This document shows positions 1 to 64,000 of a stretch of 64,000 nucleotides of DNA, in pieces. Positions within the stretch are counted from its first letter, which is position 1. Every line of letters begins with the position of its first letter. The translations under genes were made by a program, and so were the position numbers. Location: positions 4,249 through 68,248 of the forward strand of contig JBBIPK010000009.1 in the NCBI GenBank assembly GCA_037442885.1. The letters are read 5' to 3'. Origin of the DNA: Acidobacteriota bacterium (GTDB lineage Bacteria > Acidobacteriota > Terriglobia > Acidiferrales > 2-02-FULL-67-57). A model generated the notes under the pieces. The model was not told the DNA's origin. It saw nothing but the letters and a program-made list of their open reading frames with translations, and searched no databases.

Positions 1-212
1 TGAAACCGTGCCATCCCGCAGACAACCGCCGGGTCATCCGCAAATCCACGGTCGCCGTGAATCTCGCTGAACCCTTCGAACAGCATCTTCACGTAATCAA
101 GCGTGTAGGGGCGCTGCGGGTGTCTGGCCAGCTCGACCTTTTGCCAGGCCGTCCGCTTGGCCGCCGTCGCCAGTGGCTGTGCTGTGTCGCGTGACTCCGC
201 CATTCGTCGCAT
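1..212 (-). CDS. accA: acetyl-CoA carboxylase carboxyltransferase subunit alpha, N-terminal part (gene runs off the left edge)
   Basis: Not in the ORF track because it is truncated by the window edge. Manual minus-strand translation from ATG 212..210 gives [70 protein letters not shown]. This matches the AccA motif AWQxxxLARHPxRPYTLDY...GDRxxADDxAxVxGxAR. The start lies 2 nt after the dnaE stop (215..217). Confidence 0.8.
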
Positions 213-214
213 CC

Positions 215-3200
215 TCAGAGCATGACCGAAACGGCGTCCGCTCCGCAGAGTGACCGCACCTGCCCCAGCAGCTCCTCGTCCGGTTCCACCCGTAACGGCT
301 GGCGGGGATCCAGCCGTACCCGGTACTCCTGGCTGTGCTCCAGCTCAAACGCCACCGCCGCCCGCCCTGGCTTGCGCTGGAACAGTTCCAGTAATTGCTC
401 CACCAGCCCGGCGTCCACCTGCGCGAGATTCAACCGAATGACCAACTGACCCGCCGGCTGCGGCAGTGCCTCCTCGAGCGGCTTCAAGTCCACCACCGCA
501 ATACGTATCCCCGATTCTTCCACCCGCATCCGCCCCTTCACCACCACCGTTGCATCCGGGAACAGCTTGGACTCCAACCGTGCAAAGGCCTCCGGAAACA
601 CCAGCAAGTCAATCACACCTGTCATATCTTCCAGCGTTGCAATCGCCCATCGCTCGCCCTTCTTGCTGCGCAACGGCCGCACCTTCACCACAATACCGGC
701 CAGGCACACTTCCTCTACGTTCGGCCGCTCTTCCATTTCCGCAATCGCAGTCACCTTCAACTCCGCCAGACGGTCCCGGTACCGTGCCAGTGGATGCCCC
801 GTAATGTAGAAGCCTAGGATCTCCTTTTCATACCGCAGCCGCTCGTGTTCCGGCCATTCGTCCACCTCGGGCAACGAAGGAGAAGGCGCGGGCAGTACGC
901 CCTCTCCTGAGAACAGTGCGGACTGCCCGGCGGCTTCCTTTCGTTGCTGCCGCGCCGCGCGCTCCAAGGCGCTGTCAATCGCCGCGTAGAGCTGCGCTCG
1001 CCGCGCTCCCAACGAATCCATAGCGCCGGCCTTGATCAGACTTTCCAGCACGCGCCGGTTCAGTACGCGCAGGTCCACTCTGTCGCAGAATTCATAGAGC
1101 GAACTGAATCGGTTCACCTGCTGCCGCGCTTGCTGAATCGCCTGTACGGTGTTGTAGCCCACGTTTCGCACCGCACCCAATCCGAAACGAATCGCATCCC
1201 CCGCCGGCGTGAAGCTCCAATCACTCTGATTGATGTCCGGGGCCAGAACCGTGATGCCCATCTCCCGGGCCTCATGAATGTATTTCACGACCTTTTCCGA
1301 ATTCCCCGTCTCCGCCGTGAGCAGCGCTGACATGAATTCCACGGGATAGTGGGTTTTCAGGTACGCGGTCTGATAGGCGACCAGCGCGTACGCAGCCGAA
1401 TGGGACTTGTTGAATCCGTATCCGGCAAACTCTGCCATCAGATCGAAGATACGAGCCGCTTTCTTCTCGGGAATCTTGCTCTGTTTGCACCCCGCAATGA
1501 ACTTCTCGCGCTGCGCCTTCATCTCCTCCCGCTTCTTCTTCCCCATCGCCCGGCGCAGGATGTCAGCTTCTCCCAGGCTGAATCCCGCCAGGCGATTGGC
1601 AATCTGCATCACCTGTTCCTGGTAGACGATGACACCGTAGGTCTCTTCCAGGATCTCCTTCAGTTCCGGCAGTTCGTAGGTGACGCTCCGCAGACCTTGC
1701 TTCCGCTGGATGAAGTCGTCAATCATGCCTCCCTGGATCGGTCCCGGCCGATAGAGCGCGTTCAGCGCAATCAGGTCTTCCGGGCGCGTCGGCTTGTAGC
1801 GCCGCAGAATCTCGCGCATCCCGCGCGACTCGAACTGAAAGATACCGCTGGTCTCGCCGCGTCCGAACAGGGCAAAGGTCTCGGAATCGTCCGGCGGGAT
1901 GTCTTCGAGCCGCACCGCTTGCCCGCGGTTCTGCACCACCAGCTTCAACGTGTCGTCCACCACGGTCAGGGTCGTAAGGCCCAGGAAATCCATCTTCAGC
2001 AGGCCGATCTTCTCCAGATCGTCCATCGCATACTGCGTCACCACTTCGTCTCGATTCGTCTTGTAGAGCGGAACCAAGTCTGTGAGCGGCTGCGGCGAAA
2101 TCACCACTCCGGCCGCATGTGTCGAAGCGTGCCGCGCAAGCCCTTCGAGCTTCTTCGCCACCGCCAGCACTTCTCTCGCCTTCGAGTCCCGCTCGCAGAG
2201 CTGCGCCAGTGGCGGCGACTGCGCTACCGCCTGTTCCAGTGTGATGTTGAGCACCGGCGGCACCAGCTTGGCCATCCGGTCGGCCTCCGCGTAGGGGATT
2301 TCCAGCGCACGGGCTACGTCCTTCAACGCCGCTTTCGCCGCCAGTGTTCCGAAGGTGATGATCTGCGCCACGTTGTCCCGGCCGTACTTCTGCGTCACGT
2401 AGTCCAGCACCTCGCCCCGCCGCCGCATGCAGAAGTCAATGTCAATGTCAGGCAAGGAAATCCGCTCCGGATTCAGGAAGCGCTCAAACAGCAGGTCATA
2501 CTGCAATGGATCAATGTCGGTGATCCCGAGCGCGTAACTCACCAGGCTCCCGGCCGCCGAGCCGCGGCCCGGCCCCACCGGGATCCCCTGCTCCCGCGCT
2601 CGCCGCACCAGGTCCCAGACGATGAGAAAGTAGCCGGCGAATCGCATCCGCTGGATGGTCTCGATTTCTAGATTTAGCCGCTCCGCGTAGGCTCCGAGCG
2701 CTTGCCGCAGGCGCCCCGCCCGCGCCAGCGCTTCCAGGTGCGCGCGGCGTTGCGCAAAACCCTCCCGCGCCATCTTTTCGAAATAACTCTCCAGCGTGTG
2801 ACCATCCGGCACCTCGAACCGCGGGAAGGGATGCGCCACTTTCTCCAGCTTCACCTGGCACCGCTCCGCAATCCGCACGGTTTGAGCCACGGCTTCCGGC
2901 ACGGCCCGGAACACGTGCTGCATCTCCTCCGCCGTCTTCAAATAGAACTGGTCGGAGCCGAACCGCATCCGGTTCGGGTCGCCAATCGTCTTACCGGTCT
3001 GGATGCACAGCAGCACGTCGTGGGAGCGGGCATCGTCCCGGGTCAGATAGTGGCAATCGTTCGTTGCCACCAGGGGAATGGCCATCTCCTGGGCGAGTCG
3101 CAACAGACTTGGCTGGATCCGATGCTCCAACTCCAGCCCCTGGTCTTGCAGCTCAAGGAAAAAATTCCCCCGCCCGAAAATGTCTTCAAGTTCGCCGGCC

Positions 3201-3676
3201 GTCTGCCGGGCCCCGGCGTAATCGTTCTCCAACAGGCGGCTTGCCACCGCGCCCCGCAGGCACGCTGACAGCGCAATCAACCCGCGGCTGTGCGACGCCA
3301 ACAGTTCCTTGTCGATGCGGGGCTTGTAGTAGAAGCCTTCCAGAAACCCGCGCGAAACCAATCGCACGAGATTGTGATAGCCCTCGTTGTTCTCGCACAA
3401 CACCACCAGGTGGTGTGTCTGTTCCCCATTGCCCGAACGCTCGTGCCGACTTCCTTCTGTAACGTAGAGTTCACACCCCAGAATCGGCTTCACTCCGGCG
3501 GCCTCGGCCGCGTGGTAGAACTTCACGGCGGCAAACAGATTCCCGTGATCGGTGACCGCCACCGCCGGCATCCGCTGGCGGGCCACTTCCCTCACCAGCC
3601 CGCCGATTTCGCATGCCCCGTCCAGCAGACTGTAGTCGGTGTGAAGATGCAGGTGGACAAAATCGGGCCGCTGCAT
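215..3676 (-). CDS. dnaE: DNA polymerase III subunit alpha
   Basis: 1153-aa ORF. It has an N-terminal PHP domain ([14 protein letters not shown]...VAVTDHGN), the pol III alpha core ([29 protein letters not shown]) and a C-terminal OB region. Confidence 0.97.
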
Positions 3677-3703
3677 TGGCCCCCTATTCTAGCAGAAGAT
3701 TCG

Positions 3704-5077
3704 CTACTGGCTCTTGCTCTTCGCTGGCTTTGTCTTCGCCGCCGGGAGATGGGATCTGGGCTTCCCTGCCCCCTTGCGCGCTTTCTTCACCGGTTTCGCC
3801 ACACCCGCTAGCTTGTTCAGAAATCGCATCTGCTTTGCTCGGTTCGGCAGTTTGCCGTCCAACCGGGCGTAGAAAAACCGCTCGAGGATCTCATCAAACT
3901 TCGGCCCGCGGGGCACGCCCAGCAGCTCAAGCTCGCGCACGGGCAACTCTCGCCGCAACGGCCGGTAACGAAACAGGTAGTTGTGCACCTTCGCCTGGAC
4001 CTTTTTTTTCTGGCTGAACCACGTCAGGGTAAACACCAGAAGCTCAATCGCCACCGGCTGCAACAGGTCGTAGATCTGCCGCGGCTTCGCCATCCGCCGC
4101 CCGCTCAACGACTGCGCAACCTTCTTGGCCTCTGACTCCAACCGCAGCACACTCTCCGCGGCTTTTCCTTTGACTCCGATGTTTCGCAGAAGGGCGTAGG
4201 CCTCCCGACTCTTCAGCCGGCGCATGATGTAGAACAACACGGGGCGATGGGGATCGAAGAGGTAGCCCGCCGCAAGAGCGGCCTGTCGATACTTCTGGAG
4301 TTTGGCCAACCCTCCGTAGTCGGGGCCCCGACGCTGGAGCTTGGCGTGAAACACTCCCAGCAGCCCTTGCCCCTGCCAAGCTTTGAGAATCGCCGTGGGA
4401 TTGTCCTCGCGGGTCAACTGTCGCATCTCGCACCCGGCGGCTGCCGGTGTGATCAGGTCCGTGTACCGCTTTTCCAGCGCCAACTCGAACAGCTCTTCTG
4501 TCCTCGGCTCTGCTGTCAGTCCAAGTCGTGTCCTGAATCGCACCAGACGCAGCACCCGCACGGGGTCGTGGAGAAAGCTGTAGTTGTGCAGCAGCCGCAA
4601 CGTCCGGCTTTCCAGATCGGCCAGACCGTTTGCCGGATCCAACAACAGTCCGCGCGACCCGGGGTTCAGCGAGATGCCGATGGCATTGATGGAGAAGTCT
4701 CGCCGTCGCAAGTCTTCGAGAATGGGCGCGGGCTTCACCTCTGGCGGTTCTCCCGGCTTGGAGAAGATTTCAGTCCGCGCCAACTCGATGCTGCAGAGTA
4801 CTCCGTTGTGGAAGTCAATCTCTGCCGCCCGACGTCTCTCCTCCCACTGAAACGAACGGAATTCAGCTTCATCCAGCAGACGGATAAACCGCTGGACGTT
4901 TCCTTCGACGGCAAAGTCCAAGTCGCGAATCGGCGAGCCGGTCATCAGGTCTCGCACCGCACCACCGACCAGGTACAGATTCACCGGAATCGTCTGCGCC
5001 AAGTCCTGCAGCCGATTCAGCAGCTGCCACTGCTCCGGGGAAAGCCGGCTCTGCAGCATGAAGATGTAATCCGGCAT
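3704..5077 (-). CDS. class II nucleotidyltransferase (CCA-adding enzyme / poly(A) polymerase family)
   Basis: 457-aa ORF with the head-domain motifs LYLVGGAVRDLM...RDLDFAV and a basic K/R-rich C-terminal tail. CCA-adding enzyme and PcnB cannot be distinguished by eye. Confidence 0.8.
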   Translation of the reverse strand: MPDYIFMLQSRLSPEQWQLLNRLQDLAQTIPVNLYLVGGAVRDLMTGSPIRDLDFAVEGNVQRFIRLLDEAEFRSFQWEERRRAAEIDFHNGVLCSIELARTEIFSKPGEPPEVKPAPILEDLRRRDFSINAIGISLNPGSRGLLLDPANGLADLESRTLRLLHNYSFLHDPVRVLRLVRFRTRLGLTAEPRTEELFELALEKRYTDLITPAAAGCEMRQLTREDNPTAILKAWQGQGLLGVFHAKLQRRGPDYGGLAKLQKYRQAALAAGYLFDPHRPVLFYIMRRLKSREAYALLRNIGVKGKAAESVLRLESEAKKVAQSLSGRRMAKPRQIYDLLQPVAIELLVFTLTWFSQKKKVQAKVHNYLFRYRPLRRELPVRELELLGVPRGPKFDEILERFFYARLDGKLPNRAKQMRFLNKLAGVAKPVKKARKGAGKPRSHLPAAKTKPAKSKSQ

Positions 5078-5099
5078 AGCCCTCCTCGCTCAGCGCGCC

Positions 5100-5981
5100 T
5101 CAGGCCCGAGGATGATGGGCGCGATAGACCTGCTTCAAGCGCTCCTGTGCCACATGGGTATAGATCTGGGTGGTAGAGATGTCGGCGTGCCCCAGCAGAA
5201 GTTGAACCGATCGCAGGTCTGCCCCACGCTCCAGCAAGTGTGTGGCAAAACTGTGCCGGAGCCGGTGCGGTGTCAGCCGGCTGCGAATCCCTGCCTGCCG
5301 TCCGTAGGCCCGAAGAATCTTCCAGAAACCCTGCCGCGTCAGTGCGCGCCCTCGGTGACTCAGAAAGAGGGCACTGCTCGGCCGCCGCGCCAGTTTCGCA
5401 CGCCCTGCCGCCAGATACTCCCGCAGGGCGTTCACAGCCTCCCGCCCGACCGGCACCACGCGCTCCTTGCTTCCCTTCCCCAAACAACGCAGAGTCCCCA
5501 TCTCCAACTCGAGGTCAGTCACTTCCAGACCCACCAGCTCGGACACCCGCAGTCCTGTGGCATAAAGCAACTCAAGCATCGCCCGATCCCGCAATCCCGC
5601 CGGCGTCTTCCGATCCGGCTGGCGCAACAGGCGCTCGACCTCCTCCAGTGTCAAGTATCCGGGGAGCCGTTTCCACACCCGGGGCGATGCTACCTCCGCC
5701 GTGGGATCCGCAGCAACCGCCTCCTCCTGCAACAGAAACCTGTAGAAAGCTCTCAGGCTCACCAGTTGCCGGGCCACCGTGCGCGCATCCAAGCCTTGCT
5801 TGTAGAGCTGGCCCAGGAAATCCACGAGTTGCGCACGCTCGATTCCGGTTGGCTCCAACCGCCGCACCTGGCAGTGCTGCAGAAACTTGCGTACGTCCCG
5901 CCGATACACCTCCACGGTGCGGGGCGAAAGCCCGCGCTCAACGCGGAGATAGTTCACGAAAGGCGAGAGGTAATTGGCCAT
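5100..5981 (-). CDS. xerD: site-specific tyrosine recombinase XerD/XerC family
   Basis: 293 aa. It has an N-terminal SAM-like domain (YLRVERGLSPRTVEVYRRD) and the catalytic region ATGLRVSEL...HRLRHSFATHLLERGADLRSVQLLLGHADISTTQIYTHV. The start overlaps the murJ stop. Confidence 0.85.
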   Translation of the reverse strand: MANYLSPFVNYLRVERGLSPRTVEVYRRDVRKFLQHCQVRRLEPTGIERAQLVDFLGQLYKQGLDARTVARQLVSLRAFYRFLLQEEAVAADPTAEVASPRVWKRLPGYLTLEEVERLLRQPDRKTPAGLRDRAMLELLYATGLRVSELVGLEVTDLELEMGTLRCLGKGSKERVVPVGREAVNALREYLAAGRAKLARRPSSALFLSHRGRALTRQGFWKILRAYGRQAGIRSRLTPHRLRHSFATHLLERGADLRSVQLLLGHADISTTQIYTHVAQERLKQVYRAHHPRA

Positions 5982-7600
5982 CAGTTATCCTGCGCTGCTG
6001 TCGGCGCGACCGCCCGGCGCGCGACCTCGGTGGTTCCATTCGGGCTTCGTTGCCACAGCATTCGGAACTCGCGCCACTCTTCCACACGTAACACCCAGGC
6101 AAGAAACCCGTAGAGAGCAAGGGCCAACCCCAGTGTAAGGCTAAGACGCAGGAGCAGGTCGGCAAACGACTGCTTGGTCCCCAGACCCAGCGTCCCACTC
6201 AACAACCAGCACAAGCCGCCCATCACCGCTGCCATGCCAGCTGTGCGGAACAGCGACCCGACCAAAGCTCCCTCCTCCAGCCCGCCAATTCTTCGACGCA
6301 AGAGATAGTAGAGGCTTGCGAAGTTCACAACCGAGGCCAGAGACGTCGCCAGGGCTAGCCCTGCATGTTGGAGGGGACGCACGAGCACGGCGCACAGCAC
6401 TACGTTCGCCACCAGCGCGATCCCCGCCATCCGCACCGGCGTCGCCGTGTCGCCCAGCGCGTAAAACGCCTGCACCACCAGCCGTACAGCTGCGAACGCT
6501 GGCAGTCCCAGCGCATAATAAAGCAACGCGCGCGCGGTCAACGCTGTCGACTCGCTCCCGAACGCCGCGTGCTGAAACAAGACTCGAATGATCGGCTCGT
6601 GCAGCGCAATCAAGCCCACACTGGCGGGGATGACGATGAAGCCCACATTGCGAAACGCAAACAGCAGCGTGCGCTTCAATCCCTCCAGGTTGTGTTCGGC
6701 CGCCTGGCGAGACATCAAGGGCAGGATGACTGTTGCCACGCTGATCGCATATACTCCCAGCGCTACTTCCATTACGCGGTCAGCGTAGTAGAGTGCCGCG
6801 ACGCTCCCCCTCGGCACCCACGCGGAGGTGGCAAAGACTGTGCTAATCAGTACGTTGACCTGATAGATTCCCACGCCCGCAAATGCTGGAAGCACCAGCC
6901 GCGCCACCCGCCGCACCCCCGGGTGAGTGAACCCGAAACCCCAAAGAAAGTGCATCCCCCGCCGCCACAGCCCCGGCACTTGCACTCCTAACTGCAACAC
7001 CCCGCCCGCGACAACCCCCACGGCCAAGGCAATCGCCGGCTCCTGATACCCCGTGAGATAGGCCGTACCGGCTGCGCCCAGAATTGCCACATTCAGGAAG
7101 ATCGGGGTCGAGGCCGGCAGCCCGAAACTGCCCAGCGTGTTCAAGGCGGCGCTCGCCAAGGCAGTCAGGCCGATCAGCGTGCAGTAAGGAAAAATGATTC
7201 GGGTCAGCACAACCGCTAGCTTCCATTCTCCGGGCGCTGGGCTCAGCAGTGTGAACAAACGAACAAGATCCGGAGCAAACAGCATCCCGGCCAGCGTGAC
7301 TCCGGTCAGCACCGCCGCCAGCGTCCAGAACATCCGGTTGGCAAAGTCCCAAGCTTCCGCCGGGCGCTGCGCCCGATACTGAGAGAAAACCGGAATGAAG
7401 GCCCCTGTCATCGCGCCTTCGGCGGTCAGACGCCGGAGCAGGTTTGGGATGCGGAAGGCGATGACAAAGGCGTCAGCCGCAAGGGAGGTTCCCAAGAGGA
7501 TGGCCAGCGCCAAATCGCGCGCGTAGCCGAGCGCACGGCTCAAAAGGGTAAGAAAACTGACTAATCCTGCCGAACGTAGGATCTGCTGCTTTTCCGTCAA
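5981..7600 (-). CDS. murJ: lipid II flippase MurJ (MviN)
   Basis: 539-aa polytopic membrane ORF. The N-terminus SAGLVSFLTLLSRALGYARDLALAILLG...ADAFVIAFRIPNLLRRLTAEGA is typical of MurJ. The start codon is TTG. Confidence 0.9.
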   Translation of the reverse strand: MTEKQQILRSAGLVSFLTLLSRALGYARDLALAILLGTSLAADAFVIAFRIPNLLRRLTAEGAMTGAFIPVFSQYRAQRPAEAWDFANRMFWTLAAVLTGVTLAGMLFAPDLVRLFTLLSPAPGEWKLAVVLTRIIFPYCTLIGLTALASAALNTLGSFGLPASTPIFLNVAILGAAGTAYLTGYQEPAIALAVGVVAGGVLQLGVQVPGLWRRGMHFLWGFGFTHPGVRRVARLVLPAFAGVGIYQVNVLISTVFATSAWVPRGSVAALYYADRVMEVALGVYAISVATVILPLMSRQAAEHNLEGLKRTLLFAFRNVGFIVIPASVGLIALHEPIIRVLFQHAAFGSESTALTARALLYYALGLPAFAAVRLVVQAFYALGDTATPVRMAGIALVANVVLCAVLVRPLQHAGLALATSLASVVNFASLYYLLRRRIGGLEEGALVGSLFRTAGMAAVMGGLCWLLSGTLGLGTKQSFADLLLRLSLTLGLALALYGFLAWVLRVEEWREFRMLWQRSPNGTTEVARRAVAPTAAQDN

Positions 7601-7626
7601 ATGCCTCGCCCGTCCGGCGCCGCCAA

Positions 7627-7655
7627 TTGACAGAACATCGAAAGCATATTAGCAT
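7627..7655 (+). promoter_or_regulatory. candidate sigma70-type promoter, TTGACA-N17-TAGCAT
   Basis: TTGACA at 7627..7632, a 17-nt spacer, then TAGCAT at 7650..7655. It sits about 48 nt upstream of the GTG at 7703, in the murJ-divergent intergenic region. Confidence 0.3.
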
Positions 7656-7702
7656 AGCGGCCACTGCGCGTAAATCTCCCGCCCTTCAGTTGACGGTCGC
7701 AC

Positions 7703-8188
7703 GTGAACAGCAGACCTGCGTCAACGCACAAAAAGGTTCTTGTCGAAACCCGCAGCGGCGAGCTGCGGCGCGGCTTCTTGAACCTGCGCGCGCTGGAGAA
7801 TGACTCGACCCTGGAGCTCCTCAATGAGAGCAGCGAACTCCAAAGTCTGGCGTGGAGCGAAGTGCACGCTATCTGGTTTGTTTCCGAGTGGAACCTTCCC
7901 CTGCCTGACCGCCCGCGTGTTTTCGCCCGCCGCCCTCGCCTCCAGGGACTCTGGATTCGTCTCAGCTTTCCCGACGGCGACGTCATCGAAGGCATTCTTC
8001 CTAACAACCTCCTGCCCACCTATGCCGTCGGCTTCCTCTTGACTCCACCGCCCCTCGGGGGAAGTCCCACACGGGTCTTTGTGCCGCGCAGCGCCGTGAC
8101 CGATGCGCGTATTGTCGGTGTCATCGCGCCCCTTAGTGGACGCCGGCCGCTCCCTCGACCCTCGCAGCCCGGCCTCTTTTCCGAATAA
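7703..8188 (+). CDS. hypothetical protein (161 aa)
   Basis: GTG-initiated ORF with high GC3 and non-repetitive composition, filling the gap between murJ and lpxD. I recognise no motif. The antisense ORFs at this locus are low-complexity. Confidence 0.5.
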   Translation: MNSRPASTHKKVLVETRSGELRRGFLNLRALENDSTLELLNESSELQSLAWSEVHAIWFVSEWNLPLPDRPRVFARRPRLQGLWIRLSFPDGDVIEGILPNNLLPTYAVGFLLTPPPLGGSPTRVFVPRSAVTDARIVGVIAPLSGRRPLPRPSQPGLFSE

Positions 8189-8223
8189 TCCCAGTTCTGT
8201 TTCGTGCGGCGCAACACATCCGC

Positions 8224-8229
8224 TAGAAT
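8224..8229 (+). promoter_or_regulatory. candidate -10 element TAGAAT within the 11-mer CCGCTAGAATC
   Basis: It lies 46 nt upstream of the lpxD ATG. The identical 11-mer CCGCTAGAATC recurs upstream of the gene at 33764. Confidence 0.3.
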
Positions 8230-8274
8230 CGCGTCGCATGTCTTCATTCTGAGGGCTAGAACGGAGAGCATCCG

Positions 8275-9315
8275 ATGAAACTAGGCGAGATTGCACAGCG
8301 GCTGGGTTGTGTCCTCCGGGGGAATGGTGAGCTGGAAGTCCGTGCGGTGGCTCCCATCGAAACCGCAGGACCTGGCGAGCTGACCTTTTTAACCAATCCC
8401 CGCTACCGGCGAAAACTGAAGGACAGCCGTGCAGCTGCCGTGATCGTAGATACCAACTTCGAGGACCTGCCTCTGCCCACTTTGCGCTCCGAGAACCCCT
8501 ACCTTACCTTTGCCCGAGCGCTGGAACTTTTCTACCAGCCCCCACCCTTCCCCGCGGGAATTCATCCCACCGCCGTCGTTTCCCCGCGGGCACGCATTGG
8601 TCCAGGATCCTCCATTGGCCCCTATTGCTTTGTCGACGATGACGTTGTCATCGGCGCACGTTGCCGCCTGCACAGCTTCGTGGTCATCTATCGCGGCGCT
8701 CACATCGGTGATGATTTCACTGCCCATTCCCACGCCATCATCCGTGAGTATTGCCGCGTGGGGCACCGGGTTGTCCTCCAGAATGGGGCTGTGATCGGCT
8801 GCGATGGCTTCGGGTTTGCGCGACAGGAAGACGGTCGTTACTACAAGATCGTCCAAGCGGGTTCAGTCATCATCGAAGACGATGTGGAGATCCAGGCCCA
8901 CACCTGCGTCGACCGGGCGACGGTGGGTGAAACCCGCCTCGCCAGCGGCGCGAAGCTTGACAATCTAGTCCAGGTCGGCCATGCCTCCAAGGTCGGGGAA
9001 AACACTTTACTCTGTGCCCAAGTGGGACTAGCGGGAAGCACCCTCGTCGGCCGCGACGTCATCCTCGCCGGTCAGGTCGGCGTCGCCGGTCACTGCGAAA
9101 TCGGAGATGCCGCCCGCGCCACCGCCCAATCCGGTATCCCCAACGACGTTCCTGCAGGCCACACCGTTTCGGGCTATCCTGCCATCGAGAATCGGCTCTG
9201 GCTGAAGTCCTCCGCCCTCTTCGCCCGCCTCCCCGAGCTCTATGAGGAGCTGCGGACGCTCCGCGCGGAGGTGGCAGCTCTTCGAACCGCGAAGAAACCA
9301 AAGAAAGCGCGCTAA
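8275..9315 (+). CDS. lpxD: UDP-3-O-acylglucosamine N-acyltransferase
   Basis: 346 aa with the N-terminal LpxD domain (MKLGEIAQRLGC...) followed by left-handed beta-helix hexapeptide repeats. Confidence 0.9.
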   Translation: MKLGEIAQRLGCVLRGNGELEVRAVAPIETAGPGELTFLTNPRYRRKLKDSRAAAVIVDTNFEDLPLPTLRSENPYLTFARALELFYQPPPFPAGIHPTAVVSPRARIGPGSSIGPYCFVDDDVVIGARCRLHSFVVIYRGAHIGDDFTAHSHAIIREYCRVGHRVVLQNGAVIGCDGFGFARQEDGRYYKIVQAGSVIIEDDVEIQAHTCVDRATVGETRLASGAKLDNLVQVGHASKVGENTLLCAQVGLAGSTLVGRDVILAGQVGVAGHCEIGDAARATAQSGIPNDVPAGHTVSGYPAIENRLWLKSSALFARLPELYEELRTLRAEVAALRTAKKPKKAR

Positions 9316-10172
9316 CGCATTGGCTGGTGGGCATCTTCTGTTTTTTCCTTCCCCCGTTTGGCCGGGGGTAGCGCAGAGGCCACCACTGCCCGCACCCGGC
9401 GCGCTAGCAGCGCCCGATCCTCCAGTGTCAACCCGGCGGTCGAAACCGGGGGATGAATCGTGATTCGAAAAGTCCCGGGGCGCAGCTCCCACTTCCTTTT
9501 GGGCATCAGGCTATCCCCGCCGTCCACGGTGATGGGGATGATCGGGACGCCGGCACGAATTGCCAGAACAAAGACTCCGTGTTTGAAGCGCTGCAAACGT
9601 CCATCCGGACTCCGTGTCCCTTCCGGGAACACCAGAAAGGTTGTGCCGTTTCGAACGTATGCCAGTGCGCGCTCCACTGATTCCTTGGCTGCGTCGGGAT
9701 TTGCCCGATCCACTGGCACGAAATTGGCCAACCGTAACCCCCTCCCCAGTATGGGAAGGGAAAACACCTCCTTCTTTCCCAACAGAGCGATGCGTGGCGG
9801 CAGCACGACAAAGAGCGCCGCCGGATCGATGTTGCTCTGGTGATTCGCCACGTACACGCAAGTCCCGGCGCGCGGGAGATTCTCCACTCCTTCCACATGC
9901 AATCGCACGCCAGCCAGCCGCAATGCCAGCCACGCCCCCCACCAGCCGATTCGATACAGCAGATCGATCCGCTTGACCAGTAGAGCATAGAGGAGAGCTG
10001 GCGTTCCGACGACAAAGATGTAGAGGAAGATAAAAGCCGCGCACCAAGTGGCGCGTCCCTGAGCCAAGAGGCGAGAGAAAGGCTGCGTCAAGCGGTACCG
10101 GTATCCTGAAGCCCCCGGCCCGCTAGAAGAGCTGGCTGCGCTCTTCCCGCTCGCCATAGGGCAGATGAACAA
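9312..10172 (-). CDS. plsC: 1-acyl-sn-glycerol-3-phosphate acyltransferase
   Basis: Contains the acyltransferase HX4D motif (VANHQSNIDP) and FPEGTRS. The N-terminal membrane segment and exact start are uncertain (it overlaps the mgtC stop). Confidence 0.8.
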   Translation of the reverse strand: MFICPMASGKSAASSSSGPGASGYRYRLTQPFSRLLAQGRATWCAAFIFLYIFVVGTPALLYALLVKRIDLLYRIGWWGAWLALRLAGVRLHVEGVENLPRAGTCVYVANHQSNIDPAALFVVLPPRIALLGKKEVFSLPILGRGLRLANFVPVDRANPDAAKESVERALAYVRNGTTFLVFPEGTRSPDGRLQRFKHGVFVLAIRAGVPIIPITVDGGDSLMPKRKWELRPGTFRITIHPPVSTAGLTLEDRALLARRVRAVVASALPPAKRGKEKTEDAHQPMR

Positions 10173-10812
10173 TCTCGCACGCCAATTTCAGGTTGTTCAA
10201 TTCTCGAAGCAATTCCGAATGAACCTGCGGGGCTGCATCCACCTCGAACTGAACCTCATACAGCTCTCCGGCTCGCCGGCAGGTGAGATTGTGCAGGCTC
10301 AGGTTACGTGCGCGCGCCGCTTCGCTCAGGGGGTTCAGAATTCCGTCTACGGTGGGACCGCTCAAGCGGTACACGTGGATCTCGGTCTTCAGTCGCAGCC
10401 GCCGCTCGAGCCAGCCCAGCACCGACAACGCTCCTAGGATCAGCACCGCCATGAAAATTCCCGTTCCGTAGAGCCCGCCCCCCACAGCCATGCCGATGCT
10501 CGCCATGACAAAAATCGTCGCTGCGGTCGTCAATCCCATCACCGAGCCTCGCGCCCGGATGATGGAGCCGGCGCCGATGAAGCCGATGCCCGGAATGAGC
10601 TGCGACGCCACGCGGGTCGGGTCTGCCCCGCCCGCACGAGCCAGTTCGGTGGAAAGAATCGTGAACAAAGCTGAGCCGACGCAGATGAACATGTTTGTTC
10701 GCAGTCCTGCGGGCTTTCCCCGCAACTCTCGCTCCAACCCCACCAAGCCTCCTAGCACGGCGGCCAGCAAGAGCTTGAGCACAATCGTCGGCGTAAGGTC
10801 CAAGGGCGTCAT
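10123..10812 (-). CDS. MgtC/SapB family membrane protein
   Basis: 229 aa. The N-terminus LKLLLAAVLGGLVGLERELRGKPAGLRTNMFICVGSALF is the MgtC signature, and a soluble C-terminal domain follows. Confidence 0.8.
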   Translation of the reverse strand: MTPLDLTPTIVLKLLLAAVLGGLVGLERELRGKPAGLRTNMFICVGSALFTILSTELARAGGADPTRVASQLIPGIGFIGAGSIIRARGSVMGLTTAATIFVMASIGMAVGGGLYGTGIFMAVLILGALSVLGWLERRLRLKTEIHVYRLSGPTVDGILNPLSEAARARNLSLHNLTCRRAGELYEVQFEVDAAPQVHSELLRELNNLKLACEIVHLPYGEREERSQLF

Positions 10813-10846
10813 ACTCTATTCTCCACGGGTTTTAAGCGGATTTTAC

Positions 10847-10869
10847 CGCACACGCAGCGCCCGTGTGCG
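10847..10869 (-). terminator. 8-bp stem hairpin (CGCACACG / CGTGTGCG, 7-nt loop) immediately after the MTAP stop
   Basis: Perfect inverted repeat at 10847..10854 and 10862..10869. No U-tract follows on the minus strand, so terminator function is doubtful. Confidence 0.25.
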
Positions 10870-11733
10870 CTATTTGAGGTACTTCCGCAGAATGGCCGCG
10901 AGCTTCTTCTTCGTCCTGGCCGGAATGTTCTCTCGTGCCGTCACAATCGCCTGCGCCAGGGCCCGCCCGCACTTGCACTCCCGGCCCTCCGGCACCAGCC
11001 GCACTGCTTCCCGGATGACGTTCTGCACGTTGGCAATGTTCCGCCGCAGATTCTCCAGGACTTCCAGGCCGGTGACGGCTTCGTGCTGCGGGTGCCAGCA
11101 ATCGTAGTCGGTGATCATGGCCACCGTGGCGTAGCAAGTCTCGGCCTCGCGCGCGAGTTTTGCCTCCTGCAGGTTCGTCATCCCGATGACGTCAAACCCC
11201 AGCTTACGATACGCCTGCGATTCGGCTAGCGTCGAAAACGCTGGCCCTTCCATGCACACGTAGGTTCCGCCACGATGCACGCCGACACCCGCCCGTTGGC
11301 ACGCCTGCGCCAGAACCGTCATGAGGACTGGGCAGATGGGATGCGAAAAGCTGACGTGCGCCACCACCCCATCGCCGAAGAAAGTGGAAATACGTCCCCG
11401 CGTCCGGTCAAAGAACTGGTCCGGGATCAGAAACTCCAGTGGCTTGAGCTCTTCCTTCAACGACCCCACGGCGCTTACCGACAGAATGCGCTCGACGCCC
11501 AGCAACTTGAATCCGTAAATGTTGGCCCGGAAGTTCAACTCGCTTGGAAGGATCATGTGCTTCCGCCCGTGTCGTGCCAGAAACGCCACGGGCCGCCCAT
11601 CCAACTCCCCGACCAAGTAGTTGTCGGACGGCTTCCCAAACGGCGTGCGGACGGCCACCTCCCGCGTCTTCTTCAGGCCTTCCATTCCGTAGAGACCACT
11701 GCCTCCGATGATTCCCAGTTTGATCGGCTTCAT
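10870..11733 (-). CDS. mtnP: S-methyl-5'-thioadenosine phosphorylase
   Basis: The homologous part starts at the internal ATG 11733 (MKPIKLGIIGGSGLY...), which is preceded by GAGGAG. The protein carries purine nucleoside phosphorylase family motifs. The upstream 51 codons of the track ORF overlap the preceding gene. Confidence 0.85.
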   Translation of the reverse strand: MKPIKLGIIGGSGLYGMEGLKKTREVAVRTPFGKPSDNYLVGELDGRPVAFLARHGRKHMILPSELNFRANIYGFKLLGVERILSVSAVGSLKEELKPLEFLIPDQFFDRTRGRISTFFGDGVVAHVSFSHPICPVLMTVLAQACQRAGVGVHRGGTYVCMEGPAFSTLAESQAYRKLGFDVIGMTNLQEAKLAREAETCYATVAMITDYDCWHPQHEAVTGLEVLENLRRNIANVQNVIREAVRLVPEGRECKCGRALAQAIVTARENIPARTKKKLAAILRKYLK

Positions 11734-11744
11734 CAGGCCTCTCC

Positions 11745-12605
11745 TCAACTCACGGATGCCGGCGCAAACTCCGGGGCTGGTTCCGCAATCACTTCGTCGC
11801 CTTTCTGCCGCAGGTACGCCGCCGGCACCGTCGGGTCGTGAACAAAGAAACACAGCCATTCCTCGCGCACCGCCTGTGGAATCCACCGTTTCTTTTGTTC
11901 CAACGTCTGCAGCGGGTAGAGATCGTACCCCATGATCCAGGCAGCCGGCAGATGCGCGGTGGTAGGAACCATATCAGCGAAGAAAAACGCTGTGCGTCCT
12001 TGCGATCTGATCCGCACGCATTGCATATCCCGTGTATGGCCGGGTACGCGCACCAGCTCCACCCCTGGGATAATCTCTCTGTCGCCAGTCAGGGCTATCC
12101 ATTGGTTCGCTGCCTGCATGGGCTCGAAATTCTCCCGCAAAAAGCTGGCCCGATCCCTTTCCGTCGGTTGCCGCGCGTGCTCCAATTCGCCCGCCTGGAC
12201 GTAGTACTGCGCGCGCGAAAAGGTCGGCACGAGGGTCGCGTCGCTTGCCCGGCGCGTATTCCAGCCGCAGTGATCGAAGTGCAAATGCGTGTCCACCACG
12301 ATGTCAATGTCGTCTGGACTCAGGCCGTAAGCGCGCAGCGATCCGGGCAAGGTCGTTGTATGCTCAATGCCGTAGATATCAACCTGTTTCGCCGACATCT
12401 TGTCGCCGATCCCGGTTTCAATCAACACCGCCTGCTTCCCACTCAGAATCAACAACGAATGCAAGGCGAGTCGGATGCGGTTGCGCTCATCCGGTTGAAA
12501 CTTCTTCTGCCAGAGAACTCGCGGTACGACGCCGAACATCGCTCCCCCGTCCAGCCGAAAGAAGCCGTCGGATAGCAAATGGAGCTCAAATTGACCGAAC
12601 CTCAT
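11745..12605 (-). CDS. MBL-fold metallo-hydrolase
   Basis: Contains the HxHxDH motif (VDTHLHFDHCGW) and a later VPGHT. The likely start is ATG 12605, which forms an ATGA overlap with the mce stop. Confidence 0.75.
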   Translation of the reverse strand: MRFGQFELHLLSDGFFRLDGGAMFGVVPRVLWQKKFQPDERNRIRLALHSLLILSGKQAVLIETGIGDKMSAKQVDIYGIEHTTTLPGSLRAYGLSPDDIDIVVDTHLHFDHCGWNTRRASDATLVPTFSRAQYYVQAGELEHARQPTERDRASFLRENFEPMQAANQWIALTGDREIIPGVELVRVPGHTRDMQCVRIRSQGRTAFFFADMVPTTAHLPAAWIMGYDLYPLQTLEQKKRWIPQAVREEWLCFFVHDPTVPAAYLRQKGDEVIAEPAPEFAPASVS

Positions 12606-13012
12606 CCCTGTTTCTCCCGCGCCGCGGCCTCGACCAACTCTACCAATACGCCCCCGCAACTTTCCGGATGAAGGAATGCATAACGATGCCCGCCGGCTCC
12701 GGCTTCCGCTTTGGAGGGGATGATTCGTACGCCGGCAGTTTCGAGTGCGTGCACGTGGCGCTCGAGACCCTCCACCTCAATCGCGATGTGGTGCAGGCCC
12801 TCTCCGCGCTTTTCGATAAAGCGGGCAATGGGTGAATCGTTCCCGGTTGGCTCCATCAACTCGATTCGGGTATCACCCAGTGGCAACAATGCCACCCGCA
12901 CCTTCTCAGATGACAAGTGCTCAATGTCTGCAATACGCAATCCCAAACGCTCATAGAGGTTTCGCGCACTCTCCAGCGAACGCACGGCAATGCCGATGTG
13001 GTCAAGTTTCAT
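12602..13012 (-). CDS. mce: methylmalonyl-CoA epimerase (VOC/glyoxalase fold)
   Basis: 136 aa. MKLDHIGIAV...IELMEPTGNDSPIARFIEKRGEGLHHIAIEV...GGVLVELVE is the typical MCE pattern. Confidence 0.85.
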   Translation of the reverse strand: MKLDHIGIAVRSLESARNLYERLGLRIADIEHLSSEKVRVALLPLGDTRIELMEPTGNDSPIARFIEKRGEGLHHIAIEVEGLERHVHALETAGVRIIPSKAEAGAGGHRYAFLHPESCGGVLVELVEAAAREKQG

Positions 13013-13021
13013 TCTGGGTTC

Positions 13022-13984
13022 CTACCGAATCCCTGCGCTTCGGAGGAGTTCATCCACAACACTGTAGGGGTCCCGCTCGCGCCGCGCTACTTGCTCCGCA
13101 AAAGCGGCCAGCTCGTCTTCACTGCCGGGCGTGCCCAGCAACCGCGCCAGCAGGCGTTCGTGCAGAAGTTCGCGCAGTCGCTGCAACCAGCGCTGCGTAC
13201 GTTTTCTCTCCCTCAAGCCGTGCTCGTTGAGGTGGCGGTCGTAGGCGCCCAGAGCAACTGCCAGTTCTTCCACACCCGCCCCCTCCGTGGCCACGGTACG
13301 AACAATAGGTGGCACCCACCCATCGGCACGCGGGCTCAGGCCGGGAAGAACCTTTAACTCGTGCTCCAGCTTGTCGGCTCCTCCCCGGTCCGCTTTGTTG
13401 ATGACGAATACATCGGCAATCTCCATGATTCCGGCCTTAAAGGTCTGCACCTCATCACCCATGCCTGGAACCAGGACCAATACGGTCGTGTCCGCCAGCT
13501 TCACGATTTCCACCTCGTCCTGGCCTACCCCGACCGTCTCAATCAGGATTACTGACTTTCCCGCCGCATCCAGCACAAGCGCAGCGTCGGCGGTTGCGCC
13601 GGCCAGCCCACCCAGGTGCCCTCGCGTCGCCATGCTGCGAATGTAAATGCCCGCATCGGTGGCGTGGCGCTGCATGCGAATGCGGTCGCCGAGCAGCGCT
13701 CCTCCGGTAAACGGGCTGGTAGGATCCACGGCTATGATCCCGACCCGCCGGTGCTGCTCTCGATACGTTGCCGCCAGCTTGTCCACCAATGAACTTTTCC
13801 CCGCCCCGGGGGCTCCAGTAATACCGATGAGCGAGGCGTTACCCGTGTGCGGGAACAGCGCCTGGAGGAGTTTTTCGCTGCTCGGTTCCGCGTCTTCAAT
13901 CGCGCTGATTGCCCGCGCGATGGCCCGTGGGTCACCTGCGCGAATGCGCTCCACAACGGAATCGGCCGATGCCGTGCGGGTCAC
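13022..13984 (-). CDS. meaB: MeaB/ArgK-type G-protein chaperone for B12-dependent acyl-CoA mutases
   Basis: Contains the P-loop GITGAPGAGKSSL, then VDPTSPFTGGALLGDRIRM, then NKADR. The likely start is GTG 13984, which sits 7 nt after the acd stop and has a GAGG just upstream. The track ORF extends to 14059, inside acd. Confidence 0.85.
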   Translation of the reverse strand: MTRTASADSVVERIRAGDPRAIARAISAIEDAEPSSEKLLQALFPHTGNASLIGITGAPGAGKSSLVDKLAATYREQHRRVGIIAVDPTSPFTGGALLGDRIRMQRHATDAGIYIRSMATRGHLGGLAGATADAALVLDAAGKSVILIETVGVGQDEVEIVKLADTTVLVLVPGMGDEVQTFKAGIMEIADVFVINKADRGGADKLEHELKVLPGLSPRADGWVPPIVRTVATEGAGVEELAVALGAYDRHLNEHGLRERKRTQRWLQRLRELLHERLLARLLGTPGSEDELAAFAEQVARRERDPYSVVDELLRSAGIR

Positions 13985-13991
13985 AGCGACC

Positions 13992-15140
13992 TCAGTGCGG
14001 CTTCCCCAGCAACGTGCGCGCGATGACGAGCCGTTGAATCTCGCTCGTGCCTTCGCCAATCGTGCATAGCTTCACGTCGCGGTAGTACTTTTCTGCCGGG
14101 TAGTCCTTGACGAACCCGTAGCCACCGTAGATCTGCACGACCTCCCCGGCCGCTCGCACGGCGGCTTCGCTGGCATAGAGCTTGGCCATCGAGCAAAGCT
14201 TCGTGTCGACCTGACCGCGATCAGCCCGCTCCGCGGCCGCATAGGTCAGCCACCGCGCGGCTTCGATTTCTGTGCGCATCGTGGCCAGCTTCCACTGAAT
14301 CGCCTGGAACTCGCCGATCGCCTTCCCAAACTGCTTGCGCTCGTGTGCATAGCGCAGCGAATGCTCAAGCGCGCCGCCCGCAATGCCCAGCGACAACGCC
14401 GCTACGGAGATCCGACCGCGGTCCAGAACCTGCAGAACGTTTGCGAAGGCTTCGTCCGGCTGTCCCACCAGATTCTCCTGCGGCACGCGACACCCTTCGA
14501 AGATCATTTCTGCGGTATCGCTGGCCCGCAGGCCCAGCTTGTTTTCTTTCTTCCCGGCACGGAAGCCCGGGGTTCCTTTCTCCACGACGAAAGCAGAAAT
14601 TCCGTGATGTCCCTTTTCGGGATTGGTGGAGGCCATCACCACGCACACATCGGCGCGGTTGCCGTTGGTGATGAACGCCTTGGTACCATCCAACACCCAG
14701 TGATTCCCCTGACGCGTGGCTCGCAGCCGTAAGTTGCCTGCGTCCGACCCCGCCCCGGGTTCCGTCAATGCCCAGCAGCCAAGCTTTTTCCCGGCAGCCA
14801 GTGGGGCAAGATAACGCTGCTTTTGCTCCTGGTTTCCAAAGAGGTTGAGGTGGGAGCCGCACAGGCCAGCGTGGGCAGCCACGATGATGGCAACGGATGC
14901 ATCCACGCGCGCCAGTTCCTCAATCACGATTGTCCATTCCACATAGCCCAAGCCGGCACCTCCGTATTCCTCTGAAACAGTCACACCGAGAAGGTTCAGT
15001 TCGGCAAGCTTCGGGAGCAATTCGGACGGAAAGCGGGAGGCTTCATCCCATTCCATCACATGGGGGCGAATCTCGGCCTCGGCAAACTCTCGAACAGCAC
15101 GGCGCAGCTGCTCCTGCTCATCTGTGAACTGAAAATCCAC
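13992..15140 (-). CDS. acyl-CoA dehydrogenase (short/branched-chain type)
   Basis: 382 aa. Contains CWALTEPGAGSD, the catalytic-base region YEGTSEIQ-like (IGEGTSEIQRLVIAR), and QIYGGYGF. Confidence 0.9.
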   Translation of the reverse strand: MDFQFTDEQEQLRRAVREFAEAEIRPHVMEWDEASRFPSELLPKLAELNLLGVTVSEEYGGAGLGYVEWTIVIEELARVDASVAIIVAAHAGLCGSHLNLFGNQEQKQRYLAPLAAGKKLGCWALTEPGAGSDAGNLRLRATRQGNHWVLDGTKAFITNGNRADVCVVMASTNPEKGHHGISAFVVEKGTPGFRAGKKENKLGLRASDTAEMIFEGCRVPQENLVGQPDEAFANVLQVLDRGRISVAALSLGIAGGALEHSLRYAHERKQFGKAIGEFQAIQWKLATMRTEIEAARWLTYAAAERADRGQVDTKLCSMAKLYASEAAVRAAGEVVQIYGGYGFVKDYPAEKYYRDVKLCTIGEGTSEIQRLVIARTLLGKPH

Positions 15141-15243
15141 TTTCCTGACCTCCCGGCGGCGTCCTCAACTGCAAAACAGACCCCTATACCACGCTGGGCG
15201 CTGGTCGTCAGCGGGCCGAGACAACCGATTGTGTGGCTTGGCG

Positions 15244-16332
15244 CTAGTGGCGAACAATTTCACGTAGTACCTGCAGGGCCTGCTCAATCCCCGGAGCATC
15301 CACATCGAAGTGGGTAACCATTCGCATCGTTCGCGGATCCACCCCGTTCGCGAGTATCCCGCGCTCCTTCAGCCGTGCGGAAATCTCCTGGCTGGTCATT
15401 CCTGTGCCCGCCACATCGAAGATAACGATGTTCGTCTGCACCTTAGTCGGATCCAGCTGAATGCCTGGAATGGCCGCCAGCCCTTCCGCCAGGCGGCGCG
15501 CATTCCGGTGGTCGCGCGCCAGCAGCGGCGGACTCTTTTCCAACGCGACCAAACCTGCTGCAGCCAGCACTCCTGCCTGCCGCATTCCACCACCGAACAT
15601 TTTTCGGTACACACGTGCTTTCTCGATAAAGCCTCGGCTCCCGACCAGCATGGAACCCACCGGAGCGCCCAGTCCTTTCGACAGGCAAAACATGATCGAA
15701 TCCACCTGGCGCGTCATTTCCACCACCGACTTGCCCAGCGCCACCGCAGCGTTGAAGATCCGGGCTCCATCGAGGTGCACGGGAAGCCCGCGCTCGTGTG
15801 CCCGGTCGCAAATCTCTTCTTGGACCTCCGGCGGCATCACGACACCACCCGCAATGTTGTGCGTGTTTTCGAGTGAAATGAGTCCAGTCTGTGCACGATA
15901 GTAGACCTTCGGGCGAATCGCAGGCTCGATCAATCGCCAGGTCAAGATGCCGTCCTCGGCGAATACCGGCCGCGGCAGACAGCCGGCAATAGCTGCCAGT
16001 GCTGCCATCTCGAAGTTGTAGATGTGCCCGCGCGACTCGCAAATGACCTCGTTGCCGTGGTCGCAATGAATGCGCAGAGCAATCAGGTTTCCCATCGAGC
16101 CGGAGGGGACAAAGAGAGCTGCCTCTCGCTGGAACATCTCGGCCGCGCGCGCCTCCAGCCGGTTGACCGTGGGGTCTTCGCCGTACACATCGTCCCCCAC
16201 CTCCGCCTCGGCCATGGCTCTACGCATTTCTGGCGTTGGTTTGGTGACGGTGTCGCTGCGCAGATCAACTGGCTGCGCCTGCGGGCGCCTGGTCTCTTCT
16301 TCCTGGATGCCTGCCGGACGAACTGTCGCCAT
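15244..16332 (-). CDS. ltaE: low-specificity L-threonine aldolase
   Basis: Contains [18 protein letters not shown]...[16 protein letters not shown] and the PLP-lysine region [13 protein letters not shown]. Confidence 0.85.
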
Positions 16333-16345
16333 GAATCGCTCCCCG

Positions 16346-16807
16346 TTAGCGGCCCGGGCCGGTCGTATCAGCCAAGATTTTCACTTTTACTTCCCGCTGC
16401 CGTGGCCCGTCGAATTCACAGAAGAAAATCCCTTGCCAGCGTCCCAGGCCCAGCTTGCCGCCCTCGATCGGCACCGACTGCGATGTTCCCACCAGTGCCG
16501 CCTTCACATGTGCGTCGGCATTCCCTTCCCAATGCTTGTAGGAACCCGATTGGGGTACGAGTCGCTCCAGTAGGGTGAGAATATCGGCGGCCACATTGGG
16601 GTCGTCATTCTCATTGATGAGGATTCCCGCGGTCGTGTGTGGGACGTAGACACAACAGAGGCCATCTTCGACCCGCGATTCCGCCACTACCTGCGTCACC
16701 TCCGCAGTGATGTCCTTCAGTTCAGACCGTCGGCTGGTCTTGAACCGCACCGAGAAAACCTGACTCGCGACCGGGCTCGCCGGCGATCCCCGCTTGGGTT
16801 CTGCCAT
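16346..16807 (-). CDS. YjbQ/UPF0047 family protein (secondary thiamine-phosphate synthase)
   Basis: Contains [18 protein letters not shown]...[15 protein letters not shown]...[18 protein letters not shown]. Confidence 0.8.
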
Positions 16808-16891
16808 CCGATGTCTTCGCTCCTCCTCCGACTCGCAGCTATAGCCACTCGGGCGAATCCTACCACAGCCATCCGTCGCTCGCTATCGCGG

Positions 16892-18517
16892 TCAACGATC
16901 CAAGTAGATGACCTGGTGATCCCGGCAGGGGGAGTGCACCCGCTCCGCCAACCGAGGAATCAAATCCTTTCCGTACTGCGCCAGAAAGGAAAAAATGTTG
17001 ATCGTGCGTTCCTGCAAACTCCGCTCCGGGTAGAGAGCCTGGCTCAGGCGTGCCAGATGACGCTCCACGATCTCTTCTCTGCCGGCATGGCTGCGGGCAA
17101 CCTTGGCCGAGAGCTTCTGAAACTGATAGAGCATCTTGCGCCGAGCCGTGCCCACTGCTCCCTGCAGCGTTGGGTCGAGACGCACAATCCCTGGCTCCAG
17201 CTGTGCCAGCATCTGAGTCAGCTTTGTTTCATTGACCGCCAGACGCCGCCGCAGATTGCGCGGCAAGCGGCTCTGGGCCATCCGCGTAAAGATCGCGTTC
17301 CGTGGTTGAAACACATCCAAGAACGCGAGCTGGTAGCGCTTCAGGAGGCGTTGGAGCCCTCGGTCCACGAGCGTCAGACTAGCGCGGGGAACAATGACCG
17401 GCATTCGTCCCAGCAGCGCGTCGTACAACGCGCTTGCCTGAGCAAAATAGGCAACTTCGGCCGGGCCCGCCACGTAGGCCACGGTCGGGAACAACGTATC
17501 CTGAGTCAGCGGACGGAGCAGCACGTTCGGACTGAACCGCTCCGGATGGAGATGCAACATCTCACGCAATTCTGTGCGACTGAGAACTCCGTGATTGGCC
17601 ACCTGAAACCCGTTGCGCTGACGACGTAGGGGTCGCCTCTCTCCCTCTACGTTCAGGAAAAGCAGGGTGGCGCTTTCCCGGAGTCGAACTTGCCGGTGAT
17701 ACCCCGCCCGCTCCAGGGCGCTGTTTCTCTCGGCCAAACGCTGCTGCAAGGTTTCCCCCTGCTCCAGCGCCTGGCGGAAGAGCGGGGCCGCCAGCGCCAG
17801 CAGGCGCGCATCGAGCGGGTTGACAACCACCAAGCCCGTCTCTCTTAGAAGCCCGTGGAGAGTGCGCGCAAAGGCTTCGGCGTAGGAGGCACCGGGTTGG
17901 TAGGCCCGCACCAACTCGTCGAGTTCTTCGGCCTCCACGGAATACTGCCAGATTGCGCACAGCTCCTGCCGAATCCTGGCAATCTCATCCCCCAAGAGGA
18001 TTCCTCCCACTTGCACGTGCCTTGCGGGGGGCGCGGGATGCTCCCACTTGTGCAAGTGGTGCTGCCGGTCGAGAACGGCACAGTGATTCACTTCAGCAAC
18101 GTCATGGTCCTCCGCCGCCATCCAGAAGAGGGGAACAGTCGGAATCCCTTCAGCCGTCAGTTTCTCAGCCAGCCGCAGCGCAGTAATCGCCTTGTAGATC
18201 GTGTAGCTGGGTCCCGTGAAGAGTCCGATCTGTTGGCCGGCCACAACTGCAAAGGCCGCGCCCATCCGCAGGCGCTCGATATTCTCTTGGGTCTTGGGCC
18301 CCGCTCCGTATGCGCGATTTTGCTCGGCAAGAACCTCCGCAACGGCGGACCGCATCATCCGGTCGGCAGGCACCCTCTCAGCCGCACGAATGAAGGAGTC
18401 CGCGGCAAACGGATCCCAGGCATAGAAATGCGCAACGCGTGGGAAATCGTAGAGGAAATCGAGAAACAGGCGCGTGCTGTGAGGAATCTCGCGGAAAGAG
18501 ATACAGTGCGGCTCCAT
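16892..18517 (-). CDS. bshC: bacillithiol biosynthesis cysteine-adding enzyme BshC
   Basis: From the internal ATG 18517 the sequence reads MEPHCISFREIPHSTRLFLDFLYDF..., an N-terminus typical of BshC, and the length is about 540 aa. The longer track ORF would overlap the dapA-like gene. Confidence 0.8.
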   Translation of the reverse strand: MEPHCISFREIPHSTRLFLDFLYDFPRVAHFYAWDPFAADSFIRAAERVPADRMMRSAVAEVLAEQNRAYGAGPKTQENIERLRMGAAFAVVAGQQIGLFTGPSYTIYKAITALRLAEKLTAEGIPTVPLFWMAAEDHDVAEVNHCAVLDRQHHLHKWEHPAPPARHVQVGGILLGDEIARIRQELCAIWQYSVEAEELDELVRAYQPGASYAEAFARTLHGLLRETGLVVVNPLDARLLALAAPLFRQALEQGETLQQRLAERNSALERAGYHRQVRLRESATLLFLNVEGERRPLRRQRNGFQVANHGVLSRTELREMLHLHPERFSPNVLLRPLTQDTLFPTVAYVAGPAEVAYFAQASALYDALLGRMPVIVPRASLTLVDRGLQRLLKRYQLAFLDVFQPRNAIFTRMAQSRLPRNLRRRLAVNETKLTQMLAQLEPGIVRLDPTLQGAVGTARRKMLYQFQKLSAKVARSHAGREEIVERHLARLSQALYPERSLQERTINIFSFLAQYGKDLIPRLAERVHSPCRDHQVIYLDR

Positions 18518-18563
18518 CGAGCGCCCATCATACTCAGCCGCTCGGAGGGGGACAAGCAAACCG

Positions 18564-19466
18564 CTAGGCGGCGGCTTCGAGCCCACGCGCGACGTCGGCC
18601 AGCTCTTGCTTGGCTTGCTCGTCCAGAGGGAGGAACGGGGGGCGCGCCGGCCCACCATAATACCCGCGTAGGTCCATTACGTACTTGATGCCCGGCACGC
18701 CATAGGTGGAAACAACAAGCTTGACCGCAGGGATCACCTTCTGCTGCAGCCCGCGTGCACGATCGTGATTCCCGCTGCAATATGCTTCGTAAAGAGCAGT
18801 AAAAACCTCCGGCCATGCACAAGCCGCCGCCAGCACTCCACCACGTGCACCCAGCGCCAGTGATGGATACAACGTCGTGGCTGAGCCCACTAGAACGGTA
18901 AACGTGTCTGGAGTGCTCGCGATCATCTGGGCGACACGCTCCACATTCCCCGAGCTTTCCTTAATCCCGAGGATGTTCGGATGCTCGGCGAGCCGGGCGA
19001 CCCAGGGCGCTTCCACAGCCAGGCCGGTGAATTGCGGCACGGAGTAAATCAACACAGGGATCGGGCTGGCATCGGCAACGGCGCGGAAGTGCCGTTCAAG
19101 GGCTGCCTCGTTCATCTGCGGCTTGAAGTAGTGCGGTGTCTTGACCAGAGCAACCGCGTACCCCAACTCTGCTGCCTGCCGCGTCAGGGCAATCGTCTCC
19201 CTGGTCGCTTCCATTCCCGTGCCCGCAATCAGGAGCTTGTTCCTGTCCGCCGCCTTCCGAACAGTCTCCCAAACCCGCAGCTTTTCCTCTTCCCGCAAGT
19301 ACACAGACTCGCCCGTCGAACCCACCACGACGTATCCGGCAAGTTGCGTCTGGTTATACTTCCGAACGTTTTCGGCCAGATGATCGAGCGCCACTGTGCC
19401 ATCGCGAGCGAAAGGCGTGGTGAGAGGCGGATAGATGCCGTGCAGCTTGGGCGCAGGGACACTCAT
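18564..19466 (-). CDS. DapA/HOGA-family class I aldolase (dihydrodipicolinate synthase family)
   Basis: 300 aa. Contains VVGSTGES, the Schiff-base lysine context ILGIKESSG, and YSVPQFTG. The start overlaps the carB stop. Confidence 0.8.
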
Positions 19467-22400
19467 CGGGGGCCTCTCTTCGCGGGAGCAACAACTTCAG
19501 ATCCGGCGAGGGAGCTGCGGACGCCAGTTGCCGGGCCGGCACGTCTCATAGCCCGCAGGCTGCCTCGCGCCTCAAACCGTGGATACAGATCCTGGAGACA
19601 CAGAATCTCAATCTCTTCCTTCTGCAAAGCTTCGATCCCCGCCACCGCAGCGGTCGCTCCTTCCAATGTGGTGATGCAGGGAACCCGATGCCGTACTGCT
19701 GCGCGGCGAATCGCGCGCTCGTCGTAGAAGGACTTGCGCCCCAGCGGGGTATTGATGATCAGCTGTATCCTGCCGGTCTTGATCAGGTCCACGACATGAG
19801 GGCGACCCTCGTTGACCTTGAAGACACTCTCAACCGTCAGTCCCGCACCGGAGAGTGCCTGGGCCGTTCCCCGGGTAGCAACCAGCGCAAAACCCCGTTC
19901 CGTCAGTTTCCGCGCAATCGGCAATAATTCCGGCTTGTCCCTGTCATTCACACTCAGGAACGCCGTACCGGCTGTCGGTAAGCGCTGGTCTGCAGCCAAC
20001 TGCGCCTTGGCAAAGGACGACCCGAATCCCCGCGCTACGCCCATTACCTCGCCTGTGGACTTCATCTCCGGACCCAGAACTGTATCTACTCCACGAAAAC
20101 GGCTGAAGGGATAAACTGATGACTTGACCGCATAAAAGTGGTGGGAAGGTGCTTCCGCAGGCAGATCGAAATCCTTCAATCGTGCCCCGGTCATCAGCAG
20201 CGCTGCCATCTTCGCCAGCGGGATTCCGGTGGCCTTGCTGACATAGGGAACGGTGCGGGAGGCGCGCGGGTTCACCTCCAAAACGTGGACGGTGTCGCTC
20301 CCGCGGGGCACGGCGAACTGGACATTCATCAAGCCGACCACGTTCAGCGCCCGCGCTAGGCGCACCGTGTACTCCCGGAGGCATTCCAACACGCCAGGAG
20401 AAAACTGATAGGTGGGGAGCACACAGGAGGAGTCGCCGGAATGGATGCCGGCCTTCTCGATGTGCTCCATGATCCCGCCGATGTACACATCGGCGCCATC
20501 CGACAAGGCATCTACGTCAAGTTCAATGGTATCTTCGAGGAACTCGTCAATCAGAATGGGTAAGGCCTGAGCAAACTCGGTGGCCTGCGCGACGTACGTC
20601 TCCACCGTGGCCCGGTCGTAGGCAATCGCCATCGCCCGCCCGCCCAGCACGTAGGAGGGACGCACCAACACCGGATAGCCGATTTTCTCCGCCGCCTCGA
20701 CAGCTTCTTCTAGGCTCATCGCCGCGGCATGGCGCGGCTGCGGAATCTTCAACGCGCGCAGCAAGCGGCTGAACTGCTGGCGGTCCTCGGCCAAGTCAAT
20801 GGATTCCGGTGTTGTCCCGATGATAGGCACACCCGCCTGTTTGAGCGGCAATGCCAGATTCAGCGGCGTCTGGCCCCCGAACTGAACAATTACCCCGTTC
20901 GGCCGCTCCCGTTCGATGATGTTCATCACATCCTCGAACGTGACAGGCTCAAAGTAGAGCCGATCGGAAGTGTCATAATCGGTGGAGACAGTTTCCGGAT
21001 TGCAGTTGACCATAATGGTCTCGAAGCCCTTTTCCCGCAGTGCGAACGCCGCATGGCAGCAGCAGTAGTCAAACTCGATCCCCTGCCCGATGCGGTTCGG
21101 CCCGCTGCCCAGAATCACAATCTTGGGCCGCGACGTGGGCTCAGTCTCGTCTTCCTCTTCGTAGGTGGAATAGAGGTAGGGCGTGAAGGATTCGAACTCG
21201 GCCGCGCAGGTGTCCACCCGCTTGAAGACCGCTCGAATGTCGTGCGCGAGCCGCTGCCTCCGCACCGCGGCCGGCGTCGTGCCCCACAAGCGCGCTAGGT
21301 GCTCATCGGAAAAGCCCATCTGCTTTGCTTCGCGGAGGTTCTCTGCTGAAACGCCTTCGAGCGAAGCGTCTGCCAAGCGCGCTTCCGTCTCCACAATCTC
21401 CCGCATCTGTTGGAGAAACCAGGGATCAATGGACGTCAGCCGCGCTATTTCAGGCAAGCTCATCCCCTGCTGCAGAGCCGCGAAGAGCGCCTCCAATCGC
21501 TCCGGCGTGGGCACGCGTAAGAGTTCGCGCAAACGGTCCGGCTCGATGTTCCGCGGGAGATCAGTCCGCTTGCCGGTTTCGAGCGACCGAATCCCTTTGA
21601 GCAACGCCTCCTTGAAGGTTCGCCCGATGGCCATCACCTCGCCCACCGATTGCATCTGCGTGCCTAGGGTCCGCTCGACTGTGGGGAACTTCTCAAACTG
21701 CCACTTCGGGATCTTAACCACCACATAGTCGAGTGTAGGCTCGAAGCTCGCCGGTGTTTTGCGCGTGATGTCGTTCGGAATCTCGTCGAGCCGCAGGCCG
21801 ACCGCGAGCTTGGCCGCAATCTTGGCGATGGGGAAACCCGTGGCCTTGGAGGCCAGGGCCGAACTGCGCGACACGCGCGGATTCATCTCGATGACCACCA
21901 TCCGCCCCGACTGCGGATCCACTGCAAACTGGATGTTCGAGCCGCCCGTATCCACGCCCACCGCACGGATGATCTTCTGCGCTGCGTCCCGCATTTGCTG
22001 GTATTCCTTGTCCGTCAGGGTTTGCGCGGGCGCTACGGTGATCGAGTCGCCCGTGTGGATGCCCATCGCGTCGAAGTTTTCAATCGAGCAAATCACCACC
22101 ACGTTGTCGGCTAGGTCGCGCATGACCTCAAGCTCGAATTCCTTCCATCCCAGAACCGACTCTTCCACCAGCACCTCGCGCACCGGGCTCAGGTCAAGCC
22201 CCCGGCTCACCGCTTCCTCGAAATCCTCGGCGTTGTAGGCAATTCCGCCCCCGGTGCCGCCGAGTGTGAAGGAGGGTCGGATCACGACGGGAAAGCCCAC
22301 TTTCTCGGCGAAGCCACGCGCATCGGCCAGATTGTTCACCAGCGTACTGCGCGGGCAGTCCAGCCCGCAGCCCGCCACCACGTCCTTGAACCAGAGGCGG

Positions 22401-22783
22401 TCTTCGGCAATCTTGATGGCGCGGAGCGTCGCGCCAATCAACTCGACTCCATGCTTCTCCAGCGTCCCGCGCTCGGAGAGCTCCACGGCGAGGTTCAACG
22501 CTGTCTGTCCGCCGACCGTGGGCAGGAGCGCCTGCGGTCGCTCGCGGGCGATGATGGCCTCGAGGTAGTCAGCGGTCAGGGGCTCGATGTAGGTGCGGTC
22601 GGCAAACTCCGGATCGGTCATGATGGTGGCCGGGTTGGAATTGACCAGGACAACTTCGTAGCCCTCGCTCTTCAGCGCCTTGCAGGCCTGCGTGCCCGAA
22701 TAGTCAAACTCGCACGCCTGCCCGATGACAATCGGCCCCGACCCCACAATCAGTATCCGCTTGATGTCCGTCCGTTTCGGCAT
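19463..22783 (-). CDS. carB: carbamoyl-phosphate synthase large subunit
   Basis: Two ATP-grasp halves plus an MGS-like C-terminus. The start is ATG 22783 ([30 protein letters not shown]), overlapping the carA TGA by 1 nt (TGATG). Confidence 0.97.
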
Positions 22784-23907
22784 CAGTCTCTCGCCTGCTC
22801 CATCAATTCGCAAAACTGCCCAAACAGGTAGTGGGAGTCGTGCGGGCCGGGGGAAGCCTCGGGATGGTACTGCACGCTGAACAGCGGCAGGGAGCGATGC
22901 CGAAGGCCTTCGAGCGTGTCATCGTTCAGGTTCTTGTGGGTCAGCTCCACATCGCTTGCTGGCAGCGAATCGGGGTCAACCGCAAAGCCGTGGTTCTGAC
23001 TGGTGATTTCGACTTTTCCCGTTAACAGATTCTTTACGGGATGATTTGCCCCGTGGTGGCCGAACTTCAGCTTGTAGGTCTTGCCTCCGAGCGCCAGCCC
23101 GATGATCTGGTGACCCAGGCAGATGCCAAAGACGGGCACGCGGCCCATCAGTTTTCGCACCGCTGCGATGGCATAGGTGCAGGGCTAGGGGTCGCCGGGG
23201 CCGTTCGAGAGGAAGACGCCGTCGGGCTTGAGCGCGAGCGCGTCCTCGGGCGCAGTGAGTGCCGGGACCACGGTAACGCGGCAGCCCACGTCCACCACCC
23301 TGCGCAAGATGTTCTGTTTGATGCCGTAATCATAGACGACAACGTGGAACCGCGTGCCTTCTCCTCTGTGTTTTGTGGTTTCTGAAAGGGCTACGCTCGG
23401 CTCGGTCCATTCATAGGAGCCGGCACAGGTGACGGTGCGGGCCAAATCCAGGCCCACCATTGGCGGCAACGCGCGCGCGCGGGCAACGAGCCTCTCGGCA
23501 TCGGACTCAACTGTCGAAAGTACGCCGCGCATCGCCCCGTGCGTGCGCAGATGGCGCACCAGCGCGCGGGTATCAACGTGGCTGATGACCGGAATGTGGT
23601 GTGTCGCCAAGTACTCCTCGGCGGCCTGCTGGCTGCGCCAGTTGGAAGCCACCTGGGAGAACTCACGGACGATCAGGGCTTCGATGTAGGGGCGCGGAGC
23701 TTCCTGATCGAGGAGATTCGTGCCGACGTTGCCGATATGGGGGTAGGTGAGGCAGACAAGCTGGCCGGCGTAGGAAGGATCGGTGAAAACCTCCTGGTAA
23801 CCGGTGATCGAGGTATTGAAAACAACTTCCCCGCCCCGCGTGGTGCGGGCGCCATAGGCCTTACCGCGAAAGATGCGCCCGTCTTCGAGGGCGAGAATAG
23901 CGTGCAT
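22783..23907 (-). pseudogene. carA: carbamoyl-phosphate synthase small subunit interrupted by one in-frame TAG (23185..23187)
   Basis: Track ORFs 23185..23907 and 22783..23160 are in the same frame. Read-through gives ...[36 protein letters not shown]..., colinear with the E. coli CarA sequence ...SNGPGDPAPCDYAI...[10 protein letters not shown]. The catalytic Cys (GICLGHQ) and His (YHPEAS) are intact. Confidence 0.85.
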
Positions 23908-23911
23908 CCTC

Positions 23912-23937
23912 TCTCCCGTTTCTCCTCCCGCCTCCCG
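23912..23937. repeat. three copies of the heptamer YCTCCCG (minus strand CGGGAGR), two of them in tandem
   Basis: TCTCCCG at 23912..23918, then CCTCCCG CCTCCCG at 23924..23937. The array lies in the 33-nt lepB-carA spacer. On the coding strand it reads as stacked SD-like GGGAGG units. Confidence 0.45.
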
Positions 23938-23940
23938 TGC

Positions 23941-24549
23941 TCACCGGGTAATCTCCCCCGATCGCGTGACACTTCCCATCCGCCCCAGCGGCCAATAGAC
24001 GAAAACCGCCTTGCCGTAGATGTAGCGGCGGTGCACCGGCCCCCAACTGCGTGAGTCGTTGGAACTGGAGCGATGGTCACCCAGGACGTAGAAGTGATCC
24101 GGCGGAAGCGTGAGGGGCGGTGAGGACTGCCGCTCGCTCGATTGCTCCTGTAGATAGCCTTCTTGAAGCCTTACGCCGTTGACGTACACTCGTCCAGCTC
24201 GGATTTCGATGGTCTCACCGGGTAAACCGACGACGCGCTTGATAAACGATTTCGACAGATCCCGGGGGTAGCGGAATACAATGATGTCGCCCCGTTCAAT
24301 GGGGCGGAAGTGGTAAGCAAACTTGTTGATGAAGACTCGCTCCTGGTCTTCGAGCCCCGGCGCCATGCTCGTCCCTTCCACTTTGACCGGCTGATAGAGG
24401 AAAGCAATGATAACAACCGCCAAGAGACTGGCAGTCAGCAGTTCCCGAAGCCAAGTGATAGAGAGAAGAGAAGCAGCTGCGCGGCGAGCACCCTGCCCCC
24501 GGCGGCCCAGCAGGCCTAGCCGGGAGCCTGAGTGAAGTTCATCTGTCAT
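23941..24549 (-). CDS. lepB: signal peptidase I
   Basis: Contains an N-terminal TM segment, then the SM(A/E)P box (EGTSMAPGL), then GDIIVFRYP, then GDHRSSSNDSR. Confidence 0.9.
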   Translation of the reverse strand: MTDELHSGSRLGLLGRRGQGARRAAASLLSITWLRELLTASLLAVVIIAFLYQPVKVEGTSMAPGLEDQERVFINKFAYHFRPIERGDIIVFRYPRDLSKSFIKRVVGLPGETIEIRAGRVYVNGVRLQEGYLQEQSSERQSSPPLTLPPDHFYVLGDHRSSSNDSRSWGPVHRRYIYGKAVFVYWPLGRMGSVTRSGEITR

Positions 24550-24563
24550 CCCTGACTCTCAAC

Positions 24564-24592
24564 TTTATAACATGCTTTCCCGAGCTCTGCAA
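24564..24592 (-). promoter_or_regulatory. candidate promoter, TTGCAG-N17-TATAAA, for lepB-carAB
   Basis: On the minus strand, TTGCAG is at 24592..24587, followed by a 17-nt spacer and TATAAA at 24569..24564. The -10 ends 14 nt before the lepB ATG. Confidence 0.4.
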
Positions 24593-24600
24593 CTCTCGCG

Positions 24601-25299
24601 ATGAGCACCCCGGCCACACGCATCGCTCTTGTCATCCCCGCGCTGAACGAAGAGCACGCACTGCCGAAGGTGTTTGCGGAACTGCCGCCGGGGCTGTTCC
24701 GTCAAGTCATCGTGGTTGACAATGGCAGCACGGACCAGACTGCCGCGGTGGCCCGGCGGCACGCCGCAGAAGTCGTCTCCGAACCGCGTCGTGGCTACGG
24801 CCAGGCTTGTCTGGCGGGTCTCGCCCACGTCGCGCCCGACACAGACATCGTGGTTTTCTTGGATGCAGATGCGAGCGACCTACCGGCTGAGGTTTTCCAT
24901 TTGCTGGCTCCCCTGCAAGCAGGCGCGGCCGACCTTGTCATCGGCTCCCGTCGGCTGGGAAAGACCGACCCGGGAGCTCTCTATTGGCACCAGCGCTGGG
25001 GAAATCGCTCCTTCACCGCCCTGATCCGTTTGTTGTTCGGCTTTCGCTTCACCGACCTTGGTCCGTTCCGCGCCATCCGCTGGCGGGCGCTGCAGCAACT
25101 CGCTCTGCAGGATCGCGACTTCGGCTGGACGGTCGAAATGCAGATCAAGGCCGCCCGCCAAGGGTTGCGCATTGTCGAGATCCCGGTCAGTTATCGCCAA
25201 CGTCTCGGGCAGTCGAAGATTTCGGGTACCTGGAAAGGAAGCCTGAAGGCCGGCGGCAAGATCTTCTGGACGATTCTCCGCTTGCGCTTTTCGCGCTAA
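24601..25299 (+). CDS. family 2 glycosyltransferase (DPM1-like)
   Basis: Contains IALVIPALNEE...VIVVDNGSTD...FLDADASD (DxD) in a GT-A fold pattern. Confidence 0.8.
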   Translation: MSTPATRIALVIPALNEEHALPKVFAELPPGLFRQVIVVDNGSTDQTAAVARRHAAEVVSEPRRGYGQACLAGLAHVAPDTDIVVFLDADASDLPAEVFHLLAPLQAGAADLVIGSRRLGKTDPGALYWHQRWGNRSFTALIRLLFGFRFTDLGPFRAIRWRALQQLALQDRDFGWTVEMQIKAARQGLRIVEIPVSYRQRLGQSKISGTWKGSLKAGGKIFWTILRLRFSR

Positions 25300-25304
25300 C
25301 GGCT

Positions 25305-26225
25305 TCAGTTGTTCCGGCCGAGACCGAAGAAACTCCGGAACGTCTTGCTTACGCCGAAGGTTAAACCCGTCGCAGCGTCGCGGCGAGTAAGCCCGACGAT
25401 GCTGGCCACGTCCCAGCGGAAGCCGCCAGCGAAGATTTGAACTCCCAAGCGCGCCTCTCCGCGACTCCCCGTGCCCACCAGGGCGCTCGCGTCGGGCGTA
25501 GCCCGGGTGCTCTTCCTCCCCTGTACTTCCCCCACGATACTTAACCGCTCATGAACGGAAAGCACCAAGGCCCATCCCAGCAGCAGGACGTCGTTCTGGG
25601 AAAACAACCCGGCCGGCGCCTGCAATATCGCGACACCCACATGACCAAAGGTATTGAGCCGCCCGAAATGTTTCTGCACCAAGACAGTGGCAAACGCATT
25701 GGTCGTATTCAGGCCGATGCCGCGCCGTTCATCCGTAGTCGGCAATTCCACCCCGAAGCGAAGCCCAAAGGCGGGCCGCTTTTCTTGCTCTGGCACGAGC
25801 TTGATTTTCGTAGCCAGCGTGAACTCTCCAAAATCATTGGTCGCGGTCCCGTTGTTTTGCAGCGTAGGGAGGACAAAGGCGGGGCGCTGCTGGGTGACGG
25901 ACAGGAAATTGCGAATCGTGCCTTCCATCTGGATTTCAACTGCTCGACTCATCCCCAAGTGGAACCCGAGCGCGCCGACGCGGGTCAGATCGCCTGTCAG
26001 GCCCGAGAGGGGAAAGTCCACATCCTGCAAAAACTCAAAGCCGACTTGCACCAGTATCTCTTTCGGTGTCACTACCTCCACTTCTTGGGTCAGCAGGGGG
26101 CGCTGCTGGGCAGCCAGGGGAGGAGAGTCGAAAAAGCAGAGAGCGACCAACAGAAGAGTGACGCGTGCAAGCCGCAAGGCGCGCGTATTATGGAGAATCA
26201 AACACGCTGAGGCAAGCGCAGGCAA
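25305..26225 (-). CDS. putative outer-membrane beta-barrel protein
   Basis: 306 aa with a signal-like N-terminus (...LLLVALCFFDSPPLAAQQ), alternating amphipathic strands, and a C-terminal ...FRSFFGLGRNN. Family assignment (MetA-pathway/transporter-like) is tentative. Confidence 0.5.
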   Translation of the reverse strand: MPALASACLILHNTRALRLARVTLLLVALCFFDSPPLAAQQRPLLTQEVEVVTPKEILVQVGFEFLQDVDFPLSGLTGDLTRVGALGFHLGMSRAVEIQMEGTIRNFLSVTQQRPAFVLPTLQNNGTATNDFGEFTLATKIKLVPEQEKRPAFGLRFGVELPTTDERRGIGLNTTNAFATVLVQKHFGRLNTFGHVGVAILQAPAGLFSQNDVLLLGWALVLSVHERLSIVGEVQGRKSTRATPDASALVGTGSRGEARLGVQIFAGGFRWDVASIVGLTRRDAATGLTFGVSKTFRSFFGLGRNN

Positions 26226-26231
26226 AGCACC

Positions 26232-26957
26232 TCAGCCAACATCCAGCTGAGCCGAGAGAATTGCCAGCGCAGCCAGGACAGCGGTCTCTGTGCGGAGAAT
26301 CCACGGGCCTAACGAAGCCTCGACAAATCCGAAGCGGCTTGCAGTTCGCCTTTCCTCGGCCGTCCAGCCCCCCTCAGGTCCGACAGCAAGGGCAGCGGGG
26401 CGCGGATTCGCCGCTGCCCTGAGGATTCGACCCAACGGTGGCGCGTCAGGGACTTCCGAAAGCAGAATCCGTGTTTCGCAAGTGATACCAGCCAAGGCAT
26501 CCTGGAAGGCTCGCGGGGGAAGAAGACTCGGCACAGTCATCCGCCGCGACTGCTGCGCCGCCGCGTGGAGGATCTTCTCCCAGCGCGCCATCCGGCCTGG
26601 CGCAGCCTTGACCAAGTGCTTGTCCGAGCGGTTGGCGGCAATGGGAAGGATTTCGGAGACTCCCAGCTCCGTAGCCTTCTCCAGCGCCCACTCCAAGCGC
26701 CGAAAGTCGAAGATGGCAATGAGCAGAGTCGCCCCGGAAGTCTCTGGTTCCTTGTCTATTCGCTCCACGAGGGCAAACTCGACACGTCGCGGCTGGAGAG
26801 AAACGATGCGGGCGAGCCAGACACTGTGCTGGTCGGAGAGCTCATAGACTTCACCCAGGCGCGCGCGGAGAACTCTTGCCAGGTGATGAGCCTGCTCGCC
26901 CGTGAGGATCGCTCCCTGCGGGCCGAGCTTTTCGACGATGATGCGCCTGCGTGTCAC
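26232..26957 (-). CDS. rsmE: 16S rRNA (uracil1498-N3)-methyltransferase
   Basis: 241 aa with a PUA-like N-terminus (HHLARVLRARLGE) and a SPOUT C-terminus (AVGPEGGWTAEE...LGPWILRTETA). Confidence 0.85.
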   Translation of the reverse strand: MTRRRIIVEKLGPQGAILTGEQAHHLARVLRARLGEVYELSDQHSVWLARIVSLQPRRVEFALVERIDKEPETSGATLLIAIFDFRRLEWALEKATELGVSEILPIAANRSDKHLVKAAPGRMARWEKILHAAAQQSRRMTVPSLLPPRAFQDALAGITCETRILLSEVPDAPPLGRILRAAANPRPAALAVGPEGGWTAEERRTASRFGFVEASLGPWILRTETAVLAALAILSAQLDVG

Positions 26958-26999
26958 TCACTCGCGCAGAGAACGAAGGTTGCCGGACTCAGTCGGAGA

Positions 27000-28139
27000 T
27001 CAGCCGAAGATGTCCTTGACACGCCGGAACAGACTACTCTTCTCAACCGGGCGGTTCTCGGCCGGCCACGTTTCGGCCAATTGTTCGATCAAGCGCCGCT
27101 GCTCGCGGCTCAACTTTTTCGGCGTGACGACGTTGAGCTCGACCAACAGGTCCCCGCGCGCTCCCCCGTTCAGGCTAGGAAACCCCTTGCCCTTGAGCCG
27201 AATGATGGTGCCGCTCTGTGTCCCGCCCGGAATCTTGATTCGTTCCTCCCCGTCGAGAGTCGGCACGCGAATCTCGGCTCCCAGAGCCGCTTGCGGGAAC
27301 GTAATCGGCACCGAGCAGTAGAGCGTGTTTTCCCGGCGCTCGAATATCGGGTGCTCCTGCACGTGCAGGACGACGTAGAGGTCGCCCGCCGGACCTCCCT
27401 GGCTTCCGGCCTCCCCTTCCCCCGCGATTCGTAGCCTGGTCCCGGTGTCCACGCCGGCAGGAATCTTGATCTCCAGGGTCCGCTCGCGTTGCACTTGACC
27501 GCCACCCCGACACTCGGGGCAGGGATCACGCAGCACCTGGCCCGTGCCCTGACACTGCGGACACGTACGGGAAACGGTGAAGAATCCCTGCTGGTAGCGG
27601 AGCTGTCCGCGCCCGTGGCAGGCTTCGCAGGACGTGGGGCCGGTGCCGGCGCGGGCGCCCGAGCCCCGGCAGGAAGGGCAGGGTTCCCGCCCCGGCACTT
27701 TGATCTTGGTGGTAAGGCCACGCGCTGCCTCTTCGAAGCTGATCTCCATGTCGTAGCGAAGATCAGCGCCGCGCCGCACGCGTGCTCGGCGCCTCCTGCC
27801 TCCACCCAATCCAAACAGGTCTTCCAAGTTGAAGAGTCCACCGAACAGGTCTTCGAAATCCGCAAAGATGGTTTCGTCAAAGTCGGCGAACGGCTGCGCC
27901 CCCAATCCCGCGTGGCCGTAGCGGTCGTAGGCCGTCCGCTTCTGGGGATCGGCCAGGACGGTGTAGGCTTCCGTGATTTCCTTGAACCGTTCTTCCGCTT
28001 CGTGTTTGTTGCTCGGATTCCGGTCGGGATGCCACTGGAGGGCGAGGCGCCGGTAGGCTTTCTTGATTTCCTCGGCACCGGCCTGGCGGTTCACGCCGAG
28101 AACGTCATAGTAGTCGCGCTTTTGATTCGTAGTCGGCAT
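27000..28139 (-). CDS. dnaJ: molecular chaperone DnaJ
   Basis: Contains the J-domain (DYYDVLGV...HPDRN), a G/F region and four CxxCxGxG zinc motifs. The likely start is ATG 28139. Confidence 0.95.
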
Positions 28140-28143
28140 TCCT

Positions 28144-28692
28144 TCAGGTGCTGTTTCCATCGGAGCTTGCCGGGCGCACGGCCACTTTGACCAAAGCGGG
28201 CCGCAGCAGTTTCCCTTTGAAGGTATAGCCCTGCTGAAGCTCCTCCATCACCTCGCGGTCACCGAGCTCTTCGGTCTCAATCCGCTCCACCGCATGATGC
28301 AGATAGGGATCGAACAACTCGCCCAGTGCCTTGACCGGCTTCAGCCCGCGGAGCAGCAGAGCGTCAAGCAACTGCTTGTAAATGAGCTCCACACCTTTGC
28401 GATATTCCTCGTCTTGAAGGGCGTTGTTGGGCGCACGGAGAGCCCGCTCAAAGGCATCCAGAACCGGCAGCAGAGCGAGAATCAAGTCCGCCTCGGCGCG
28501 CTCGCGAAACTCCTGCGCGTCGCGTTCAGCGCGCTTGCGGTAGTTCTCGAAGTCTGCTTGCCGCCGGATCAGCTGCTCAAAGAGGGAATCCCGCTCAGCC
28601 TGGAGTTTCTTGAACGATTCCTCCAGGGACGGCTCGGCCGCCATAGCGGTCTCGGGTGCGGGCGTGCGGGAAACGTCTTCCTCGTCCCTCAA
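28144..28692 (-). CDS. grpE: nucleotide exchange factor GrpE
   Basis: Contains a coiled-coil N-terminus, then [16 protein letters not shown], then FDPYLHHAV. The TTG start is preceded by GGGAGAGGGGAAG. Confidence 0.9.
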
Positions 28693-28725
28693 CTTCCCCT
28701 CTCCCTGAATCTGGCAGGCGTTCTG

Positions 28726-29775
28726 CTAGTTTTCATGCAAGACCCGATCGAAGAGCCGGGCGACATAGGTGACGGCCGTGATCACCCGCGGATAATCCAT
28801 GCGGGTAGGGCCTAGGATGGCGAGAGAACCCAGAGGCCCAGCTCCGGCCCCATAGGAAGCGCTGATGAGAGCGTAATGCTGGATGGCCGGAGACAGTTGT
28901 TGCAGACCGATTCTGATGTGCACATTGGTTTCGACCTGTTCAACAGTGGCGCGCAGCAGGTGAACCAGCTTCTCTTTTTGCTCAATGGTCTGCAGCAGTT
29001 CGCGTAATTCGTCCCGGCCAGCTTCCTCCGCCTGCTCGATGAGATGGGGTGTGCCCTCCACGTAGACCGCGGCGCCTTCGCGGATGCCCGCCAGACTCTC
29101 CCGGCACAGCAGCGCCGCCCTGCGGGCGAGCCGTTCGTAACGCGAACGATCGCGAGCCGCACGCCGCTCGAGCTCCGCCGGGATGCTGGCCAGCGCCCAG
29201 CCGGGAAAATTGTCATTCAGGTACTGGGCGGTGCATTCCAACTCTTCGGGGGTAAACGGCTTCGGCAGGCGTAGCAGCACATCCTGGACCTGGCCGGTCT
29301 TGGTGAGGAGGATGACGAGCACCCGGTTTCCTTCCATCTGCAGAAAGCGCACTTGTTCCAGGGGCTCGCGGGTAACCGGCAGGGAGACGACGATGCCGAG
29401 TCCCTGTGCCAGTTCAGCGAGCACGTGCGAAGCCCGGGGGAGCAATTCTTCACCCTTGCCGCGCTGACTCAGGAGACGCGCATTGATCCAGTGCCGGTCG
29501 GCGCGGGAGAGTCGGGCACGCTCGGCCACCTGCCGGGCATAGAACTCGTATGCTTTGATCGTCGGTACTCGGCCGGCCGACGTGTGCGGTTGATGCAGGA
29601 ATCCTTGCGCTTCCAGGCGCGCCATGACTGCACGAATCGTCGCCGAAGAGAGTTCTCCGTGGTGCTGGCGAGCTATCTGACCCGAGGCAACTTCCTCTCC
29701 GGTCGCGATGTAGGTGTGCACGATCGCAGCCAGAATTTCCTCGTTGCGCCGCTGTTCTTTTTCCGGCGACACCAT
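28726..29775 (-). CDS. hrcA: heat-inducible transcription repressor HrcA
   Basis: Contains a winged-helix N-terminus (ILAAIVHTYIATGEEVASGQIA...SSATIRAVMARLEAQGFL) and the HrcA C-terminal domain. The likely start is ATG 29775. Confidence 0.9.
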   Translation of the reverse strand: MVSPEKEQRRNEEILAAIVHTYIATGEEVASGQIARQHHGELSSATIRAVMARLEAQGFLHQPHTSAGRVPTIKAYEFYARQVAERARLSRADRHWINARLLSQRGKGEELLPRASHVLAELAQGLGIVVSLPVTREPLEQVRFLQMEGNRVLVILLTKTGQVQDVLLRLPKPFTPEELECTAQYLNDNFPGWALASIPAELERRAARDRSRYERLARRAALLCRESLAGIREGAAVYVEGTPHLIEQAEEAGRDELRELLQTIEQKEKLVHLLRATVEQVETNVHIRIGLQQLSPAIQHYALISASYGAGAGPLGSLAILGPTRMDYPRVITAVTYVARLFDRVLHEN

Positions 29776-29816
29776 GCTGCGCAGCCTCGCCGAACCTCCA
29801 ATCGCTTTCCGCGCTG

Positions 29817-29845
29817 ATTTTACTGGCGCTGGCAAAGAGGGTCAA
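29817..29845 (-). promoter_or_regulatory. candidate promoter, TTGACC-N17-TAAAAT, for hrcA-grpE-dnaJ
   Basis: On the minus strand, TTGACC is at 29845..29840, followed by a 17-nt spacer and TAAAAT at 29822..29817. The -35 begins 3 nt after the aldehyde dehydrogenase stop. Confidence 0.5.
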
Positions 29846-29847
29846 GC

Positions 29848-31344
29848 TTACGGGTTCGTGTCAATCTGCGCCCGCTGCAAAGTACCGCTGAAGTCCACGT
29901 AGAGGCTCTTCCACTCGGAGAAGACGTCCAGGGCGGCCTGGCCGGCGTCCCGGTGCCCGTTGCCGGTTTGCTTGGTGCCTCCGAAGGGGAGCTGGATTTC
30001 CGCCCCAATGGTGGGCGCGTTGATGTAGACGATGCCGGTGTAGAGATCGCGCATGGCTGCGAAGGCCCGGTTCACATCGCGGGTATACAGAGCGGAGGAG
30101 AGGCCATAGACAACACCGTTGTTGATTTCGACTGCTTCCTCGAAGGTGTCAAATGGGATCACGGAAACAACGGGGCCGAAGATCTCTTCCTGAGAGATCC
30201 GCATCTTGGGGTCGCACTCACCGAAGATAGTGGGCGCATAGAAGGAGCCGTGCTCCCAGTCTCCGTCCGTCAGGGGATGCCCGCCGCACAAGAGACGCGC
30301 CCCTTCATCCTTCCCAATCTGCACATAGCTGTCCACTGTCTTGCGCTGGCTCTCGTTGATGCAAGGACCCATCTCCACGGTAGGATCCAGGCCGTTACCG
30401 ACCTTCAGGCTCTTCGCCCGGCGGACGAACTTCTCGGTGAATTCCTTGTACACCTTCTTGTGCACTGCGACGCGGCTTGCCGCCGTGCAGCGCTGCCCGG
30501 TCGTGCCGAAGCCGCCCCAGAGGGCGCCGTCCACCGCCAAGTCCAGGTCGGCGTCGTCCATCACGATGATCATGTTCTTGCCGCCCATCTCCAGGCTGCA
30601 ATGGCGGAAGTCCGGCGCGCAGGCTTCCGACACCATCCGCCCCACCTCGGTGGAACCCGTGAAGGAGATGACGCTGATGTCCTTGTGCTTCATGAGGGGC
30701 ACACCCACTGCGCCCCCCGAGCCGGTCACGAAGTTCAGCACTCCCTTGGGCAAACCTGCTTCGTTCAAGATCTTGACAAAATTCCAGCCCGAGAGCGGCG
30801 TATCGGTTGCCGGCTTGAAGACAACAGTATTTCCGCAGACGAGAGCGGGAAAAATCTTCCACGAGGGAATCGCCATGGGGAAATTCCAGGGGGTGATAAT
30901 TCCGCAGACACCGAGAGGCATCCGCACCGACATGGCAAACTTGTTGGGGAGCTCGGAGGGAACGGTGTGCCCGAACAGGCGGCGTCCCTCACCGGCCATG
31001 TAGAAGCCCATGTCAATGGCTTCCTGCACATCGCCGCGGGTTTCCTTGAGGATTTTCCCCATCTCGCGGGTCATGTCACGGGCCAATTCTTCTTTTCGCT
31101 CCACGAGCATTTGCGCGGCCCGATAGAGAATCTCGGCCCGTTTCGGGGCTGGCAGAAGCCGCCAGGAGCGGCAGGCCTCGCGCGCGGCTGCGATGGCGTC
31201 CTCGACGTCACACTTATCCGAGGCCTGGAATACTCCGATAACATCGCGGCGGTCAGCGGGGTTGGTGTTCTCAAAGGTTTTCCCGCACCGCGCCTCCACC
31301 CACTCACCGTTGATGAAATTCTTGTACACCTTGGGGGCTGCCAT
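29848..31344 (-). CDS. NAD(P)-dependent aldehyde dehydrogenase
   Basis: 498 aa. Contains [15 protein letters not shown] and the catalytic-Cys region GQRCTAASR. Confidence 0.9.
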
Positions 31345-31445
31345 GATGACCTCCTCTGAAGAGACTGCCAGCTCGTTTCGAAACTAGTGTAAGTCAGGAA
31401 CAGACTCGAGACAACGCCGGGAACGAAGGGATCAGGGCGTCCATC

Positions 31446-31904
31446 TCAAGGGTCGCGGGGAGTGTTCGCTGCTTCTCCCGACGCTGTGGCCGGGCGCGGG
31501 GCCGCCTGGCCAGCGGTTTCTGGACCCAGGCCCAGTTTGATGAGGGAGAGAGCATCCGGCTTGCCGGTCTCCGGATGTCCGTGCTCTTTCTGGAAGCGGC
31601 GCATCGCTGCCTCTGTGGCACTGTCCCACTTACCTGTGGGCTCCGCCTGCAAATAGCCCGCTCGGCGTAACGCTTCCTGAATCTCCCGGATGCGCTCTGG
31701 GCTGGGCTGCTGCTGCGCTTGCTGCCTCCGAGAGCGTTTCCGCGCCGAGCGCCCGAATGGTTTCTTGGCTTGCTGCTGAAAAGCTGCACTCAGCCCCTTC
31801 CCGGGAGGTGGGTCGGCGTCAGCTGTCAGCGGAAGAAAAGCAAGCGGGGACAGCCAGAGGGCGAGGAAGGCAAGCTGGTGACGAATTCGTTGATGCAAGA
31901 GCAT
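31446..31904 (-). CDS. secreted peptidoglycan-binding-domain protein
   Basis: Contains a signal peptide and a C-terminal PG_binding_1-like repeat (IREIQEALRRAGYLQAEPTGKWDSATEAAMRRFQKEHG). Confidence 0.6.
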   Translation of the reverse strand: MLLHQRIRHQLAFLALWLSPLAFLPLTADADPPPGKGLSAAFQQQAKKPFGRSARKRSRRQQAQQQPSPERIREIQEALRRAGYLQAEPTGKWDSATEAAMRRFQKEHGHPETGKPDALSLIKLGLGPETAGQAAPRPATASGEAANTPRDP

Positions 31905-31916
31905 GAACGCAGGCGC

Positions 31917-33449
31917 TTAGGGGAGCGTGCGACCCAGATAGATCCAGAGCCAGCGGTCCTGCACGCGGCGCTTGATTCCGAAGACCACGTCGTCGCCAGA
32001 GCGCAAGCCGCGCTCGGTTGCCCGGAACTCCTCCAGGGTGCGCAGGCGGCGCTGATTGATTTCGACGATCAGGTCACCGCGAACCAGACCCACCTCATCC
32101 GCAAAGCCACCGGGCTCGACTTCCCGGACGACCAGACCCTGGTCTTGCTCGGGGTCAAGGCCCCAGCGCTGGAGAAGCCCAGGCGTTATTTCCTCCACAC
32201 GCAACCCCAGGCGTCCGGCCTCGACTTCCGCCTCGGCCGCAGCCTGCGGCTCGCCGCACCGGTCCGGGAAGACCTTGCAGCGATCTTCGACGCGAACCGA
32301 AATGCTTTGTTTCTTCTTTGCCCGAACGACCGTGAGGTGCACTTCCTGCCCAACCGGCGTTGCCGCCACGAGATCCACCAATTCGTCGCCGCCGCGGATG
32401 CGCTGGCCGTTCACCTCGGTGATGACATCTCCCCGCTGCAGGCCTGCCCGCTCGGCTGGGCTGCCCGGTTGCACCTCATCTACGATGTAGCCGGAATCCG
32501 CGCCGAAACTTCGCAACAGCACTTCCCGCTCCGCGTCCGAGCGCCGGATGGATTGGACACCAATCGAGCCGCGCACAACGCGACCCTGGGCACGAATCTG
32601 GTTGTAGACCTCACGCGCGATGTTGGACGGCAAGGCAAAACCGATGCCGGCGTTGGCGCCGCTGTTGGTCGCGATCATGGTATTGATGCCGATGACCTGA
32701 CCGGCCAGGTTCACCAGCGGCCCGCCGGAATTGCCCCGGTTGATGGCGGCATCCGTCTGCAGGAAGCGCTGGAACTGCTCGGCGCCAAGAACCTCGCGTC
32801 CTTTGTAACTGATGATTCCCGCCGTGACTGTAGCGTCGAAGCCAAACGGACTGCCTACGGCGAGCACCCAGTCCCCTACCTGTACGCCGTCGGAGTTACC
32901 CAGTTCGGCCACGGGGAGGGATCGATTGGGGTTGATCTTGATGACGGCGAGGTCGGTTTCCTGATCATAGCCCACCAGTTCCGCCTTGTATTCTTTGCTG
33001 TCACCGTGCACGCGCACCGTAATCCGGTCCGCCTGCCGCACGACGTGGTGATTGGTCAGGATGTAGCCACTCGCATCCACGATGACGCCGGAGCCCAAGC
33101 TGGTTTCCCGGAAGCTGCGGGGTGGCCCGAAGTCAAAGAAGCGTTCGAAGAAATCCTCGGGGGATTCGGGGCGGGAGCGGCGCTCGCTGGGTCGGACGAT
33201 GGTGTCGGTGCTGATGTTGACGACGGCCGGCTCGACCTGCTTGGCCACCTTGCTGAAAGCAGTGGAGAGCTCCACCGGGGAGGGGATGGCCAGCGGAGCG
33301 CCCGCGTTTCCCGAGCCGTCCCGGGCCGCGCGCACCCCGTTCGACACCAGTGTCCCCAGGAGGATGCCAACGGCCAGCGCGGCCGCAATCGCCAGGCGCG
33401 TACCCCACCGTTGCCGGTTGAACCACTGATAAACTTCTTCTGGCTTCAT
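31917..33449 (-). CDS. htrA: periplasmic serine endoprotease DegP/HtrA (two PDZ domains)
   Basis: Contains the trypsin-like core (TNHHV...D...GNSGGPLVN) and two PDZ domains. It has an N-terminal TM/signal segment. Confidence 0.9.
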   Translation of the reverse strand: MKPEEVYQWFNRQRWGTRLAIAAALAVGILLGTLVSNGVRAARDGSGNAGAPLAIPSPVELSTAFSKVAKQVEPAVVNISTDTIVRPSERRSRPESPEDFFERFFDFGPPRSFRETSLGSGVIVDASGYILTNHHVVRQADRITVRVHGDSKEYKAELVGYDQETDLAVIKINPNRSLPVAELGNSDGVQVGDWVLAVGSPFGFDATVTAGIISYKGREVLGAEQFQRFLQTDAAINRGNSGGPLVNLAGQVIGINTMIATNSGANAGIGFALPSNIAREVYNQIRAQGRVVRGSIGVQSIRRSDAEREVLLRSFGADSGYIVDEVQPGSPAERAGLQRGDVITEVNGQRIRGGDELVDLVAATPVGQEVHLTVVRAKKKQSISVRVEDRCKVFPDRCGEPQAAAEAEVEAGRLGLRVEEITPGLLQRWGLDPEQDQGLVVREVEPGGFADEVGLVRGDLIVEINQRRLRTLEEFRATERGLRSGDDVVFGIKRRVQDRWLWIYLGRTLP

Positions 33450-33475
33450 TCTTTGGGCCTCCCCACAAAAACTAA

Positions 33476-33504
33476 ATTATACCACCGCCACCGGGACTTC
33501 AAGA
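33476..33504 (-). promoter_or_regulatory. candidate promoter with extended -10, TCTTGA-N17-TGG-TATAAT, for htrA
   Basis: On the minus strand, a perfect TATAAT is at 33481..33476 and is preceded by TGG. TCTTGA is at 33504..33499. GGAGG lies 7 nt before the ATG at 33449. Confidence 0.45.
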
Positions 33505-33707
33505 CCACCCTTCTTATTAGACTTTCATCCCTGCGAGAGCCCGGCTGGGTCCAAACTGTGCTATTACTCAAGTGGCAGGCGAGCAAGCCCGGGGGATGAG
33601 AGCAAGGCTGACCGGCTGGGAACGCTGAGCGGGCAGGAGGCCGGGGCGCGCCGGCCGGCGACTGAGCAGCGTGACACCTCCACAGGCTCGTTCGCGTGGG
33701 GCAGGGT

Positions 33708-33736
33708 TTTTCGAGCGAGCACTAAGCCGCTAGAAT
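33708..33736 (+). promoter_or_regulatory. candidate promoter, TTTTCG-N17-TAGAAT (CCGCTAGAATC)
   Basis: TAGAAT at 33731..33736 lies 27 nt upstream of ATG 33764, and the SD is AGGAAAGGAG. The -35 is weak. Confidence 0.35.
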
Positions 33737-33763
33737 CCTGGTTGCAGGAAAGGAGATACGCCG

Positions 33764-36700
33764 ATGGCTTTCCGTGAACATCCCGCCCCCAGCTTGCCTG
33801 AGGAGGAGGGCGTACGCATCGCCCGCCAACTCTACGGGCTCGACGCCACCGCCAAGGGGCTCCCCGGCGAGTACGACGACAACTTTCACCTTTTCGTCGC
33901 GGGCGGGGAGGAATTCACGCTCAAGGTCATGCGCCCTGGCGTCGAGTTCGACTTCATCGACATGCAGTGCCAGGCCCTGGCCCGCGTGGCCGAGCGCGCG
34001 CGGTCGCTCTCGCTGCCTCGCGTGTGCAAGACGCTGGCGGGAGAGGTCGTTGGCAGAGTCCGGGCCGCCGACGGGACAGAGCGCCTGGTCTGGATGTTGA
34101 CGTATGTCCCGGGTCGGGTGCTGGCCAAGACCAACCCGCACACTCCAGAGATGCGGTTCAGTCTCGGCCGTTTTCTGGGACGTATCGACGCCGCCCTGGA
34201 AGACTTCGACCACCCGGCGGCCCGGCGGGAGCTCAAGTGGGACCTCGCCCGCGCCAGCTGGATCCGCGACTACCTGCACCACATCCCTGATCCCGAGGGG
34301 CGCAAGCTCGTCAGTCGGCTTCTGACGATGTACGAAATCGAGGCCGCACCGGCGCTGCCGGCCCTGCGCCGGAGCGTGATTCACAACGACGCCAATGACT
34401 ACAACGTCCTGGTCAGCGAGTCCCGCACCGAGCCTCGGGAGGTGATCAGCGTCATAGATTTCGGCGACATGCTGCACACCCAAACCGTCGGCGAAGTAGC
34501 GGTGGCCGCCGCCTACGCGCTGCTGGGCGAGCGTGATCCGCTGGCGGCGGCCGCGCAGGTTGTGGCCGGATACCACAGGGCCTTTCCGCTCACCGAGCGA
34601 GAGATTTCGCTCCTCTTCCCGCTCATCTGCGCCCGGCTCTGCGTCAGCGTGACCAATTCAGCCTACCGGAAGACGATCGAGCCCGGCGATCCCCACGTCA
34701 CCATCAACGAACAGCCGGCCTGGGAGGCCTTGCAGCGATTGGCCGCCCTGCATCCGCGCTTTGCGCACTACACCCTCCGCCAAGCTTGCGGACTGTCTCC
34801 GGTGCCCGACGCTGAGTCGGTAGTGGCCTGGCTGCGCGCGCAGGCGAACGAGCTGGCGCCGGTGCTCGCCGATCTGCGAGGCTCGCCGAGTCTGGTCTTC
34901 GACCTGAGCGTGGGCAGCCTGCTCCTGGGGGCGAACCCGCAGGCGGCGGAGTCAGTCGCCTTGACGCTAACGCTCTTCGGGCAGATGCGCGCACAGGGTG
35001 CGCAGATCGGCATCGGGCGCTACGACGAGGCGCGGCTGCTCTATCCCTCTCCCGCCTACGCCACGGGAGAAAATCCCACCGATGAACGCCGCACCGTACA
35101 CCTGGGGATTGACCTCTTCGTCGCGCCGGGCACGCCCGTCCATGCGCCCCTGGCGGGAAACGTGCACTGTCTGGCCAACAATGCCGCCGACAAGGATTAT
35201 GGCCCGCTCATCATCTTGCAGCACGCCACCGACGCCGGCCGCCCCTTCTACACGCTTTATGGCCATCTGAGCGAGGAGTCCATCGGCAGGCTCACTCCCG
35301 GACAATCCCTGGCGCGCGGCGAGCGCTTGGGCAGCGTGGGCGCGCCGCCGACGAACGGCAACTGGCCGCCGCATCTCCACTTTCAACTCATCCTCGATTT
35401 GCTGGATCTGGACCGCAACTTCCCCGGCGTGGCGCTGGCCAGCCAGCGCGACGTGTGGCGGAGTCTCTCGCCTGATCCCAACGTCATCCTGGGACTCCCG
35501 GCGGAGCATCTTGCCTCGCGGGAGCCGACCAAGACGGAAATCTTGGCCTCGAGACGCCGGCACATCGGTCGAAACCTGAGACTTTCCTATCGGGAGCCGC
35601 TCCAGATCGTGCGCGGCTGGATGCAATACCTCTACGATGAGACGGGCCGGACCTACCTGGACGCTTACAACAACGTGCCGCACGTTGGGCACAGCCACCC
35701 GAGCGTCGTCAGGGCCGCGCAGGAGCAGATGGCCCTACTTAATACCAACACGCGCTATTTGCACGACAACCTGGCTCGCTACGCCGAGCGGTTGTGCGTC
35801 CGGCTGCCGGAGCCTCTCCGCATTTGCTTCTTCGTCAACTCGGGCAGCGAAGCGAACGAGTTGGCGCTGCGCCTGGCGCGGGCTCACACCGGCCGGGAGG
35901 ACGTCATCGTGCTCGAGGGAGCCTATCACGGACACACAACGGCCCTCATCGACGCCAGTCCGTATAAATTCTTTGGCCCGGGTGGCGCGGGGGCAAAAGC
36001 GTGGGTTCACGTGGCGCCGCTGCCCGACGACTACCGAGGCCCTTACCGACGAGACGATCCCGAGGCGGGCCAGAAGTACGCCCGGGAGGTTGCCCGGCTG
36101 GCGCAGGAGATCCAAGCGGAAGGTGGCGGCGTGGCTTGCTTCCTTTGCGAGCCGCTTCCCAGCACGGCCGGGCAGATTGTGCCGCCACCCAGCTACCTGG
36201 CGGATGCCTACCGCTACGTGCGCAAAGCGGGCGGGCTCTGCATTGCCGATGAGGTGCAGGTGGGCTTCGGCCGCCTGGGCAGCCATTTCTGGGGATTTGA
36301 GACGCAGGGCGTGGTGCCCGACATTGTGGTGCTGGGCAAACCGATTGGCAACGGCCATCCTCTGGGTGCGGTGGTGACCACGCCCGAGGTCGCTGCCTCC
36401 TTTGACACCGGCATGGAATTCTTCAGCACCTTCGGCGGGAACACCGTCTCCTGCGCCGTGGGCTTGGCGGTCCTAGAGGTCATCGAAAAGGAGCGTCTCC
36501 AAGAGCACGCCCAGCGCGTGGGAAGCCATCTCCTGGCCGGCTTGCGCGGGTTGTTGGACAAGCATCCTGTGGTCGGCGATGTGCGGGGTCTCGGCCTGTT
36601 TGTGGGGGTCGAGCTGGTTCGCGATCGCACTACGCTGGAGCCGGCTCCCAGCGAGACCTCCTATGTGGTAAACCGGCTGCGCGAGCGGGGCATCCTCACC

Positions 36701-36826
36701 GGCACTGAGGGACGATTTCAGAACGTGATCAAGATCCGCCCGCCCCTCCCCTTCAGCGAGGCGGACGCGGACCTCGTGGTCAAGACGCTAGATGAAGTCC
36801 TTCGCGAAGACCTGGCCCAGACCTAG
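33764..36826 (+). CDS. tri-domain protein: APH/hydroxylysine-kinase-like phosphotransferase, then M23 peptidase domain, then class-III PLP enzyme of the ETNPPL/PHYKPL (ammoniophospholyase) type
   Basis: 1020 aa. Kinase motifs are HNDANDYN (aa 207-214) and IDFGD (231-235). M23 motifs are HLGID (446-450), YGHL (499-502) and PHLHFQL (536-542). The aminotransferase part (about aa 600-1020) aligns by eye along its length with human ETNPPL ([39 protein letters not shown]-like [19 protein letters not shown]-Lys in [20 protein letters not shown]). Confidence 0.85.
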
Positions 36827-36845
36827 GAGTTTGTGCAAAGGCACG

Positions 36846-36880
36846 CCTTCTCCCTTCTCTCTCTTTCCCTCGCCGCCCGC
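36846..36880. repeat. degenerate period-7 pyrimidine repeat (CCTTCTC x2, then TCTCTTT, CCCTCGC, CGCCCGC)
   Basis: Begins 20 nt after the stop at 36824..36826. Only the first two units are identical. Confidence 0.35.
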
Positions 36881-37024
36881 GCCGGTGGTAAAAACTTCGA
36901 CACTCGCCGGGCCCGCCATTGCGACCTGAGCTTGACGTCACAGGGCGGTTTGCGCATGATTCCGCGGAAAGGCAAAGTTGGAATCGGAAATTCCAGTTAG
37001 AAAGCGAGTGACAGGAGGTGACCA

Positions 37025-37789
37025 ATGCGCGGCCTCAAGGGCAAGAACGTGCTGGTGACGGGTGGAGCCAGTGGCATAGGCCAAGCCACCGCGACGCGTT
37101 TCCTGGAAGAGGGCTGCGCCGTTTGCGTCCTCGATCGCAACGCCGCGGCGCGAGCCCGCGTCGCCCAGGAGATGCCTGGGTTGACCGCGATGATTGACGC
37201 CGACGTCTCCAGCCTGGAACAAGTACAGACGGCCTTCGCAGAGGCGATTGATCGCATGGGCTCAGTCGACGTCCTCATCAACAACGCCGGCATTAGTATC
37301 CGCCACGACTTCCTCGAGATCACCCGCGAGGAGTGGGACGCCGTCCTGGCTGTCAACCTCAACGGAGTCTTCTACGTGGCACAGACCGCCGCGCGCCACA
37401 TGATGGACAAGGGCTCCGGCGTGATTCTCAACACCGCCTCCACGGCAGCTTCCACCGGCTACCCACACTATGCCGATTACAGCGCCAGCAAGGGAGGCGT
37501 GATCGCTTTGACCCGGGCAATGGCTTTGGAGCTGGCTCCCGTGGTCCGCGTGAACGCGGTCTCCCCCGGCTACGTACTCACCCCCATGCAGCGCGCCGAG
37601 TACACGGACGCGATGCTGGACGCCGTGAACCGCAAGATCCCCTTGCGGCGACACGCGAAACCGGAGGAGATTGCCGCGCTGTTTGCTTTCCTGGCCTCCG
37701 AGGACGCTGCCTTTGCCACTGGCCACGTCTATGTCCTCGACGGCGCAGAAACCACCGGGGGCCTCTGCAGCCAGTGGGTCCACGAGTAG
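37025..37789 (+). CDS. SDR family oxidoreductase
   Basis: 254 aa. Contains TGGASGIG, NNAG and YxxxK (YADYSASK). Confidence 0.9.
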   Translation: MRGLKGKNVLVTGGASGIGQATATRFLEEGCAVCVLDRNAAARARVAQEMPGLTAMIDADVSSLEQVQTAFAEAIDRMGSVDVLINNAGISIRHDFLEITREEWDAVLAVNLNGVFYVAQTAARHMMDKGSGVILNTASTAASTGYPHYADYSASKGGVIALTRAMALELAPVVRVNAVSPGYVLTPMQRAEYTDAMLDAVNRKIPLRRHAKPEEIAALFAFLASEDAAFATGHVYVLDGAETTGGLCSQWVHE

Positions 37790-37820
37790 TTTTCAAGCTT
37801 AAAGATAGGAGACTGAGCGC

Positions 37821-38582
37821 ATGAGGCTGAAAGGAAAGGTAGCTCTAATAACCGGAGGGACCTCGGGAATCGGCAGGGCCACCGCCAAACTTTTCGCCCG
37901 CGAGGGGGCGGCGGTCGCGATCACCGGGCGCAATGCTGAGCGGGGGGAGCAGGTGGTTCAGGCTATCGTCGCCAATGGCGGCCAGGCCCTATTCATACGT
38001 TCCGATGTGCGCTTTGCCGACGAGTGTCGCCGGGCGGTCGAACAGACTCTTGAGCGCTTCGGCAAGATTGACGTCCTGTTCAATAACGCCGGAGTGTTCC
38101 ATCCCAAGACCGTCCCGGAATGCACCGAAGAGGAATGGGACGAGACCATCGACTCCTCTCTCAAGGGCGCCTTCCTGATGTCGAAATACGTGCTGCCCTC
38201 GATGATCGAGCGCGGCAGTGGCTCGATCATCCACAATAGCTCTGGCTGGGGAATCCAGGGAGGCGACAAGGCGGCGGCCTACTGCGCCGCCAAAGGTGGA
38301 TTGGTGGTGATGGCCAAGGCGATGGCGATTGACCACGGCCCCGACGGCATCCGCGTGAACTGCGTCTGCCCGGGCGATGTGCAAACCCCCATGCTGCGTG
38401 ACGATGCTGCCAAGCGGGGCCTGTCCTGGGAGGAATACGCTGCCGCTGCCGCCAACCGACCACTCGGTCGCATTGGCACCGCCGAGGAAATCGCTAACGC
38501 GGTGCTGTTTCTGGCCTCTGACGAGTCCTCCTTCGTGACCGGCGAGGCGCTGGTCGTCGACGGTGGGGGCGTCGCCGACTGA
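37821..38582 (+). CDS. SDR family oxidoreductase (paralogue of the preceding gene)
   Basis: 253 aa. Contains TGGTSGIG, NNAG and YCAAK. Confidence 0.9.
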   Translation: MRLKGKVALITGGTSGIGRATAKLFAREGAAVAITGRNAERGEQVVQAIVANGGQALFIRSDVRFADECRRAVEQTLERFGKIDVLFNNAGVFHPKTVPECTEEEWDETIDSSLKGAFLMSKYVLPSMIERGSGSIIHNSSGWGIQGGDKAAAYCAAKGGLVVMAKAMAIDHGPDGIRVNCVCPGDVQTPMLRDDAAKRGLSWEEYAAAAANRPLGRIGTAEEIANAVLFLASDESSFVTGEALVVDGGGVAD

Positions 38583-38656
38583 GCAGCCCCGCCGCGCCGC
38601 CTGCGCAACTCTTTTCGGCCCTCTTCCGCTGACATCTGATTGCTGACCTCTGACCG

Positions 38657-39182
38657 CCGAGGAGAAGCGCGGCGCGAAGTGGCCGACCGCAATGATGTGG
38701 CCCGCGTAGCAGACGGCGCAGAAAACCGTGAACAGGTCGCCTCGATTGATGACAAACCGTTCCGCAGGGATCGTGAGGAAATAGAGGCCTGCCACGGCCA
38801 TCACGACGCCAGCGGCTGGGCCGAGATGAATCCGGCGCCCGAAAAACAAGGCGAGAAACAGAGGAACCAAGGCTACAGACAACCCGGTGATGAAGGCGGA
38901 TTTGGCGGGAGTTGTATACTGCAGTCCGATTGTCTGGAAACTGAACCCCGCAGCCAGAAACGCCCCAATCACGATTCCGGCCTGCGCGAGTCCGGCCTGG
39001 CGCAGACCCGCCCGGCGGCCTGCGACCAGCAGCAACACGGCCAATGCCAAGCAGAAGCGCAGGAGCAAGAAGAGAAGAGGAGAAGCGTAGGCGAGCGCAT
39101 CCTTGACGACGACAAAGGTGCTGCCCCAGACAAAGCTGATGAAGGCCAGCAGCAGGTCGGCCTCGAGGCGTTTGCGGGTCAA
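38657..39182 (-). pseudogene. EamA/DMT transporter, first 5-TM half only; the ORF lacks a stop and continues antisense through the SDR gene to 37989
   Basis: The first ~175 aa of track ORF 37989..39182 are typical EamA (LLAFISFVWGSTFVVVKDAL..., five hydrophobic segments). After ...GHIIAVGHFAPRFSS the sequence becomes non-membrane and R/G/A-rich and is antisense to 37821..38582. Confidence 0.55.
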
Positions 39183-40873
39183 TCCCGGCTGCCCTCGGGG
39201 GTTGCGGGGTGGGGGTGCAGGCGATCGAAAACGATCTTGCCCCCGACCACGGTCATCAACACCTGCACGCGCAGGAGATCGCGGGGCGGGAGTCGCGTCA
39301 GATCGTGCGAGAGGACGATGAAGTCAGCGAACATGCCCGGCGCGAGCGTTCCCTTGCGGTGGTTTTCGAATTCTGCGGCGGCTGAGCCTTGCGTGTAGGC
39401 TCGGATCGCGTCTTCCAGGGTGATTTTCTCCTCCGGTACCCAGCCACCCGCTGGCCCGCCATCTTCAAACTCGCGGGTGACGGCGGCGTAGAGGCCACGG
39501 AAGGGATTGATCAACTCGACCGGGTAATCGGTGCCAAACGCCAGGACGGGGCTGTCCCGGAGGAGAGTCTTCCAGGGATAGGCTTCGCGCAGGCGAGCAG
39601 GGCCGAGCAGGGCCGGAGCCCAGCGCATGTCGCTCAGGATGTGGCTGGGCTGCATGGAGGCAATCACGCCGAGCTCGCCGAAGCGCGGGGCATCGTCGGG
39701 ATGCACGAATTGAGCATGCTCGATCTTGTGACGCGCATCACGCCGCGTGGGATTGGCGGCGCGGGCGGCGGCGAAGGCATCCAGCGCGACCCGGACGGCG
39801 CGGTCGCCAATGGCGTGGAGCGTGATCTGGAAGCCGGCCGCGTCCCGTTCGATCACCATCTGCTTCAACTGTTCAGGCTCGTAGAGCAGGATGCCGCGGT
39901 TGTTGGGCTCGTCGGAGAAGGGCTCGAGCATCGCCGCCGAATGGGAGCCGCCGCTGCCGTCGGTGACACCCTTCAAGGCGCCGGTCTTGAGCCAGGGATC
40001 GCTGGTACCGCCCTGCTCGCGGCGGGCTTTCAGCGTTTCCAGGGGCGCATTGAAGGCCAGCCATTCGGTAACGCGCGCGGTCAGCTTGCCTTCTTGCTTC
40101 AACTCCTGCAGGGCGAGAAAGTCCTCCCAGGAGGAGTTGTCTTGCAACGAAGTTACGCCATTCTGTGCGGCCTCGCGGAGTGCAAGTTCCAGGCCGCGTT
40201 TCCGCTGCTCAGGCGTCGGCTCGGGGATGTGCCGCGCGACCAGCCCTTCGGCTCTCTCTTTGAGCCAGCCGGTCGGCTCGCCCGTGGCGTCGCGCACAAT
40301 GTCGCCGCCTTCCGGATTGGGGGTGTCGCGGGTGATACCGGCGATGGTGAGCGCCAGTGAGTTCGCGACCGAGGAGTGGCCATCGACCCGCTCCAAGAGC
40401 ATGGGATGCTGCGTGGTAACGGCGTCGAGGTCGGCGCGGGTAGGGATGCGCGGCTCCGGCCAGAGCGAGTGGTCCCAGCCGCGCCCCACAATCCACTGAC
40501 CGGGGGCAAATTCCGACAGCCGGGCACGAATCCGTTCTTGCATCTCGGCCAGGGAGCGCGCGCCGGTCAAGTCCACCGTCAGCTTGCTGCGGCCTGCGCC
40601 GCCCAAGTGAACGTGAGCATCATTGAACCCGGGCATGACGAAGCGGCCTTGCAGGTCGAGAAGGCGAGTCTTGGGTCCGATCCAGCGCTGGACTTGCTTG
40701 CGCGTCCCGGCGGCAACGATGCGCTCGCCCTGGATCGCCAGTGCTTCCACCCGTCCCAGAGTTCGCGTCCCGGTGTAGATGACCCCGTTCTGAAGAACGA
40801 GATCGGCCTGCTGCGCCGCGGCGGACGGCGCAAGGAGCAGCAGAAACAGAAATACCCGGCCCATCCACGTCAT
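39179..40873 (-). CDS. secreted amidohydrolase (YtcJ-like, Amidohydro_3 type)
   Basis: From ATG 40873 (ATGA overlap with the upstream stop) the sequence has a signal peptide MTWMGRVFLFLLLLAPSAAAQQ, then ADLVLQNGVIYTG, then PGFNDAHVHL (HxH metal site), then a C-terminal ...DFIVLSHD. Confidence 0.85.
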   Translation of the reverse strand: MTWMGRVFLFLLLLAPSAAAQQADLVLQNGVIYTGTRTLGRVEALAIQGERIVAAGTRKQVQRWIGPKTRLLDLQGRFVMPGFNDAHVHLGGAGRSKLTVDLTGARSLAEMQERIRARLSEFAPGQWIVGRGWDHSLWPEPRIPTRADLDAVTTQHPMLLERVDGHSSVANSLALTIAGITRDTPNPEGGDIVRDATGEPTGWLKERAEGLVARHIPEPTPEQRKRGLELALREAAQNGVTSLQDNSSWEDFLALQELKQEGKLTARVTEWLAFNAPLETLKARREQGGTSDPWLKTGALKGVTDGSGGSHSAAMLEPFSDEPNNRGILLYEPEQLKQMVIERDAAGFQITLHAIGDRAVRVALDAFAAARAANPTRRDARHKIEHAQFVHPDDAPRFGELGVIASMQPSHILSDMRWAPALLGPARLREAYPWKTLLRDSPVLAFGTDYPVELINPFRGLYAAVTREFEDGGPAGGWVPEEKITLEDAIRAYTQGSAAAEFENHRKGTLAPGMFADFIVLSHDLTRLPPRDLLRVQVLMTVVGGKIVFDRLHPHPATPEGSRD

Positions 40874-42234
40874 GGCTCCACCCCGGTGAGGAGCAGCAGC
40901 GCCAGCAGGACGCGCTTGGTTCCCAACTCGCGATCCGTGGGGTCGTACCATTCGCGCAGCGAATGAGACGAGCCGCTGCGGCCGCCCCCGCTGACCGCGA
41001 CCGCTTCCATCCCCAGCGCGATCGGAACATTCGCGTCGGTGGAGGCGGTACGGAACTGCGTCTTGATGCCCAGGTGGTTATCCACGGCGCGGAAGACCTC
41101 GACAATGCGCGCCGATTCGGGGACCTCGCCACCGGGACGCTCGCCAATCGTCTTAATTTCAGCCTGGAGACTTTCCGAGCGCCGCGCCGCCTTGTTCTCG
41201 GCTTCTACGGCCCGCGCAACCGCCTGGCCGACTGCTTGTTCCAGCCGCGTGATTTCCTCCGCACCTTCCGAGCGGATGTCAATCTTCATCGCAGCCTGGT
41301 AGGGAATCGAGTTCACCGAGGTTCCCCCTTCGATGACACCCACGTTCAAGACCGTGCGGGGCTTTTCCGGGATGGAGACACCGGCCAGTTCGGTGATGGC
41401 ACGTGCCAGCGCTTGAATGGGGTTCGGCAGACCGAAGTCACCCCAGCTATGACCGCCCGGGCCGCGCACGGTCACCTCCAGGCGTTTGCTGCCCAGAGCC
41501 CGGCGGGTCAGGCGGTCGTTGCCCGAGCCGTCAATCGCGATTACGGCGCGCGTTTTCTGCCGAAGCTCGTTGTCATCCAGCAGATGCTTGATGCCGCGAA
41601 GATTTCCTTCGCCTTCCTCGCCCACATTGGCAACGAAGAGGATGCTGGCGGCTGTGGCCACCTTGGCCGTCCCGAGGGCACGGATCACCGCGAGCAACGT
41701 GGCCAAACCGTTGCCGTTGTCTGAAACGCCGGGACCCACGAGCCGCTTCCCTTCCCGCGCCACGCGCACCGGTGTTTCCGGAGGGAATACCGTGTCCAGA
41801 TGAGCGGCCAGGATGACCCAACTGTTCGCATCGCGGCCGCGGTATTCGCCGAGTACATTCCCGATGGCATCGATGCGCACGTGTTCCAGGCCCAGGTTGC
41901 GGAATTGGGCTTCGAGGTAGCGGGCCCGCTCGCCTTCTTGGAAGGGGGGAGCGGGGATTTCCGTCACCCGAATCTGTTCCGCCAGGGTCCAATCGGACAG
42001 GTCATCGGCAGCGCGCAGGGCGCGGGCGACGGCCGGGTGCTGGGCCAGCGCGGCGGGATTCATCTCAACTGTAGAGAGTCGGACAGGCATAAGCAGGGTA
42101 AGCAGGAACGCTGCAAGTAACGCGCAAGCTCTGCTCAAGGGTTTCGACCCAGAATCCCATCCCTCGTGTTTGCGCTCTAGGACGAACGCGCCACCTTGGG
42201 GCGTTCCGAAGGCACCGGGACGTCTTCGCCGCAC
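40870..42234 (-). CDS. secreted M20/M28-type metallopeptidase
   Basis: Contains AAHLDTVFP...GVSDNGNGLA...NVGEEGEGNLRG and a hydrophobic signal (ACALLAAFLLTLL). The start is uncertain (GTG 42234 or TTG 42138). Confidence 0.8.
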   Translation of the reverse strand: MRRRRPGAFGTPQGGAFVLERKHEGWDSGSKPLSRACALLAAFLLTLLMPVRLSTVEMNPAALAQHPAVARALRAADDLSDWTLAEQIRVTEIPAPPFQEGERARYLEAQFRNLGLEHVRIDAIGNVLGEYRGRDANSWVILAAHLDTVFPPETPVRVAREGKRLVGPGVSDNGNGLATLLAVIRALGTAKVATAASILFVANVGEEGEGNLRGIKHLLDDNELRQKTRAVIAIDGSGNDRLTRRALGSKRLEVTVRGPGGHSWGDFGLPNPIQALARAITELAGVSIPEKPRTVLNVGVIEGGTSVNSIPYQAAMKIDIRSEGAEEITRLEQAVGQAVARAVEAENKAARRSESLQAEIKTIGERPGGEVPESARIVEVFRAVDNHLGIKTQFRTASTDANVPIALGMEAVAVSGGGRSGSSHSLREWYDPTDRELGTKRVLLALLLLTGVEP

Positions 42235-43448
42235 AGCGCGTAGACTTCTTCCTCCGTCAGCAAACGGTCGGACTGCTTGGCGGCATTGAAGATTCGCTCC
42301 ACGCGCTCGTCGGTAGCCGGAATGCCCCGCTTCTCCAGCCAGTAAATCACGTTTGATTTCCCGCTCATGGGGCCGATTTCGATGACCTGGTCGAGTCCGA
42401 ACAGATGGGACGGGACACCGGAGTAGACGATGTTGGCCAGGTGGACATCGTTTTTCTTGTAGGCCTTGATGACAGCGGCGGCGTGGACGCCGGTGCCGGT
42501 GCGGAAGGCGTCGCTGCCGACGACGGGGTAGTTGCTGGGAATCGGGACTCCGGTCGCCTGGGAAACCTTCACGCAGTACTCGCGCAGTTTGGAGAGGTCG
42601 CGGTCAATCCAGCCGAGCAGTTTCAGGTTGACGAGCAACTGATCCATCGAGGCATTGCCCACGCGCTCGCCAATGGCCAGGGCGCAGCCGTGCACCTGGT
42701 CGGCACCGGCGGCAAGAGCCGCCAGGCTGTTGATGACGGCCAATCCCCGGTCGTTGTGCCCGTGCCAGTCCACGCGAACGGTGGCACCGCTGGGCTTGAT
42801 CACTTCGTCGAGCACGAACCGGACGAGGTTCTGCGCGCCGGCGGGCGTGGCGTGGCCGACGGTGTCGCACAAGACGATGGCCTGGGCGCCATGATTGATG
42901 GCGGTCGAATAGAGTTTCTTGACGGTCTGGGGGTCGCAGCGGTCCGTATCTTCGGTGACGTACATGACCGGCAGGCCAAGCGAGCGCGCGAAGGTGACGG
43001 CGAATTCCGTCTGTCGCAGCAGGAAGTCGGTTGTCCAATCTTCGGCGTAGCGGCGGATGGGGCTGGAGCCGATGAAGGTGGCCGCCTCGATGGCGATGCC
43101 CACGCGCTGGGAGATTTCGGCAATCGGGCGGATGTCAGCCTCGAGGGTGCGGGCGGCGCAATTGGGACGAATCTTGAGTTTGGCGGTGACGATTTCGCGC
43201 GCCAGCCGCTCGGCATCGGCCACCGCGCGCGGGCCGGCACCGGGGAGTCCGATGTTGACCGAATCGATTCCCAGCGCCTCCATCAGGTGGAGAATCTCGA
43301 TCTTCTCCCCGATGCTGGGATCGCGAACCGAAGGTGACTGCAAGCCGTCGCGCAGGGTTTCATCGTCGAGGAGGCAGCGGGCGGGACGCGGCAGAGACTC
43401 CACCCCGCCGGCGGTGTTCCAATCGTAAATGAGGCCTGGCTCCATCAC
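42177..43448 (-). CDS. DRE-TIM metallolyase (2-isopropylmalate/homocitrate synthase family) without a C-terminal regulatory domain
   Basis: 423 aa. Contains DETLRDGLQSP and HGHNDRGLAVINSLAALAAGA. It has no LeuA-dimer/allosteric domain. Confidence 0.75.
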   Translation of the reverse strand: MMEPGLIYDWNTAGGVESLPRPARCLLDDETLRDGLQSPSVRDPSIGEKIEILHLMEALGIDSVNIGLPGAGPRAVADAERLAREIVTAKLKIRPNCAARTLEADIRPIAEISQRVGIAIEAATFIGSSPIRRYAEDWTTDFLLRQTEFAVTFARSLGLPVMYVTEDTDRCDPQTVKKLYSTAINHGAQAIVLCDTVGHATPAGAQNLVRFVLDEVIKPSGATVRVDWHGHNDRGLAVINSLAALAAGADQVHGCALAIGERVGNASMDQLLVNLKLLGWIDRDLSKLREYCVKVSQATGVPIPSNYPVVGSDAFRTGTGVHAAAVIKAYKKNDVHLANIVYSGVPSHLFGLDQVIEIGPMSGKSNVIYWLEKRGIPATDERVERIFNAAKQSDRLLTEEEVYALCGEDVPVPSERPKVARSS

Positions 43449-43451
43449 TCT

Positions 43452-43706
43452 TCAGTAGCGATGCACGTAGGAGCGGGGCAGCTCCGTCGGGTCGGGCTGA
43501 TAGAGGGTCTTGCACCGCTCGCAGCGATAGATCTCGGCGTTCTTGCCGACCTGACGTTCGATTTCTTTCGGAACTTCGTACCAGCGCTTGAGGTGGCCCA
43601 GGCAGGCCTTGCCTTTTTCGTCCTTTTCGTCGCAGGCGCGCTGGCGCGGTTTTTTCGTTTTGATCCTGAGCGCAGTTGCTGGAAGCGTCGCGGTGGCTGC
43701 AGCCAT
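43452..43706 (-). CDS. small basic zinc-ribbon protein (84 aa), hypothetical
   Basis: The sequence is ...KTKKPRQRACDEKDEKGKACLGHLKRWYEV...IYRCERCKTLYQP. It has high GC3, an AGGAGA SD, its own candidate promoter, and a stop 3 nt before the next gene's start. Confidence 0.55.
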   Translation of the reverse strand: MAAATATLPATALRIKTKKPRQRACDEKDEKGKACLGHLKRWYEVPKEIERQVGKNAEIYRCERCKTLYQPDPTELPRSYVHRY

Positions 43707-43735
43707 CGGTTCTCCTGTCGAGGCACTCGAAGTGA

Positions 43736-43764
43736 ATTATACCGAATGCCTCTCTGGTTTGCAG
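43736..43764 (-). promoter_or_regulatory. candidate promoter, CTGCAA-N17-TATAAT
   Basis: On the minus strand, a perfect TATAAT is at 43741..43736 (context GGTATAAT, as at htrA). The -35 is weak. The ~23-nt leader contains a TCGAG/CTCGA stem and the SD. Confidence 0.4.
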
Positions 43765-43782
43765 CACGAACGCTAACCCACG

Positions 43783-44547
43783 TCAGCGGTAGGGCTCGGG
43801 ATAGTCCACCGAAACCAAACACAAGCCACTGGCGGGAACGGTGGGCCCGGAGCGGGTGCGGTCGCGCGCGGCAAAGATCGCAGCGATGTCTTGCGGCTGG
43901 AGCCTTCCCTTTCCCACTTCCAGCAGAGTTCCTACAATCTTGCGCACCATGTGGCGGAGGAAGGCGCGGCCGCGGATAGCGAGGATCACCTCCTGATCGC
44001 TGTCGCCGGTGGTCAAGTCCAGCGAGAGGATCGTGCGCACCTTGTTTTTCTCCTCGTCCCGCTCGGACGCCCAGGAGGAGAACGACGTGAAGTCGTGTTC
44101 ACCAATGAAGCACGGCAACGCCGCGCGCATCGCGTCGGTATTGAGCGGGTAGGGATAGTGATAGACATAACGCCAAAGAAACGGGGGACAAATGTCCGCA
44201 CAGAGCAGGCGATAGCGATAGGTTTTGGCTTCCGCGTGCCAGCGCGCGTGGAAGTCCCGCGGGACTTCCTGTACATCGGTCACACGGATTGCCGGTGGCA
44301 ACAGGCTGTTCAGTGCCCGCCGCAGGTTCTCCGCGGGAATCTCGGAGCGAGTCTTGAAGTGGGCGACCTGGCCGAGCGCGTGCACGCCGGCATCGGTGCG
44401 TCCGCAGCCGTGCAGCCGCACCCGCTCCTGCGTAATCTTCTCCAAGACCTCGACCACCGCGCCTTGAATCGTGGGCAGCTTCGGCTGGATGGCCCAGCCG
44501 TAGTAGTCAGTGCCGTCATAGGCCAGGGTCAGTTTGAGGTTGCGCAT
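43783..44547 (-). CDS. truA: tRNA pseudouridine(38-40) synthase
   Basis: 254 aa. Contains LAYDGTDYYGWAIQ and the catalytic-Asp region GCGRTDAGVHA. Confidence 0.9.
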   Translation of the reverse strand: MRNLKLTLAYDGTDYYGWAIQPKLPTIQGAVVEVLEKITQERVRLHGCGRTDAGVHALGQVAHFKTRSEIPAENLRRALNSLLPPAIRVTDVQEVPRDFHARWHAEAKTYRYRLLCADICPPFLWRYVYHYPYPLNTDAMRAALPCFIGEHDFTSFSSWASERDEEKNKVRTILSLDLTTGDSDQEVILAIRGRAFLRHMVRKIVGTLLEVGKGRLQPQDIAAIFAARDRTRSGPTVPASGLCLVSVDYPEPYR

Positions 44548-44634
44548 ACTGGTATCTGCATTCTACCGGTAGAAAGCCGCGCCGTGGACACGACCGCGCC
44601 GAGGCGGGACAAGACCTGGACAAGTGTGCACAAC

Positions 44635-45207
44635 CTAGCGACGGCTCCCGGGCTTCTCAACCGGCAACCCGGCGTGGCACTGCGGGCACTCCTCGGCAGG
44701 ATACGTTTCCAGGTTCAAGCGTACGAGCGCCCAGGTCGGCACATTCAACGTCGCGCGTCCACCGCTGCGGTCTACCAACGCCGCTACGCCCACCACCTCT
44801 GCCCCGCTGGCCCGCGCCACCTCCAGAGTCTCCCGCGTCGAGCCACCCGTCGTCAGCACGTCCTCCGCTACCAGCACGCGCTCCCCACGCCGCAGTTGAA
44901 ATCCCCGGCGCAGCTCAAACCGTCCGTCGGCATCGCGCTCCACAAACAGCGCCCGTGCCCCCAACTGCCGCGCCACTTCATACCCCCAGACAATCCCGCC
45001 CAGCGCCGGCGCCACCACGGCTTCCACGCCTTTCCACCCGGCCTTCTCCACCAGCGCAGCCGCTAGCCGCGCCGCCTGCTCGGGGTGTTGCAGAACCTGC
45101 GCACACTGCACATAGACGGCGCTGTGCAACCCGGAGGACAACACAAAGTGCCCTCGGCGCACCGCTCCCGCTTGCTCCAGCAACTTGAGCGCTTCGCTGG
45201 CCTCCAC
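44635..45207 (-). CDS. pyrE: orotate phosphoribosyltransferase
   Basis: 190 aa. Contains FVLSSGLHS and the PRPP-binding loop VLVAEDVLTTGGS. Confidence 0.9.
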   Translation of the reverse strand: MEASEALKLLEQAGAVRRGHFVLSSGLHSAVYVQCAQVLQHPEQAARLAAALVEKAGWKGVEAVVAPALGGIVWGYEVARQLGARALFVERDADGRFELRRGFQLRRGERVLVAEDVLTTGGSTRETLEVARASGAEVVGVAALVDRSGGRATLNVPTWALVRLNLETYPAEECPQCHAGLPVEKPGSRR

Positions 45208-45340
45208 GCGGCCAGCCTACGGGCTGCCCGCCGAGGCTGTCAAGCCAACCCCCCGGCCTGAACGATCCTCCAATGCTGAACTTCATTGCGGGACTTGGCC
45301 TCCCCCAGGCGGGAGCCTAGAGGCTCGGTGCCCCGGTGCT

Positions 45341-45430
45341 GTCATTCTGAGCGCAGCGAAGAATCTCAGCGAAGCAGTGATCGCGGTGTTGAGATGCTTC
45401 GTCCCGAAAGCTTTCGCGACTCAGCATGAC
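45341..45430. repeat. 90-nt nested imperfect palindrome (REP/MITE-like hairpin element)
   Basis: The outer arms GTCATTCTGAG (45341..45351) and CTCAGCATGAC (45420..45430) pair 10/11. The inner arms CGAAGAATCTCAG (45357..45369) and TTGAGATGCTTCG (45389..45401) pair 11/13 plus one G:U. An extra perfect 12-nt palindrome CGAAAGCTTTCG sits at 45405..45416. The element is intergenic, between pyrE and the exonuclease gene. Confidence 0.6.
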
Positions 45431-45532
45431 AAACCGGAGCTGCCTGTGGTTACCTCCCTTATCGGAAGACGGCCTGGATCACCTGCTGCTTGCCGCAAGC
45501 GCGATCGGGATGCTAAGATACGTGCTCAGTTC

Positions 45533-46435
45533 ATGCGCCCGTACAAGAACCTCCTCCCCGACTCCTACCTCCACCAGGAACTAGAAAGCCTGCTGCGCAA
45601 GAAGGGCGGCACGATCTCAGGCGAAGAGGTCTGCCGCGAGCTCTTCCACCTCACCGCGGCTCCGCCCGTGCTGGCCCGCACCTTGGTCGAGGAATTCATC
45701 CGCGACCAGCCCCACCTGCGGCTGACCGCGGAGGACGGCATCGAGTGGGCCGAGCCTGACCCGCAGGAAGTCTGGCGCCAGCGCCGCCACTTCCTCGTCC
45801 TCGATCTCGAGGCCACCGACGGTAGCCGCCGCGACCAGCGCATCATCGAAATCGGTCTCTGCCGCATCGAAAACGGCCGCATCACCCGCGAATGGAGCCA
45901 ACTGCTCAATCCCGACCGCCCCCTCTCCCCCTGGGTGCGGCAGCTAACCGGCATCCGCGAGGCCGAGCTTCGCCAGGCGCCGCACTTCGCGGATGTGGCC
46001 GAGCAACTCCTCGAAGAACTCGAAGACGCCATCCTGGTCGCCCACCACGCCCGCTTCGACGTCGCCGTCCTCAGCCACGAATTCAGCCGCCTGCTGGGCC
46101 GCCGCCTCGGCAACCGCTACCTCTGCACCGTCGAGCTGTCGCGGCACTTCCTGCCCGGGATGGAAAACTATAGGCTGGAGACCTTGAGCCGCACGCTCGG
46201 CCTCACCCACGAGCGGCCGCACCGCGCCGGCTCCGACGCCCGCGCCACCGCCGAACTTTTCACCCGCCTGGCCCAACACTCCGACGGAGCCCTGGCCGCC
46301 CACCTGCGTCCTCGCCCGTTCACGGTGAACCGGTTCAGGGTGAACCCGCCGCAGTCCCGAAGCCTCGGAATTGGCGAGGCCCACCCACCCAGCCGCCCAG
46401 GCCCTGAAGGAAAGCGGAGCACGCCTCATGCCTGA
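45533..46435 (+). CDS. DnaQ-like DEDDh 3'-5' exonuclease with N-terminal extension
   Basis: From ATG 45533, Exo I is FLVLDLEATD, Exo II is LVAHHARFDVAVL and Exo III is HRAGSDARATAELF. The upstream part of the track ORF reads through the repeat element. Confidence 0.8.
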   Translation: MRPYKNLLPDSYLHQELESLLRKKGGTISGEEVCRELFHLTAAPPVLARTLVEEFIRDQPHLRLTAEDGIEWAEPDPQEVWRQRRHFLVLDLEATDGSRRDQRIIEIGLCRIENGRITREWSQLLNPDRPLSPWVRQLTGIREAELRQAPHFADVAEQLLEELEDAILVAHHARFDVAVLSHEFSRLLGRRLGNRYLCTVELSRHFLPGMENYRLETLSRTLGLTHERPHRAGSDARATAELFTRLAQHSDGALAAHLRPRPFTVNRFRVNPPQSRSLGIGEAHPPSRPGPEGKRSTPHA

Positions 46436-46470
46436 TTTACGCGAAAAAATCCGCTCTGAAGGGTAAAACG

Positions 46471-46920
46471 ATGCGAAGCAAAGCCAAGACCGTCACTCAA
46501 TACTTGGCTGCATTGCCCGCCGACCGGCGCAAGGCCATGCAGCGAGTCCGCGCCGCCATCCGCAAGCATCTGCCGAGAGGGTACGAAGAAACCATGCAGT
46601 ACGGCATGATGAGCTATGCCGTGCCGCTGAGTCTCTATCCGCCCGGCTATCACTGCAAAAAAGATGAGCCCCTGCCGTTCATCTGCCTGGCCTCGCAAAA
46701 AAATCACATGGCCATCTACATGTTCTGCCTGTACGTCAACAGCAAAGATGAGGCGAGCTTGCGCGCCGCATACAAAGCCAGCGGGAAAACACTGGACATG
46801 GGCAAGAGCTGCATTCGATTTAAGAAAGTGGAAGACCTTGCGCTGGACGTCATCGGCAAGGCCATCGCCGGCATGCCCGTCAAGAAATTCATTCAGGTAT
46901 ACGAAGCCACGCGTGCATAG
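46471..46920 (+). CDS. DUF1801 (YdhG-like) domain protein
   Basis: 149 aa. Contains AKTVTQYLAALPADRRKAMQRVRAAIRKHLP...CIRFKKVEDL. Confidence 0.7.
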   Translation: MRSKAKTVTQYLAALPADRRKAMQRVRAAIRKHLPRGYEETMQYGMMSYAVPLSLYPPGYHCKKDEPLPFICLASQKNHMAIYMFCLYVNSKDEASLRAAYKASGKTLDMGKSCIRFKKVEDLALDVIGKAIAGMPVKKFIQVYEATRA

Positions 46921-47139
46921 AGCTCCGCGGAAATGTCTGTTAGGGGGATGAGGTGCGGCTTGTATTTCAACCGGGGAAGCAAGAATTGCCTTCCGTATTT
47001 TCGATTCTTCACTTTAATAAGCCTCAGCTCAAGATGAAGTAAATAGCCGCTGAAAAAGAAAAGAATGAAACCTCACCTGCCCGGGTTTCGTAAGTCTAAA
47101 TAGGTTGATTGGACAATCTGCTCAATGAGGAGTCTAGCA

Positions 47140-48915
47140 ATGACCCGAACGACCCTAGGCCGTGCGACCGCCGTTATCCTGAGCCTGCTCTTGCTCGCGC
47201 TGCCCCTATCGGCGCAGAACGTTGATTTCACCAAGGGGAAGAGGCACTTCCCGTTCTTCTTTTCGCCCTACACGGCGCGGTTTGTGCCGCAGCCAAGCCT
47301 CGCCAATTCTCCGCGCATTGAAACCCTCATCCGCGAGGGCAAGCTCTATCTGAGCTTGCAGGACGCCATCTATCTGGCGCTCGAGAACAACCTCGACATC
47401 GTGGCGGCACGCTACGGCCCCGACATTGCCGAGACCGACGTCCTGCGCACCAAGGGCGGCGCGCTGGCGCGCGGCGCCGGCGGCGTGGGCACGGCCACGG
47501 CCCTGGGCGCGGGCACGGTCGGCTCGTTCGACCCCACCATCAGCTACAGCCTCAACTGGACCCGCCGCGATGTCCCTCAGACCACCACCTTCATCACCGG
47601 CACCAACGAACTCAAGACTACCCCCATGACCAATAACGTCACCATCTCCCAGTCCTTCGCCACCGGCACCAGCGTTAGCTTCATCTTCGACTCCTCCCGC
47701 ACCTCCACCAACTCCCTCCGCTCCTCCTTCAACCCTTCGTTCACTTCCAGCCTCCAGGTCGGCTTCAGCCAGCGCCTGCTCAGCGGCTTCGGCCTCGGGC
47801 CCAACCTCCGCTTCATCCGCGTGGCCAAGAACAACAAGCAGATCAGCGACCACGCCTTCCTCCAGCAGGTGATGGACATCATCAGCAACGTCAAGAACGC
47901 CTACTGGGAACTGGTATTCGTCCGCGAGGACGTCAAGGTGAAGGAGCAGTCGCTGGCGCTGGCCGAGCGCCTCTACCAGGACAACAAGCGCCAGGTCGAA
48001 ATCGGCACCCTCGCCCCCATCGAAGTCGTGCGCGCGGAATCCGAAGTCGCCCGCACCCGCCAGGACCTCATCGTCAGCCAAACCAGCCTCCTCCAGCAAC
48101 AGATTACGCTCAAAGACCTCATCGCCAAGAACCCCATGGACCCGCTGCTCGCGCTGGTCGAGGTTGTCCCCACCGATAGCGTGCAGGTGCCGGAAGTGCC
48201 CGAAGTCCTCCCCATCCAGGATGCGATTCAGATTGCGATGGAGAAACGCCCCGAGATCATCCAGGCGCAGATTGACCTGAAGAACCGCGGCATCACCATC
48301 TCGGCGGTGAAGAACTCCATGCTGCCCAGCCTGGACGTCTTCGGCTTCTATACCGGCTCGGGGTTGGCGGGCCAGATCAACCAGTTGGCGGTCGGCGACC
48401 CCTTCTTCACCTTCCCCGACAGTCAGTTTATCGGCGGGTTCAACCGCAGCATGACCCAGGCCTGGCAGGGCGATTTCCCCAACTACGGTTTCGGGGTCAC
48501 GCTCACGATTCCGCTCAAGAACCGCTCAGCCCAAGCCGATACCGCCCGCGCGCTGATCGAAGAGCGGCAGGCGCAGGTGCGCTATCGCCGCACGGTCAAC
48601 TCCATGATCGTCGAGGTGCGCAACGCCCAGATCTCGCTCGAGCAGACTCGGGCGCGGATTGACGCGGCCGAGAAGTCGCGCCGCCTGTTCCAGGAGACTC
48701 TCGACGCCGAGCAGAAGAAGTTTCAGCTCGGCGCCTCGACCATCTTCCAGGTCATCCAGGCGCAGCGCGACCTTGCCCAGGCGGCCACGCAGGAGGTGCG
48801 CGCCCGGGTGGACTTCGTCCGCGCCCAGGTCAGCTTCGACCGCGCCCTAGGACGTACGCTCGAGCGCAGCAGCATCACCGTCGAGGGCGCCCACACCGGC
48901 GTCGCTAACCCGTAA
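47140..48915 (+). CDS. TolC-family outer-membrane efflux protein
   Basis: Contains the signal peptide MTRTTLGRATAVILSLLLLALPLSAQ and two repeats of the OEP helix/strand module (LSLQDAIYLALENNLDI...; IQDAIQIAMEKRPEI...). ATG 47140 is preferred because GAGGAG lies 7 nt upstream; the track ORF starts at 47125. No adjacent MFP or pump gene is present. Confidence 0.85.
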   Translation: MTRTTLGRATAVILSLLLLALPLSAQNVDFTKGKRHFPFFFSPYTARFVPQPSLANSPRIETLIREGKLYLSLQDAIYLALENNLDIVAARYGPDIAETDVLRTKGGALARGAGGVGTATALGAGTVGSFDPTISYSLNWTRRDVPQTTTFITGTNELKTTPMTNNVTISQSFATGTSVSFIFDSSRTSTNSLRSSFNPSFTSSLQVGFSQRLLSGFGLGPNLRFIRVAKNNKQISDHAFLQQVMDIISNVKNAYWELVFVREDVKVKEQSLALAERLYQDNKRQVEIGTLAPIEVVRAESEVARTRQDLIVSQTSLLQQQITLKDLIAKNPMDPLLALVEVVPTDSVQVPEVPEVLPIQDAIQIAMEKRPEIIQAQIDLKNRGITISAVKNSMLPSLDVFGFYTGSGLAGQINQLAVGDPFFTFPDSQFIGGFNRSMTQAWQGDFPNYGFGVTLTIPLKNRSAQADTARALIEERQAQVRYRRTVNSMIVEVRNAQISLEQTRARIDAAEKSRRLFQETLDAEQKKFQLGASTIFQVIQAQRDLAQAATQEVRARVDFVRAQVSFDRALGRTLERSSITVEGAHTGVANP

Positions 48916-48966
48916 AGCCTCCGTCCACTTGTCGAGCGGAGGCTCCGTTACGGCGGAACCTCCGCC
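48916..48966 (+). terminator. two GC-rich hairpins after tolC (AGCCTCCG..CGGAGGCT; GGCGGA-ACC-TCCGCC)
   Basis: Perfect 8-bp inverted repeat at 48916..48923 and 48937..48944 (13-nt loop). A 6-bp stem at 48952..48966 is followed by CGCTTGTT. There is no strong U-tract. Confidence 0.35.
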
Positions 48967-48981
48967 CGCTTGTTCCTCACG

Positions 48982-49016
48982 GGTCGCTGGTCGCTGACCA
49001 CCGGTCGCTGGCTCGC
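48982..49016. repeat. heptanucleotide tandem array GGTCGCT (5 units, 3 perfect)
   Basis: The units are GGTCGCT, GGTCGCT, GACCACC, GGTCGCT and GGCTCGC, in exact 7-nt register. The array ends 3 nt before the -35 at 49020. Confidence 0.6.
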
Positions 49017-49019
49017 CCG

Positions 49020-49048
49020 TTGACCTCTCTCGAGCCATGCCCTATGAT
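49020..49048 (+). promoter_or_regulatory. candidate promoter, TTGACC-N17-TATGAT, for the mutase operon
   Basis: TTGACC at 49020..49025, a 17-nt spacer, then TATGAT at 49043..49048. The icmA ATG is at 49087. Confidence 0.5.
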
Positions 49049-49086
49049 GCGTTCAAGCAGCTTCGGAGGCGGGCAGCGAGGCCACG

Positions 49087-50793
<1,707 letters not shown>

Positions 50794-50830
50794 CCAAGAG
50801 ACTCACCGCAGAGGCACAGAGAACACAGAG

Positions 50831-51229
50831 ATGGCGAAGAAGAAGATACGGGTGGTGATTGCCAAGCCTGGGCTCGACGGCCACGACCGCGGCGCCAAGG
50901 TTATCGCCCGTGCTCTGCGCGACGCTGGCATGGAAGTCATCTACACCGGCCTCCGCCAGACCCCCGAGCAAATCGCCAGCGCCGCCCTGCAGGAGGACGT
51001 CGACGTCATCGGCCTCTCGATTCTTTCCGGCGCGCATCTAGTCATCGTCAACCGTCTGATGGAGCTGCTGCGCGAAAACAAGCTTGCCGACGACGTCCTC
51101 GTCCTCGTGGGAGGCATTATTCCGAGTGAGGACATCCCGGTTCTGAAACAGGCCGGCGTCGCCGAAGTCTTCCAGCCGGGCACGCCGACCCAGGCCATCA
51201 TCGAGTTCATCCGCACGCGCGCCAAGTAA
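50831..51229 (+). CDS. icmB: acyl-CoA mutase small subunit (B12-binding domain)
   Basis: From ATG 50831 the sequence reads [29 protein letters not shown]..., with the DxHxxG cobalamin-binding motif, over about 132 aa. The upstream extension in the track ORF overlaps icmA out of frame. Confidence 0.9.
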
Positions 51230-51234
51230 CCGCC

Positions 51235-51870
51235 GTGCCTTCTACCCTCCGCCTGCACCGGGCCGGCCCCATCGCTCGCATCGAACTCCTCCCCCTGGGC
51301 GACTTTCCTCGCCTCTCGACGCCTGCCCTAGCCGAATTGGAAGCCACCTTGCTCGCCCTCTGGCGCGACGCCTCTTGCACCGGTATTGTCATCCACGGCA
51401 ACGACCAGGCTTTCGCCGTCGGCGCCGAGATCGCCGAAGTCATCGCTCTCACTCCTCTCAATGCCCTGCCCTTCGCCCGCCGCGGCCAGCAGCTCTTTGA
51501 CTCGCTGGCCGCCTCGCCCAAACCCATCGTGGCCGCCATCCACGGCTATTGCCTCGGCGGAGGCTTCGACCTGGCGCTCGCCTGCCACCGTCGCCTGGCC
51601 TCCCCGGCGGCCGTCTTCGGCCATCCCAGTAGCTCGCTCGGCCTCGTCACCGGCTGGGGTGCCACGCAGCGCCTGCCGGGACTCGTGGGAAAGAGCCGTG
51701 CCCTGGAACTGCTTCTCTCTTCTGACAGAATCACTGCCGCGCAGGCCCACAGTATCGGACTCGTCGACCTTCTCGTGCCAGCCGAGCAACTCTTGCCCGC
51801 CGCCATCGCGGAAGCCCGGCGGCTCAAGAGCTCCCCGATTCCCTTGACCCCCGACGCCCTCTTGGACTAA
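51235..51870 (+). CDS. crotonase-superfamily protein, short, with a non-canonical active site
   Basis: 211 aa with a GTG start. The oxyanion region is AFAVGAEI...GYCLGGGFDLALAC. FGHPSSSLG replaces the first catalytic Glu, while ALELLLSSDRI keeps the second. Confidence 0.8.
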   Translation: MPSTLRLHRAGPIARIELLPLGDFPRLSTPALAELEATLLALWRDASCTGIVIHGNDQAFAVGAEIAEVIALTPLNALPFARRGQQLFDSLAASPKPIVAAIHGYCLGGGFDLALACHRRLASPAAVFGHPSSSLGLVTGWGATQRLPGLVGKSRALELLLSSDRITAAQAHSIGLVDLLVPAEQLLPAAIAEARRLKSSPIPLTPDALLD

Positions 51871-51885
51871 CTTGGCCTTCCTTTC

Positions 51886-53040
51886 ATGGGGTCCCGCGTC
51901 GCCATCATCGGCCTCGGCTTCACGCCGGCCCGCCCTACTTCATCCCATCAGTCCTACAAGGAGATGATGTTTGAGGCGGCGCAGCGCGCCTACGCTGACG
52001 CCGGCATCGAAGCCGCCGACGTCCAATCCTTCGTCACCTGCGCCGAAGACCTGAACGAAGGTCTAAGCATCTTCGACGAGTACACGCCCGACCAGCTCGG
52101 CGCCATGCTCAAGCCCATGCACACGCTCACCCAGGATGGTCTGCACGGCCTCGCCGACGCCGCCCTGCAGATTCTCTCCGGGCTCTTCGAACTCGTTGTC
52201 GTCGAAGCCCATAGCAAGGCTTCCAACATCGTCGCCCCCGACTGGATCGCCGACTACGCCACCGACCCGGTCCTCAACCGTCCCCTCGGCCTCAACCCGC
52301 ACTACATCGCCGGACTCGAGATGCAGCGCTTCCTCCACGAAAGTGGCGTGAAGCACGAGCAGTGTGCGCACGTCGCCGCCAAAAATCGCCGCCACGCCCT
52401 CCGCAACCCCGCTGCCGCCTACCCGGCACATCTGGAAGCGAAAGACGTGCTGGCTTCCCCGCCTGCCTTCGAGCCGCTGCATGAAAAGGAAATCGCGCGC
52501 ACCGCCGACGGCTGCATCGTCCTGGTGGTAGCTGGTGAAGACCGGGCGCACCGCAGTGCCGCCAAACCTGTTTGGGTGCGCGGCGTGGGCTGGGCCAACG
52601 GCTCCTTCGCCCTCGAATCCCGCAACTGGGCGCACCCGGACTACGTCCGCCGCGCTGCTGAAATCGCCTACCGGCAAGCCGGCATCCACGACCCCGCCCG
52701 CGAAATTCAACTCTTGGAAGTGGACGACACCTACGCCTACAAGGAATTGCAGCACCTCGAAGCCCTGCGCGTCTTCCCGAACGCTGCCGATGCTGCCCGC
52801 GCTACCGAGCGTGGCGAGACGCAGCAGGGCGCGCGGCTGCCCGTGAACGTCTCCGGCGGCGTGCTCGGCATGGGCAACTTGCTTGAAGCCAATGGCCTCG
52901 CGCGCGTCGCCGAACTCGTTCTGCAGCTCCGCGGCCAATCAGGGGCACGCCAAGTCGAAGGCGCGCGCGTCGGCCTCGCCCAATCCTGGCGCGGCGTACC
53001 CACGACCAGCGCCGCCGTCGCAATTCTGGGCCTGGAGTGA
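51886..53040 (+). CDS. thiolase-fold (SCP2-thiolase-like) protein lacking catalytic Cys/His
   Basis: 384 aa. TQDG replaces C[AS]SG, VDDTY replaces HDCF, and NVSGGVLGMGNLLEANG replaces NxSGG..GHPxGAxG. Confidence 0.8.
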   Translation: MGSRVAIIGLGFTPARPTSSHQSYKEMMFEAAQRAYADAGIEAADVQSFVTCAEDLNEGLSIFDEYTPDQLGAMLKPMHTLTQDGLHGLADAALQILSGLFELVVVEAHSKASNIVAPDWIADYATDPVLNRPLGLNPHYIAGLEMQRFLHESGVKHEQCAHVAAKNRRHALRNPAAAYPAHLEAKDVLASPPAFEPLHEKEIARTADGCIVLVVAGEDRAHRSAAKPVWVRGVGWANGSFALESRNWAHPDYVRRAAEIAYRQAGIHDPAREIQLLEVDDTYAYKELQHLEALRVFPNAADAARATERGETQQGARLPVNVSGGVLGMGNLLEANGLARVAELVLQLRGQSGARQVEGARVGLAQSWRGVPTTSAAVAILGLE

Positions 53041-54206
53041 AGATGGGATATCGGAAGGTAGCCATCGTCGGCGCGGGCATGACCAAATTCGTGCGCCGGG
53101 CACTGGAAACTCCGCGCGAGCTTTCTTGGCTCGCCGCCAAAGCCGCCCTCGATTCAGCCGAGATGAAGCTCGACCAGGTTGACTCCGTCGTCTTCGGCTC
53201 CGCCCCCGACGCCTTCGACGGCCTGCACATGAAGGGCGAATTCGTTGCCGATGGCTGCGGCGCTTGGGGCAAGCCCTACCTGCGCTGCTACGTCGGCGGC
53301 GGCACCGGCGTCTATGCCATCGCCCAGGGCTGGCTGCACGTCGCCTCGGGCCTCTTCGATACCTGCCTGGTGGTCTGCGAAGAAAAAATGTCCACCTGCC
53401 AGCCCCACCCCCAAGGCGCCTTCCTCACCATCTTCGACAATTTCACCGAGCAGCCGCTCAAGCCCAACCTCCTCTGGATCTTTGCGCTCGAGCAGAACCG
53501 CTACATGCAGGTGCACGGCATCACCCTCGAGGAAATCGCCCGCGTCTCCGTCAAGAACAAGCGCAACGCCCTCGGCCATCCCTGCGCGCAGCTCGGCGCG
53601 GAACTCACGGTAGAAGATGTGCTCAAGAGCGAAGTGATGGCCTGGCCGGTGCATCGCTTGATGGTGAGCCCCACCAGCGACGGCGCCGCCGCCGTCGTTC
53701 TTGCCGCCGAGCACGTCGCCCGCCGGGTCACCAACAAGCCGGTCTGGATCGAAGGTGTGGGCTGGTGCCTCGACACCGCCTACTGGACCAACCGCGACCT
53801 CTACTACCCCCGCTACGTCGAGCGCGCCGCCCGCATGGCCTACGAGATGGCCGGCATCCGCGAGCCGCGCAAGGAAATCAACATCGCCGAGCCGTACGAC
53901 CCCTTCGCCTACAAAGAACTTCACCACCTCGAAGGCCTGCAACTCGCCCCCAAAGGTCAGGCGGCCAAGTTGCTCGCCGACGGCGTCTTCGACCGCGACG
54001 GTGACCTGCCCGCCACCCCTTCGGGCGGACTGCTCGGCGTCGGCAATCCCATCGCCGCTGCCGGCACGATGAAGATTTGCGAGCTGTTCTGGCAACTGCG
54101 CGGTGAGGCGGGCGCGCGCCAGGTCCCCGGCAAGCCCCGCCGCGGCGTGGCGCAGGCTTGGGGCGACTTGATGCAAGTCGGAACGGTTGTGGTGGTGGGA
54201 GTCTAG
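53037..54206 (+). CDS. thiolase-fold (SCP2-thiolase-like) protein lacking catalytic Cys/His, paralogue of the preceding gene
   Basis: 389 aa. The start is GTG 53037 (GTGA overlap) or ATG 53043 (GGAG 5 nt upstream). VGGGTG sits at the nucleophile position, PYDPF replaces HDCF, and TPSGGLLGVGNPIAAAG has His->Asn. Confidence 0.8.
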   Translation: MKMGYRKVAIVGAGMTKFVRRALETPRELSWLAAKAALDSAEMKLDQVDSVVFGSAPDAFDGLHMKGEFVADGCGAWGKPYLRCYVGGGTGVYAIAQGWLHVASGLFDTCLVVCEEKMSTCQPHPQGAFLTIFDNFTEQPLKPNLLWIFALEQNRYMQVHGITLEEIARVSVKNKRNALGHPCAQLGAELTVEDVLKSEVMAWPVHRLMVSPTSDGAAAVVLAAEHVARRVTNKPVWIEGVGWCLDTAYWTNRDLYYPRYVERAARMAYEMAGIREPRKEINIAEPYDPFAYKELHHLEGLQLAPKGQAAKLLADGVFDRDGDLPATPSGGLLGVGNPIAAAGTMKICELFWQLRGEAGARQVPGKPRRGVAQAWGDLMQVGTVVVVGV

Positions 54207-54758
54207 ATGGAAGGCCAGCCGAAAAATCCGCGCGGCACTTCGCTCTCGAGCGACGACATCAAGCGCGGGCGAACCTTCCTCCTCCCCTACACGCCGCGGC
54301 TTGAGTACGCCTGGGACTGCGGCGAAGCCATCACGCGCTATCTCGAGGAACTTAAGAATGGGCGGCTCGTCGCCCGCACCTGCCATCGCTGCCAGCGCAC
54401 CCTGCTCCCTCCGCGCATGTTCTGCGAAGTCTGCTTCCGGCCGACGGATGACTGGGTGTTCGTAAAAGATACCGGCACGGTGAACACCTTCTCGCTTTGC
54501 TACGTCACCTGGGACGTCCGGAAGCTACGCAAACCCGAGATTCCCGCCGTCATCGAGATGGACGGTGCCTCGCCCGGCATGGGCATCATGCACCTGCTGG
54601 GTGGCGTGGACCCGAAAAAAGTTCGCGTCGGCATGCGCGTGCGGGCAGTCTGGAAGCCCCCGACCGAGCGCACCGGCAGCATCACCGACATCCTCTACTT
54701 CGCGCCGCTCAAAGGCAACGGGACCGCGGCACGGCGGAAGCGGAAGGGGAAGCGATGA
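54207..54758 (+). CDS. DUF35 zinc-ribbon/OB-fold acyl-CoA-associated protein
   Basis: 183 aa. CHRC...CEVC ribbon followed by an OB-fold region. The ATG abuts the upstream TAG. Confidence 0.8.
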   Translation: MEGQPKNPRGTSLSSDDIKRGRTFLLPYTPRLEYAWDCGEAITRYLEELKNGRLVARTCHRCQRTLLPPRMFCEVCFRPTDDWVFVKDTGTVNTFSLCYVTWDVRKLRKPEIPAVIEMDGASPGMGIMHLLGGVDPKKVRVGMRVRAVWKPPTERTGSITDILYFAPLKGNGTAARRKRKGKR

Positions 54759-55207
54759 GCAACTCGGCTGAAGCACCGCGTACTTGGCGGGGCAACATCC
54801 CGGTGACCTCGCTCTACACCGCCGGCGTCGGCGGCACGCTCTTTTTCCGCGCGCTGAAGGAACGGGGAGAGCTTCTCGCCTCGCCCTGCCCCGCATGTAA
54901 GGTTTCCTATTTCCCGGCGCAACAGTTTTGCCCCCACTGCTTGGCTGAACTGACAGAGACGAAACCGGTCCCGCCGGATGGAGAAGTCTCGAGCTTCACC
55001 CGTGTGCATCTCGACCGCGATGGCGCGCGGCTGCCCGTGCCGGTTACGGTTGTCGCCGCAAAGCTCGACGGCACCGACACCGTCCTTGTCCATTACTGGC
55101 TGGGCAAGGAACCGCCACGCATCGGCACCCGCACGCGCGTGCGCATCAAACCCAAGGCGAAACGCGTCGGCTCCATCCTCGACATCGAAGGATTTGTGCC
55201 AGCCTGA
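54755..55207 (+). CDS. DUF35 zinc-ribbon/OB-fold acyl-CoA-associated protein (second copy)
   Basis: From ATG 54755 (ATGA overlap): MSNSAEAPRTW...CPAC...CPHC followed by an OB-fold, about 150 aa. Confidence 0.8.
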   Translation: MSNSAEAPRTWRGNIPVTSLYTAGVGGTLFFRALKERGELLASPCPACKVSYFPAQQFCPHCLAELTETKPVPPDGEVSSFTRVHLDRDGARLPVPVTVVAAKLDGTDTVLVHYWLGKEPPRIGTRTRVRIKPKAKRVGSILDIEGFVPA

Positions 55208-55239
55208 GCTGGAACGAACTGCGCAGATTTGAGGAGGGC

Positions 55240-58200
55240 GTGATGACTCGACTCCGTCTTTATCCCATCCTTCTGGTCGCAGCGTTCCTGCTGCCGGCCG
55301 CTATCCGACCCATGCCGGCGGCGGAGGAACCTGCGACGCCCGTCGAGGAGAAGAAAGAAGAGGCCAAGAAGGAAGAGCCCAAGCGGCCCGAACTCGGCCC
55401 CCTGCGTAAGATTGAGTTCACCACCGACGAAGGCACTTGGATGTCGGTGGACATCTCGCCCGATGGCAAGACCATTGTCTTCGACCTGCTCGGCGACATC
55501 TACACGATGCCGGCCACCGGCGGCGAGGCCCGCCGCATCCACGCCGGCACCGCCTTCGACCATCAGCCGCGCTTCTCCCCCGATGGCAAGCGCATCGCCT
55601 TCATCAGCGACCGCGACGGCAACGAGAACCTCTGGATCTCGGACGCCGACGGCTCCAATCCCAAGCAGCTCACCAAAGAAAAAGATTTCTACCTCGGCTC
55701 GCCCACCTGGACCCCGGATGGCCGCTACTTGGTCGTGCGCAAACAGGACACCAAACCCGCCGGCATCCCGCCCGTCGAACTCTGGCTCTACCACGTCGAA
55801 GGCGGCACGGGTGTGCAACTGGTCAAGAAAGACCAGTACCACACCGTCAGCGGCGCCACCGTGCATCCCGCCGGCCGCTACATTTTCTTCTCTGCCCGCC
55901 GCCCCTCGTTTTCCTATTTGCCGGATATGAGCAGTGGCCTCTGGCACCTCTATCGCCTCGACCGCGAGAACGGCGAGATTACCCGGATGACGACCGGCTA
56001 CGGCGGCGGCATCCGGCCCCTCGTTTCCCCCGACGGTAACTGGCTGGCCTACGCCCGCCGCGTGGATGCGGCGACCACCCTGCGCCTGCGCGACCTCCGC
56101 ACCGGCGCCGAACGCGTCCTCGCCCGCGCCATCACCCGCGATGAGCAGGAAGGCTTCGCCGAGCAGGACGTCTTCCCCGGCTACGCCTTCACGCCCGATG
56201 GCTCCGCCATCCTCCTCTGCAATGGGGGAAAGATTCAGCGCATTGATGTGGCCAGTGGGAAAGCCGACGTGATTCCCTTCACCGCCAAAGTCGAACAGGA
56301 GGTGGCGGAACAAGTCTATCCGCCGCTGCGGGTCGAGGAAGGTGAGCTGCGCGTCCGCATCATTCGCTGGCCCACGCTCTCCCCCGACGGCCGGACGCTG
56401 GCCTTTTCCGCGCTCGGCAAACTCTGGGCCATGACCCTGCCGAATGGAAAACCCCAGCGGCTCACCACCGACGTCCACCGCGAGTACGCGCCCGCCTTCT
56501 CGCCCGATGGACGCTGGATTGCCTACGTCTCCTGGTCGGACGAAGAGGGCGGCCACGTCTGGAAAGTGCCTGCCACCGGGGGCAGCCCACAGCGCTTGAC
56601 CCTACGTCCGGCGCGTTATACCAATCCCGCCTGGTCGCGCCAGGGCGACCGCCTCGCCGTCATCATGGGCAGTGGCGCCGAATTCCGCGGCCAGCAGCCT
56701 GAAGACGACCCCTACCTCGAAGTCCGCTGGCTGCCGGCCTCCGGCGGCGAAACTCACCTGGTCATGCCCATTCGCCCGAGCAACGGCTTGCGCTACTTCC
56801 CCGCCCTCACCTTCAGCCGAGATGGCGAACGTCTCTACTTCACCCAACCGGCTCCACCCCCCAAGCCCGATGACCCGCCCAAGACCGACCTCATCTCGGT
56901 CAAACTCGACGGGACAGACAAGAAGTCGCTGCTGCGCTTCAGCCCGCAGGATGAGGTCGTTCCCTCCCCCGATGAAACCCAGGCCGCCTTCGTCAGTGGC
57001 GACAACGTCTTTGTGGTCCCGCTGCCGGGCGTTCAGTTCCAAACCGTGGACATCGCCCTCGAGAAGGGCGCGCTGCCGGTCAAACGCCTGACCACGGAGG
57101 GCGGCGGCTTCGTCGCCTGGGCCGACAACCAGACCCTCACCTGGGGCTTCACCAACAAGTTCTTCCGCCAGCGGCTTGATCAGGAAAAGCCGGAGACGTT
57201 TGAGATTGACCTGCGCGTGCCGCGCGCCCGGCCTACCGGCAAGCTCGTGCTCCGCAACGCCAAGCTCGTCACCATGAAGGGCGAGGAAATCATCCCGCGC
57301 GGCGACATCGTGATCGAGGACAACCGCATCACCGCCGTCGGCCCGAGCGGCAAAGTCACCCTGCCGAAGGACGCCGCCACCTACGACCTGCGCGGCAAAA
57401 CCATCATCCCGGGCCTCGTCGACACGCACGCGCACATGCACTATTCCGCCTTCGAAATCTTTCCGGAGAAGAAGTGGCAGTATGTGGCCAACCTCGCCTA
57501 CGGCGTGACCACAACCCGCGATGTGTCGGCCCCCAGCCTCGACGTTTTCGGGCAGGGCGAAATGGTGGAGACGGGCGACCTCCTGGGCCCACGGATTCAT
57601 TCCACCGGCCACGTCATCTACGGCGGCAACCGCATCGCCCAGTTCACCCCCATCAACAGCATCGAAGACGCCCGGCGCGTCGTCCGCCGCTACAAAGCCT
57701 ACGGCGCTACCTCGCTCAAGGAATACCAGCAGATGCGGCGCGAATCCCGCCAATGGCTGGCCCAGGCCGCGCGCGAGGAAAAAATCTTCCTCACTGCCGA
57801 AGGTGGCGGCGACCTCAAGCTCGACCTCACCTTCGCCATTGATGGCTACAGTGGCTTCGAGCACTCCCTGCCCATCACGCCGCTCTACCGCGACACGACC
57901 GAGTTCGTCGCCCAGACGAAGATCTACTACACCCCTACGCTCATCGTCTCCTACGGCGGCCCCACCGCCGAGCACTGGTTCTACAACAAGGCCAACCCCC
58001 ATGACGACGCCAAGCTCCGCCGTTTCACCCCGCACGGCGAGCTTGACCCGCTCGGCCGCCGCCGCATTACCTATCCCGACGACGAATACAACTTCCCCGC
58101 CGTGTCTCGCGGCGCCACCGACATTGCCCGCCGCGGCGGCAACGTCTGCCTGGGCGCACACGGGCAAGTCCAGGGTCTGGGCGCGCACTGGGAGCTCTGG

Positions 58201-58479
58201 GCGCTGGAGATGGGCGGAATGACCGCGCACGAGGCGCTCCGCAGCGCCACCCTCCGCGGTGCCGAGGCCATGGGCCTCGCGCAAAACTTGGGCTCCATCG
58301 AAGTTGGCAAGCTCGCTGACCTGATCGTGCTCAACTCCGATCCGCTCGCCAACCTCCGCACCTCCACCGACATCGCCTACGTCCTCATCAACGGTAACCT
58401 CTACGACGCCACCACGATGGACCAGCTCTGGCCGGTGAAGAAGCCGCTGGGCAAATTCTTCTGGCAGAAAGACGAGTAG
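55240..58479 (+). CDS. secreted PD40/TolB-like beta-propeller plus amidohydrolase fusion protein
   Basis: 1079 aa with a signal peptide and a KE-rich linker. PD40 repeats are present (ISPDGKTIVF, FSPDGKRIAF, WTPDGRY, VSPDGNWLAY, FSPDGRWIAY). The C-terminal amidohydrolase domain has PGLVDTHAHMH and ADLIVLNSDP. The start is GTG 55240 or ATG 55243. Confidence 0.85.
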   Translation: MMTRLRLYPILLVAAFLLPAAIRPMPAAEEPATPVEEKKEEAKKEEPKRPELGPLRKIEFTTDEGTWMSVDISPDGKTIVFDLLGDIYTMPATGGEARRIHAGTAFDHQPRFSPDGKRIAFISDRDGNENLWISDADGSNPKQLTKEKDFYLGSPTWTPDGRYLVVRKQDTKPAGIPPVELWLYHVEGGTGVQLVKKDQYHTVSGATVHPAGRYIFFSARRPSFSYLPDMSSGLWHLYRLDRENGEITRMTTGYGGGIRPLVSPDGNWLAYARRVDAATTLRLRDLRTGAERVLARAITRDEQEGFAEQDVFPGYAFTPDGSAILLCNGGKIQRIDVASGKADVIPFTAKVEQEVAEQVYPPLRVEEGELRVRIIRWPTLSPDGRTLAFSALGKLWAMTLPNGKPQRLTTDVHREYAPAFSPDGRWIAYVSWSDEEGGHVWKVPATGGSPQRLTLRPARYTNPAWSRQGDRLAVIMGSGAEFRGQQPEDDPYLEVRWLPASGGETHLVMPIRPSNGLRYFPALTFSRDGERLYFTQPAPPPKPDDPPKTDLISVKLDGTDKKSLLRFSPQDEVVPSPDETQAAFVSGDNVFVVPLPGVQFQTVDIALEKGALPVKRLTTEGGGFVAWADNQTLTWGFTNKFFRQRLDQEKPETFEIDLRVPRARPTGKLVLRNAKLVTMKGEEIIPRGDIVIEDNRITAVGPSGKVTLPKDAATYDLRGKTIIPGLVDTHAHMHYSAFEIFPEKKWQYVANLAYGVTTTRDVSAPSLDVFGQGEMVETGDLLGPRIHSTGHVIYGGNRIAQFTPINSIEDARRVVRRYKAYGATSLKEYQQMRRESRQWLAQAAREEKIFLTAEGGGDLKLDLTFAIDGYSGFEHSLPITPLYRDTTEFVAQTKIYYTPTLIVSYGGPTAEHWFYNKANPHDDAKLRRFTPHGELDPLGRRRITYPDDEYNFPAVSRGATDIARRGGNVCLGAHGQVQGLGAHWELWALEMGGMTAHEALRSATLRGAEAMGLAQNLGSIEVGKLADLIVLNSDPLANLRTSTDIAYVLINGNLYDATTMDQLWPVKKPLGKFFWQKDE

Positions 58480-58489
58480 ACGCAGCCGC

Positions 58490-58897
58490 ATGCCCACCCC
58501 CGTCGAGACCACCCTGCGCGTGCGCTACGCCGAGACCGACCGCATGGGCGTCGCCTACTACGCCAATCACTTCGTCTGGTTCGAGGTGGGTCGGGTAGAA
58601 TGGTTCCGCCAGCACGGCTTCGTCTACAAGGAAATGGAAGAGCAGGATGGCGCCTACATCATCGTGGCCGAGGCGCGCTGCAGCTACAAAGCCCCCGTCC
58701 GCTACGATGACCTGATCATTATTCGCACCTGGTTGCAGGAAGCGCGCACGCGGACCCTGGTATTTGCCTACGAGATTCTCCGCCAGCTCGACCGCGCGCT
58801 GCTCGCCACCGGCGAAACCACCCACGTCATCACCGACCGCGACGGCCGCCCCCGCACGCTGCCCGACCGCTACCGCGCCCTCTTCAGCCTCACATGA
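58490..58897 (+). CDS. 4HBT/YbgC-family acyl-CoA thioesterase
   Basis: 135 aa. VRYAETDRMGVAYYANHFVWFEVGRVEWFR is a hotdog-fold YbgC/FadM signature. Confidence 0.85.
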   Translation: MPTPVETTLRVRYAETDRMGVAYYANHFVWFEVGRVEWFRQHGFVYKEMEEQDGAYIIVAEARCSYKAPVRYDDLIIIRTWLQEARTRTLVFAYEILRQLDRALLATGETTHVITDRDGRPRTLPDRYRALFSLT

Positions 58898-60438
58898 GGA
58901 AAGCAATGACCGTTGAGTTGACCGGAAGCAGCCTTACAGTTGAACAGTTTCGGGCTGTCGTCTTTGACGGAGCCGCGTGCCGCCTAGGCGCCCGCGCCCG
59001 CCGCGCGGTGGAGCGCTCGCGCCGCACCATCGAACAGTTCGTCGCCCACGATGCCGTCGTCTACGGCGTGACGACGGGCTTCGGGGAACTGGCTAGCGTC
59101 AAAATCTCTCGCAATCAACTCCGCGACCTGCAGCTCAACCTCCTGCGCAGCCACGCCGCCGGCATGGGCGAGCCCCTGACCGAGGCCGAAACGCGCGCCA
59201 CGCTGCTCCTCCGCGCCAATGTGCTGGCCAAGGGATACTCCGGGGTGCGACCGGCCGTCATTGACCTGCTTTGCGAGCTGCTGAACCGCTGCGTGCATCC
59301 CGTCATCCCCGCGCGCGGCTCGGTAGGAGCGAGCGGCGACCTGGCGCCGCTCTCGCATCTCGCGCTGGTGCTCGTGGGCGAGGGCGAGGCTATCGTCGAA
59401 GGCACCCGCCTGCCGGGTGCCAAGGCGCTCGCACAATCCGGCCTGAAGCCCCTGCGCCCGGAAGCCAAGGAAGGCCTCGCGCTCATCAACGGCACACAAC
59501 CTTCCCTGGCGGTCGGATTGCTCACCCTGCTCGATGCCGAAACCCTCGCCGACACCGCCGACGTGGCTGCCGCCTTGACCCTTGATGCCCTGCGCGGCAC
59601 GCCCACCGCCTTTGACGCCCGCATCCACGACTTGCGTCCCTTTCCCGGACAGAAAAAGAGCGCGCGCAACCTCTTGCGGTTGAATCAGGGAAGCGAAATC
59701 CGCGAGTCGCACCGTTCGCCGGCCAAGGACCCCCGTGTGCAGGACGCCTACAGCCTGCGCTGCACCCCCCAGGTGCACGGAACGGTGCGCGATGCGCTGG
59801 CCCACGCCCGCCGCGTGCTCACCATCGAGATGAACAGCGGCACCGACAATCCGCTGGTCTTCGGCAAAGAAGTTCTCTCCGGCGGCAACTTCCACGGCCA
59901 GCCGGTGTCGCTGGCGATGGATCTGGTGGCCATCGCGCTGGCCCAGTTGGGCGGCATCAGCGAGCGGCGTGTCGAGCGGCTCGTCAATCCCGCGCTCAGC
60001 GGCCTGCCGGCATTTCTCACCAAGCAGGCCGGGTTGAATTCCGGCTTCATGATGGCGCAGGTGACCGCAGCGGCGTTGGCGTCCGAGAACAAAGCCCTGG
60101 CGCACCCGGCTTCGGTGGACTCCATCCCGACTTCGGGACAGGAAGACTTCGTCAGCATGAGTATGGGCGCGGCCTTGAAGGCACGGCAGGTGGCCGATAA
60201 CGTCAAGACCATTCTGGCGGTGGAGTTGCTCTGCGCCTGTCAAGGGATTGACTTGCTCGCCCCGCTGAAGACCGGCCGCCTGGCTCAGCGCGCTGTGCAA
60301 GCCGTACGCCGCACGGTCCCCAAACTCGACGCCGACCGCCCCCTCACCCCCGACATCGAGGCTGCCCGCCAGCTCATCTCCGCGCGAACTTTTCAGAAAC
60401 TCGTCTCCCGCTCCAATCAAGTAGTCAGCAGTAAGTAG
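58894..60438 (+). CDS. hutH: histidine ammonia-lyase (MIO enzyme)
   Basis: Contains the MIO triad in GSVGASGDLAPLSHLA. NLLRSHAAG carries the Ser-His selectivity pair of HALs, not the FL/HL pair of PAL/TAL. ATG 58894 overlaps the upstream stop (ATGA); ATG 58906 has a GAGGA SD. Confidence 0.92.
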   Translation: MRKAMTVELTGSSLTVEQFRAVVFDGAACRLGARARRAVERSRRTIEQFVAHDAVVYGVTTGFGELASVKISRNQLRDLQLNLLRSHAAGMGEPLTEAETRATLLLRANVLAKGYSGVRPAVIDLLCELLNRCVHPVIPARGSVGASGDLAPLSHLALVLVGEGEAIVEGTRLPGAKALAQSGLKPLRPEAKEGLALINGTQPSLAVGLLTLLDAETLADTADVAAALTLDALRGTPTAFDARIHDLRPFPGQKKSARNLLRLNQGSEIRESHRSPAKDPRVQDAYSLRCTPQVHGTVRDALAHARRVLTIEMNSGTDNPLVFGKEVLSGGNFHGQPVSLAMDLVAIALAQLGGISERRVERLVNPALSGLPAFLTKQAGLNSGFMMAQVTAAALASENKALAHPASVDSIPTSGQEDFVSMSMGAALKARQVADNVKTILAVELLCACQGIDLLAPLKTGRLAQRAVQAVRRTVPKLDADRPLTPDIEAARQLISARTFQKLVSRSNQVVSSK

Positions 60439-60455
60439 TCGGTTGTCAGAGCCGG

Positions 60456-60490
60456 TTTCGAGTTTCGATTTTCGAGTTTCGTTCTTCGAT
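60456..60490. repeat. heptanucleotide tandem array TTTCGAK (5 units)
   Basis: The units are TTTCGAG, TTTCGAT, TTTCGAG, TTTCGTT and CTTCGAT, in exact 7-nt register. The array fills the 53-nt gap between the convergent hutH and hydrolase stops. Confidence 0.65.
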
Positions 60491-60491
60491 T

Positions 60492-61514
60492 TCAAGCGAG
60501 GGCGCGATGGAGGAAGGGAACGAAACGCAGGCCGGCGAGCCAACTGAAGGGGAAATAACCCAGCGTGTAGTGACCGCAGGGCAGCAGGAGCCGCTCGTAG
60601 GGAATCTGCCAGCGCTCGAACTCCGCCCAGAGCTCGGCCGAAAACTCCGGCAGGAAGGCGCGGTCGTAGCGGCCGGAGATGAGCAGGCACTGCTTCCCCG
60701 CCCCGGCCATCCGCCGCACGTAGGGAAACGGACTGATGGGCAACCAGTAGTGACGCAACTCTGCCGGAGTAACGTGCGCGCGCAGGCTCTCCCATACATG
60801 CGCAGTCGTCATCCCCGTGCGCACTACATCGGCGAAATAGGTCGAGACGTGGAGGAACACGCCGGCCCGGAGCGCCGGCTCGTGGGCGAGCGTGATGAAG
60901 GCAATCGCCGACCCCAGGCTCGTGCCGAGAATCCCCAGCCGGCGGTAGCCTTGCTCGCGCAGCCAGGGCACGAGCCGCCGCACGTCCAGCACCGCTTGCC
61001 GCGAAGCCTCAAGCGTCAGCCCCACGTTCGGGCACACCATCTGGTCGGCGCGCTCGGCACCGGGCGGCTGGCGCTCGTCGTGGTAGGGCAGGCTGAGACG
61101 CACAGCGGTCATCCCAAAGCGCGCCAGGGTGCGACAAATGTTGACGTGGCTTTCCGGCTCGGCATTCCACTGCGGCAGGACAATGACGGCGCGCTCTCCT
61201 CGACGCGATCCAGGCGCGCCCGACTCGAAGATGCGCGCATACACGGTGTTGTTCTCCGGAAACGCGGTCTGAATCGCGCTTGGGAAGAGCAGGCGGTCGC
61301 CTTCCCGCCGGTACCACGGCGCGGGCTCGGTCGCAAAGAAACGCTCACTGTCGGCCACTGCCTGCGCCGCATACTCCGCCAAAAACGCCCGCGGCTCGAC
61401 TCCGGGGCCGTCCGTTCCCAGGTACTCTATCCCCCAGCCGAAGGGCTGGAGCCGCCGGCGCGTCTCCCGCCGCCAATGCGCCCGTTCGACGGATTGGATG
61501 AAGTAGCCAAACAC
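60492..61514 (-). CDS. alpha/beta-fold hydrolase
   Basis: 340 aa with a GTG start. It has the nucleophile elbow GxSxG (ILGTSLGSAIAF) and overall alpha/beta-hydrolase spacing. The subfamily is unknown. Confidence 0.7.
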   Translation of the reverse strand: MFGYFIQSVERAHWRRETRRRLQPFGWGIEYLGTDGPGVEPRAFLAEYAAQAVADSERFFATEPAPWYRREGDRLLFPSAIQTAFPENNTVYARIFESGAPGSRRGERAVIVLPQWNAEPESHVNICRTLARFGMTAVRLSLPYHDERQPPGAERADQMVCPNVGLTLEASRQAVLDVRRLVPWLREQGYRRLGILGTSLGSAIAFITLAHEPALRAGVFLHVSTYFADVVRTGMTTAHVWESLRAHVTPAELRHYWLPISPFPYVRRMAGAGKQCLLISGRYDRAFLPEFSAELWAEFERWQIPYERLLLPCGHYTLGYFPFSWLAGLRFVPFLHRALA

Positions 61515-61563
61515 GGTAAGCGGGGACTGTAGTGATTTTGAAAGCGGTGTGTCAATCCCAGGC

Positions 61564-61617
61564 TGTACGCTGTACCTCGTACTTTGTACCGTGTGCCTTG
61601 TACTTTGTACCTGCTAC
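61564..61617. repeat. heptanucleotide tandem array TGTACYN (7-8 degenerate units)
   Basis: The units are TGTACGC, TGTACCT, CGTACTT, TGTACCG, TGTGCCT, TGTACTT, TGTACCT and (T)GCTACGG, with starts at 61564, 571, 578, 585, 592, 599 and 606. The array lies in the divergent region between the hydrolase and GT2 genes. Confidence 0.65.
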
Positions 61618-61631
61618 GGCGTGCGGGGATT

Positions 61632-61640
61632 TGCGATAAT
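61632..61640 (+). promoter_or_regulatory. candidate extended -10, TGCGATAAT
   Basis: It ends 9 nt before ATG 61650 and no SD lies in between. This would give a leaderless or near-leaderless mRNA. Confidence 0.3.
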
Positions 61641-61649
61641 CGGGCGCGC

Positions 61650-62438
61650 ATGAAGCTGACCGCTACCCTCATCACCCGCAACGAGGAGCGGAATCTCCCC
61701 CGCGTACTGGCCTCCCTGCGCCTGGCGGACGAAATCATTGTGGTGGACGCGGGGAGCAGGGACCAGACCGTGGCCATTGCCCGCCAGCAGGGCGCACGCG
61801 TCCTGGAGAGGCCCTGGACGAATTTTGCCGAACAGAAAAATTTCGCCGCCGCGCAGGCGACCCACGACTGGATTTTCAACCTCGATGCCGACGAAGCTTT
61901 GAGCCCAGCGCTCGAAGCCGAACTCCGCGCCTGGAAGGAAGCTGAGCCGCAGGCGGTCGCTTACCGGATGCCGCGCAAGGCGCGCTATCTGGGCGAATGG
62001 ATTCGGCACTCGGGCTGGTATCCGGACCCCAAGATTCGCCTCTACCGGCGCGACCGCGCCCGCTTTGTCGGCGCGCTGCACGAGACCATCAGAACCGAGG
62101 GGCCGGTGGGAGATTTCGAAGGCGAAATTCTACATTTTACCTGCGACTCGCTCGCCGACCACGTGGCCCAAGTCAACTTCTTCACCACGCTTGCCGCCCG
62201 CGAACTCTACGCGCAGGCGGGAAACCACCGCCGCCGCGGCTGGCTCTTGCCGGCCATGCTCGCCCCGCCGCTCACGTTTCTGCGCACCTACTTTCTCCAG
62301 CAAGGCTTCCGCGACGGCTATCGAGGTTTCCTGATTGCGGCGATGGCCGGGTTTTACGTCTTCCTGAAGTACGCCAAACTCGGCGTGCTGGCCGGCGGCG
62401 GCACGCTCGACGAGCCCACGGCATGGCGTCAACCCTGA
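61650..62438 (+). CDS. family 2 glycosyltransferase (LPS-core WaaE/KdtX-like)
   Basis: From ATG 61650: MKLTATLITRNEERNLPRVLASL...IIVVDAGSRDQT...FNLDADE (DxD). Confidence 0.8.
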   Translation: MKLTATLITRNEERNLPRVLASLRLADEIIVVDAGSRDQTVAIARQQGARVLERPWTNFAEQKNFAAAQATHDWIFNLDADEALSPALEAELRAWKEAEPQAVAYRMPRKARYLGEWIRHSGWYPDPKIRLYRRDRARFVGALHETIRTEGPVGDFEGEILHFTCDSLADHVAQVNFFTTLAARELYAQAGNHRRRGWLLPAMLAPPLTFLRTYFLQQGFRDGYRGFLIAAMAGFYVFLKYAKLGVLAGGGTLDEPTAWRQP

Positions 62439-63526
62439 ACACCCTCCACGTGGACTTGCGGCCGGATTGGCGCGGCGGCCAATACCAGGCCTGGCTCCTG
62501 CTGCGCGGCCTGGCCGCGCGCGGCCACCGCGTTTCCCTGCTCACCGTGCGCGGAAGCCCCCTGGCAAAGCGTGCGCAACACACCCGCATTCCGGTCGAGG
62601 AAGTCTCATCCAGCTTTGCCCGCCTCCGGGCCGCCCGCCGTCTGCGGGAACTCGTGCACCGCGAACGCTTCGACGTCGTGCACGCGCACGAGGCCCATGC
62701 CCACACCGCACTCTGGCTCGCCCGGATTCCAGGCCCCGGCGCGCGCATTGTTTCGCGCCGCGTTACCTACTCTCCTGCGGGCAACTGGCTTTCCGGAAGG
62801 AAATATCGGAGTGGGCTCGACCGCTACATCGCCGTCTCCGACCACGTCCGCCAGAGTCTGGCGACGAAAGGCCTCGTCAATGTGTCAGTGGTCCACGACG
62901 GCGTGGAGCTGCCGGTCGTGTCCTCCCCGGCAAGTCGGAAGGACGCGCGCACGCGCCTGGGCATCCCACTGGATGGCGTTGTGCTCTCCTGCCTGAGCGT
63001 GCTGGAGCCGGGCAAAGGCCAGGCGGCTGTCATCGATGCCCTGCCGGCCATTCGGCAATCCCTCCCCGCCACGCTCCTGCTCGGGGGTGAGGGTTCCCTG
63101 CGGCGAGAACTTGAGCAGCGCGTGCGCGCGCTGGGAGTAGACTCCGCCGTCCGCTTCTTGGGCTACGTCGACAACTTGGAAGCATTCTTTGCGGCAACCG
63201 ACATTTTTATCTTTTTGGCGCAGAATGAAGGCCTGGGAACTTCGCTCTTGCACGCGATGGCGCACCAATTGCCCGTGATCGCGCTCGATGAGACCGCGGC
63301 TGCGGAGGTGATCCGCGACGGTGAATCCGGCCGGCTCCTCCATAGCAGCCGGCCCGAGGCCGTGGCCGGCGCCGTCCTCTACCTCGCGCGCCATCCGGAG
63401 CTGGCGCGCGAATTGGCGCTGCAAGCCCGCACCACCATCACCGAACGCTTTACGGCCGATCATATGGTGGAGAAAACGCTCAAGGTGTATCGCTCCGTCC
63501 GCCAGTCGCAGGACAGCGCGCTATGA
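62423..63526 (+). CDS. family 4 (GT-B) glycosyltransferase
   Basis: From ATG 62423: MASTLNTLHVDLRPDWRGGQ.... The C-terminal half has the GT4 EX7E region (EGLGTSLLHAMAHQLPVIA). It overlaps the upstream gene by 16 nt. Confidence 0.8.
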   Translation: MASTLNTLHVDLRPDWRGGQYQAWLLLRGLAARGHRVSLLTVRGSPLAKRAQHTRIPVEEVSSSFARLRAARRLRELVHRERFDVVHAHEAHAHTALWLARIPGPGARIVSRRVTYSPAGNWLSGRKYRSGLDRYIAVSDHVRQSLATKGLVNVSVVHDGVELPVVSSPASRKDARTRLGIPLDGVVLSCLSVLEPGKGQAAVIDALPAIRQSLPATLLLGGEGSLRRELEQRVRALGVDSAVRFLGYVDNLEAFFAATDIFIFLAQNEGLGTSLLHAMAHQLPVIALDETAAAEVIRDGESGRLLHSSRPEAVAGAVLYLARHPELARELALQARTTITERFTADHMVEKTLKVYRSVRQSQDSAL

Positions 63527-64000
63527 GCCTGCTCCTCGTCTTCCTCCTCGGCCTCGCCATCGGCAGCTTCCTCAACGTCTGCATCTACCGGCTGCCCCGC
63601 GGCGAATCCATCGTACATCCGCGCTCCCGCTGTCCTCACTGCCAGGCGCAGATTCGCGCGACCGACAACATCCCCGTCGTAAGCTATCTGCTGCTGCGCG
63701 GGCGCTGCCGGAACTGTCACCAGCCGATTGCGGCATTCTATCCCCTGGTCGAGTTGGCCAGCGCCGGCTTGCTTGCTCTCCTCTATCTGCGTCACGGGCT
63801 TTCTCCGCTCGGGTGGAAGAACGCCGTCTTTGCTCTCTTGCTCCTGGTTCTGATCGTGACCGACCTGCGCGACCGCATCCTCCCCGATGTCCTAACCCTT
63901 CCAGGAATTGCTGCCGGAGTCGTGTTTTCGCTCTCTATTCCCGTCGCCGACGAATCCGCCGCCCTCCTCATAGGCCTGACCGGCTGGATCCCCCACTGGC
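63523..64000 (+). CDS. pilD: prepilin peptidase/N-methyltransferase (A24 family), N-terminal part (runs off the right edge)
   Basis: Not in the ORF track. Manual translation from ATG 63523 (ATGA overlap) gives MSLLLVFLLGLAIGSFLNVCIYRLPRGESIVHPRSRCPHCQAQIRATDNIPVVSYLLLRGRCRNCHQPIAAFYPLVE.... This is the classic GSFLNV..RLP, CPxC...DNIPxxS...RGxCRxC pattern. Confidence 0.85.
   Translation, partial: MSLLLVFLLGLAIGSFLNVCIYRLPRGESIVHPRSRCPHCQAQIRATDNIPVVSYLLLRGRCRNCHQPIAAFYPLVELASAGLLALLYLRHGLSPLGWKNAVFALLLLVLIVTDLRDRILPDVLTLPGIAAGVVFSLSIPVADESAALLIGLTGWIPHW

Follow-up and report, generated by a model that had tools for sequence, protein, structure and literature searches.

An In-Frame TAG in an Otherwise Intact Acidobacterial carA Gene, Very Probably a Recent and Non-Conserved One-Base Lesion

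Structure and Operon Context of the Interrupted carA Gene

One in-frame TAG interrupts an otherwise intact carA gene in the 64-kb stretch of acidobacterial DNA analysed here (referred to as the window), and this stop codon is very probably a recent, non-conserved one-base lesion rather than an evolved recoding or split-gene feature. The gene (22783..23907, minus strand), which encodes the glutamine-hydrolysing small subunit of carbamoyl-phosphate synthetase, an enzyme required for arginine and pyrimidine synthesis, was identified by translation, Pfam matches, and alignment with E. coli CarA. It runs from an ATG at 23907 to a TGA at 22783 and comprises 374 codons plus the TGA. The internal stop occupies codon 241 (23187..23185 on the minus strand, read as CTA on the plus strand) in the codon series gac ccc TAG ccc tgc; as written, carA encodes residues 1–240 only. 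A sequence-only reading of the window had proposed that two carA fragments lie in one frame, split by nothing but the TAG and with no further lesion in the gene, and straight translation agrees on both points, giving exactly one internal stop and two open reading frames in a single frame, 23185..23907 (240 aa) and 22783..23160 (125 aa from the first GTG).

The division of functional elements between the two parts is uneven. The N-terminal fragment (residues 1–240; 23188..23907, minus strand) carries the complete CPSase small-chain domain PF00988 (residues 5–130, profile 1–126 of 126, E = 2.1e-49), the start of the GATase domain PF00117 (residues 190–240, profile 1–55 of 190), and the oxyanion loop NGPGDP. 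The C-terminal part (residues 242–374; 22786..23184, minus strand) contains PF00117 profile positions 66–189 of 190, matched within ORF 22783..23160, together with the catalytic residues Cys263 (23121..23119), His348 (22866..22864), and Glu350 (22860..22858), all on the minus strand. The TAG thus lies within the class-I glutaminase domain, 22 codons ahead of the catalytic Cys263, and since the break falls between profile positions 55 and 66 it interrupts the glutaminase fold itself, away from the junction of the two CarA domains. The Cys-His-Glu triad is present in the DNA, but the GATase domain is divided by the TAG over two ORFs, and a complete GATase domain in one polypeptide requires that the TAG be read through or be an error. 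A protein terminated at the TAG is therefore without the entire triad. In-frame starts shortly after the stop are limited to GTG 23160 and ATG 23148, 8 and 12 codons on, and inspection of the sequence found no evident Shine–Dalgarno (SD) sequence ahead of either.

When the TAG is read through, the product shows 91% identity to the full-length nearest relative protein, P0001, and residues 3–373 are colinear with residues 5–378 of the solved E. coli CarA (1BXR/1CS0 chain B, E = 2.5e-128). The E. coli protein (PDB 1BXR, 1JDB, 1CS0, and 1A9X, chain B) has the same two-domain layout, and its gene likewise lies directly upstream of carB. Its triad Cys269/His353/Glu355 corresponds to Cys263/His348/Glu350 of the window. 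The colinearity with E. coli SNGPGDP-A-PCDYAI noted earlier was recovered in the structure-chain alignment, where the TAG stands opposite Ala246, directly after the oxyanion loop G241-P-G-D-P245; acidobacterial orthologues have Glu at this position. The glutaminase Cys and His motifs, described earlier as intact, are found at the DNA level as GICLGH (Cys263) and YHPEAS (His348/Glu350).

The surroundings of the gene are equally well preserved, and here too the sequence-only reading, which had pointed to an intact SD between lepB and carA and to a 1-nt carA/carB overlap, was correct. The downstream gene carB (CPSase large subunit; 19463..22783, minus strand) is intact, with complete CPSase_L domains and an MGS domain by Pfam, and its ATG (22783..22781) shares one base with the carA TGA in the sequence TGATG. 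Upstream, the signal peptidase I gene lepB (23941..24549, minus strand; Pfam) is separated from carA by a 33-nt spacer, in which the SD-like GGGAGAGAGG stands directly before the carA ATG. Both arrangements were compared with L081, one of the two metagenome contigs that are the nearest relatives of the window: lepB agrees in gene order and lengths, the carA/carB junction is equal (carA end and carB start at L081 position 11125), and the first 325 aa of CarB are 96% identical. The gene thus stands immediately ahead of carB, to which the TGATG overlap couples it, and it belongs to the CarA family on every test except that of an uninterrupted frame.

The Homologous Codon in Relatives

The nearest relatives, L081 and L082, are the metagenome contigs ENA ERZ27247351 k141_1112863 and JGI 3300006865 Ga0073934_10000538, which carry protein P0001. 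Positions 22783..33449 of the window match positions 1..12100 of both contigs with identical gene order, HtrA-Aldh-HrcA-GrpE-DnaJ-RsmE-OMP-GT2-LepB-CarA-CarB, at about 90% nucleotide and 91–96% protein identity. In both contigs the codon homologous to the carA TAG is GAG. A wider scan, in which each species was represented by one genome, yielded 80 acidobacterial loci with at most 72% CarA identity, and among these the codon is GAG in 52, GAA in 24, and CAG, GCA, GAC, and GAT in one each, with no stop in any of the 80. At the protein level, Glu occupies the site in all 120 best homologues, which are single chains of 360–408 aa, and in 5/5 members of the nearest cluster at about 91% identity (P0001 and four further members). 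Altogether, the site is sense in 80/80 genomes and 125/125 closest proteins, with Glu in 201 of the 205. Because the nearest relatives have GAG and none has a stop, a single G→T transversion separates the TAG from the ancestral codon, and the TAG is private to this sequence.

Conservation of the same TAG in related genomes had been named beforehand as the observation that would speak against a recent mutation. A shared TAG can be rejected for the 80 genome loci and 125 proteins compared, and with no conserved TAG among relatives, recent mutation and error stay the leading options. Nothing closer than L081 and L082 was found in any collection searched, the best species-representative genome being 72% identical in CarA; nearest matches at 91% and 72% indicate a very thinly sampled lineage of Terriglobia-like Acidobacteriota. 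Both carA fragments, dapA, and dnaJ were looked up as exact products and gave no match to a same-species sequence, and a degenerate DNA pattern for a carA peptide, run over metagenome contigs, returned only the 91% relative Ga0073934_10000538.

Selection Downstream of the Stop

The age of the lesion can be judged from the part of carA that follows it. Relative to L081, both sides of the TAG have a dS of about 0.3, and dN/dS is 0.194 for codons 1–240 and 0.093 for codons 242–374. The 120 relatives define 133 positions upstream of the TAG and 94 downstream of it that are at least 90% conserved; the window departs from these at 5 and 1, respectively, the sole exception downstream being A303S, which four relatives share. 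The low dN/dS and the retention of conserved positions imply purifying selection downstream of the stop for essentially the whole history of the lineage. By inference from these sequence comparisons, the TAG would be either extremely young or not real. An old or decaying pseudogene, which the sequence-only reading had already thought unlikely, is rejected on the same figures and on the presence of one lesion only.

TAG as a Terminator and the Search for Recoding Machinery

Reassignment of UAG throughout the genome had been considered unlikely at the outset, on the ground that TAG acts as a genuine terminator elsewhere in the window, and the gene set bears this out. In a rough set of 51 other predicted genes, TAG is the stop of about 17, TGA of about 24, and TAA of about 10. 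The TAG stops at 18564, 36824, 54204, 58477, and 60436, which had been cited as examples, end genes whose Pfam matches run to the profile end; TAG-ended genes that do so include DHDPS, Aminotran_3 (403/403), Thiolase_C_1 (142/144), Amidohydro_1 (344/345), and Lyase_aromatic (465/466). Moreover, hrcA of L081 ends in TAG at exactly the same place, and the C-terminal residues ahead of it agree as well. Genome-wide UAG reassignment is ruled out by these two observations. As a separate observation on composition, the tetranucleotide CTAG occurs only 48 times in the 64 kb.

Dedicated decoding elements were also sought. ARAGORN detected no tRNA gene in the 64-kb window, no Rfam family reached the gathering threshold there, and its approximately 55 annotated genes include no pyl gene, no methylamine methyltransferase gene, and no second carA. 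The fold of the 103 nt following the TAG is no better than that of shuffled controls (z = −0.68), giving no indication of a stimulatory RNA structure. The immediate flanks of the stop, Asp-Pro before and C after, are also present in relatives with GAG; being inherited from GAG-bearing sequences, they do not suggest that the site has adapted to read-through. The data firmly exclude three readings: an old pseudogene, reassignment of TAG, and a programmed recoding site that is conserved.

Sequence Quality of the Window

Whether other genes of the window are intact was judged by Pfam coverage of all predicted genes. Every other Pfam-matched gene has a full-length match, including the MBL-fold, glyoxalase/epimerase, and MeaB genes on the minus strand; the exception is a short enoyl-CoA hydratase (51235..51870). 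In a direct comparison, nine genes are colinear with their L081 counterparts and have the same ends, and carA is the only clearly interrupted gene among about 55. A motif-linked miscall of CCCGAG as CCCTAG, considered because the ancestral site matches CYCGRG, was rejected: CCCGAG stands unchanged 51 times in the window, against five occurrences of CCCTAG. In-frame stops flagged by GC3 alone proved uninformative, since antisense frames of this 63% GC sequence are also high in GC3.

Two further loci were looked at in the course of this survey. The enoyl-CoA hydratase-like ORF 51235..51870 (plus strand, 211 aa) matches positions 21–194 of the 251-position ECH_1 profile, the usual C-terminal helical part being missing, and an SCP-x-type thiolase gene starts 16 nt after it; the ORF could be a naturally short or a truncated crotonase. 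On the same strand, a thiolase-like gene (53037..54206, 389 aa) and a DUF35/ChsH2-type OB-fold gene (54207..54758, 183 aa) share a frame, with a TAG followed immediately by an ATG. As they represent two distinct and complete Pfam families, this looks like normal tight packing and not like a second interrupted gene.

Termination Context and Ammonia-Dependent Synthesis

A cytosine following the stop codon is reportedly a weak termination context in E. coli. The literature retrieved on fourth-base stop context consisted of eukaryotic and viral matches only, with none bacterial. In E. coli, Asp-Pro and Glu-Pro before a stop codon lead to strong SsrA tagging, Asp-Pro being among the motifs at which termination stalls, and peptides ending in Pro are released slowly (Hayes, Bose & Sauer 2002 and Pierson 2016, as cited in PMC7246954); the assay of PMC7246954 itself found C-terminal proline to be without effect on expression. 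The truncated carA chain resembles these cases in ending ...Gly-Asp-Pro directly before the stop. The E. coli effect of Asp-Pro or Pro-Pro was, however, seen at natural or engineered C-termini, and its extension to an acidobacterium would be by analogy; evidence on termination context comes from E. coli and M. pneumoniae and not from Acidobacteria. Furthermore, the Asp-Pro effect in E. coli is tmRNA tagging, and raised read-through at the carA TAG is only putative. With Asp-Pro before it, C after it, and a residue-tolerant site, the carA TAG could plausibly be leaky if it is real. A second route around the lesion is suggested by CarB itself, which in E. coli forms carbamoyl phosphate from NH3 in vivo when alone (Rubino 1987, as cited in PMC6245113).

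Weighing the Explanations

With moderate confidence, the lesion is considered a real and very young nonsense allele, produced by G→T in the ancestral Glu codon GAG and a feature of the DNA itself rather than of the record alone. The allele could be fixed in the sequenced culture or be the dominant variant of a sampled population. In either case, RF1 would terminate at codon 241, after ...Gly-Asp-Pro, and release a 240-residue fragment. This fragment would possess the CarB-docking N-domain and the oxyanion loop and would lack Cys263, His348, and Glu350, and glutamine-dependent carbamoyl-phosphate synthesis would then be abolished or much diminished. The TGATG overlap would probably couple translation less effectively to carB as well. 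The cell would be expected to rely on arginine and pyrimidines from outside, on carbamoyl phosphate made from NH3 by CarB alone, or on low-level near-cognate read-through.

The possible alternative that carries the most weight after this, held tentatively, is a sequencing, consensus, or assembly error, in which the true codon 241 is GAG (Glu) and the T is wrong in the deposited sequence, possibly through a low-coverage position, a minority strain variant chosen by a MAG assembler, or a polishing mistake. It would fit a lone substitution, one step from the ancestral codon, in a normally indispensable gene under strong purifying selection; no independent same-species sequence in the collections searched confirms the T, and every one of the closest relatives is an uncultured MAG or a metagenome contig, which raises the possibility that the window itself is part of a MAG, where consensus artefacts are commoner. 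Against it, the other Pfam-matched genes, aside from the short enoyl-CoA hydratase, contain no frameshift, nonsense codon, or truncated domain, the colinearity of nine genes with L081 speaks for an evidently low error rate, and the unchanged CCCGAG sites argue against a systematic motif-linked miscall. In modern consensus assemblies, substitutions are the least frequent type of error, and it is for this reason, and because the window is otherwise clean, that a real allele is placed ahead of an error. Conversely, carbamoyl phosphate normally comes from carAB alone, so that loss of carA function should be strongly counter-selected in nature, which adds relative weight to an artefact, a laboratory-acquired mutation, or functional read-through. 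The last of these, in the form of a maintained, site-specific decoding of Asp-Pro-UAG-C by a near-cognate or suppressor tRNA that yields enough full-length CarA, is quite unlikely. The perfectly preserved region after the TAG, the tolerance of the site for Glu, Gln, Asp, and Ala in relatives, and the impaired termination after Asp-Pro in E. coli (Hayes 2002, as cited in PMC7246954) are consistent with it. However, a very young lesion accounts equally well for the downstream intactness, the absence of the TAG from all 205 relatives examined, five of them at 91% identity, gives no evidence of maintenance, and neither the 3′ fold nor the tRNA and Rfam searches of the window lend it support. It is very unlikely, too, that the TAG is real and the gene nevertheless works because a leaky Asp-Pro-UAG-C, decoded by near-cognate tRNAs or an undetected suppressor, would supply enough CarA.

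A CarA made in two pieces is highly improbable. It would require re-initiation at GTG 23160 or ATG 23148 and non-covalent assembly of the 240-aa fragment with one of about 121–125 aa on CarB. The two in-frame starts lie close behind the TAG, and the fragments together contain all catalytic elements, but residues 242–249 or 242–253 would be lost, neither start is preceded by an SD-like sequence, the break lies inside the GATase fold and not at a domain boundary, and 120/120 best homologues are single chains, with a stop at this site in 0/80 genome loci. That UAG encodes pyrrolysine or some other amino acid, whether here alone or throughout the genome, is hardly conceivable: the in-frame TAG itself is all that suggests it, whereas TAG ends about a third of the predicted genes of the window at profile ends, the hrcA TAG is retained in a relative, neither pyl genes nor methyltransferases that depend on Pyl are among the approximately 55 annotated genes, no tRNA was found in the window, and the residue in relatives is an ordinary, variable Glu or Ala beside the oxyanion loop. 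Of the four options listed by the sequence-only reading, recent mutation and error consequently stand; the two-piece option is weakened by a break inside the GATase domain (at about profile position 56 of 190) that no relative shares, and evolved site-specific read-through by the lack of conservation and of a 3′ RNA structure.

Comparison with Known Systems and Implications

The preferred reading, a real and very young nonsense allele, places the carA TAG among ordinary internal-stop pseudogenes and nonsense alleles, which show the same one-base change from GAG to TAG, unshared with relatives, in a gene whose remainder is intact. There is no difference in kind; the only notable points of the present case are a gene on which prototrophy normally depends and a stop that may be leaky. 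Pyrrolysine recoding in methylamine methyltransferase genes likewise involves an in-frame UAG in an otherwise intact enzyme gene. Pyl sites, however, are conserved in orthologues, lie at a catalytic residue, and are accompanied by pylTSBCD, whereas the carA UAG is unique to one sequence, falls at a variable position, and has no pyl gene or tRNA in the window. Naturally split genes are characterised by a break at a domain boundary, an own start and SD for the second part, and recurrence in relatives; the carA break lies inside the GATase domain, its second part has no SD, and the homologues are single chains. The lesion is not novel; it is an ordinary internal stop of a known kind, and nothing about it challenges current understanding.

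For annotation, the locus is best recorded as carA with an internal stop (pseudo); it should neither be split into a pair of hypothetical proteins nor be cited in favour of recoding. A real T would predict auxotrophy for arginine and pyrimidines or ammonium-dependent growth through CarB alone. It would bear on metabolic reconstruction and on the cultivation medium for a little-known lineage, and it would provide a naturally occurring example in which leaky termination after Asp-Pro could be studied. Should the leaky reading be true, an essential biosynthetic gene of a free-living acidobacterium would be kept alive by leaky termination, and the carA TAG might represent a low-expression or conditional allele.

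Other Genes in the Window

Aside from carA, several genes of the window merit a brief description. Conserved-looking ORFs without a Pfam match are located at 25305..26225 (minus strand), 40963..42120 (plus strand), and 31394..31789 (minus strand). The ORFs without a Pfam match include a 306-aa putative outer-membrane protein encoded between rsmE and the GT2 gene, whose L081 counterpart has 298 aa and is also without a Pfam match. An unusual three-domain fusion of 1020 aa (33764..36826, plus strand) combines an APH-type kinase, a peptidase M23, and a class-III aminotransferase. A protein of 1079 aa (55240..58479, plus strand) joins PD40/WD40-like beta-propeller repeats to a C-terminal amidohydrolase domain, and its gene is followed by that of a 4HBT thioesterase and then by a histidine/phenylalanine ammonia-lyase-type gene. 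Genes of methylmalonyl-CoA metabolism are dispersed over two regions (11745..15140 and 49087..50793), with a glyoxalase-fold gene (possibly an epimerase), a MeaB GTPase, and an acyl-CoA dehydrogenase at 12.6–15.1 kb on the minus strand and the methylmalonyl-CoA mutase large chain at 49.1–50.8 kb on the plus strand.

Follow-up and report, generated by a model that had tools for sequence, protein, structure and literature searches.

What does a single polypeptide do that joins a small-molecule kinase, an M23 metallopeptidase domain, and a PLP-dependent enzyme, and what is the M23 domain for? We asked this of a gene at 33764..36826 (forward strand) of the window, by which we mean the whole 64,000-nucleotide stretch of an Acidobacteriota contig that was analyzed. 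The original prediction for this locus, made from the sequence alone, described one open reading frame with three apparently intact domains and left the middle one unexplained. We argue here that the product, a cytoplasmic PRK06148-family protein, probably acts as a self-contained catabolic kinase-lyase enzyme and carries an M23 module that the kinase-lyase chemistry does not need and that most likely adds a hydrolytic step.

Translation and Pfam confirm the three-domain single reading frame. The gene starts with ATG and encodes 1020 amino acids with no internal stops, and Pfam places an APH domain at residues 31-272 (3e-16), Peptidase_M23 at 445-542 (6e-16), and Aminotran_3 at 613-1013 (1.4e-77). 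Each of the motifs quoted in the original prediction is present (HNDANDYN, IDFGD, HLGID, YGHL, HLH, and the lysine K859 at codon 36338..36340). The protein matches the NCBIfam model NF004799 (PRK06148), with which it shares all three domains and their order, with 1342.7 bits against a curated cut-off of 1128; residues 5-1017 align to positions 5-1012 of the 1015 in the model. The 120 best database relatives are all about 1020 aa long with the same three Pfam domains. We surveyed the architecture across taxa, as had been proposed, and found full-length relatives at at least 80 loci in distinct species genomes of many phyla, including pSymB of Sinorhizobium meliloti, where the orthologue occupies 1203418-1207126 of NC_003078.1. 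The gene is common in Acidobacteriota and Chloroflexota, which are dominant soil phyla, and in rhizobia. Because the curated model is matched end to end and the orthologues are full-length across many phyla, the fusion is not an artefact, and the frameshift or mis-assembly of separate genes that had been raised as a concern is ruled out. The AF2 model of the full-length protein has a pLDDT of 83.9 and a pTM of 0.85. The tri-domain fusion is thus confirmed as a real, conserved protein, but one with no new architecture, since a curated and widespread bacterial family already covers it. NF004799 is named only 'hypothetical protein' in NCBIfam, and membership therefore gives no function; in the literature open to searching we found neither enzymology nor any other report on a protein with all three domains.

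Two further observations concern the extent and location of the protein. A kinase-M23 two-domain form, which has no adjacent class-III lyase, appears genuine in the clade of P0216 and P0387. We note that P0460, another apparent 'two-domain' protein of this kind, comes from a frameshift-ridden assembly and has lyase fragments downstream. With respect to location, the original prediction saw no signal peptide, and a crude hydropathy scan agrees: the fusion has no signal-peptide-like or TM-like hydrophobic stretch, with a maximum of 0.3 for 12-aa windows within the first 45 residues and of 1.55 for 19-aa windows over all 1020 residues.

The kinase and the lyase also occur apart from the M23 domain. 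On Rahnella, Klebsiella, and Azospirillum plasmids, homologues of the two are unfused, adjacent, co-directional genes with no M23; the APH kinase is 31-34% identical and the class-III PLP enzyme 38-49% identical to the window protein. Beside these split operons lie GntR regulators, an SDR or EamA exporter, and ABC transporters for amino acids, which in Klebsiella are of the Lys/Arg/Orn type. On S. meliloti pSymB, the fused gene comes after genes for an SDR and an ABC transporter of the amino-acid class. Taken together, the contexts of the split operons and of pSymB point to a catabolic, uptake-linked role. The original prediction stated that a bacterial kinase/lyase association lay behind the discovery of the human functions, and this fits Ellens et al. 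2017 (PMC5714238), who list that discovery among those aided by comparative genomics. Because the M23 module is absent from the split kinase-lyase operons of Proteobacteria, it is, judged by gene content, an add-on that is dispensable for the core kinase-lyase chemistry.

We delimited the M23 module to residues 326-590 (34739..35533, forward strand) from its stand-alone homologues, a structural model, and a cluster alignment. It consists of a ~115-aa N-terminal subdomain, the M23 core (residues 441-545, 35084..35398), and C-terminal helices that form an extension of ~45 aa. A 256-aa query aligned over its whole length in 508 representative clusters (E<=1e-30), the stand-alone homologues cover exactly the module region, and the module, when modelled by itself with AF2, forms a compact unit (pLDDT 92.9, pTM 0.92). 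Pfam has no match for residues 326-445 or 546-598, and neither Pfam, nor a PDB sequence search, nor Foldseek against the PDB assigned the N-terminal part or the C-terminal helices to any known family or fold. Two residues of the N-terminal subdomain, E422 and R424, are invariant; either could occlude or complete the zinc site, as in latent LytM or Csd3. Foldseek matches in the PDB, EnvC and DipM among them, are confined to the core, and the best PDB sequence match has an E value of 9e-07. Within the core, the zinc ligands H446 and D450 lie in HLGID (446-450, 35099..35113), the catalytic H501 in YGHL (499-502; codon 35264..35266), and the catalytic H537 and zinc ligand H539 in PHLH (536-539; 35372..35380 for H537 to H539). 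Conservation of the zinc ligands, on which the original prediction had staked its reading, holds: H446, D450, H487, H537, and H539 are conserved in 100% and H501 in 95% of 81 orthologues, and all six are essentially invariant in ~266 diverse sequences, fused and stand-alone. The HxxxD ligands, the second His of HxH, and both catalytic His that mark a catalytically competent LytM domain are therefore all in place. What is new here is this autonomous ~265-aa module with invariant catalytic residues, which also occurs stand-alone, for example in Thalassospira and Pontibacter, and is missing from the split operons. We take it to be a unit that evolved separately and whose zinc and catalytic site is complete.

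M23 enzymes are known almost solely as extracytoplasmic peptidoglycan hydrolases or degenerate regulators thereof, and the searchable literature yielded no report on a cytoplasmic M23. The module does not look like an envelope hydrolase: it has no export signal or anchor, and it is internal, flanked by two cytoplasmic enzyme domains. Of the 91 stand-alone homologues, 89 likewise showed neither a hydrophobic N-terminus nor a TM-like segment in the crude hydropathy scan. We considered whether the stand-alone modules are split-gene partners of a kinase or lyase, and rejected this, as the six contexts inspected contain no APH gene, no class-III gene, and no shared neighbor. Since the stand-alone modules are unlinked to kinase or lyase genes, the native activity of the module may be unrelated to amino alcohols.

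The strongest competitor to a hydrolytic role is that the M23 domain is a non-catalytic scaffold, fixing the geometry of kinase and lyase or their oligomerization so that a phosphorylated intermediate passes from site to site and no bond is cleaved. LytM-type domains can serve as non-catalytic regulators, and EnvC and DipM, as noted, are among the structural matches; the pair of kinase and lyase genes without any M23 can be read the same way, and the compact full-length model would fit three domains packed in a set arrangement. However, non-catalytic LytM domains typically lose their zinc ligands, whereas H446, D450, H501, H537, and H539 are invariant here both between phyla and among the stand-alone proteins, and the stand-alone copies have no kinase and lyase to join. 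We therefore regard a scaffold as unlikely, though a serious contender. A more specific version of the hydrolytic reading holds that the module represents a new clade of cytoplasmic M23 metallo-hydrolases, which would cleave an amide- or peptide-linked precursor in a first step, for example an amino alcohol that is N-acylated or a peptide that contains hydroxylysine, and that the kinase and lyase would then destroy the product. The two-domain kinase-M23 form without an adjacent class-III lyase is not predicted by a simple three-step model of this kind, and in this full form we hold the proposal to be distinctly doubtful.

We are on firmer ground with the C-terminal class-III (fold type I) PLP domain (residues 591-1020, 35534..36823, forward strand; Pfam Aminotran_3, 1e-77). 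The alignment with ETNPPL over about 420 aa that had been made by eye is borne out by residues 590-1013, which match human ETNPPL (6tor) with an E value of 7.5e-146; Arthrobacter A1RDF1 (5g4i) follows at 6.6e-101, and a second search gave 6.4e-147 and 1.2e-101 for the two. Foldseek gives 51% identity to 6tor and 42% to 5g4i, with target TM values of 0.90 and 0.88. Racemases and transaminases come next in the PDB and reach at best 3.6e-59, ~85 orders of magnitude weaker than 6tor. The PLP lysine K859 (36338..36340), in the GKPIGNG motif region, is invariant among the orthologues, as are its surroundings and D829. The class-III fold, the PLP lysine, and a closest resemblance to experimentally assigned phospho-lyases, not to transaminases, support membership of the domain in the ETNPPL/A1RDF1 phospho-lyase clade. 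ETNPPL and a close relative, discovered through comparative genomics, are the sole documented lyases of the class-III group (PMC5714238, PMC8154272), which consists mostly of transaminases (PMC8154272). The latter fact, together with the label 'aminotransferase' that relatives carry in NCBIfam and source annotations, could suggest that the domain works as a transaminase or racemase, on an amino compound or a phosphorylated one, with a biosynthetic or salvage role and no elimination. We consider this improbable, as the two nearest solved relatives are both experimentally assigned phospho-lyases, the others begin only at ~1e-59, and no specific transaminase model reaches its NCBIfam cut-off.

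The N-terminal domain (residues 1-325, 33764..34738, forward strand) is supported, by its sequence features, as an APH-fold small-molecule hydroxyl kinase. PF01636 (APH) scores 60.3 bits against a gathering score of 23.2, and the domain carries the ATP-binding K54 (33923..33925), the catalytic loop H207-x-D209-x4-N214 (HNDANDYN at 207-214, 34382..34405), and the metal-binding D232 of a DFG-like motif (codon 34457..34459; IDFGD at 231-235). The ATP-binding lysine, the HxDxxxxN loop, and the metal Asp are those of APH-fold kinases, and K54, D209, N214, D232, and D235 are invariant in the 81 orthologues. A kinase profile searched against the PDB matched the amicoumacin kinase 6sui best (2.2e-07), along with 6ef6 and homoserine kinase II 2ppq, the three lying between 1e-7 and 1e-4, and NCBIfam gave weak matches to homoserine kinase type II. 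The amicoumacin kinase match and the Pfam name, aminoglycoside phosphotransferase, could hint that the fusion is a detoxification enzyme whose kinase modifies an antibiotic-like amino compound of the amicoumacin or aminoglycoside type, but this is very improbable given that the similarity is weak and no better than that to 6ef6 and homoserine kinase, the kinase has an obligatory partner in an ETNPPL-type lyase, the split homologues adjoin amino-acid uptake systems and GntR regulators, and the distribution in soil phyla is wide and vertical.

These considerations return us to a catabolic kinase-lyase enzyme. The substrate would carry a primary amine adjacent to a hydroxyl-bearing carbon, as in compounds of the type of ethanolamine, 1-aminopropan-2-ol, or 5-hydroxylysine. 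By homology, (i) the APH-fold kinase would phosphorylate the hydroxyl group with ATP, and (ii) the PLP domain, given its strong homology to ETNPPL and A1RDF1, would form an external aldimine with the amine via K859, from which phosphate would be eliminated and ammonia released along with an aldehyde or ketone. We regard this kinase-then-lyase route for amino alcohols as well supported at the level of homology, because the PLP domain is by far nearest to ETNPPL and A1RDF1. The PLP domain probably mediates a dimer, as in other fold-type I enzymes. The M23 module would most likely free the amino alcohol from an amide- or peptide-linked precursor, or provide a related cytoplasmic amidase activity; alternatively, it may be a structural adaptor.

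We also examined the genes around the fusion. Two tandem SDR genes lie downstream (37025..37789 and 37821..38582, forward strand; Pfam adh_short/adh_short_C2), an ALDH gene is encoded by the opposite strand 2.4 kb upstream, and the vicinity also contains a half-size EamA ORF. The SDRs have generic SDR matches only in NCBIfam; the top score of the ALDH is to an alpha-ketoglutaric-semialdehyde dehydrogenase model, yet below its cut-off. The original prediction had proposed that the two SDRs could process the carbonyl product. We found no support for this: of 80 other loci, only 5 have SDR-like genes close to the fusion, the window SDRs share only 26-31% identity with those beside the S. meliloti and Rahnella homologues and are not orthologous to them, and a 199-nt gap holding a promoter-like site separates the fusion from the first SDR. 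We compared the window neighbors with 80 related loci by BLAST and clustered the flanks de novo; the SDRs, ALDH, and EamA are not conserved beside the fusion. The flanks show lineage synteny only (TopA, XerC-like, DprA-like, and MqnA-like genes), so neither the downstream SDRs nor the upstream ALDH is supported as a pathway partner. SDR, GntR, and ABC-transporter neighbors recur in Proteobacteria; in Acidobacteriota, Chloroflexota, and other phyla, we found no conserved neighbor of the fusion beyond lineage synteny.

The combination of kinase and phospho-lyase would provide a B12-independent, ATP-consuming route to nitrogen or carbon sources of the ethanolamine, aminopropanol, or hydroxylysine type. 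Since rhizobia and dominant soil phyla commonly carry the gene, such a route could matter for nitrogen turnover. If active, the signal-less, conserved, and catalytically equipped M23 clade, with its fused and stand-alone members, would extend the biology of the M23 family. If the M23 domain does perform the first step, catabolism would run through three steps on one protein, as on an assembly line, and the functions of the M23 fold would come to include one inside the cell and unrelated to peptidoglycan. The orthologue on S. meliloti pSymB gives access to the M23 question in a genetic model organism.

How, then, does this protein compare with known systems? It does not differ structurally from the PRK06148 family (NF004799). 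Against the sister family PRK06149 (NF004800) it scores 785 bits, below the cut-off of 973, with the M23 module aligned only weakly. In the PLP domain, its closest characterized counterpart is human ETNPPL (AGXT2L1, O-phosphoethanolamine phospho-lyase), which the C-terminal 430 aa matches over the whole catalytic domain, PLP lysine included; either phosphoethanolamine or 5-phosphohydroxylysine could be preferred. The human phospho-lyases were first described, reportedly, in Veiga-da-Cunha 2012. However, ETNPPL and PHYKPL (AGXT2L2) are single-domain enzymes, the kinase HYKK is encoded by a separate gene, and the M23 module occurs in no human protein. A1RDF1 of Arthrobacter aurescens is likewise a bacterial class-III PLP phospho-lyase, but stands alone, with no fused kinase or M23. 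The split operons pair a homologous kinase with a class-III PLP enzyme, and the actinobacterial RMM loci for amino-alcohol degradation encode a similar set of a phosphotransferase, SDR, aminotransferase, permease, and GntR (PMC4207490). These systems are unfused and lack the M23 module; the window gene, for its part, has no conserved adjacent transporter or regulator and no microcompartment shell genes. Finally, the module is distant in sequence from the peptidoglycan M23/LytM metallopeptidases, has no signal peptide or membrane anchor, and sits between two metabolic domains with ~115-aa and ~45-aa extensions that belong to no known family, yet its catalytic fold is that of lysostaphin, LytM, ShyA, MepM, and Csd3, and none of their HxxxD...H...HxH residues is missing from it.

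We translated the gene at 33764..36826 (plus strand), an uninterrupted ATG-initiated ORF, into a protein of 1020 residues, hereafter the fusion. Pfam placed three domains in it, in the order named by the original prediction: an APH kinase (residues 31-272), a Peptidase_M23 domain (residues 445-542) and a class-III PLP domain (Aminotran_3, residues 613-1013). Every motif quoted in that prediction was located in the translation: HNDANDYN (residues 207-214), IDFGD (231-235), HLGID (446-450), YGHL (499-502), PHLH (536-539) and the PLP lysine K859 in GKPIGNG (codon 36338..36340). A hydropathy scan of the 1020-aa protein found neither a signal-peptide-like nor a membrane-spanning segment, in agreement with the predicted absence of a signal peptide. 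The full-length AlphaFold model had a pLDDT of 83.9 and a pTM of 0.85.

The fusion architecture is not new; the gene adds to a curated, widespread family. Residues 5 to 1017 match NCBIfam NF004799 (PRK06148), which carries only the name "hypothetical protein", scoring 1342.7 bits where the curated cut-off is 1128; for the sister model PRK06149, the score falls under that model's cut-off. The best 120 relatives in a large protein collection are all ~1020 aa long and have the same three Pfam domains, at 63-91% identity. We also surveyed loci in one genome per species and examined the best 80 of 592 confirmed candidates. Nearly all of these 80 are full-length, with 50-65% identity to the fusion. 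The majority are from Acidobacteriota, and other sources are Chloroflexota, Gemmatimonadales, Eisenbacteria, Desulfobacterales, Rhodothermales, Caldithrix, Clostridia/Heliobacteriaceae and two Thorarchaeota assemblies. A plasmid protein search found tri-domain proteins in Phyllobacterium, Tritonibacter, Ensifer and others, as well as one encoded by S. meliloti pSymB that is 46% identical across about 1000 aa. The proposed architecture check and phyletic survey therefore confirm the Pfam domains and a fusion widespread across phyla, and the end-to-end NF004799 match and full-length relatives rule out a frameshift artefact joining separate genes. The tri-domain architecture has been noted since 2012, and the kinase/lyase logic is by now textbook. 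The 2012 abstract of Veiga-da-Cunha and colleagues reportedly took bacterial "bi- or tri-functional" fusions of an AGXT2L homologue with an APH-type kinase as a clue to the human enzymes. Ellens et al. 2017 (PMC5714238) cite the human-enzyme discovery of Veiga-da-Cunha et al. 2012 as assisted by comparative genomics.

The M23 part of the fusion (residues 326-590) is an autonomous module. We searched all representative proteins with residues 335-590 (256 aa; E<=1e-30), and 508 clusters matched, with alignments that span the entire 256 aa, beyond the ~100-aa Pfam core. The matches comprised (i) full-length fusions; (ii) proteins terminating at about residue 580 of the fusion; and (iii) proteins of 210-280 aa confined to residues ~326-581. 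In a further search, stand-alone M23 genes proved real in cultured Thalassospira, Pontibacter, Fibrella and Ponticaulis, and on a Vibrio tritonius plasmid. Their products (210-265 aa, ~45% identity to residues 326-590) are annotated "peptidoglycan DD-metalloendopeptidase family protein"; a crude hydropathy scan showed no signal-peptide-like or membrane-spanning segment in 89 of 91 stand-alone homologues, and we found no characterised member of the family. Six stand-alone contexts showed no neighbouring APH or class-III PLP gene and no common neighbour. Modelled alone with its stand-alone homologues, the module forms one compact unit (pLDDT 92.9, pTM 0.92). Foldseek hits among PDB structures (ShyA, lysostaphin, LytM, Csd3, DipM and others) are restricted to the M23 core, and neither the N-terminal ~115 aa of the module nor its C-terminal helices matched anything in Pfam or the PDB.

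Kinase-M23 proteins also occur. P0216 and P0387 represent a small clade of such proteins (585-588 aa, mutually 72% identical) that lack a class-III lyase gene in their vicinity; at the P0387 locus (L094 6001-7767) there are LysR and several EamA genes, and a convergent PALP (fold-type II PLP) gene overlaps the 3' end. We rejected a third protein, P0460 (L095 6001-9081), because two Aminotran_3 fragments follow it and its contig abounds in fragmented genes. Assembly frameshifts have most likely split an ordinary tri-domain gene here; the many 550-630-aa 'representatives' call for caution accordingly.

Six M23 residues are essentially invariant across about 266 sequences, fused and stand-alone: H446, D450 and H539 (zinc ligands), H501 and H537 (catalytic) and H487. 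The same holds for the clade-specific G418, E422, R424, R443, N531, W534 and Q541. Loss of the zinc ligands in orthologues, which would have spoken against the original prediction, is thus not what we see. We regard a scaffolding role for the module as rather unlikely. The intact, invariant catalytic site and the occurrence of the module on its own point to genuine zinc-dependent hydrolysis in the cytoplasm, which could cleave an amide or peptide conjugate to liberate the substrate.

The closest solved relative of the C-terminal domain is by far human ETNPPL, the O-phosphoethanolamine phospho-lyase (6tor, E = 7.5e-146), on which the AlphaFold model superposes with a target TM of 0.90 and 51% identity, bearing out the likeness first noted by eye. 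The Arthrobacter phospholyase A1RDF1 (5g4i, 6.6e-101) is second, and racemases, dialkylglycine decarboxylase and transaminases rank below both, from about 1e-59. The kinase domain has no close relative among solved structures. A profile search with 13 diverse orthologues matched amicoumacin kinase, 6ef6 and homoserine kinase type II, all small-molecule hydroxyl kinases; 6ef6 was deposited as an aminoglycoside phosphotransferase, and we take it to be M. smegmatis aminopropanol kinase. In 81 orthologues, neither the kinase nor the lyase half shows any variation in its catalytic residues.

Upstream of the fusion, on the minus strand, lie a divergent HtrA-like protease gene (31917..33449), a 152-aa ORF (31446-31904), an aldehyde dehydrogenase gene (29848..31344) and the heat-shock operon hrcA-grpE-dnaJ (27000-29835), an ordinary chromosomal context. 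The 152-aa ORF has a hydrophobic N-terminal segment and a C-terminal stretch that resembles a peptidoglycan-binding repeat by eye. Two SDR genes follow on the plus strand (37025..37789 and 37821..38582), the first of them 199 nt beyond the fusion; a promoter-like site but no terminator-like site was found in that interval. A convergent minus-strand ORF (38640-39182, reaching to 37989), with one EamA domain (Pfam 1e-15), runs antisense through the second SDR gene and so probably represents a transporter gene that is half-size or truncated. A split kinase and lyase pair on a Klebsiella plasmid is likewise followed by an EamA transporter. Beyond lie an Amidohydro_3 gene (39179..40951) and an M20-like hydrolase ORF (40870..42234), both on the minus strand; calling each from its first start codon makes them overlap by 82 nt, and translation of the downstream gene probably starts later.

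The SDRs had been proposed to act on the carbonyl product, but no window neighbour is conserved beside the fusion across the 80 loci compared, where the sole synteny is lineage-specific and with housekeeping genes. An SDR also precedes the S. meliloti fusion and a split pair in Rahnella, with only 26-31% identity to the window SDRs. We consider the SDR link recurrent but weak, short of an established step in a pathway. In S. meliloti pSymB (L085 5758-11961; NC_003078.1 about 1203418-1210000), an apparent operon encodes an amino-acid ABC substrate-binding protein, a permease, the SDR and, 14 nt further on, the tri-domain protein as its last gene. This operon offers a workable system in which to seek the substrate, and the remaining interest, the conserved cytoplasmic M23 clade, is testable there.

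Plasmids of Rahnella, Klebsiella and Azospirillum carry kinase and lyase homologues as adjacent co-directional genes; the kinase-lyase association is independent of the fusion. Because an M23 gene is missing from these operons, the core chemistry does not require the module. Homology and gene association make a kinase-then-phospho-lyase mechanism well supported; the reaction itself and its substrate are inferred. In line with the original prediction, it is likely, in our judgement, that the protein phosphorylates an amino alcohol, from which phosphate and ammonia would then be eliminated to give a carbonyl compound. The split pairs adjoin GntR regulators, amino-acid ABC transporters (annotated as Lys/Arg/Orn type in Klebsiella) and an SDR (Rahnella) or EamA exporter (Klebsiella). 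In this they resemble the actinobacterial RMM amino-alcohol locus, which comprises a phosphotransferase, an SDR, an aminotransferase, a permease and a GntR regulator (PMC4207490).

Follow-up and report, generated by a model that had tools for sequence, protein, structure and literature searches.

Four tightly coupled genes in a 64,000-nucleotide stretch of Acidobacteriota DNA (the window) encode two thiolase-fold proteins, ThlA and ThlB, and two DUF35 proteins, DufA and DufB, and the same module recurs, strongly conserved, in many phyla of uncultured bacteria. ThlB lacks the thiolase nucleophile and is highly conserved at the positions equivalent to the thiolase active site. We tentatively propose, as a possible reading, that the module encodes a heteromeric enzyme that uses ThlB as its catalytic subunit for aldolase-type C-C cleavage or joining on a short acyl-CoA.

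Organisation and distribution of the module

The first-pass annotation of the window had placed all of the open reading frames correctly (Table 1), and two of the junctions were also as described: the thlB TAG stop codon abuts the dufA ATG, and dufA and dufB overlap by an ATGA. The third junction stood in part. The thlA TGA (53038-53040) does overlap a GTG at 53037, giving the GTGA described, but a database protein of 387 amino acids with 100% identity to ThlB starts at the ATG at 53043, 2 nt past the thlA stop codon. A split B12 mutase and then a short crotonase are encoded upstream of the module. The transcription unit could possibly begin at the promoter match in front of icmA, but this is weak evidence: the search gave two sites of this kind, with 1.1 expected.

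A synteny search across genomes recovered the order thlA-thlB-dufA-dufB at 80 of 80 related genome loci. These loci span at least 12 phyla, with hosts from Acidobacteriota, Binatia, Deltaproteobacteria, Chloroflexota, Planctomycetota, Verrucomicrobia, Armatimonadetes, Elusimicrobia, Firmicutes-like lineages and Bathyarchaeia. The recurrence of the module is far above chance, as 359 GTDB species genomes carry it according to a pattern scan. A natural fusion of thlB, dufA and dufB, 731 amino acids long, has 27 members. Minimum and median identities to the window protein are 72% and 75% for ThlB, 47% and 56% for ThlA, 45% and 56% for DufA, and 31% and 40% for DufB. When a library is clustered at 50% identity, essentially a single full-length representative remains for the family. 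In databases the thiolase-like proteins are labelled "acetyl-CoA acetyltransferase", which is a misnomer.

Table 1. Features of the module and its surroundings, in window coordinates.
Feature	Position	Strand	Description
Promoter match	49020..49048	+	sigma-70-like, TTGACC-17-TATGAT; 38 nt upstream of icmA, 10/12 positions
icmA	49087..50793	+	Large subunit of split B12-dependent acyl-CoA mutase, isobutyryl-CoA mutase (ICM) type
icmB	50828..51229	+	B12-binding small subunit; DGHDRG = DxHxxG
Short crotonase	51235..51870	+	Crotonase fold, 211 aa; lacks both catalytic Glu and the C-terminal helical part
thlA	51886..53040	+	Degenerate SCP2/archaeal-type thiolase-fold paralogue; predicted non-catalytic partner
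thlB	53043..54206	+	Cys-less thiolase fold, highly conserved; predicted catalytic subunit; alternative GTG start at 53037
thlB Gly86 codon	53298..53300	+	Position of thiolase nucleophile Cys; Gly in 81/81 sequences
thlB Tyr285-Asp-Pro-Phe	53895..53906	+	At SCP2-thiolase HDCF position; invariant in 81/81
thlB Asn335 codon	54045..54047	+	Replaces His of GHP (GNP)
dufA	54207..54758	+	DUF35; Cys4 zinc ribbon and OB fold
dufB	54755..55207	+	Second DUF35, faster-evolving; Cys4 zinc ribbon and OB fold
ybgC	58490..58897	+	YbgC/4HBT-type acyl-CoA thioesterase; recurrent neighbour in Acidobacteria
Histidine ammonia-lyase	58894..60438	+	MIO enzyme, Ser-His type; after ybgC, downstream of module

ThlB lacks the thiolase nucleophile and is strongly constrained

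ThlB scores 639 bits against the NCBIfam model PRK06065 (cutoff 455) and ThlA scores 434 bits against PRK06066, below the cutoff of 516. The Pfam domain Thiolase_C_1 is present in both proteins and Thiolase_N in ThlB only. Catalytic residues were called from HMMER alignments to solved thiolases (including 7yvy for ThlB), in which the thiolase Cys/His/Cys-His set is lost. At the nucleophile site ThlB has glycine in place of cysteine (VGGGTG versus AACASG), its YDPF aligns with the HDCF or HDAF of the solved enzymes and its GHP motif has become GNP, all as first proposed. An upstream cysteine (in RCYV), which had been flagged as needing a proper alignment, lies in a variable column (S in 31, C in 28 and G in 11 of 81 sequences), and no invariant cysteine column was found in the ThlB family alignment. 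With glycine at the nucleophile position and no conserved cysteine in the family, ThlB has no means of forming the acyl-cysteine intermediate through which thiolases work.

The first-pass annotation called both paralogues catalytically dead, which is misleading for ThlB, as few proteins in the region are under stronger constraint. Across phyla 166 of its 387 residues are invariant, including G86, E113, E114, K115, H122, Y285-D-P-F, N335 (within an invariant Gly-Asn-Pro) and the C-terminal AQAWGDLMQ; the corresponding number for ThlA is 57 of 384. Because ThlB is extremely constrained while ThlA is much freer, ThlB is probably the catalytic subunit and not a dead protein, and conservation of this sort at positions equivalent to the active site points to catalysis and not decay. 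The same losses could be read differently: every canonical catalytic residue is gone and DUF35 proteins mediate the assembly of multi-enzyme complexes in Archaea and steroid degraders, so that the module might be a non-catalytic scaffold or pseudoenzyme complex that organises or regulates acyl-CoA enzymes, with DUF35 as a molecular staple. We consider this very unlikely, given that ThlB is conserved exactly at active-site-equivalent positions (G86, YDPF, GNP, EEKMS) and that no constant enzymatic partner gene was found across the module loci.

The AF2 model of ThlB (pLDDT 95.6) has as its best structural match an archaeal acetoacetyl-CoA thiolase (TM 0.94, rmsd 1.8) that belongs to the thiolase/HMGCS/DUF35 complex. 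It also resembles the DUF35-dependent thiolase-fold proteins BbsB, PhlC, Sal (TM 0.86) and Ltp2 (0.83), as well as the trypanosomal protein TbSLP (TM 0.85).

ThlA and the DUF35 proteins

ThlA looks like a degenerate partner on the basis of its motifs, with DDTY for HDCF (as had been claimed), GNL for GHP and no nucleophile cysteine. The loss of that cysteine stands, but its assignment to Thr82 is not secure: the equivalent residue is Gly85 by MAFFT and Thr82 in an ungapped alignment, depending on the placement of a 3-residue gap, and cysteine never occurs at either column in the ThlA family. The replacement of histidine by asparagine at the GHP position holds for both window proteins but it is not a trait of the ThlA family, as 36 of 74 sequences have histidine there. 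DufA and DufB each match zf-ChsH2 and OB_ChsH2_C above the Pfam gathering scores. The CxxC...CxxC ribbon reported for each is real, with the four cysteines kept in 60-72 of 65-73 aligned sequences per family (window sequence counted).

The upstream mutase and crotonase

IcmA matches the Pfam MM_CoA_mutase domain with 773 bits and has the ICM signature residues Phe98 (RQFSGF), Gln216 (IAQKEY) and Ala125; MCM carries Tyr/Arg instead, and HcmA Ile90/Asp117. IcmB matches the Pfam B12-binding domain and TIGR00640 (173 bits, above the cutoff of 57). The suggested link between module and mutase is real in some lineages but not general: a mutase of ICM type, in some cases together with MeaB, is found near the module at 12 of 80 loci, and most loci have no mutase.

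The crotonase is C-terminally short, as noted at first, matching positions 21-194 of 251 in the ECH_1 profile. It had also been said to lose the first catalytic glutamate and keep the second (in ALELLL), which was wrong. The positions were mis-assigned: the first glutamate (GGGxELA) is aspartate (GGGFDLA) and the second (PE) is serine (HPSS), and since ALELLL is no catalytic glutamate, both are missing and not one. Six acidobacterial orthologues share these substitutions and the length, and the gene stands next to the module only in close acidobacterial relatives. A truncated protein of such restricted distribution, without both glutamates, makes the idea of hydratase-coupled chemistry through the crotonase doubtful. 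A hydratase is missing from most operons, which, like the state of the window's crotonase, speaks against an aldolase.

The families of the mutase and of the Glu-less crotonase act on branched or carboxylated acyl-CoAs, as would suit a decarboxylase of malonyl-type CoA esters (malonyl-, methylmalonyl- or ethylmalonyl-CoA). Here the enolate would be stabilised in a Tyr/Asn oxyanion hole, comparable to the decarboxylation half-reaction of KAS III, CHS or KSQ or to the weak reaction of trypanosomal SLP, and GNP recalls the asparagine of the Cys-His-Asn enzymes, which are the FabH and CHS families. The structural neighbour TbSLP (YDCF, without the nucleophile cysteine) decarboxylates malonyl-CoA, but very slowly (kcat 0.005 s-1), and CtSal has no such activity (PMC12329534). 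No carboxylase or MCM/ECM-type mutase is linked to the module, all linked mutases bearing the ICM signature, and we see little probability in decarboxylation.

Gene neighbourhoods

Recurrent neighbours are an MIO ammonia-lyase with a CoA ligase, a short-chain acyl-CoA dehydrogenase (ACAD, at 17 loci), a thioesterase and a CoA-transferase. No 3-hydroxyacyl-CoA dehydrogenase was found in the Pfam-annotated module loci, consistent with cleavage at the hydroxyacyl level. The hints to the substrate conflict, with the MIO lyase and ligase indicating an aryl-acrylyl-CoA and the ICM/ACAD, the CoA-transferase and the homogentisate pathway (leading to acetoacetate) indicating the C4 level. Many Anaerolineae loci have a context without any substrate hint.

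Eleven loci from Binatia, Deltaproteobacteria, Verrucomicrobia and Acidobacteria have a six-gene operon of MIO lyase, CoA ligase, thlA, thlB, dufA and dufB. The selectivity pair of the lyase is Phe-Leu, as in PAL, or a variant, and the enzyme scores below every NCBIfam cutoff. Together with genes of aromatic amino-acid catabolism (homogentisate pathway, IDO) close to the module in some loci, and the HAL-type enzyme encoded downstream of the module, behind ybgC, in the window and in L004, L006 and L007, this operon suggests a lyase or hydratase-lyase for the aryl-acrylate CoA esters derived from the ammonia-lyase product. Cinnamoyl-, coumaroyl- or urocanoyl-CoA, for example, would yield an aryl aldehyde and acetyl-CoA; the module would then be the thiolase-fold counterpart of HCHL, a crotonase, and this reading is a special case, defined by its substrate, of the aldolase-type enzyme proposed here. 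We regard this as quite unlikely: about 55 loci, mainly from Chloroflexota, have no nearby MIO lyase and their ThlB is still 73-78% identical, the ligase in the operon is a generic fatty-acyl one, NCBIfam scores mark the window lyase as an ordinary hutH and it has no ligase alongside, and the ICM/ACAD link is unaccounted for. It is uncertain whether the window lyase, or the YbgC thioesterase (which recurs close to the module in L004, L006, L007, L023 and L024), is part of the system.

At two loci (L088 and L013), a CoA ligase gene and then the module come after the genes of the homogentisate pathway (HPPD-HgmA-FAH(-MAAI)), which ends in acetoacetate; the gaps in L088 measure 8-13 nt. CoA-transferase A/B genes adjoin the module at five Anaerolineae or Armatimonadetes loci, and ICM with a short-chain ACAD would lead to C4 acyl-CoAs. 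These contexts suggest that the module might complete pathways ending in acetoacetate or acetoacetyl-CoA by Cys-independent cleavage of acetoacetyl-CoA or another short 3-oxoacyl-CoA, with CoA (thiolysis in a ternary complex) or water (C-C hydrolysis) directly attacking the beta-keto carbon in the ThlB site. The top structural match is itself an acetoacetyl-CoA thiolase, and two DUF35 proteins could supply two CoA sites, the shared CoA site of the archaeal complex being formed partly by DUF35. We nevertheless think it unlikely. We know of no thiolase-fold enzyme that cleaves a 3-oxoacyl-CoA without a cysteine nucleophile, the substrate-polarising histidines are lost too, a canonical thiolase gene is close by in five loci (cluster 20), and the MIO lyase that stands between FAH and the ligase is left unexplained.

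A proposed aldolase-type enzyme

Gene order, tight coupling, the natural fusion, the absence of a conserved cysteine and the tyrosine of YDxF fit the original suggestion of a non-thiolytic heteromeric complex of thiolase-fold and DUF35 proteins. In the aldolase-type enzyme that we propose, ThlA and ThlB would pair as a thiolase-fold heterodimer, each of them carrying a docked DUF35 protein, much as Sal and Ltp2 are built (DUF35-aldolase-aldolase-DUF35). Catalysis would fall to ThlB, which would act on the thioester enolate of an acyl-CoA, with Tyr285 serving as general base on a beta-hydroxyl group and Asn335 and backbone amides stabilising the enolate; ThlA and both DUF35 proteins would shape the active site and the CoA-binding surface. 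The outcome would be retro-aldol cleavage of a beta-hydroxyacyl-CoA to acetyl-CoA and an aldehyde or ketone, or else aldol addition in the opposite direction. A small substrate is probable, either an aryl-C3 unit or a compound at the C4-C5 level, and in this Terriglobia-like genome it may be supplied by a pathway in which the isobutyryl-CoA-type mutase encoded upstream takes part.

Comparison with known thiolase-fold lyases

The YDPF motif of ThlB fits the YDxF/Y motif of the steroid aldolases Ltp2 (YDHF) and Sal (YDCY), which occupies the HDCF position and contains their proven catalytic base, tyrosine; both also have glycine at the nucleophile position (PMC12329534). The 50-residue spacing of Tyr285 and Asn335 equals that of Tyr294/Tyr344 in Ltp2 and Tyr302/Gln352 in Sal. 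In contrast, the general acid (Tyr344 in Ltp2, Cys304 in Sal) is absent from ThlB, which has Asn335 and Pro287. In sequence and in fold ThlB is nearer to true archaeal thiolases than to Ltp2 or Sal, so that its tyrosine may have arisen convergently and could have a different role.

More distant Cys-less relatives with the Tyr...Asn pair lie in clusters of a hydratase-plus-aldolase type, for example ACAD-ACAD-MaoC-MaoC-thiolase-like pair-DUF35 in Rhodococcus and crotonase-double DUF35-PRK07937-PRK08313 in Streptomyces. The earlier statement that no characterised system has this composition was too strong: actinobacterial ltp4/ltp3-type clusters share it (an EchA19-like crotonase, a double DUF35, and PRK07937 and PRK08313 thiolase-like proteins), and Ltp3 and Ltp4 have been characterised by genetics as aldol-lyases for C24-branched sterols. 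The module would be a heteromeric variant, of an uncharacterised kind, of the DUF35-dependent thiolase-fold lyases.

Organisation of the operon encoding the module

The thlA-thlB-dufA-dufB module closes a run of seven genes that all point in one direction (49087-55207), behind the two genes of a split B12-dependent mutase and a short crotonase gene. The window is most closely related to MAGs of Terriglobia (Acidobacteriota) and has a G+C content of ~61-67%. The genes are separated by 34 nt (icmA-icmB), 5 nt (icmB-crotonase) and 15 nt (crotonase-thlA), thlB and dufA abut (TAG/ATG), and dufA and dufB share an ATGA overlap. Depending on the start chosen for thlB, the thlA/thlB junction is a GTGA overlap or a 2-nt gap; the ATG at 53043 is the start of a 100%-identical database protein (387 aa). 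A promoter-like site lies 38 nt 5' of icmA and no convincing plus-strand terminator was found inside the seven-gene unit, the evidence being weak on both counts. Long antisense ORFs overlap thlA and thlB (one of 410 aa is listed in the table); these are the usual high-GC artefacts, and clusters 2 and 4 of the initial neighbour grouping were contaminated by them.

Coordinates of the operon, of other genes in the window and of features in related loci
Feature	Location	Coordinates	Strand	Description
icmA	window	49087-50793	+	mutase large subunit
icmB	window	50828-51229	+	B12-binding subunit; DGHDRG (= DxHxxG) in translation
crotonase	window	51235-51870	+	211 aa
thlA	window	51886-53040	+	thiolase-fold paralogue
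thlB	window	53043-54206	+	thiolase-fold paralogue
dufA	window	54207-54758	+	stand-alone DUF35 protein, 183 aa
dufB	window	54755-55207	+	stand-alone DUF35 protein, 150 aa
antisense ORF	window	53154-54386	-	410 aa
fusion gene	window	55240-58479		TolB-like PD40 beta-propeller + amidohydrolase, 1079 aa
ybgC	window	58490-58897		YbgC-type thioesterase
hutH	window	58894-60438		histidine ammonia-lyase
bshC-like gene	window	16892-18658	-	bacillithiol synthesis
aldehyde dehydrogenase gene	window	29848-31344	-	
HMGL-like gene	window	42177-43448	-	IPMS / HMG-CoA-lyase family
two mutase large-subunit genes	L020	13713-17174		side by side
HPPD-HgmA-FAH and module operon	L088	1901-8988		
HPPD-HgmA-FAH and module operon	L013	1800-8549		
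insertion between dufA and dufB	L081-L084	11751-13237		NmeDI-like restriction endonuclease gene + 107-aa ORF
ltp3/ltp4-type cluster	L093	3197-7167		Streptomyces sp. NBC_00184 plasmid; acyl-CoA synthetase adjoining, divergently transcribed

Both DUF35 proteins score above the Pfam gathering scores for zf-ChsH2 (PF12172) and OB_ChsH2_C (PF01796); the Cys4 residues of the rubredoxin-like zinc ribbon are conserved in the DufA and DufB families, and an OB fold follows the ribbon. Among NCBIfam models, ThlB matches PRK06065 with 639 bits (cutoff 455), and the top match of ThlA is PRK06066 with 434 bits, under its cutoff of 516; PRK08313 is a secondary match for both. The pair is therefore already catalogued as two protein families, whose models ('thiolase domain-containing protein') have no function attached. 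In public records both proteins go under the name acetyl-CoA acetyltransferase, a label contradicted by the missing nucleophile cysteine.

Loss of thiolase active-site residues in ThlA and ThlB

Pfam identifies Thiolase_C_1 in ThlA and ThlB, and Thiolase_N in ThlB. Residue equivalences were taken from HMMER alignments to solved thiolases. In ThlB, VGGGTG aligns to AACASG of 7yvy, which places Gly86 at the position of the nucleophile Cys, and Gly86 is present in 81/81 ThlB sequences. EPYDPF lies opposite ELHDCF of zebrafish SCP2 thiolase and EVHDAF of 7yvy, and GVGNPIAAAG lies opposite SKGHPLGATG, so that the histidine is replaced by Asn335. Cys82 in the motif RCYV, considered as a shifted nucleophile, was rejected: relatives carry Ser, Cys, Gly, Asn or Thr at this position, and a check of all alignment columns found no invariant Cys in the ThlB family. 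In ThlA, EVDDTY lies opposite ELHDCF and GMGNLLEANG opposite SKGHPLGATG. Its nucleophile position is Gly85 in a MAFFT alignment, or Thr82 if a 3-residue deletion is moved; at neither column does the aligned ThlA family ever have a Cys, and the 'GHP' position is variable (His, Leu, Asn, Asp or Tyr). Both window proteins have the fold of SCP2/archaeal-type thiolases (EC 2.3.1.9/2.3.1.16/2.3.1.176) and lack the nucleophile Cys, the His and acid/base Cys of the HDCF/HDAF motif and the GHP His. These alignments bear out what the first-pass annotation had read by eye, namely the loss of the nucleophile Cys in both proteins, the DDTY and YDPF motifs and the His to Asn replacements, and they settle its query about the RCYV cysteine, which is not conserved and hence provides no shifted nucleophile.

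An alignment of 99 relatives revealed that thiolase-like proteins without the Cys form a large radiation. ThlB is related to a class with the signature TGGxTG / Y-x-[PA]-F / x-[STA]-N-P, and ThlA is a member of a class with DD[TLK][FY]; the alignment also includes further degenerate classes and a canonical class (C / HD[CA]F / GHP).

The ThlB fold was modelled with AF2. A model from a shallow alignment (sequences at least 79% identical) was set aside, as its pLDDT was 63.7 and its active-site loops were disordered; a deep alignment gave a pLDDT of 95.6 and a pTM of 0.95. In a Foldseek search of the PDB, the best match was archaeal acetoacetyl-CoA thiolase (6et9/6esq; TM 0.94, rmsd 1.8 Å), followed by P. 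furiosus thiolase, SCP2 thiolases, ST0096, BbsB and PhlC. Cys-less thiolase-fold proteins also matched the model (TbSLP, TM 0.85; Sal, 0.86; Ltp2, 0.83). A DUF35 partner is common to many of these fold neighbours (archaeal thiolase, BbsB, PhlC, MucABC, Sal and Ltp2).

The short crotonase lacks both catalytic glutamates

The window crotonase scores 124.7 bits against ECH_1 (cutoff 27) and has the crotonase fold, with an incomplete C-terminal helical domain (it stops at ECH_1 position 194 of 251). GGGFDLALACH is found opposite GGGCELAMACH and FGHPSSSLG opposite FGLPEVSLG; both catalytic Glu residues are thus replaced, by Asp and Ser, respectively. Both substitutions are common to six acidobacterial orthologues, all of 200-215 aa. 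The first-pass annotation had described a short protein missing its first Glu and keeping the second. The short length holds, but the two Glu sites had been mis-assigned and both residues are missing. With both catalytic Glu absent, the proposed role as a coupled hydratase is unlikely.

Conservation and distribution of the module

Pattern scanning of GTDB genomes, one for each species, recovered 359 ThlB relatives, and the best 80 were compared. These are 72-91% identical to the window ThlB and come from Acidobacteriota, Binatia, Deltaproteobacteria/Syntrophobacteraceae, Anaerolineae and other Chloroflexota, Planctomycetota, Verrucomicrobiia, Armatimonadetes, Elusimicrobia, Symbiobacterium, Syntrophomonadaceae, Latescibacteria and one Bathyarchaeia MAG. 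The gene order thlA-thlB-dufA-dufB is found in every locus whose contig allows judgement; of the synteny that the first-pass annotation proposed to look for (mutase-ECH-thl-thl-DUF35-DUF35), the last four genes recur across phyla in a fixed order. A library with clusters at 50% identity contains a single full-length representative of the ThlB family (67% identical), and the next full-length relatives are 45%, 42% and 40% identical. No homologue above 60% identity was found on plasmids of cultured organisms. These sequence comparisons mark the module as an ancient unit of fixed gene order across phyla.

Identity to the window protein (minimum/median) is 72%/75% for ThlB, 47%/56% for ThlA, 45%/56% for DufA and 31%/40% for DufB, and the invariant positions number 166/387, 57/384, 32/183 and 13/150, respectively. 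The invariant set of ThlB includes G85-G86, E113-E114-K115-M116-S117, H122, Y285-D-P-F, G334-N335-P336 and AQAWGDLMQ. Such constraint fits a catalytic subunit, which ThlB probably is, and we conclude that ThlB is not dead; the earlier description of two catalytically dead paralogues does not apply to it. ThlA, set against the highly constrained ThlB, appears to be a degenerate partner. In a natural fusion of 731 aa (family P0123, 27 members), thlB, dufA and dufB are joined in the gene order, and the zinc ribbon of the dufB-like unit is degenerate. Invariant adjacency and this natural fusion give genetic support to the conclusion that DufA and DufB are predicted physical partners.

Linked mutases and other neighbouring genes

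The window mutase consists of a TIM-barrel subunit and a separate B12-binding subunit, as in IcmA/IcmB. It carries F98 (RQFSGF), Q216 (IAQKEY) and A125 where HcmA has Asp117. Phe and Gln replacing Tyr89 and Arg207 of MCM, without Ile90 and Asp117 of HCM, are the established ICM-defining signature, and the window mutase is accordingly predicted to be ICM-type. HcmA is its best PDB match, but Ile90 and Asp117 are missing, and an HCM reading was rejected. The signature is present in 12/12 module-linked mutases, from Acidobacteria, Xenobia, Verrucomicrobia, Binatia, Deltaproteobacteria, Armatimonadetes and Bathyarchaeia. The linked genes precede the module on its own strand or follow it on the other one, and this varied placement favours functional coupling over shared ancestry. 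MeaB and a short-chain ACAD are frequent companions of the linked mutase. The link between the module and a B12 mutase reported in the first-pass annotation is real, and ICM-type, but confined to some lineages. One locus (L020) has two mutase large-subunit genes, one with Phe/Ala/Gln (ICM) and the other with Val/Thr/Gln, which suggests a different substrate for the latter.

In 11 loci, the arrangement is MIO ammonia-lyase-CoA ligase-thlA-thlB-dufA-dufB. The selectivity pair of the lyase in this arrangement is Phe-Leu or a variant, and the enzyme reaches no NCBIfam cutoff. In two loci from unrelated lineages (L088 and L013), HPPD, HgmA and FAH genes lie directly 5' of this operon, with MAAI in L088 only; the homogentisate pathway yields fumarate and acetoacetate. 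A YbgC thioesterase and a hutH-type lyase are found 3' of the module in the window and in three related loci (L004, L006 and L007), and the window hutH overlaps the stop of the thioesterase gene. The window lyase scores 680 bits against TIGR01225 (cutoff 539) and is a bona fide histidine ammonia-lyase; its Ser-His pair and this score rule out a PAL/TAL reading. Neither urocanase nor imidazolonepropionase was found among the large window ORFs checked. The beta-propeller/amidohydrolase fusion between dufB and ybgC occurs in the window only, and L004 and L007 have a small secreted Dabb-like protein in its place. The bshC-like, aldehyde dehydrogenase and HMGL-like genes of the window lie away from the module.

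In Anaerolineae the module follows tatC, and genes nearby sometimes encode an ACAD, a P-loop protein, a CoA-transferase A/B pair or a CitE/HpcH-like lyase. Some Binatia loci have E2/E3 genes upstream, with a single ORF of 850-917 aa 5' of E2; a BCKDH reading of these genes was rejected, a pyruvate-dehydrogenase-type complex being likelier by eye. No 3-hydroxyacyl-CoA dehydrogenase adjoins the module in the Pfam-annotated loci. Four loci (L081-L084) have an endonuclease gene and a small ORF inserted between dufA and dufB, and futalosine-pathway genes (VitK2_biosynth, radical SAM CofH_C) just 5' of the module. A GxxExxY-type gene (cluster 24, ~142 aa) is inserted between thlA and thlB in L050 and L075, and L003 and L012 have a gene of the same family 5' of the crotonase gene. 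Three loci (L011, L013 and L014) have an indoleamine 2,3-dioxygenase family gene (cluster 34; Pfam IDO, 368 bits) on the opposite strand, a few kb 3' of the module; its place in L011 and L014 is between the module and opposite-strand ICM/MeaB/ACAD genes.

The common denominator of these contexts is short acyl-CoA metabolism. As to the predicted substrate, the context evidence splits between the C4 level and an aryl-C3 compound.

Interpretation and significance

The sequence observation on the window module is real and highly non-random. The interpretation given in the first-pass annotation was right in kind, in that it predicted a non-thiolytic, DUF35-dependent heteromer, and is corrected here on four points. 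No paper treating the ThlB family was found in the library searched, whether by the family itself, by DUF35 together with isobutyryl-CoA mutase or by NCBI product names. The family is unusually constrained, with at least 72% ThlB identity across phyla (best 80 of 359), and occurs as a fixed four-gene set.

One reading, which we consider improbable, is that the module is a new predicted central-metabolic enzyme that forms or cleaves the C2-C2 bond at the C4 level without an acyl-cysteine, in many uncultured, mostly anaerobic phyla. It may interconvert 3-hydroxybutyryl-CoA with acetaldehyde and acetyl-CoA, or CoA or water may attack acetoacetyl-CoA directly. If true, butyrate/isobutyrate and ketone-body-type metabolism would do without 3-hydroxyacyl-CoA dehydrogenase and without the Claisen thiolase step, which is thermodynamically unfavourable.

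Should the module prove to be a lyase of aldolase type with a small acyl-CoA as substrate, retro-aldol chemistry by the thiolase fold and DUF35 would reach beyond specialised steroid catabolism into widespread core metabolism, and the enzyme would be a new biocatalyst for C-C bond formation. Thousands of metagenomic proteins of the family are labelled acetyl-CoA acetyltransferase, though an acyl-cysteine intermediate is impossible; in metabolic models reconstructed for Acidobacteriota, Binatia, Anaerolineae and others, these genes consequently stand for a thiolase step that is probably not performed. Through the recurrent ICM link, isobutyrate/butyrate metabolism becomes open to testing in bacteria of soil and sediment that are uncultured.

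Comparison with known thiolase-fold systems

The best structural match of ThlB belongs to the archaeal thiolase/HMGCS/DUF35 complex, in which two thiolase-superfamily enzymes are joined by DUF35. The Sulfolobus ketothiolase/DUF35 complex of fatty-acid synthesis forms alpha2beta2 assemblies, comparable to the predicted heteromer of the module. Unlike ThlB, the archaeal and Sulfolobus enzymes keep Cys and His and perform Claisen chemistry through an acyl-enzyme. They have one kind of DUF35 protein where the module has two, and the archaeal partner is HMGCS where that of the module is a second SCP2-type paralogue; no HMGCS domain was found in the window operon or the loci. The multicomponent C-acyltransferases PhlABC and MucABC resemble the predicted make-up of the module in combining two different thiolase-superfamily subunits with DUF35. 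However, PhlC relies on Cys88 (9skm is the C88S mutant), PhlA is KAS III-like whereas both module subunits are of SCP2/archaeal type, and these enzymes acylate aromatic polyketides and have a single DUF35 subunit.

The steroid side-chain aldolases Ltp2-ChsH2 (Thermomonospora curvata / M. tuberculosis) and Sal-Shy (Comamonas testosteroni) share the SCP2-type fold with ThlB. In thiolase-fold aldolases the nucleophile Cys is replaced by Gly; HDCF of SCP2 thiolases corresponds to YDCF in trypanosomal SLP, to YDCY in CtSal and to YDHF in TcLtp2; in retro-aldol cleavage the Tyr serves as catalytic base and takes the proton of the beta-hydroxyl, and a second catalytic position lies 50 residues on (Tyr344 in Ltp2, Gln352 in Sal) (PMC12329534). 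ThlB likewise has Gly at the nucleophile position and Tyr in place of the HDCF His (YDPF), and the GHP His is replaced in all three (Tyr, Gln and Asn335 in Ltp2, Sal and ThlB) at the same 50-residue spacing. Tyr285 was equated with the Ltp2/Sal Tyr by transitivity through HDCF; 9myr and 6ok1 (Sal and Ltp2) rank 7 and 17 in a PDB query with the C-terminal half of ThlB. The general acid is Tyr344 in Ltp2 and Cys304 in Sal, where ThlB has Asn335 and Pro287 instead. Judged by these motifs, ThlB has the base-without-nucleophile half of the aldolase signature, without a general-acid counterpart. Ltp2 and Sal require their DUF35 partner, as ThlB is predicted to do; they have a homodimeric core and DUF35 fused to a MaoC hydratase, whereas the module has stand-alone DUF35 proteins. 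Their substrates are steroids, and no MaoC or steroid genes were found in the window or 91 loci. Sequence similarity of ThlB to Ltp2/Sal is ~24%, and ThlB is nearer to true archaeal thiolases.

In cultured Actinobacteria, members of the Tyr...Asn class occur in hydratase-plus-lyase gene contexts. A Rhodococcus cluster has the order ACAD-ACAD-MaoC-MaoC-truncated thiolase-like-Tyr/Asn thiolase-like-DUF35. A Streptomyces cluster (L093) encodes an acyl-CoA synthetase, an EchA19-like crotonase, a 313-aa double DUF35 protein, a PRK07937 'lipid-transfer protein' and PRK08313, the last two presumably being the mycobacterial Ltp4 and Ltp3; this cluster offers a counterpart of the window module in a culturable organism. 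Both sets have the same parts (a crotonase, two thiolase-fold proteins and two DUF35 units), with one Tyr...Asn-type and one degenerate Cys-less thiolase-fold paralogue. Identity between them is ~35%, their genes are ordered differently, and the ltp3/ltp4-type cluster has its two DUF35 units joined in one protein. The ltp3/ltp4-type crotonase retains both Glu residues, whereas that of the window has neither. Clusters of this type include FadD19 and belong to a sterol catabolism context, in Actinobacteria only. No biochemistry of Ltp3/Ltp4 was found in the literature searched. ChsH4, a stand-alone DUF35 protein, acts with the thiolase-like aldolase Atf1 on genetic evidence. Ltp3 and Ltp4 are described, in a genetic role, as aldol-lyases essential for the degradation of C24-branched sterol side chains (PMC6273163). 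The earlier statement that no characterised system has this composition thus gives way to an ltp3/ltp4-type set of like composition that is known genetically.

Follow-up and report, generated by a model that had tools for sequence, protein, structure and literature searches.

Two different tandem arrays of heptanucleotides flank one alpha/beta-hydrolase gene in an uncultured Acidobacteriota bacterium, which raises the question of what such arrays are: simple repeats, platforms for a DNA-binding protein, or switches of gene expression. Heptameric simple-sequence repeats (SSRs) are over-represented in bacterial intergenic DNA, and their length and sequence vary between close species (PMC4692102). 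The locus was analysed within a stretch of 64,000 nt (the window, GC 63%) from a Terriglobia/Acidiferrales-like host, whose close relatives found are all Acidobacteriota/Terriglobia MAGs; labels such as L026 denote loci of these relatives. We favour, with slightly better than even confidence, the reading that both arrays are heptanucleotide simple-sequence repeats, one of which (array B) is a lineage-specific spacer expansion and the other (array A) a constrained terminator or insulator tail.

The hydrolase is a putative lactone hydrolase of the RcgR family. Its start is kept in 17 homologues, its stop codon occupies 60492-60494, and it is 89% identical between the window and the sister species. 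It converges with an ammonia-lyase gene, here called hutH, and a GT2 glycosyltransferase gene, whose start is called identically in the sister contig, lies on its other side (Table 1). The identities of hydrolase and GT2 gene in a first-pass annotation of this DNA were borne out, the hydrolase scoring above the NCBIfam RcgR-subfamily cut-off. Both arrays are noncoding and lie between confirmed gene ends; only a weak upstream extension of A enters the last hutH codons. No Rfam 15 family matched at gathering score anywhere in the window, and a permissive Rfam search of 60350-61750 gave a single chance-level match (E < 1), within the hydrolase ORF.

Table 1. Positions of the arrays, genes and predicted signals in the window
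Feature	Position	Strand	Sequence or remark
Third heptamer array	38629..38655		CTGACAT CTGATTG CTGACCT CTGACCG; where a window-specific segment of 5.1 kb meets a truncated EamA gene
Fourth heptamer array	48982..49016		GGTCGCT GGTCGCT GACCACC GGTCGCT GGCTCGC; just upstream of the methylmalonyl-CoA mutase promoter -35
hutH (histidine/aromatic amino-acid ammonia-lyase)	58894..60438	+	convergent with the hydrolase gene, upstream of array A
Imperfect hairpin, terminator-like for hutH	60396..60466	+	hutH 3' coding end (GAAACTCG...) pairs with first array A units (...CGAGTTTC)
Degenerate stretch in the 7-nt register of A	60420..60454		AGTAGTC AGCAGTA AGTAGTC GGTTGTC AGAGCCG
Array A, NTTTCGN x5	60455..60490		GTTTCGA GTTTCGA TTTTCGA GTTTCGT TCTTCGA; sequence read, Tandem Repeats Finder
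Alpha/beta hydrolase, RcgR-family putative lactone hydrolase	60492..61514	-	340 aa, GTG start
Hydrolase promoter	61526..61555	-	TTGACA-N18-TACAGT; -10 ends 11 nt before GTG
Array B, TGTACNN x7	61564..61612		TGTACGC TGTACCT CGTACTT TGTACCG TGTGCCT TGTACTT TGTACCT; 21-nt super-period
Two decayed units in the register of B	61613..61626		GCTACGG CGTGCGG
Extended -10 of the GT2 gene	61632..61640	+	TGCGATAAT; 9 nt before ATG, no Shine-Dalgarno sequence
GT2 glycosyltransferase gene	61650..62438	+	ATG at 61650

The period-7 excess

Both arrays lie where the first-pass annotation had placed them, and sequence reading, Tandem Repeats Finder and shuffling agree that they stand above chance. Array B is resolved by Tandem Repeats Finder at period 7 (6 copies, 71% match) and at period 21 (2.3 copies, 85%), and its lag-7 self-matches (31/42) exceed those of all 300 local shuffles at any period from 4 to 15. 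For array A the same program reports 60455/60456-60490/60493, with the unit GTTTCGA in 3.9 copies at 90% match, and 2.8 copies at period 14 (88%). Its lag-7 self-matches, 22/28 and 25/35, were equalled at that lag in 2 of 300 shuffles. The arrays are AT-richer than coding DNA, as had been stated (GC 37% in A and 47% in B vs 67% in the hydrolase gene), and chance periodicity in such intergenic DNA might be suspected from A alone, whose lag-7 score about 1% of shuffles attain. That explanation is refuted by the behaviour of B in the shuffles, by the conservation of the A motif in five lineages and by the abundance of exact period-7 chains in the window, and we give it practically no weight.

Such a chain consists of four copies of one 4-mer, starting exactly 7 nt apart; the window has three vs 0.05 expected, and, multiples of 3 aside, no other period yields an exact fourfold chain there. 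In relatives, over about 580 kb, nine period-7 chains occur vs 0-2 for the other non-multiple-of-3 periods. In related contigs period 7 is also the commonest period called by Tandem Repeats Finder, with 12 arrays of at least 3.5 copies vs 6 at period 6 and 3 at period 8. Period 7 thus leads among the tandem-repeat periods, both in the window and over about 650 kb of related contigs, and an excess throughout the genome is an extrapolation, since the scan of the source genome covered 64 kb. The proposal that a real period-7 phenomenon exists in this lineage, comparable to the STRR-like heptamers, is therefore supported.

The window holds four heptamer arrays, including A and B, and their four units are unrelated. 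The rest of the window has no further copy of TGTACNNTGTAC or TTCGANNTTCGA, and the three-unit patterns of A and B, sought in about 620 kb of relatives, were found at the orthologous sites and in L078 only, so the idea of a dispersed family sharing one unit, as in STRR, is not supported. Heptamer repeats would gain or lose whole units through replication slippage or tandem duplication, and at another array L035 and L036 stand exactly one unit (7 nt) apart at 96% gene identity. Palindromic cores (TCGA, GTAC) were considered as a common structural principle and set aside: the other two arrays are without a palindromic core, and TCGA is not conserved in the relatives of A. Missed by the first-pass annotation were the arrays at 38629 and 48982, as well as the different histories of A, which looks old and conserved, and B, which looks like a recent expansion.

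Array B between two divergent promoters

The TTGACA/-10 pair of the hydrolase is found at the same place in near and distant hydrolase orthologues, and its mRNA would be nearly leaderless, given how closely the -10 precedes the GTG. On the opposite side, the extended -10 that had been proposed for the GT2 gene, and its distance from the ATG, are confirmed, and the promoter reading is supported by the conservation of GATTTGCGATAAT in six relatives, including L025, L026, L027, L112 and L113. Array B begins 8 nt upstream of the hydrolase -35 and extends to the -35 zone of the GT2 promoter. It is therefore on the upstream side of both core promoters, separates no -35 from its -10 and is not inside any ORF called as a gene, although ORFs pass through it on both strands. 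The region is quasi-palindromic only (z about -2), upstream of both predicted transcription starts.

As had been anticipated, the number of units differs between relatives. The sister species has three B units, and its spacer is exactly 21 nt shorter than that of the window; two strains of this species, 99.8% identical, carry three units each. The two halves of array B, 21 nt each, are mismatched at 3 positions out of 21, which indicates that the duplication is old. TGTAC units occupy this spacer in the window and the sister species only, and are absent from all further relatives although both promoters are conserved. The distance from the hydrolase -35 to GATTTGCGATAAT is 72 nt in the window, 51 in L025, 27 in L026, about 83 in L027, 46 in L112 and 33 in L113.

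Because the length and sequence of the spacer vary freely among relatives, array B is most likely spacer DNA born of slippage. An ancestral three-unit tract may have gained 21 nt, that is three units or two helical turns, and acquired point changes later. As a spacer only, it would set the distance between the two promoters and make the DNA upstream of both AT-richer, and it would not act as a switch.

A switch is what the first-pass annotation had considered: a contingency locus in which frequent slippage acts as an on/off switch for the GT2 surface-glycan genes or for the hydrolase. The difference of seven vs three units between species, the single-unit difference between L035 and L036, and the position of B beside a glycosyltransferase promoter are what this idea would predict. 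On the other hand, the units are degenerate (71% match in B) and the duplication is old, the array lies outside ORFs and core promoters, both sister strains have the same three units, and array A has five units in each of two lineages that share only 74% identity in the hydrolase. We consider frequent switching very improbable, and the data agree with the caveat added at the time, in which the degeneracy of the units was taken to speak against frequent slippage. The earlier interpretation as a whole thus stands for the period-7 phenomenon, the GT2 promoter and the degeneracy caveat, and falls for the contingency locus and the dispersed one-unit family.

A different view would make the arrays operator-like platforms, on which a DNA-binding protein would recognise a core of 5 bp every 7 bp and spread along the units by polymerisation, after the model of the omega repressor; B would then co-regulate the divergent hydrolase and GT2 promoters, and A would be a roadblock or a second operator. 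Such a reader is suggested by the five conserved and two variable positions per unit in both arrays (TGTAC+NN, TTTCG+NN), by the placement of B next to one -35 and within reach of the other, by the site-specific core of A that is invariant across five lineages, and by the heptanucleotide x4 and x5 families of Geobacter metallireducens, which are annotated as putative global-regulator sites. However, the four arrays of the window have four unrelated units, which one reader cannot explain, neither unit is found at any other promoter within the window, and the TGTAC units are missing from the spacer beyond the sister species, where both promoters persist. Moreover, the excess of changes at positions 6-7 of B is nonsignificant after allowing for post-hoc choice, and units inherited through a 21-nt duplication are not independent. 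Operator function is therefore unlikely in our judgement.

Two further candidates for B were rejected. A reading as an NtcA/CRP-type GTA-N8-TAC site fails on spacing, according to a hand check of the sequence, and an array of stop codons in all frames is excluded by the absence of stop codons from both A and B and by the ORFs that run through B on both strands.

Array A and the arrays beside hydrolase orthologues

Array A adjoins the hydrolase stop codon, is T-rich on the plus strand, which is the sense strand of hutH, and reads CGAAANN on the hydrolase strand. It had been described as filling the whole space between the convergent stops, but it occupies 35 of the 53 nt (60439-60491). A weaker 7-nt register runs from the array upstream into hutH, with 15/22 lag-7 matches over 60420-60447. 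This degenerate stretch encodes the last six sense codons of hutH and its stop codon, and these six residues are the end of an 8-residue extension (60412-60435) over the sister's protein, whose end comes earlier.

Immediately beside the hydrolase stop codon, the two-unit core TTTTCGNNTTTCG shows no variation among five lineages (the window, L111, L026, L027 and L028), whose surrounding DNA cannot be aligned. Five units are present in both the window and L111, at 74% hydrolase identity. Away from its site, in about 620 kb of loci, the A motif is about as rare as chance predicts, and lineages with a rhomboid gene overlapping the hydrolase 3' end have no array A at all. Array A looks like a constrained element, older than B, given the five lineages with the core next to the stop codon and the full set of five units at 74% hydrolase identity. 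The thought that A is filler born from loss of the rhomboid gene was revised, because L111 and L028 show that the TTTCG units predate that event.

By itself array A does not fold (z = -0.4 and -0.1). Together with the end of hutH, its first units form an imperfect hairpin with 18-nt arms, 78% complementary, after which the U-rich remainder of the array follows; this is the centroid structure of the region (z = -2.6), with an equally good fold in 3 of 200 shuffles. L111 has a strong hairpin and then a U-rich tail (z = -4.7), and sequence reading finds short hairpins ahead of the tail in L026, L027 and L028, although those of L026 and L028 are weak, in regions that fold no better than shuffles. 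A simple (consensus) terminator scan called nothing at array A. Our best guess is that A serves as the U-rich tail after a hairpin that ends the convergent hutH transcript. The T-rich strand is the sense strand of the convergent gene, in every lineage it comes after a hairpin of unconserved sequence, and as the tail of a terminator or insulator it would let the convergent transcript, here that of hutH, end before the hydrolase gene.

Two observations on unit composition are recorded separately. A U-tract has no need of the invariant CG, which speaks against the terminator-tail reading, and five conserved plus two variable positions in both arrays is the pattern that a sequence-specific reader of a 5-nt core would produce.

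HutP-type RNA sites consist of NAG triplets at 7-nt spacing next to hutH. Array A was rejected as such a site: AG is present in alternate units only, it is absent from the conserved core in L026-L028, and the element accompanies the hydrolase stop codon, not hutH. A promoter-like site on the minus strand inside A was also dropped, as it is not conserved in relatives.

Heptamer arrays unrelated to A and B lie less than 200 nt from the orthologous hydrolase gene in at least nine independent lineages, either downstream (L092, L093, the L095/98/99 group, L100, L106 and L078) or upstream (the L035/36/42 group, L071, L085 and L090). Array density in noncoding DNA is 0.78 per kb near the gene vs 0.10 per kb elsewhere, other periods being unbiased. 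Within array-bearing loci the split is 12 near vs 5 far, against an expected near share of 31% (P about 9e-4, uncorrected); related loci and inverted pairs are non-independent in this statistic, and the collapsed P is only about 0.005 by hand estimate. Gene calls were crude, which makes the noncoding exposure approximate, and short gaps inflate the 'elsewhere' class. The enrichment around hydrolase orthologues is thus suggestive but unproven.

It has led us to weigh whether heptamer arrays are tied to RcgR-family hydrolase genes by their periodicity, independently of sequence, either with an insulating or terminating role, at times as inverted pairs folding into long hairpins, or as scars of frequent rearrangement around a cassette-like mobile gene. 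The recurrence of unrelated arrays in independent lineages and their density near the gene speak for such a tie, as do the inverted pairs in L093, L095, L099 and L100 and the location of A and the 38629 array, both at structural differences from the sister genome. Against it stand the limits of the statistic just given, the lack of an array at most orthologous loci (L001-L024 and many others), and the want of a mechanism by which one gene family would attract repeats; we regard the tie as decidedly unlikely. A related proposition holds that the recurrent unrelated arrays, together with a TTTCG core conserved over deep divergence, are a cis element read by 7-nt periodicity and not neutral slippage debris; the reader could be a protein recognising heptads or a multimer that binds RNA, with a role in termination, insulation or regulation. 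This, too, we think improbable. We return to the preferred reading, with B as a spacer expansion and A as a terminator or insulator tail.

Comparison with known heptanucleotide repeats

Contingency tracts, as in Haemophilus and Neisseria, are perfect repeats within ORFs or core promoters and vary within populations. The present locus resembles them in having short tandem repeats near a glycosyltransferase promoter and unit numbers that differ between lineages. Unlike them, its arrays are degenerate (71% match in B, 90% in A), lie outside core promoters and ORFs, A being downstream of both stop codons, and are stable where compared.

Plasmid pSM19035 encodes the omega (ribbon-helix-helix) repressor, whose operators are series of heptads ahead of promoters, with a minimal site of two units. 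Contiguous 7-bp units, a conserved 5-bp core and a location upstream of promoters are shared with the arrays here, and B has more than two contiguous heptads with a conserved core at a promoter, which is a resemblance only. The unit sequences differ, the locus is chromosomal, and one array sits at the 3' end of a gene.

Short tandemly repeated repetitive sequences (STRR) of heterocystous cyanobacteria are likewise tandem intergenic heptamers, and their families reuse a few units at many loci. Here each unit is restricted to its own locus across the window and about 620 kb of relatives, the window yields no second TGTAC array, and the host belongs with Acidobacteriota/Terriglobia, not with heterocystous cyanobacteria.

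Geobacter metallireducens carries four GGACCGG repeats at 49 sites and five MTYCTGA repeats at 15 sites (PMC2700814), and Beggiatoaceae carry TAACTGA direct repeats just upstream of start codons (PMC4679880). The likeness lies in short runs of 2-6 heptamers adjoining genes, for which a regulatory role is proposed, and the CTGA-core array at 38629 resembles the MTYCTGA and TAACTGA units. However, they are multicopy with one consensus per genome, whereas arrays A and B are confined to single loci.

The closest likeness is to the heptanucleotide long SSRs (Mrazek, Guo & Shah 2007), with intergenic 7-nt tandem units and period 7 favoured over other long periods. Relatives occupy the same intergenic site with different length and sequence, and inverted pairs occasionally lie between convergent genes. 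Such SSRs have at least 3-4 head-to-tail copies of 7 nt in noncoding DNA, and A has five units and B seven plus two decayed ones, both in noncoding DNA. The excess of period 7 over chance and over other periods is seen in the 64-kb window and about 650 kb of related contigs, and lengths differ by whole units, by 21 nt (three units) here and by 7 nt (one unit) in another lineage. Polymerase slippage is the hypothesis of Mrazek et al. 2007 as relayed in PMC4692102; slippage may likewise have generated the arrays here. Xanthomonas, with GGGAATC repeats, and Nostoc, with GGGGA(T/C)T repeats, provide examples of the class. Unlike these repeats, the units here are not G-rich, so that no quadruplex is possible, and each array has its own unit, vs one genome-wide motif.

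Arrays A and B thus fit the known class of bacterial heptanucleotide simple repeats, a long-noted and unexplained excess in bacterial intergenic DNA, which they extend to soil Acidobacteriota; a full-text literature search returned no report of heptanucleotide repeats for this phylum. Some heptamer arrays, at least, would gain a function open to testing should the conserved TTTCG heptads turn out to be a terminator tail or a protein-binding platform; failing that, these arrays are an ordinary example of a known repeat class. In either case they offer a comparison within one locus, where B shows an expansion of exactly three units, flanked by conserved divergent promoters, and A retains its 5-nt core and copy number over deep divergence.

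Two heptamer arrays beside a hydrolase gene

Both the sequence at 60200-61900 and Tandem Repeats Finder (TRF) recover the two heptanucleotide tandem arrays that the first-pass annotation had described on either side of an alpha/beta hydrolase gene, array A at its 3' end and array B at its 5' end, together with their AT-richness (GC 37% in array A and 47% in array B, against 63% for the window). Array A had been said to fill the whole space between the convergent stops, but it occupies just 35 of the 53 intergenic bases. A weaker 7-nt register extends from it into the last codons of hutH, our working name for the convergent ammonia-lyase gene, and two decayed heptamer units directly follow array B. 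Eight extra C-terminal residues of the window's hutH product are mostly encoded in heptamer-periodic DNA. The hydrolase clears the NCBIfam threshold for RcgR-family proteins, which are putative lactone hydrolases.

Heptamer arrays, genes and promoter in the window, and arrays beside hydrolase orthologues in other loci (L-numbers)
Feature	Position	Strand	Units and setting
hutH, aromatic/histidine ammonia-lyase gene	58894-60438	+	
Array A	60455-60490		GTTTCGA GTTTCGA TTTTCGA GTTTCGT TCTTCGA; between hutH and hydrolase stops
Alpha/beta hydrolase gene	60492-61514	-	
Hydrolase promoter, predicted from sequence	61555-61526	-	TTGACA-N18-TACAGT
Array B	61564-61612		TGTACGC TGTACCT CGTACTT TGTACCG TGTGCCT TGTACTT TGTACCT; between hydrolase start and GT2 gene
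GT2 glycosyltransferase gene	61650-62438	+	
Third array	38629-38655		CTGACAT CTGATTG CTGACCT CTGACCG; right junction of 5.1-kb segment (context 33535-39178)
Fourth, looser array	48982-49016		GGTCGCT; just upstream of TTGACC-N17-TATGAT promoter of methylmalonyl-CoA mutase gene (49048-50793)
Downstream, L092	2083-2141		ACGTGCG x9
Downstream, L093	1392-1496		GTCAGNG x5
Downstream, L100	2367-2540		GCCGTGC x7
Downstream, L095/L098/L099 group	3461-3535/3465-3516/3461-3566		TGCTGAT
Downstream, L106			
Downstream, L078			CGAANNN
Upstream, L035/L036/L042 group	178-202 (L035), 2419-2450 (L036)		AACTGTN
Upstream, L071	2392-2438		GGGATTN x6.7
Upstream, L085			
Upstream, L090			

Chance periodicity is excluded as the origin of the two arrays. 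At lag 7, array B has 31/42 self-matches, more than any of 300 local shuffles reached at periods 4 to 15, and the lag-7 scores of array A were equalled in 2/300 shuffles. The window has three cases (38629, 60456, 61565) of a 4-mer repeated four times at exact 7-nt spacing, where 0.05 are expected, and no such chain at other periods that are not multiples of 3. A period-7 scan, suggested at first pass and run on the window and related loci, found the same period in excess: about 580 kb of related loci hold nine such chains at period 7, four at period 6, two at period 8, one at period 10 and none at periods 5, 9, 11 and 13, and period 7 is the commonest among TRF arrays of at least 3.5 copies (12, with 6 at period 6 and 3 at period 8). 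The observation is real and non-random.

Array A and the convergent gene boundary

Loci with hydrolase orthologues, taken from GTDB genomes and metagenomes, are nearly all from Acidobacteriota (Terriglobia, Acidiferrales). A protein search recovered the source protein itself and a sister species with an 89% identical hydrolase. In this sister, contigs L025 and L110 are collinear with the window at ~87% nucleotide identity, as are L031 and L109 from another sample; the further relatives compared (L026, L027, L028, L111, L112, L113) have hydrolases 64-74% identical.

Array A is missing from the sister species, where the 3' end of the hydrolase gene is overlapped by a rhomboid gene, an arrangement shared with L112 and L113. 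Every relative with an intergenic gap past the hydrolase stop carries TTTCG heptads in it, namely two to three units in L026, L027 and L028, and five (TTTCGAT TTTCGAG TTTCGCT TTTCGAG TTTCGGT) in L111, whose hydrolase is 74% identical. When these four are aligned with the window, TTTTCGNNTTTCG is invariant, a further argument against chance, and the flanking DNA is unalignable. The motif keeps to the hydrolase stop with either hutH or rhomboid as the convergent gene, and elsewhere in ~620 kb of loci it occurs at about the chance rate only. From this comparison, array A is old, with a constrained 5-nt core and a copy number stable between two deep lineages, all of which is evidence against a hypermutable tract. 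The rhomboid gene (zinc ribbon plus rhomboid) separates hutH from the hydrolase gene in the sister (L025 11017-12100), L028 and L112; the window lacks it (60412-60498).

The convergent gene has its sense sequence on the T-rich strand of array A, and on that strand each lineage shows a hairpin ahead of the array, with a different sequence each time. In the window this hairpin (60396-60466; z = -2.6, fold versus shuffled sequences) is formed by pairing between the 3' end of hutH and the opening units of array A, and the U-rich remainder follows. L111 has a long hairpin (z = -4.7), then a U-rich tail, then the array; the hairpins of L026 and L028 are weak. A consensus terminator scan called no terminator at this site. 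The best inference is that array A would be the U-rich tail of a putative terminator or insulator acting on the convergent transcript, although the invariant CG of its core is not a U-tract requirement. The preferred reading of array A is a conserved, T-rich heptad element where the convergent genes meet, and probably the tail of a terminator.

Array B between divergent promoters

The hydrolase -35/-10 pair is kept at the same position in near and distant orthologues; the distant ones have TTGACA-N17-TATATT, then a short leader. The earlier reading of the GT2 gene as probably leaderless, with an extended -10 (TGCGATAAT) and no Shine-Dalgarno sequence, is borne out, and the 13-mer GATTTGCGATAAT at this promoter is identical in the sister, L026, L027, L112 and L113. 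Hydrolase and GT2 genes alike appear nearly leaderless and lack a Shine-Dalgarno sequence; with the short leaders of the distant orthologues, this suggests that mRNAs with a short leader or none are common in this group. From -10 end to start codon there are 11 nt at the hydrolase (61514-61555) and 9 nt at GT2 (61632-61650).

The spacer between the conserved promoter elements measures 72 nt in the window, 51 in the sister, 27 in L026, ~83 in L027, 46 in L112 and 33 in L113, with no sequence in common, and TGTAC units occur in it only in the window (seven) and the sister (three). Pairwise alignment of array B with the sister gives a single clean 21-nt gap. The TRF match of array B is 85% at a 21-nt period versus 71% at period 7, a sign that a block of three units was duplicated; because the two copies differ at 3/21 positions, this duplication is not recent. 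Since the spacer is free in length and sequence among relatives and the TGTAC units are confined to two species, array B looks like filler born of slippage in a spacer that tolerates any length. It widens the gap between the promoters by two helical turns and lowers the GC upstream of both.

Two other functions had been proposed for the arrays. The reading as contingency loci for phase variation is not supported, because the repeats are imperfect, unit number is stable where compared, and array B, lying outside both core promoters, cannot work as a classical promoter-spacing switch. Unit number does differ between species (seven versus three), but two sister-species strains (3 differences in 1401 aligned bases) have three each. 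A heptad-reading protein in the style of the omega repressor would agree with the 5+2 unit architecture and the position of array B, yet it is unlikely: the window's four arrays have four unrelated units, so that a single reader is not possible, TGTAC is missing in relatives that keep the promoters, and there is no second site within the window. Array B is best read, on sequence comparison, as an expanded spacer.

Heptamer arrays elsewhere and the class they belong to

Array A and the 38629 array both sit at sites of structural difference from the sister (the rhomboid gene and the 5.1-kb segment truncating EamA); a simple explanation is that heptamer arrays build up where intergenic DNA is young or has been rearranged. 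The 5.1-kb segment (context 33535-39178), without counterpart in the sister, carries genes for two short-chain dehydrogenases and for an APH/M23/aminotransferase fusion, and the remnant ORF of the truncated EamA transporter gene continues through the array. At the site equivalent to the fourth array, the sister (L110 12860-12895) carries heptamer-like units of another sequence (TCACCGA TCACCGG CCACTCG TCACTGG), and its spacer is longer. An outer-membrane efflux protein gene (47104-48915) contains GCGGCGC x3.9 and two 21-nt repeats (47456-47482, 47685-47733, 48799-48847), presumably coding repeats. Next to it, the stretch 46318-47103, with a DUF1801 gene of atypically low GC (46408-46920) and a spacer at 45% GC (46921-47103), is absent at the collinear sister position and is possibly a recent insertion. 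A GC-rich hairpin element on CTCTGTG/CACAGAG-type repeats is dispersed in intergenic DNA of different species (L111 1170-1269, z = -4.7 to -7.7; L027 60-140; L110 12815-12915; weak at window 50803-50819); L027 and L110 share its CCGTGCCTCNGTGGTGA motif, and the element has the look of a REP-like family in these Acidobacteriota.

Unrelated heptamer arrays lie within 200 nt of a hydrolase orthologue in at least nine independent lineages. L093, L095, L099 and L100 have inverted partner arrays, which could form long hairpins, and the arrays of L035 and L036 (96% identical) are exactly one heptamer unit apart in length. Array density per kb of noncoding DNA is 0.78 near the hydrolase versus 0.10 elsewhere; periods other than 7 show no bias towards the gene. 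Within array-bearing loci, the arrays divide 12 near to 5 far (expected near share 31%, P ~9e-4; an estimated P ~0.005 with related loci collapsed). Because gene calls are crude and the exposure estimate is rough, this enrichment is suggestive only.

The arrays belong to the heptanucleotide intergenic simple-sequence repeats (SSRs), a known, poorly understood class. Geobacter metallireducens has x4 and x5 heptamer elements (PMC2700814), and Beggiatoaceae have TAACTGA heptamer repeats (PMC4679880). No paper in a full-text literature search held both 'heptamer repeats' and Acidobacteria, so the class is now seen in a phylum without a report in that search; the main interest lies in the TTTCG core, which is conserved, and in the possibility that such arrays recur beside genes of the hydrolase family. 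Many bacteria have an excess of heptameric SSRs in their intergenic DNA, and their length and sequence differ between close species (PMC4692102); polymerase slippage has been proposed as a link to them (Mrazek, Guo and Shah 2007, as cited in PMC4692102). The period-7 excess in the window and its relatives agrees with this reported intergenic excess (PMC4692102).
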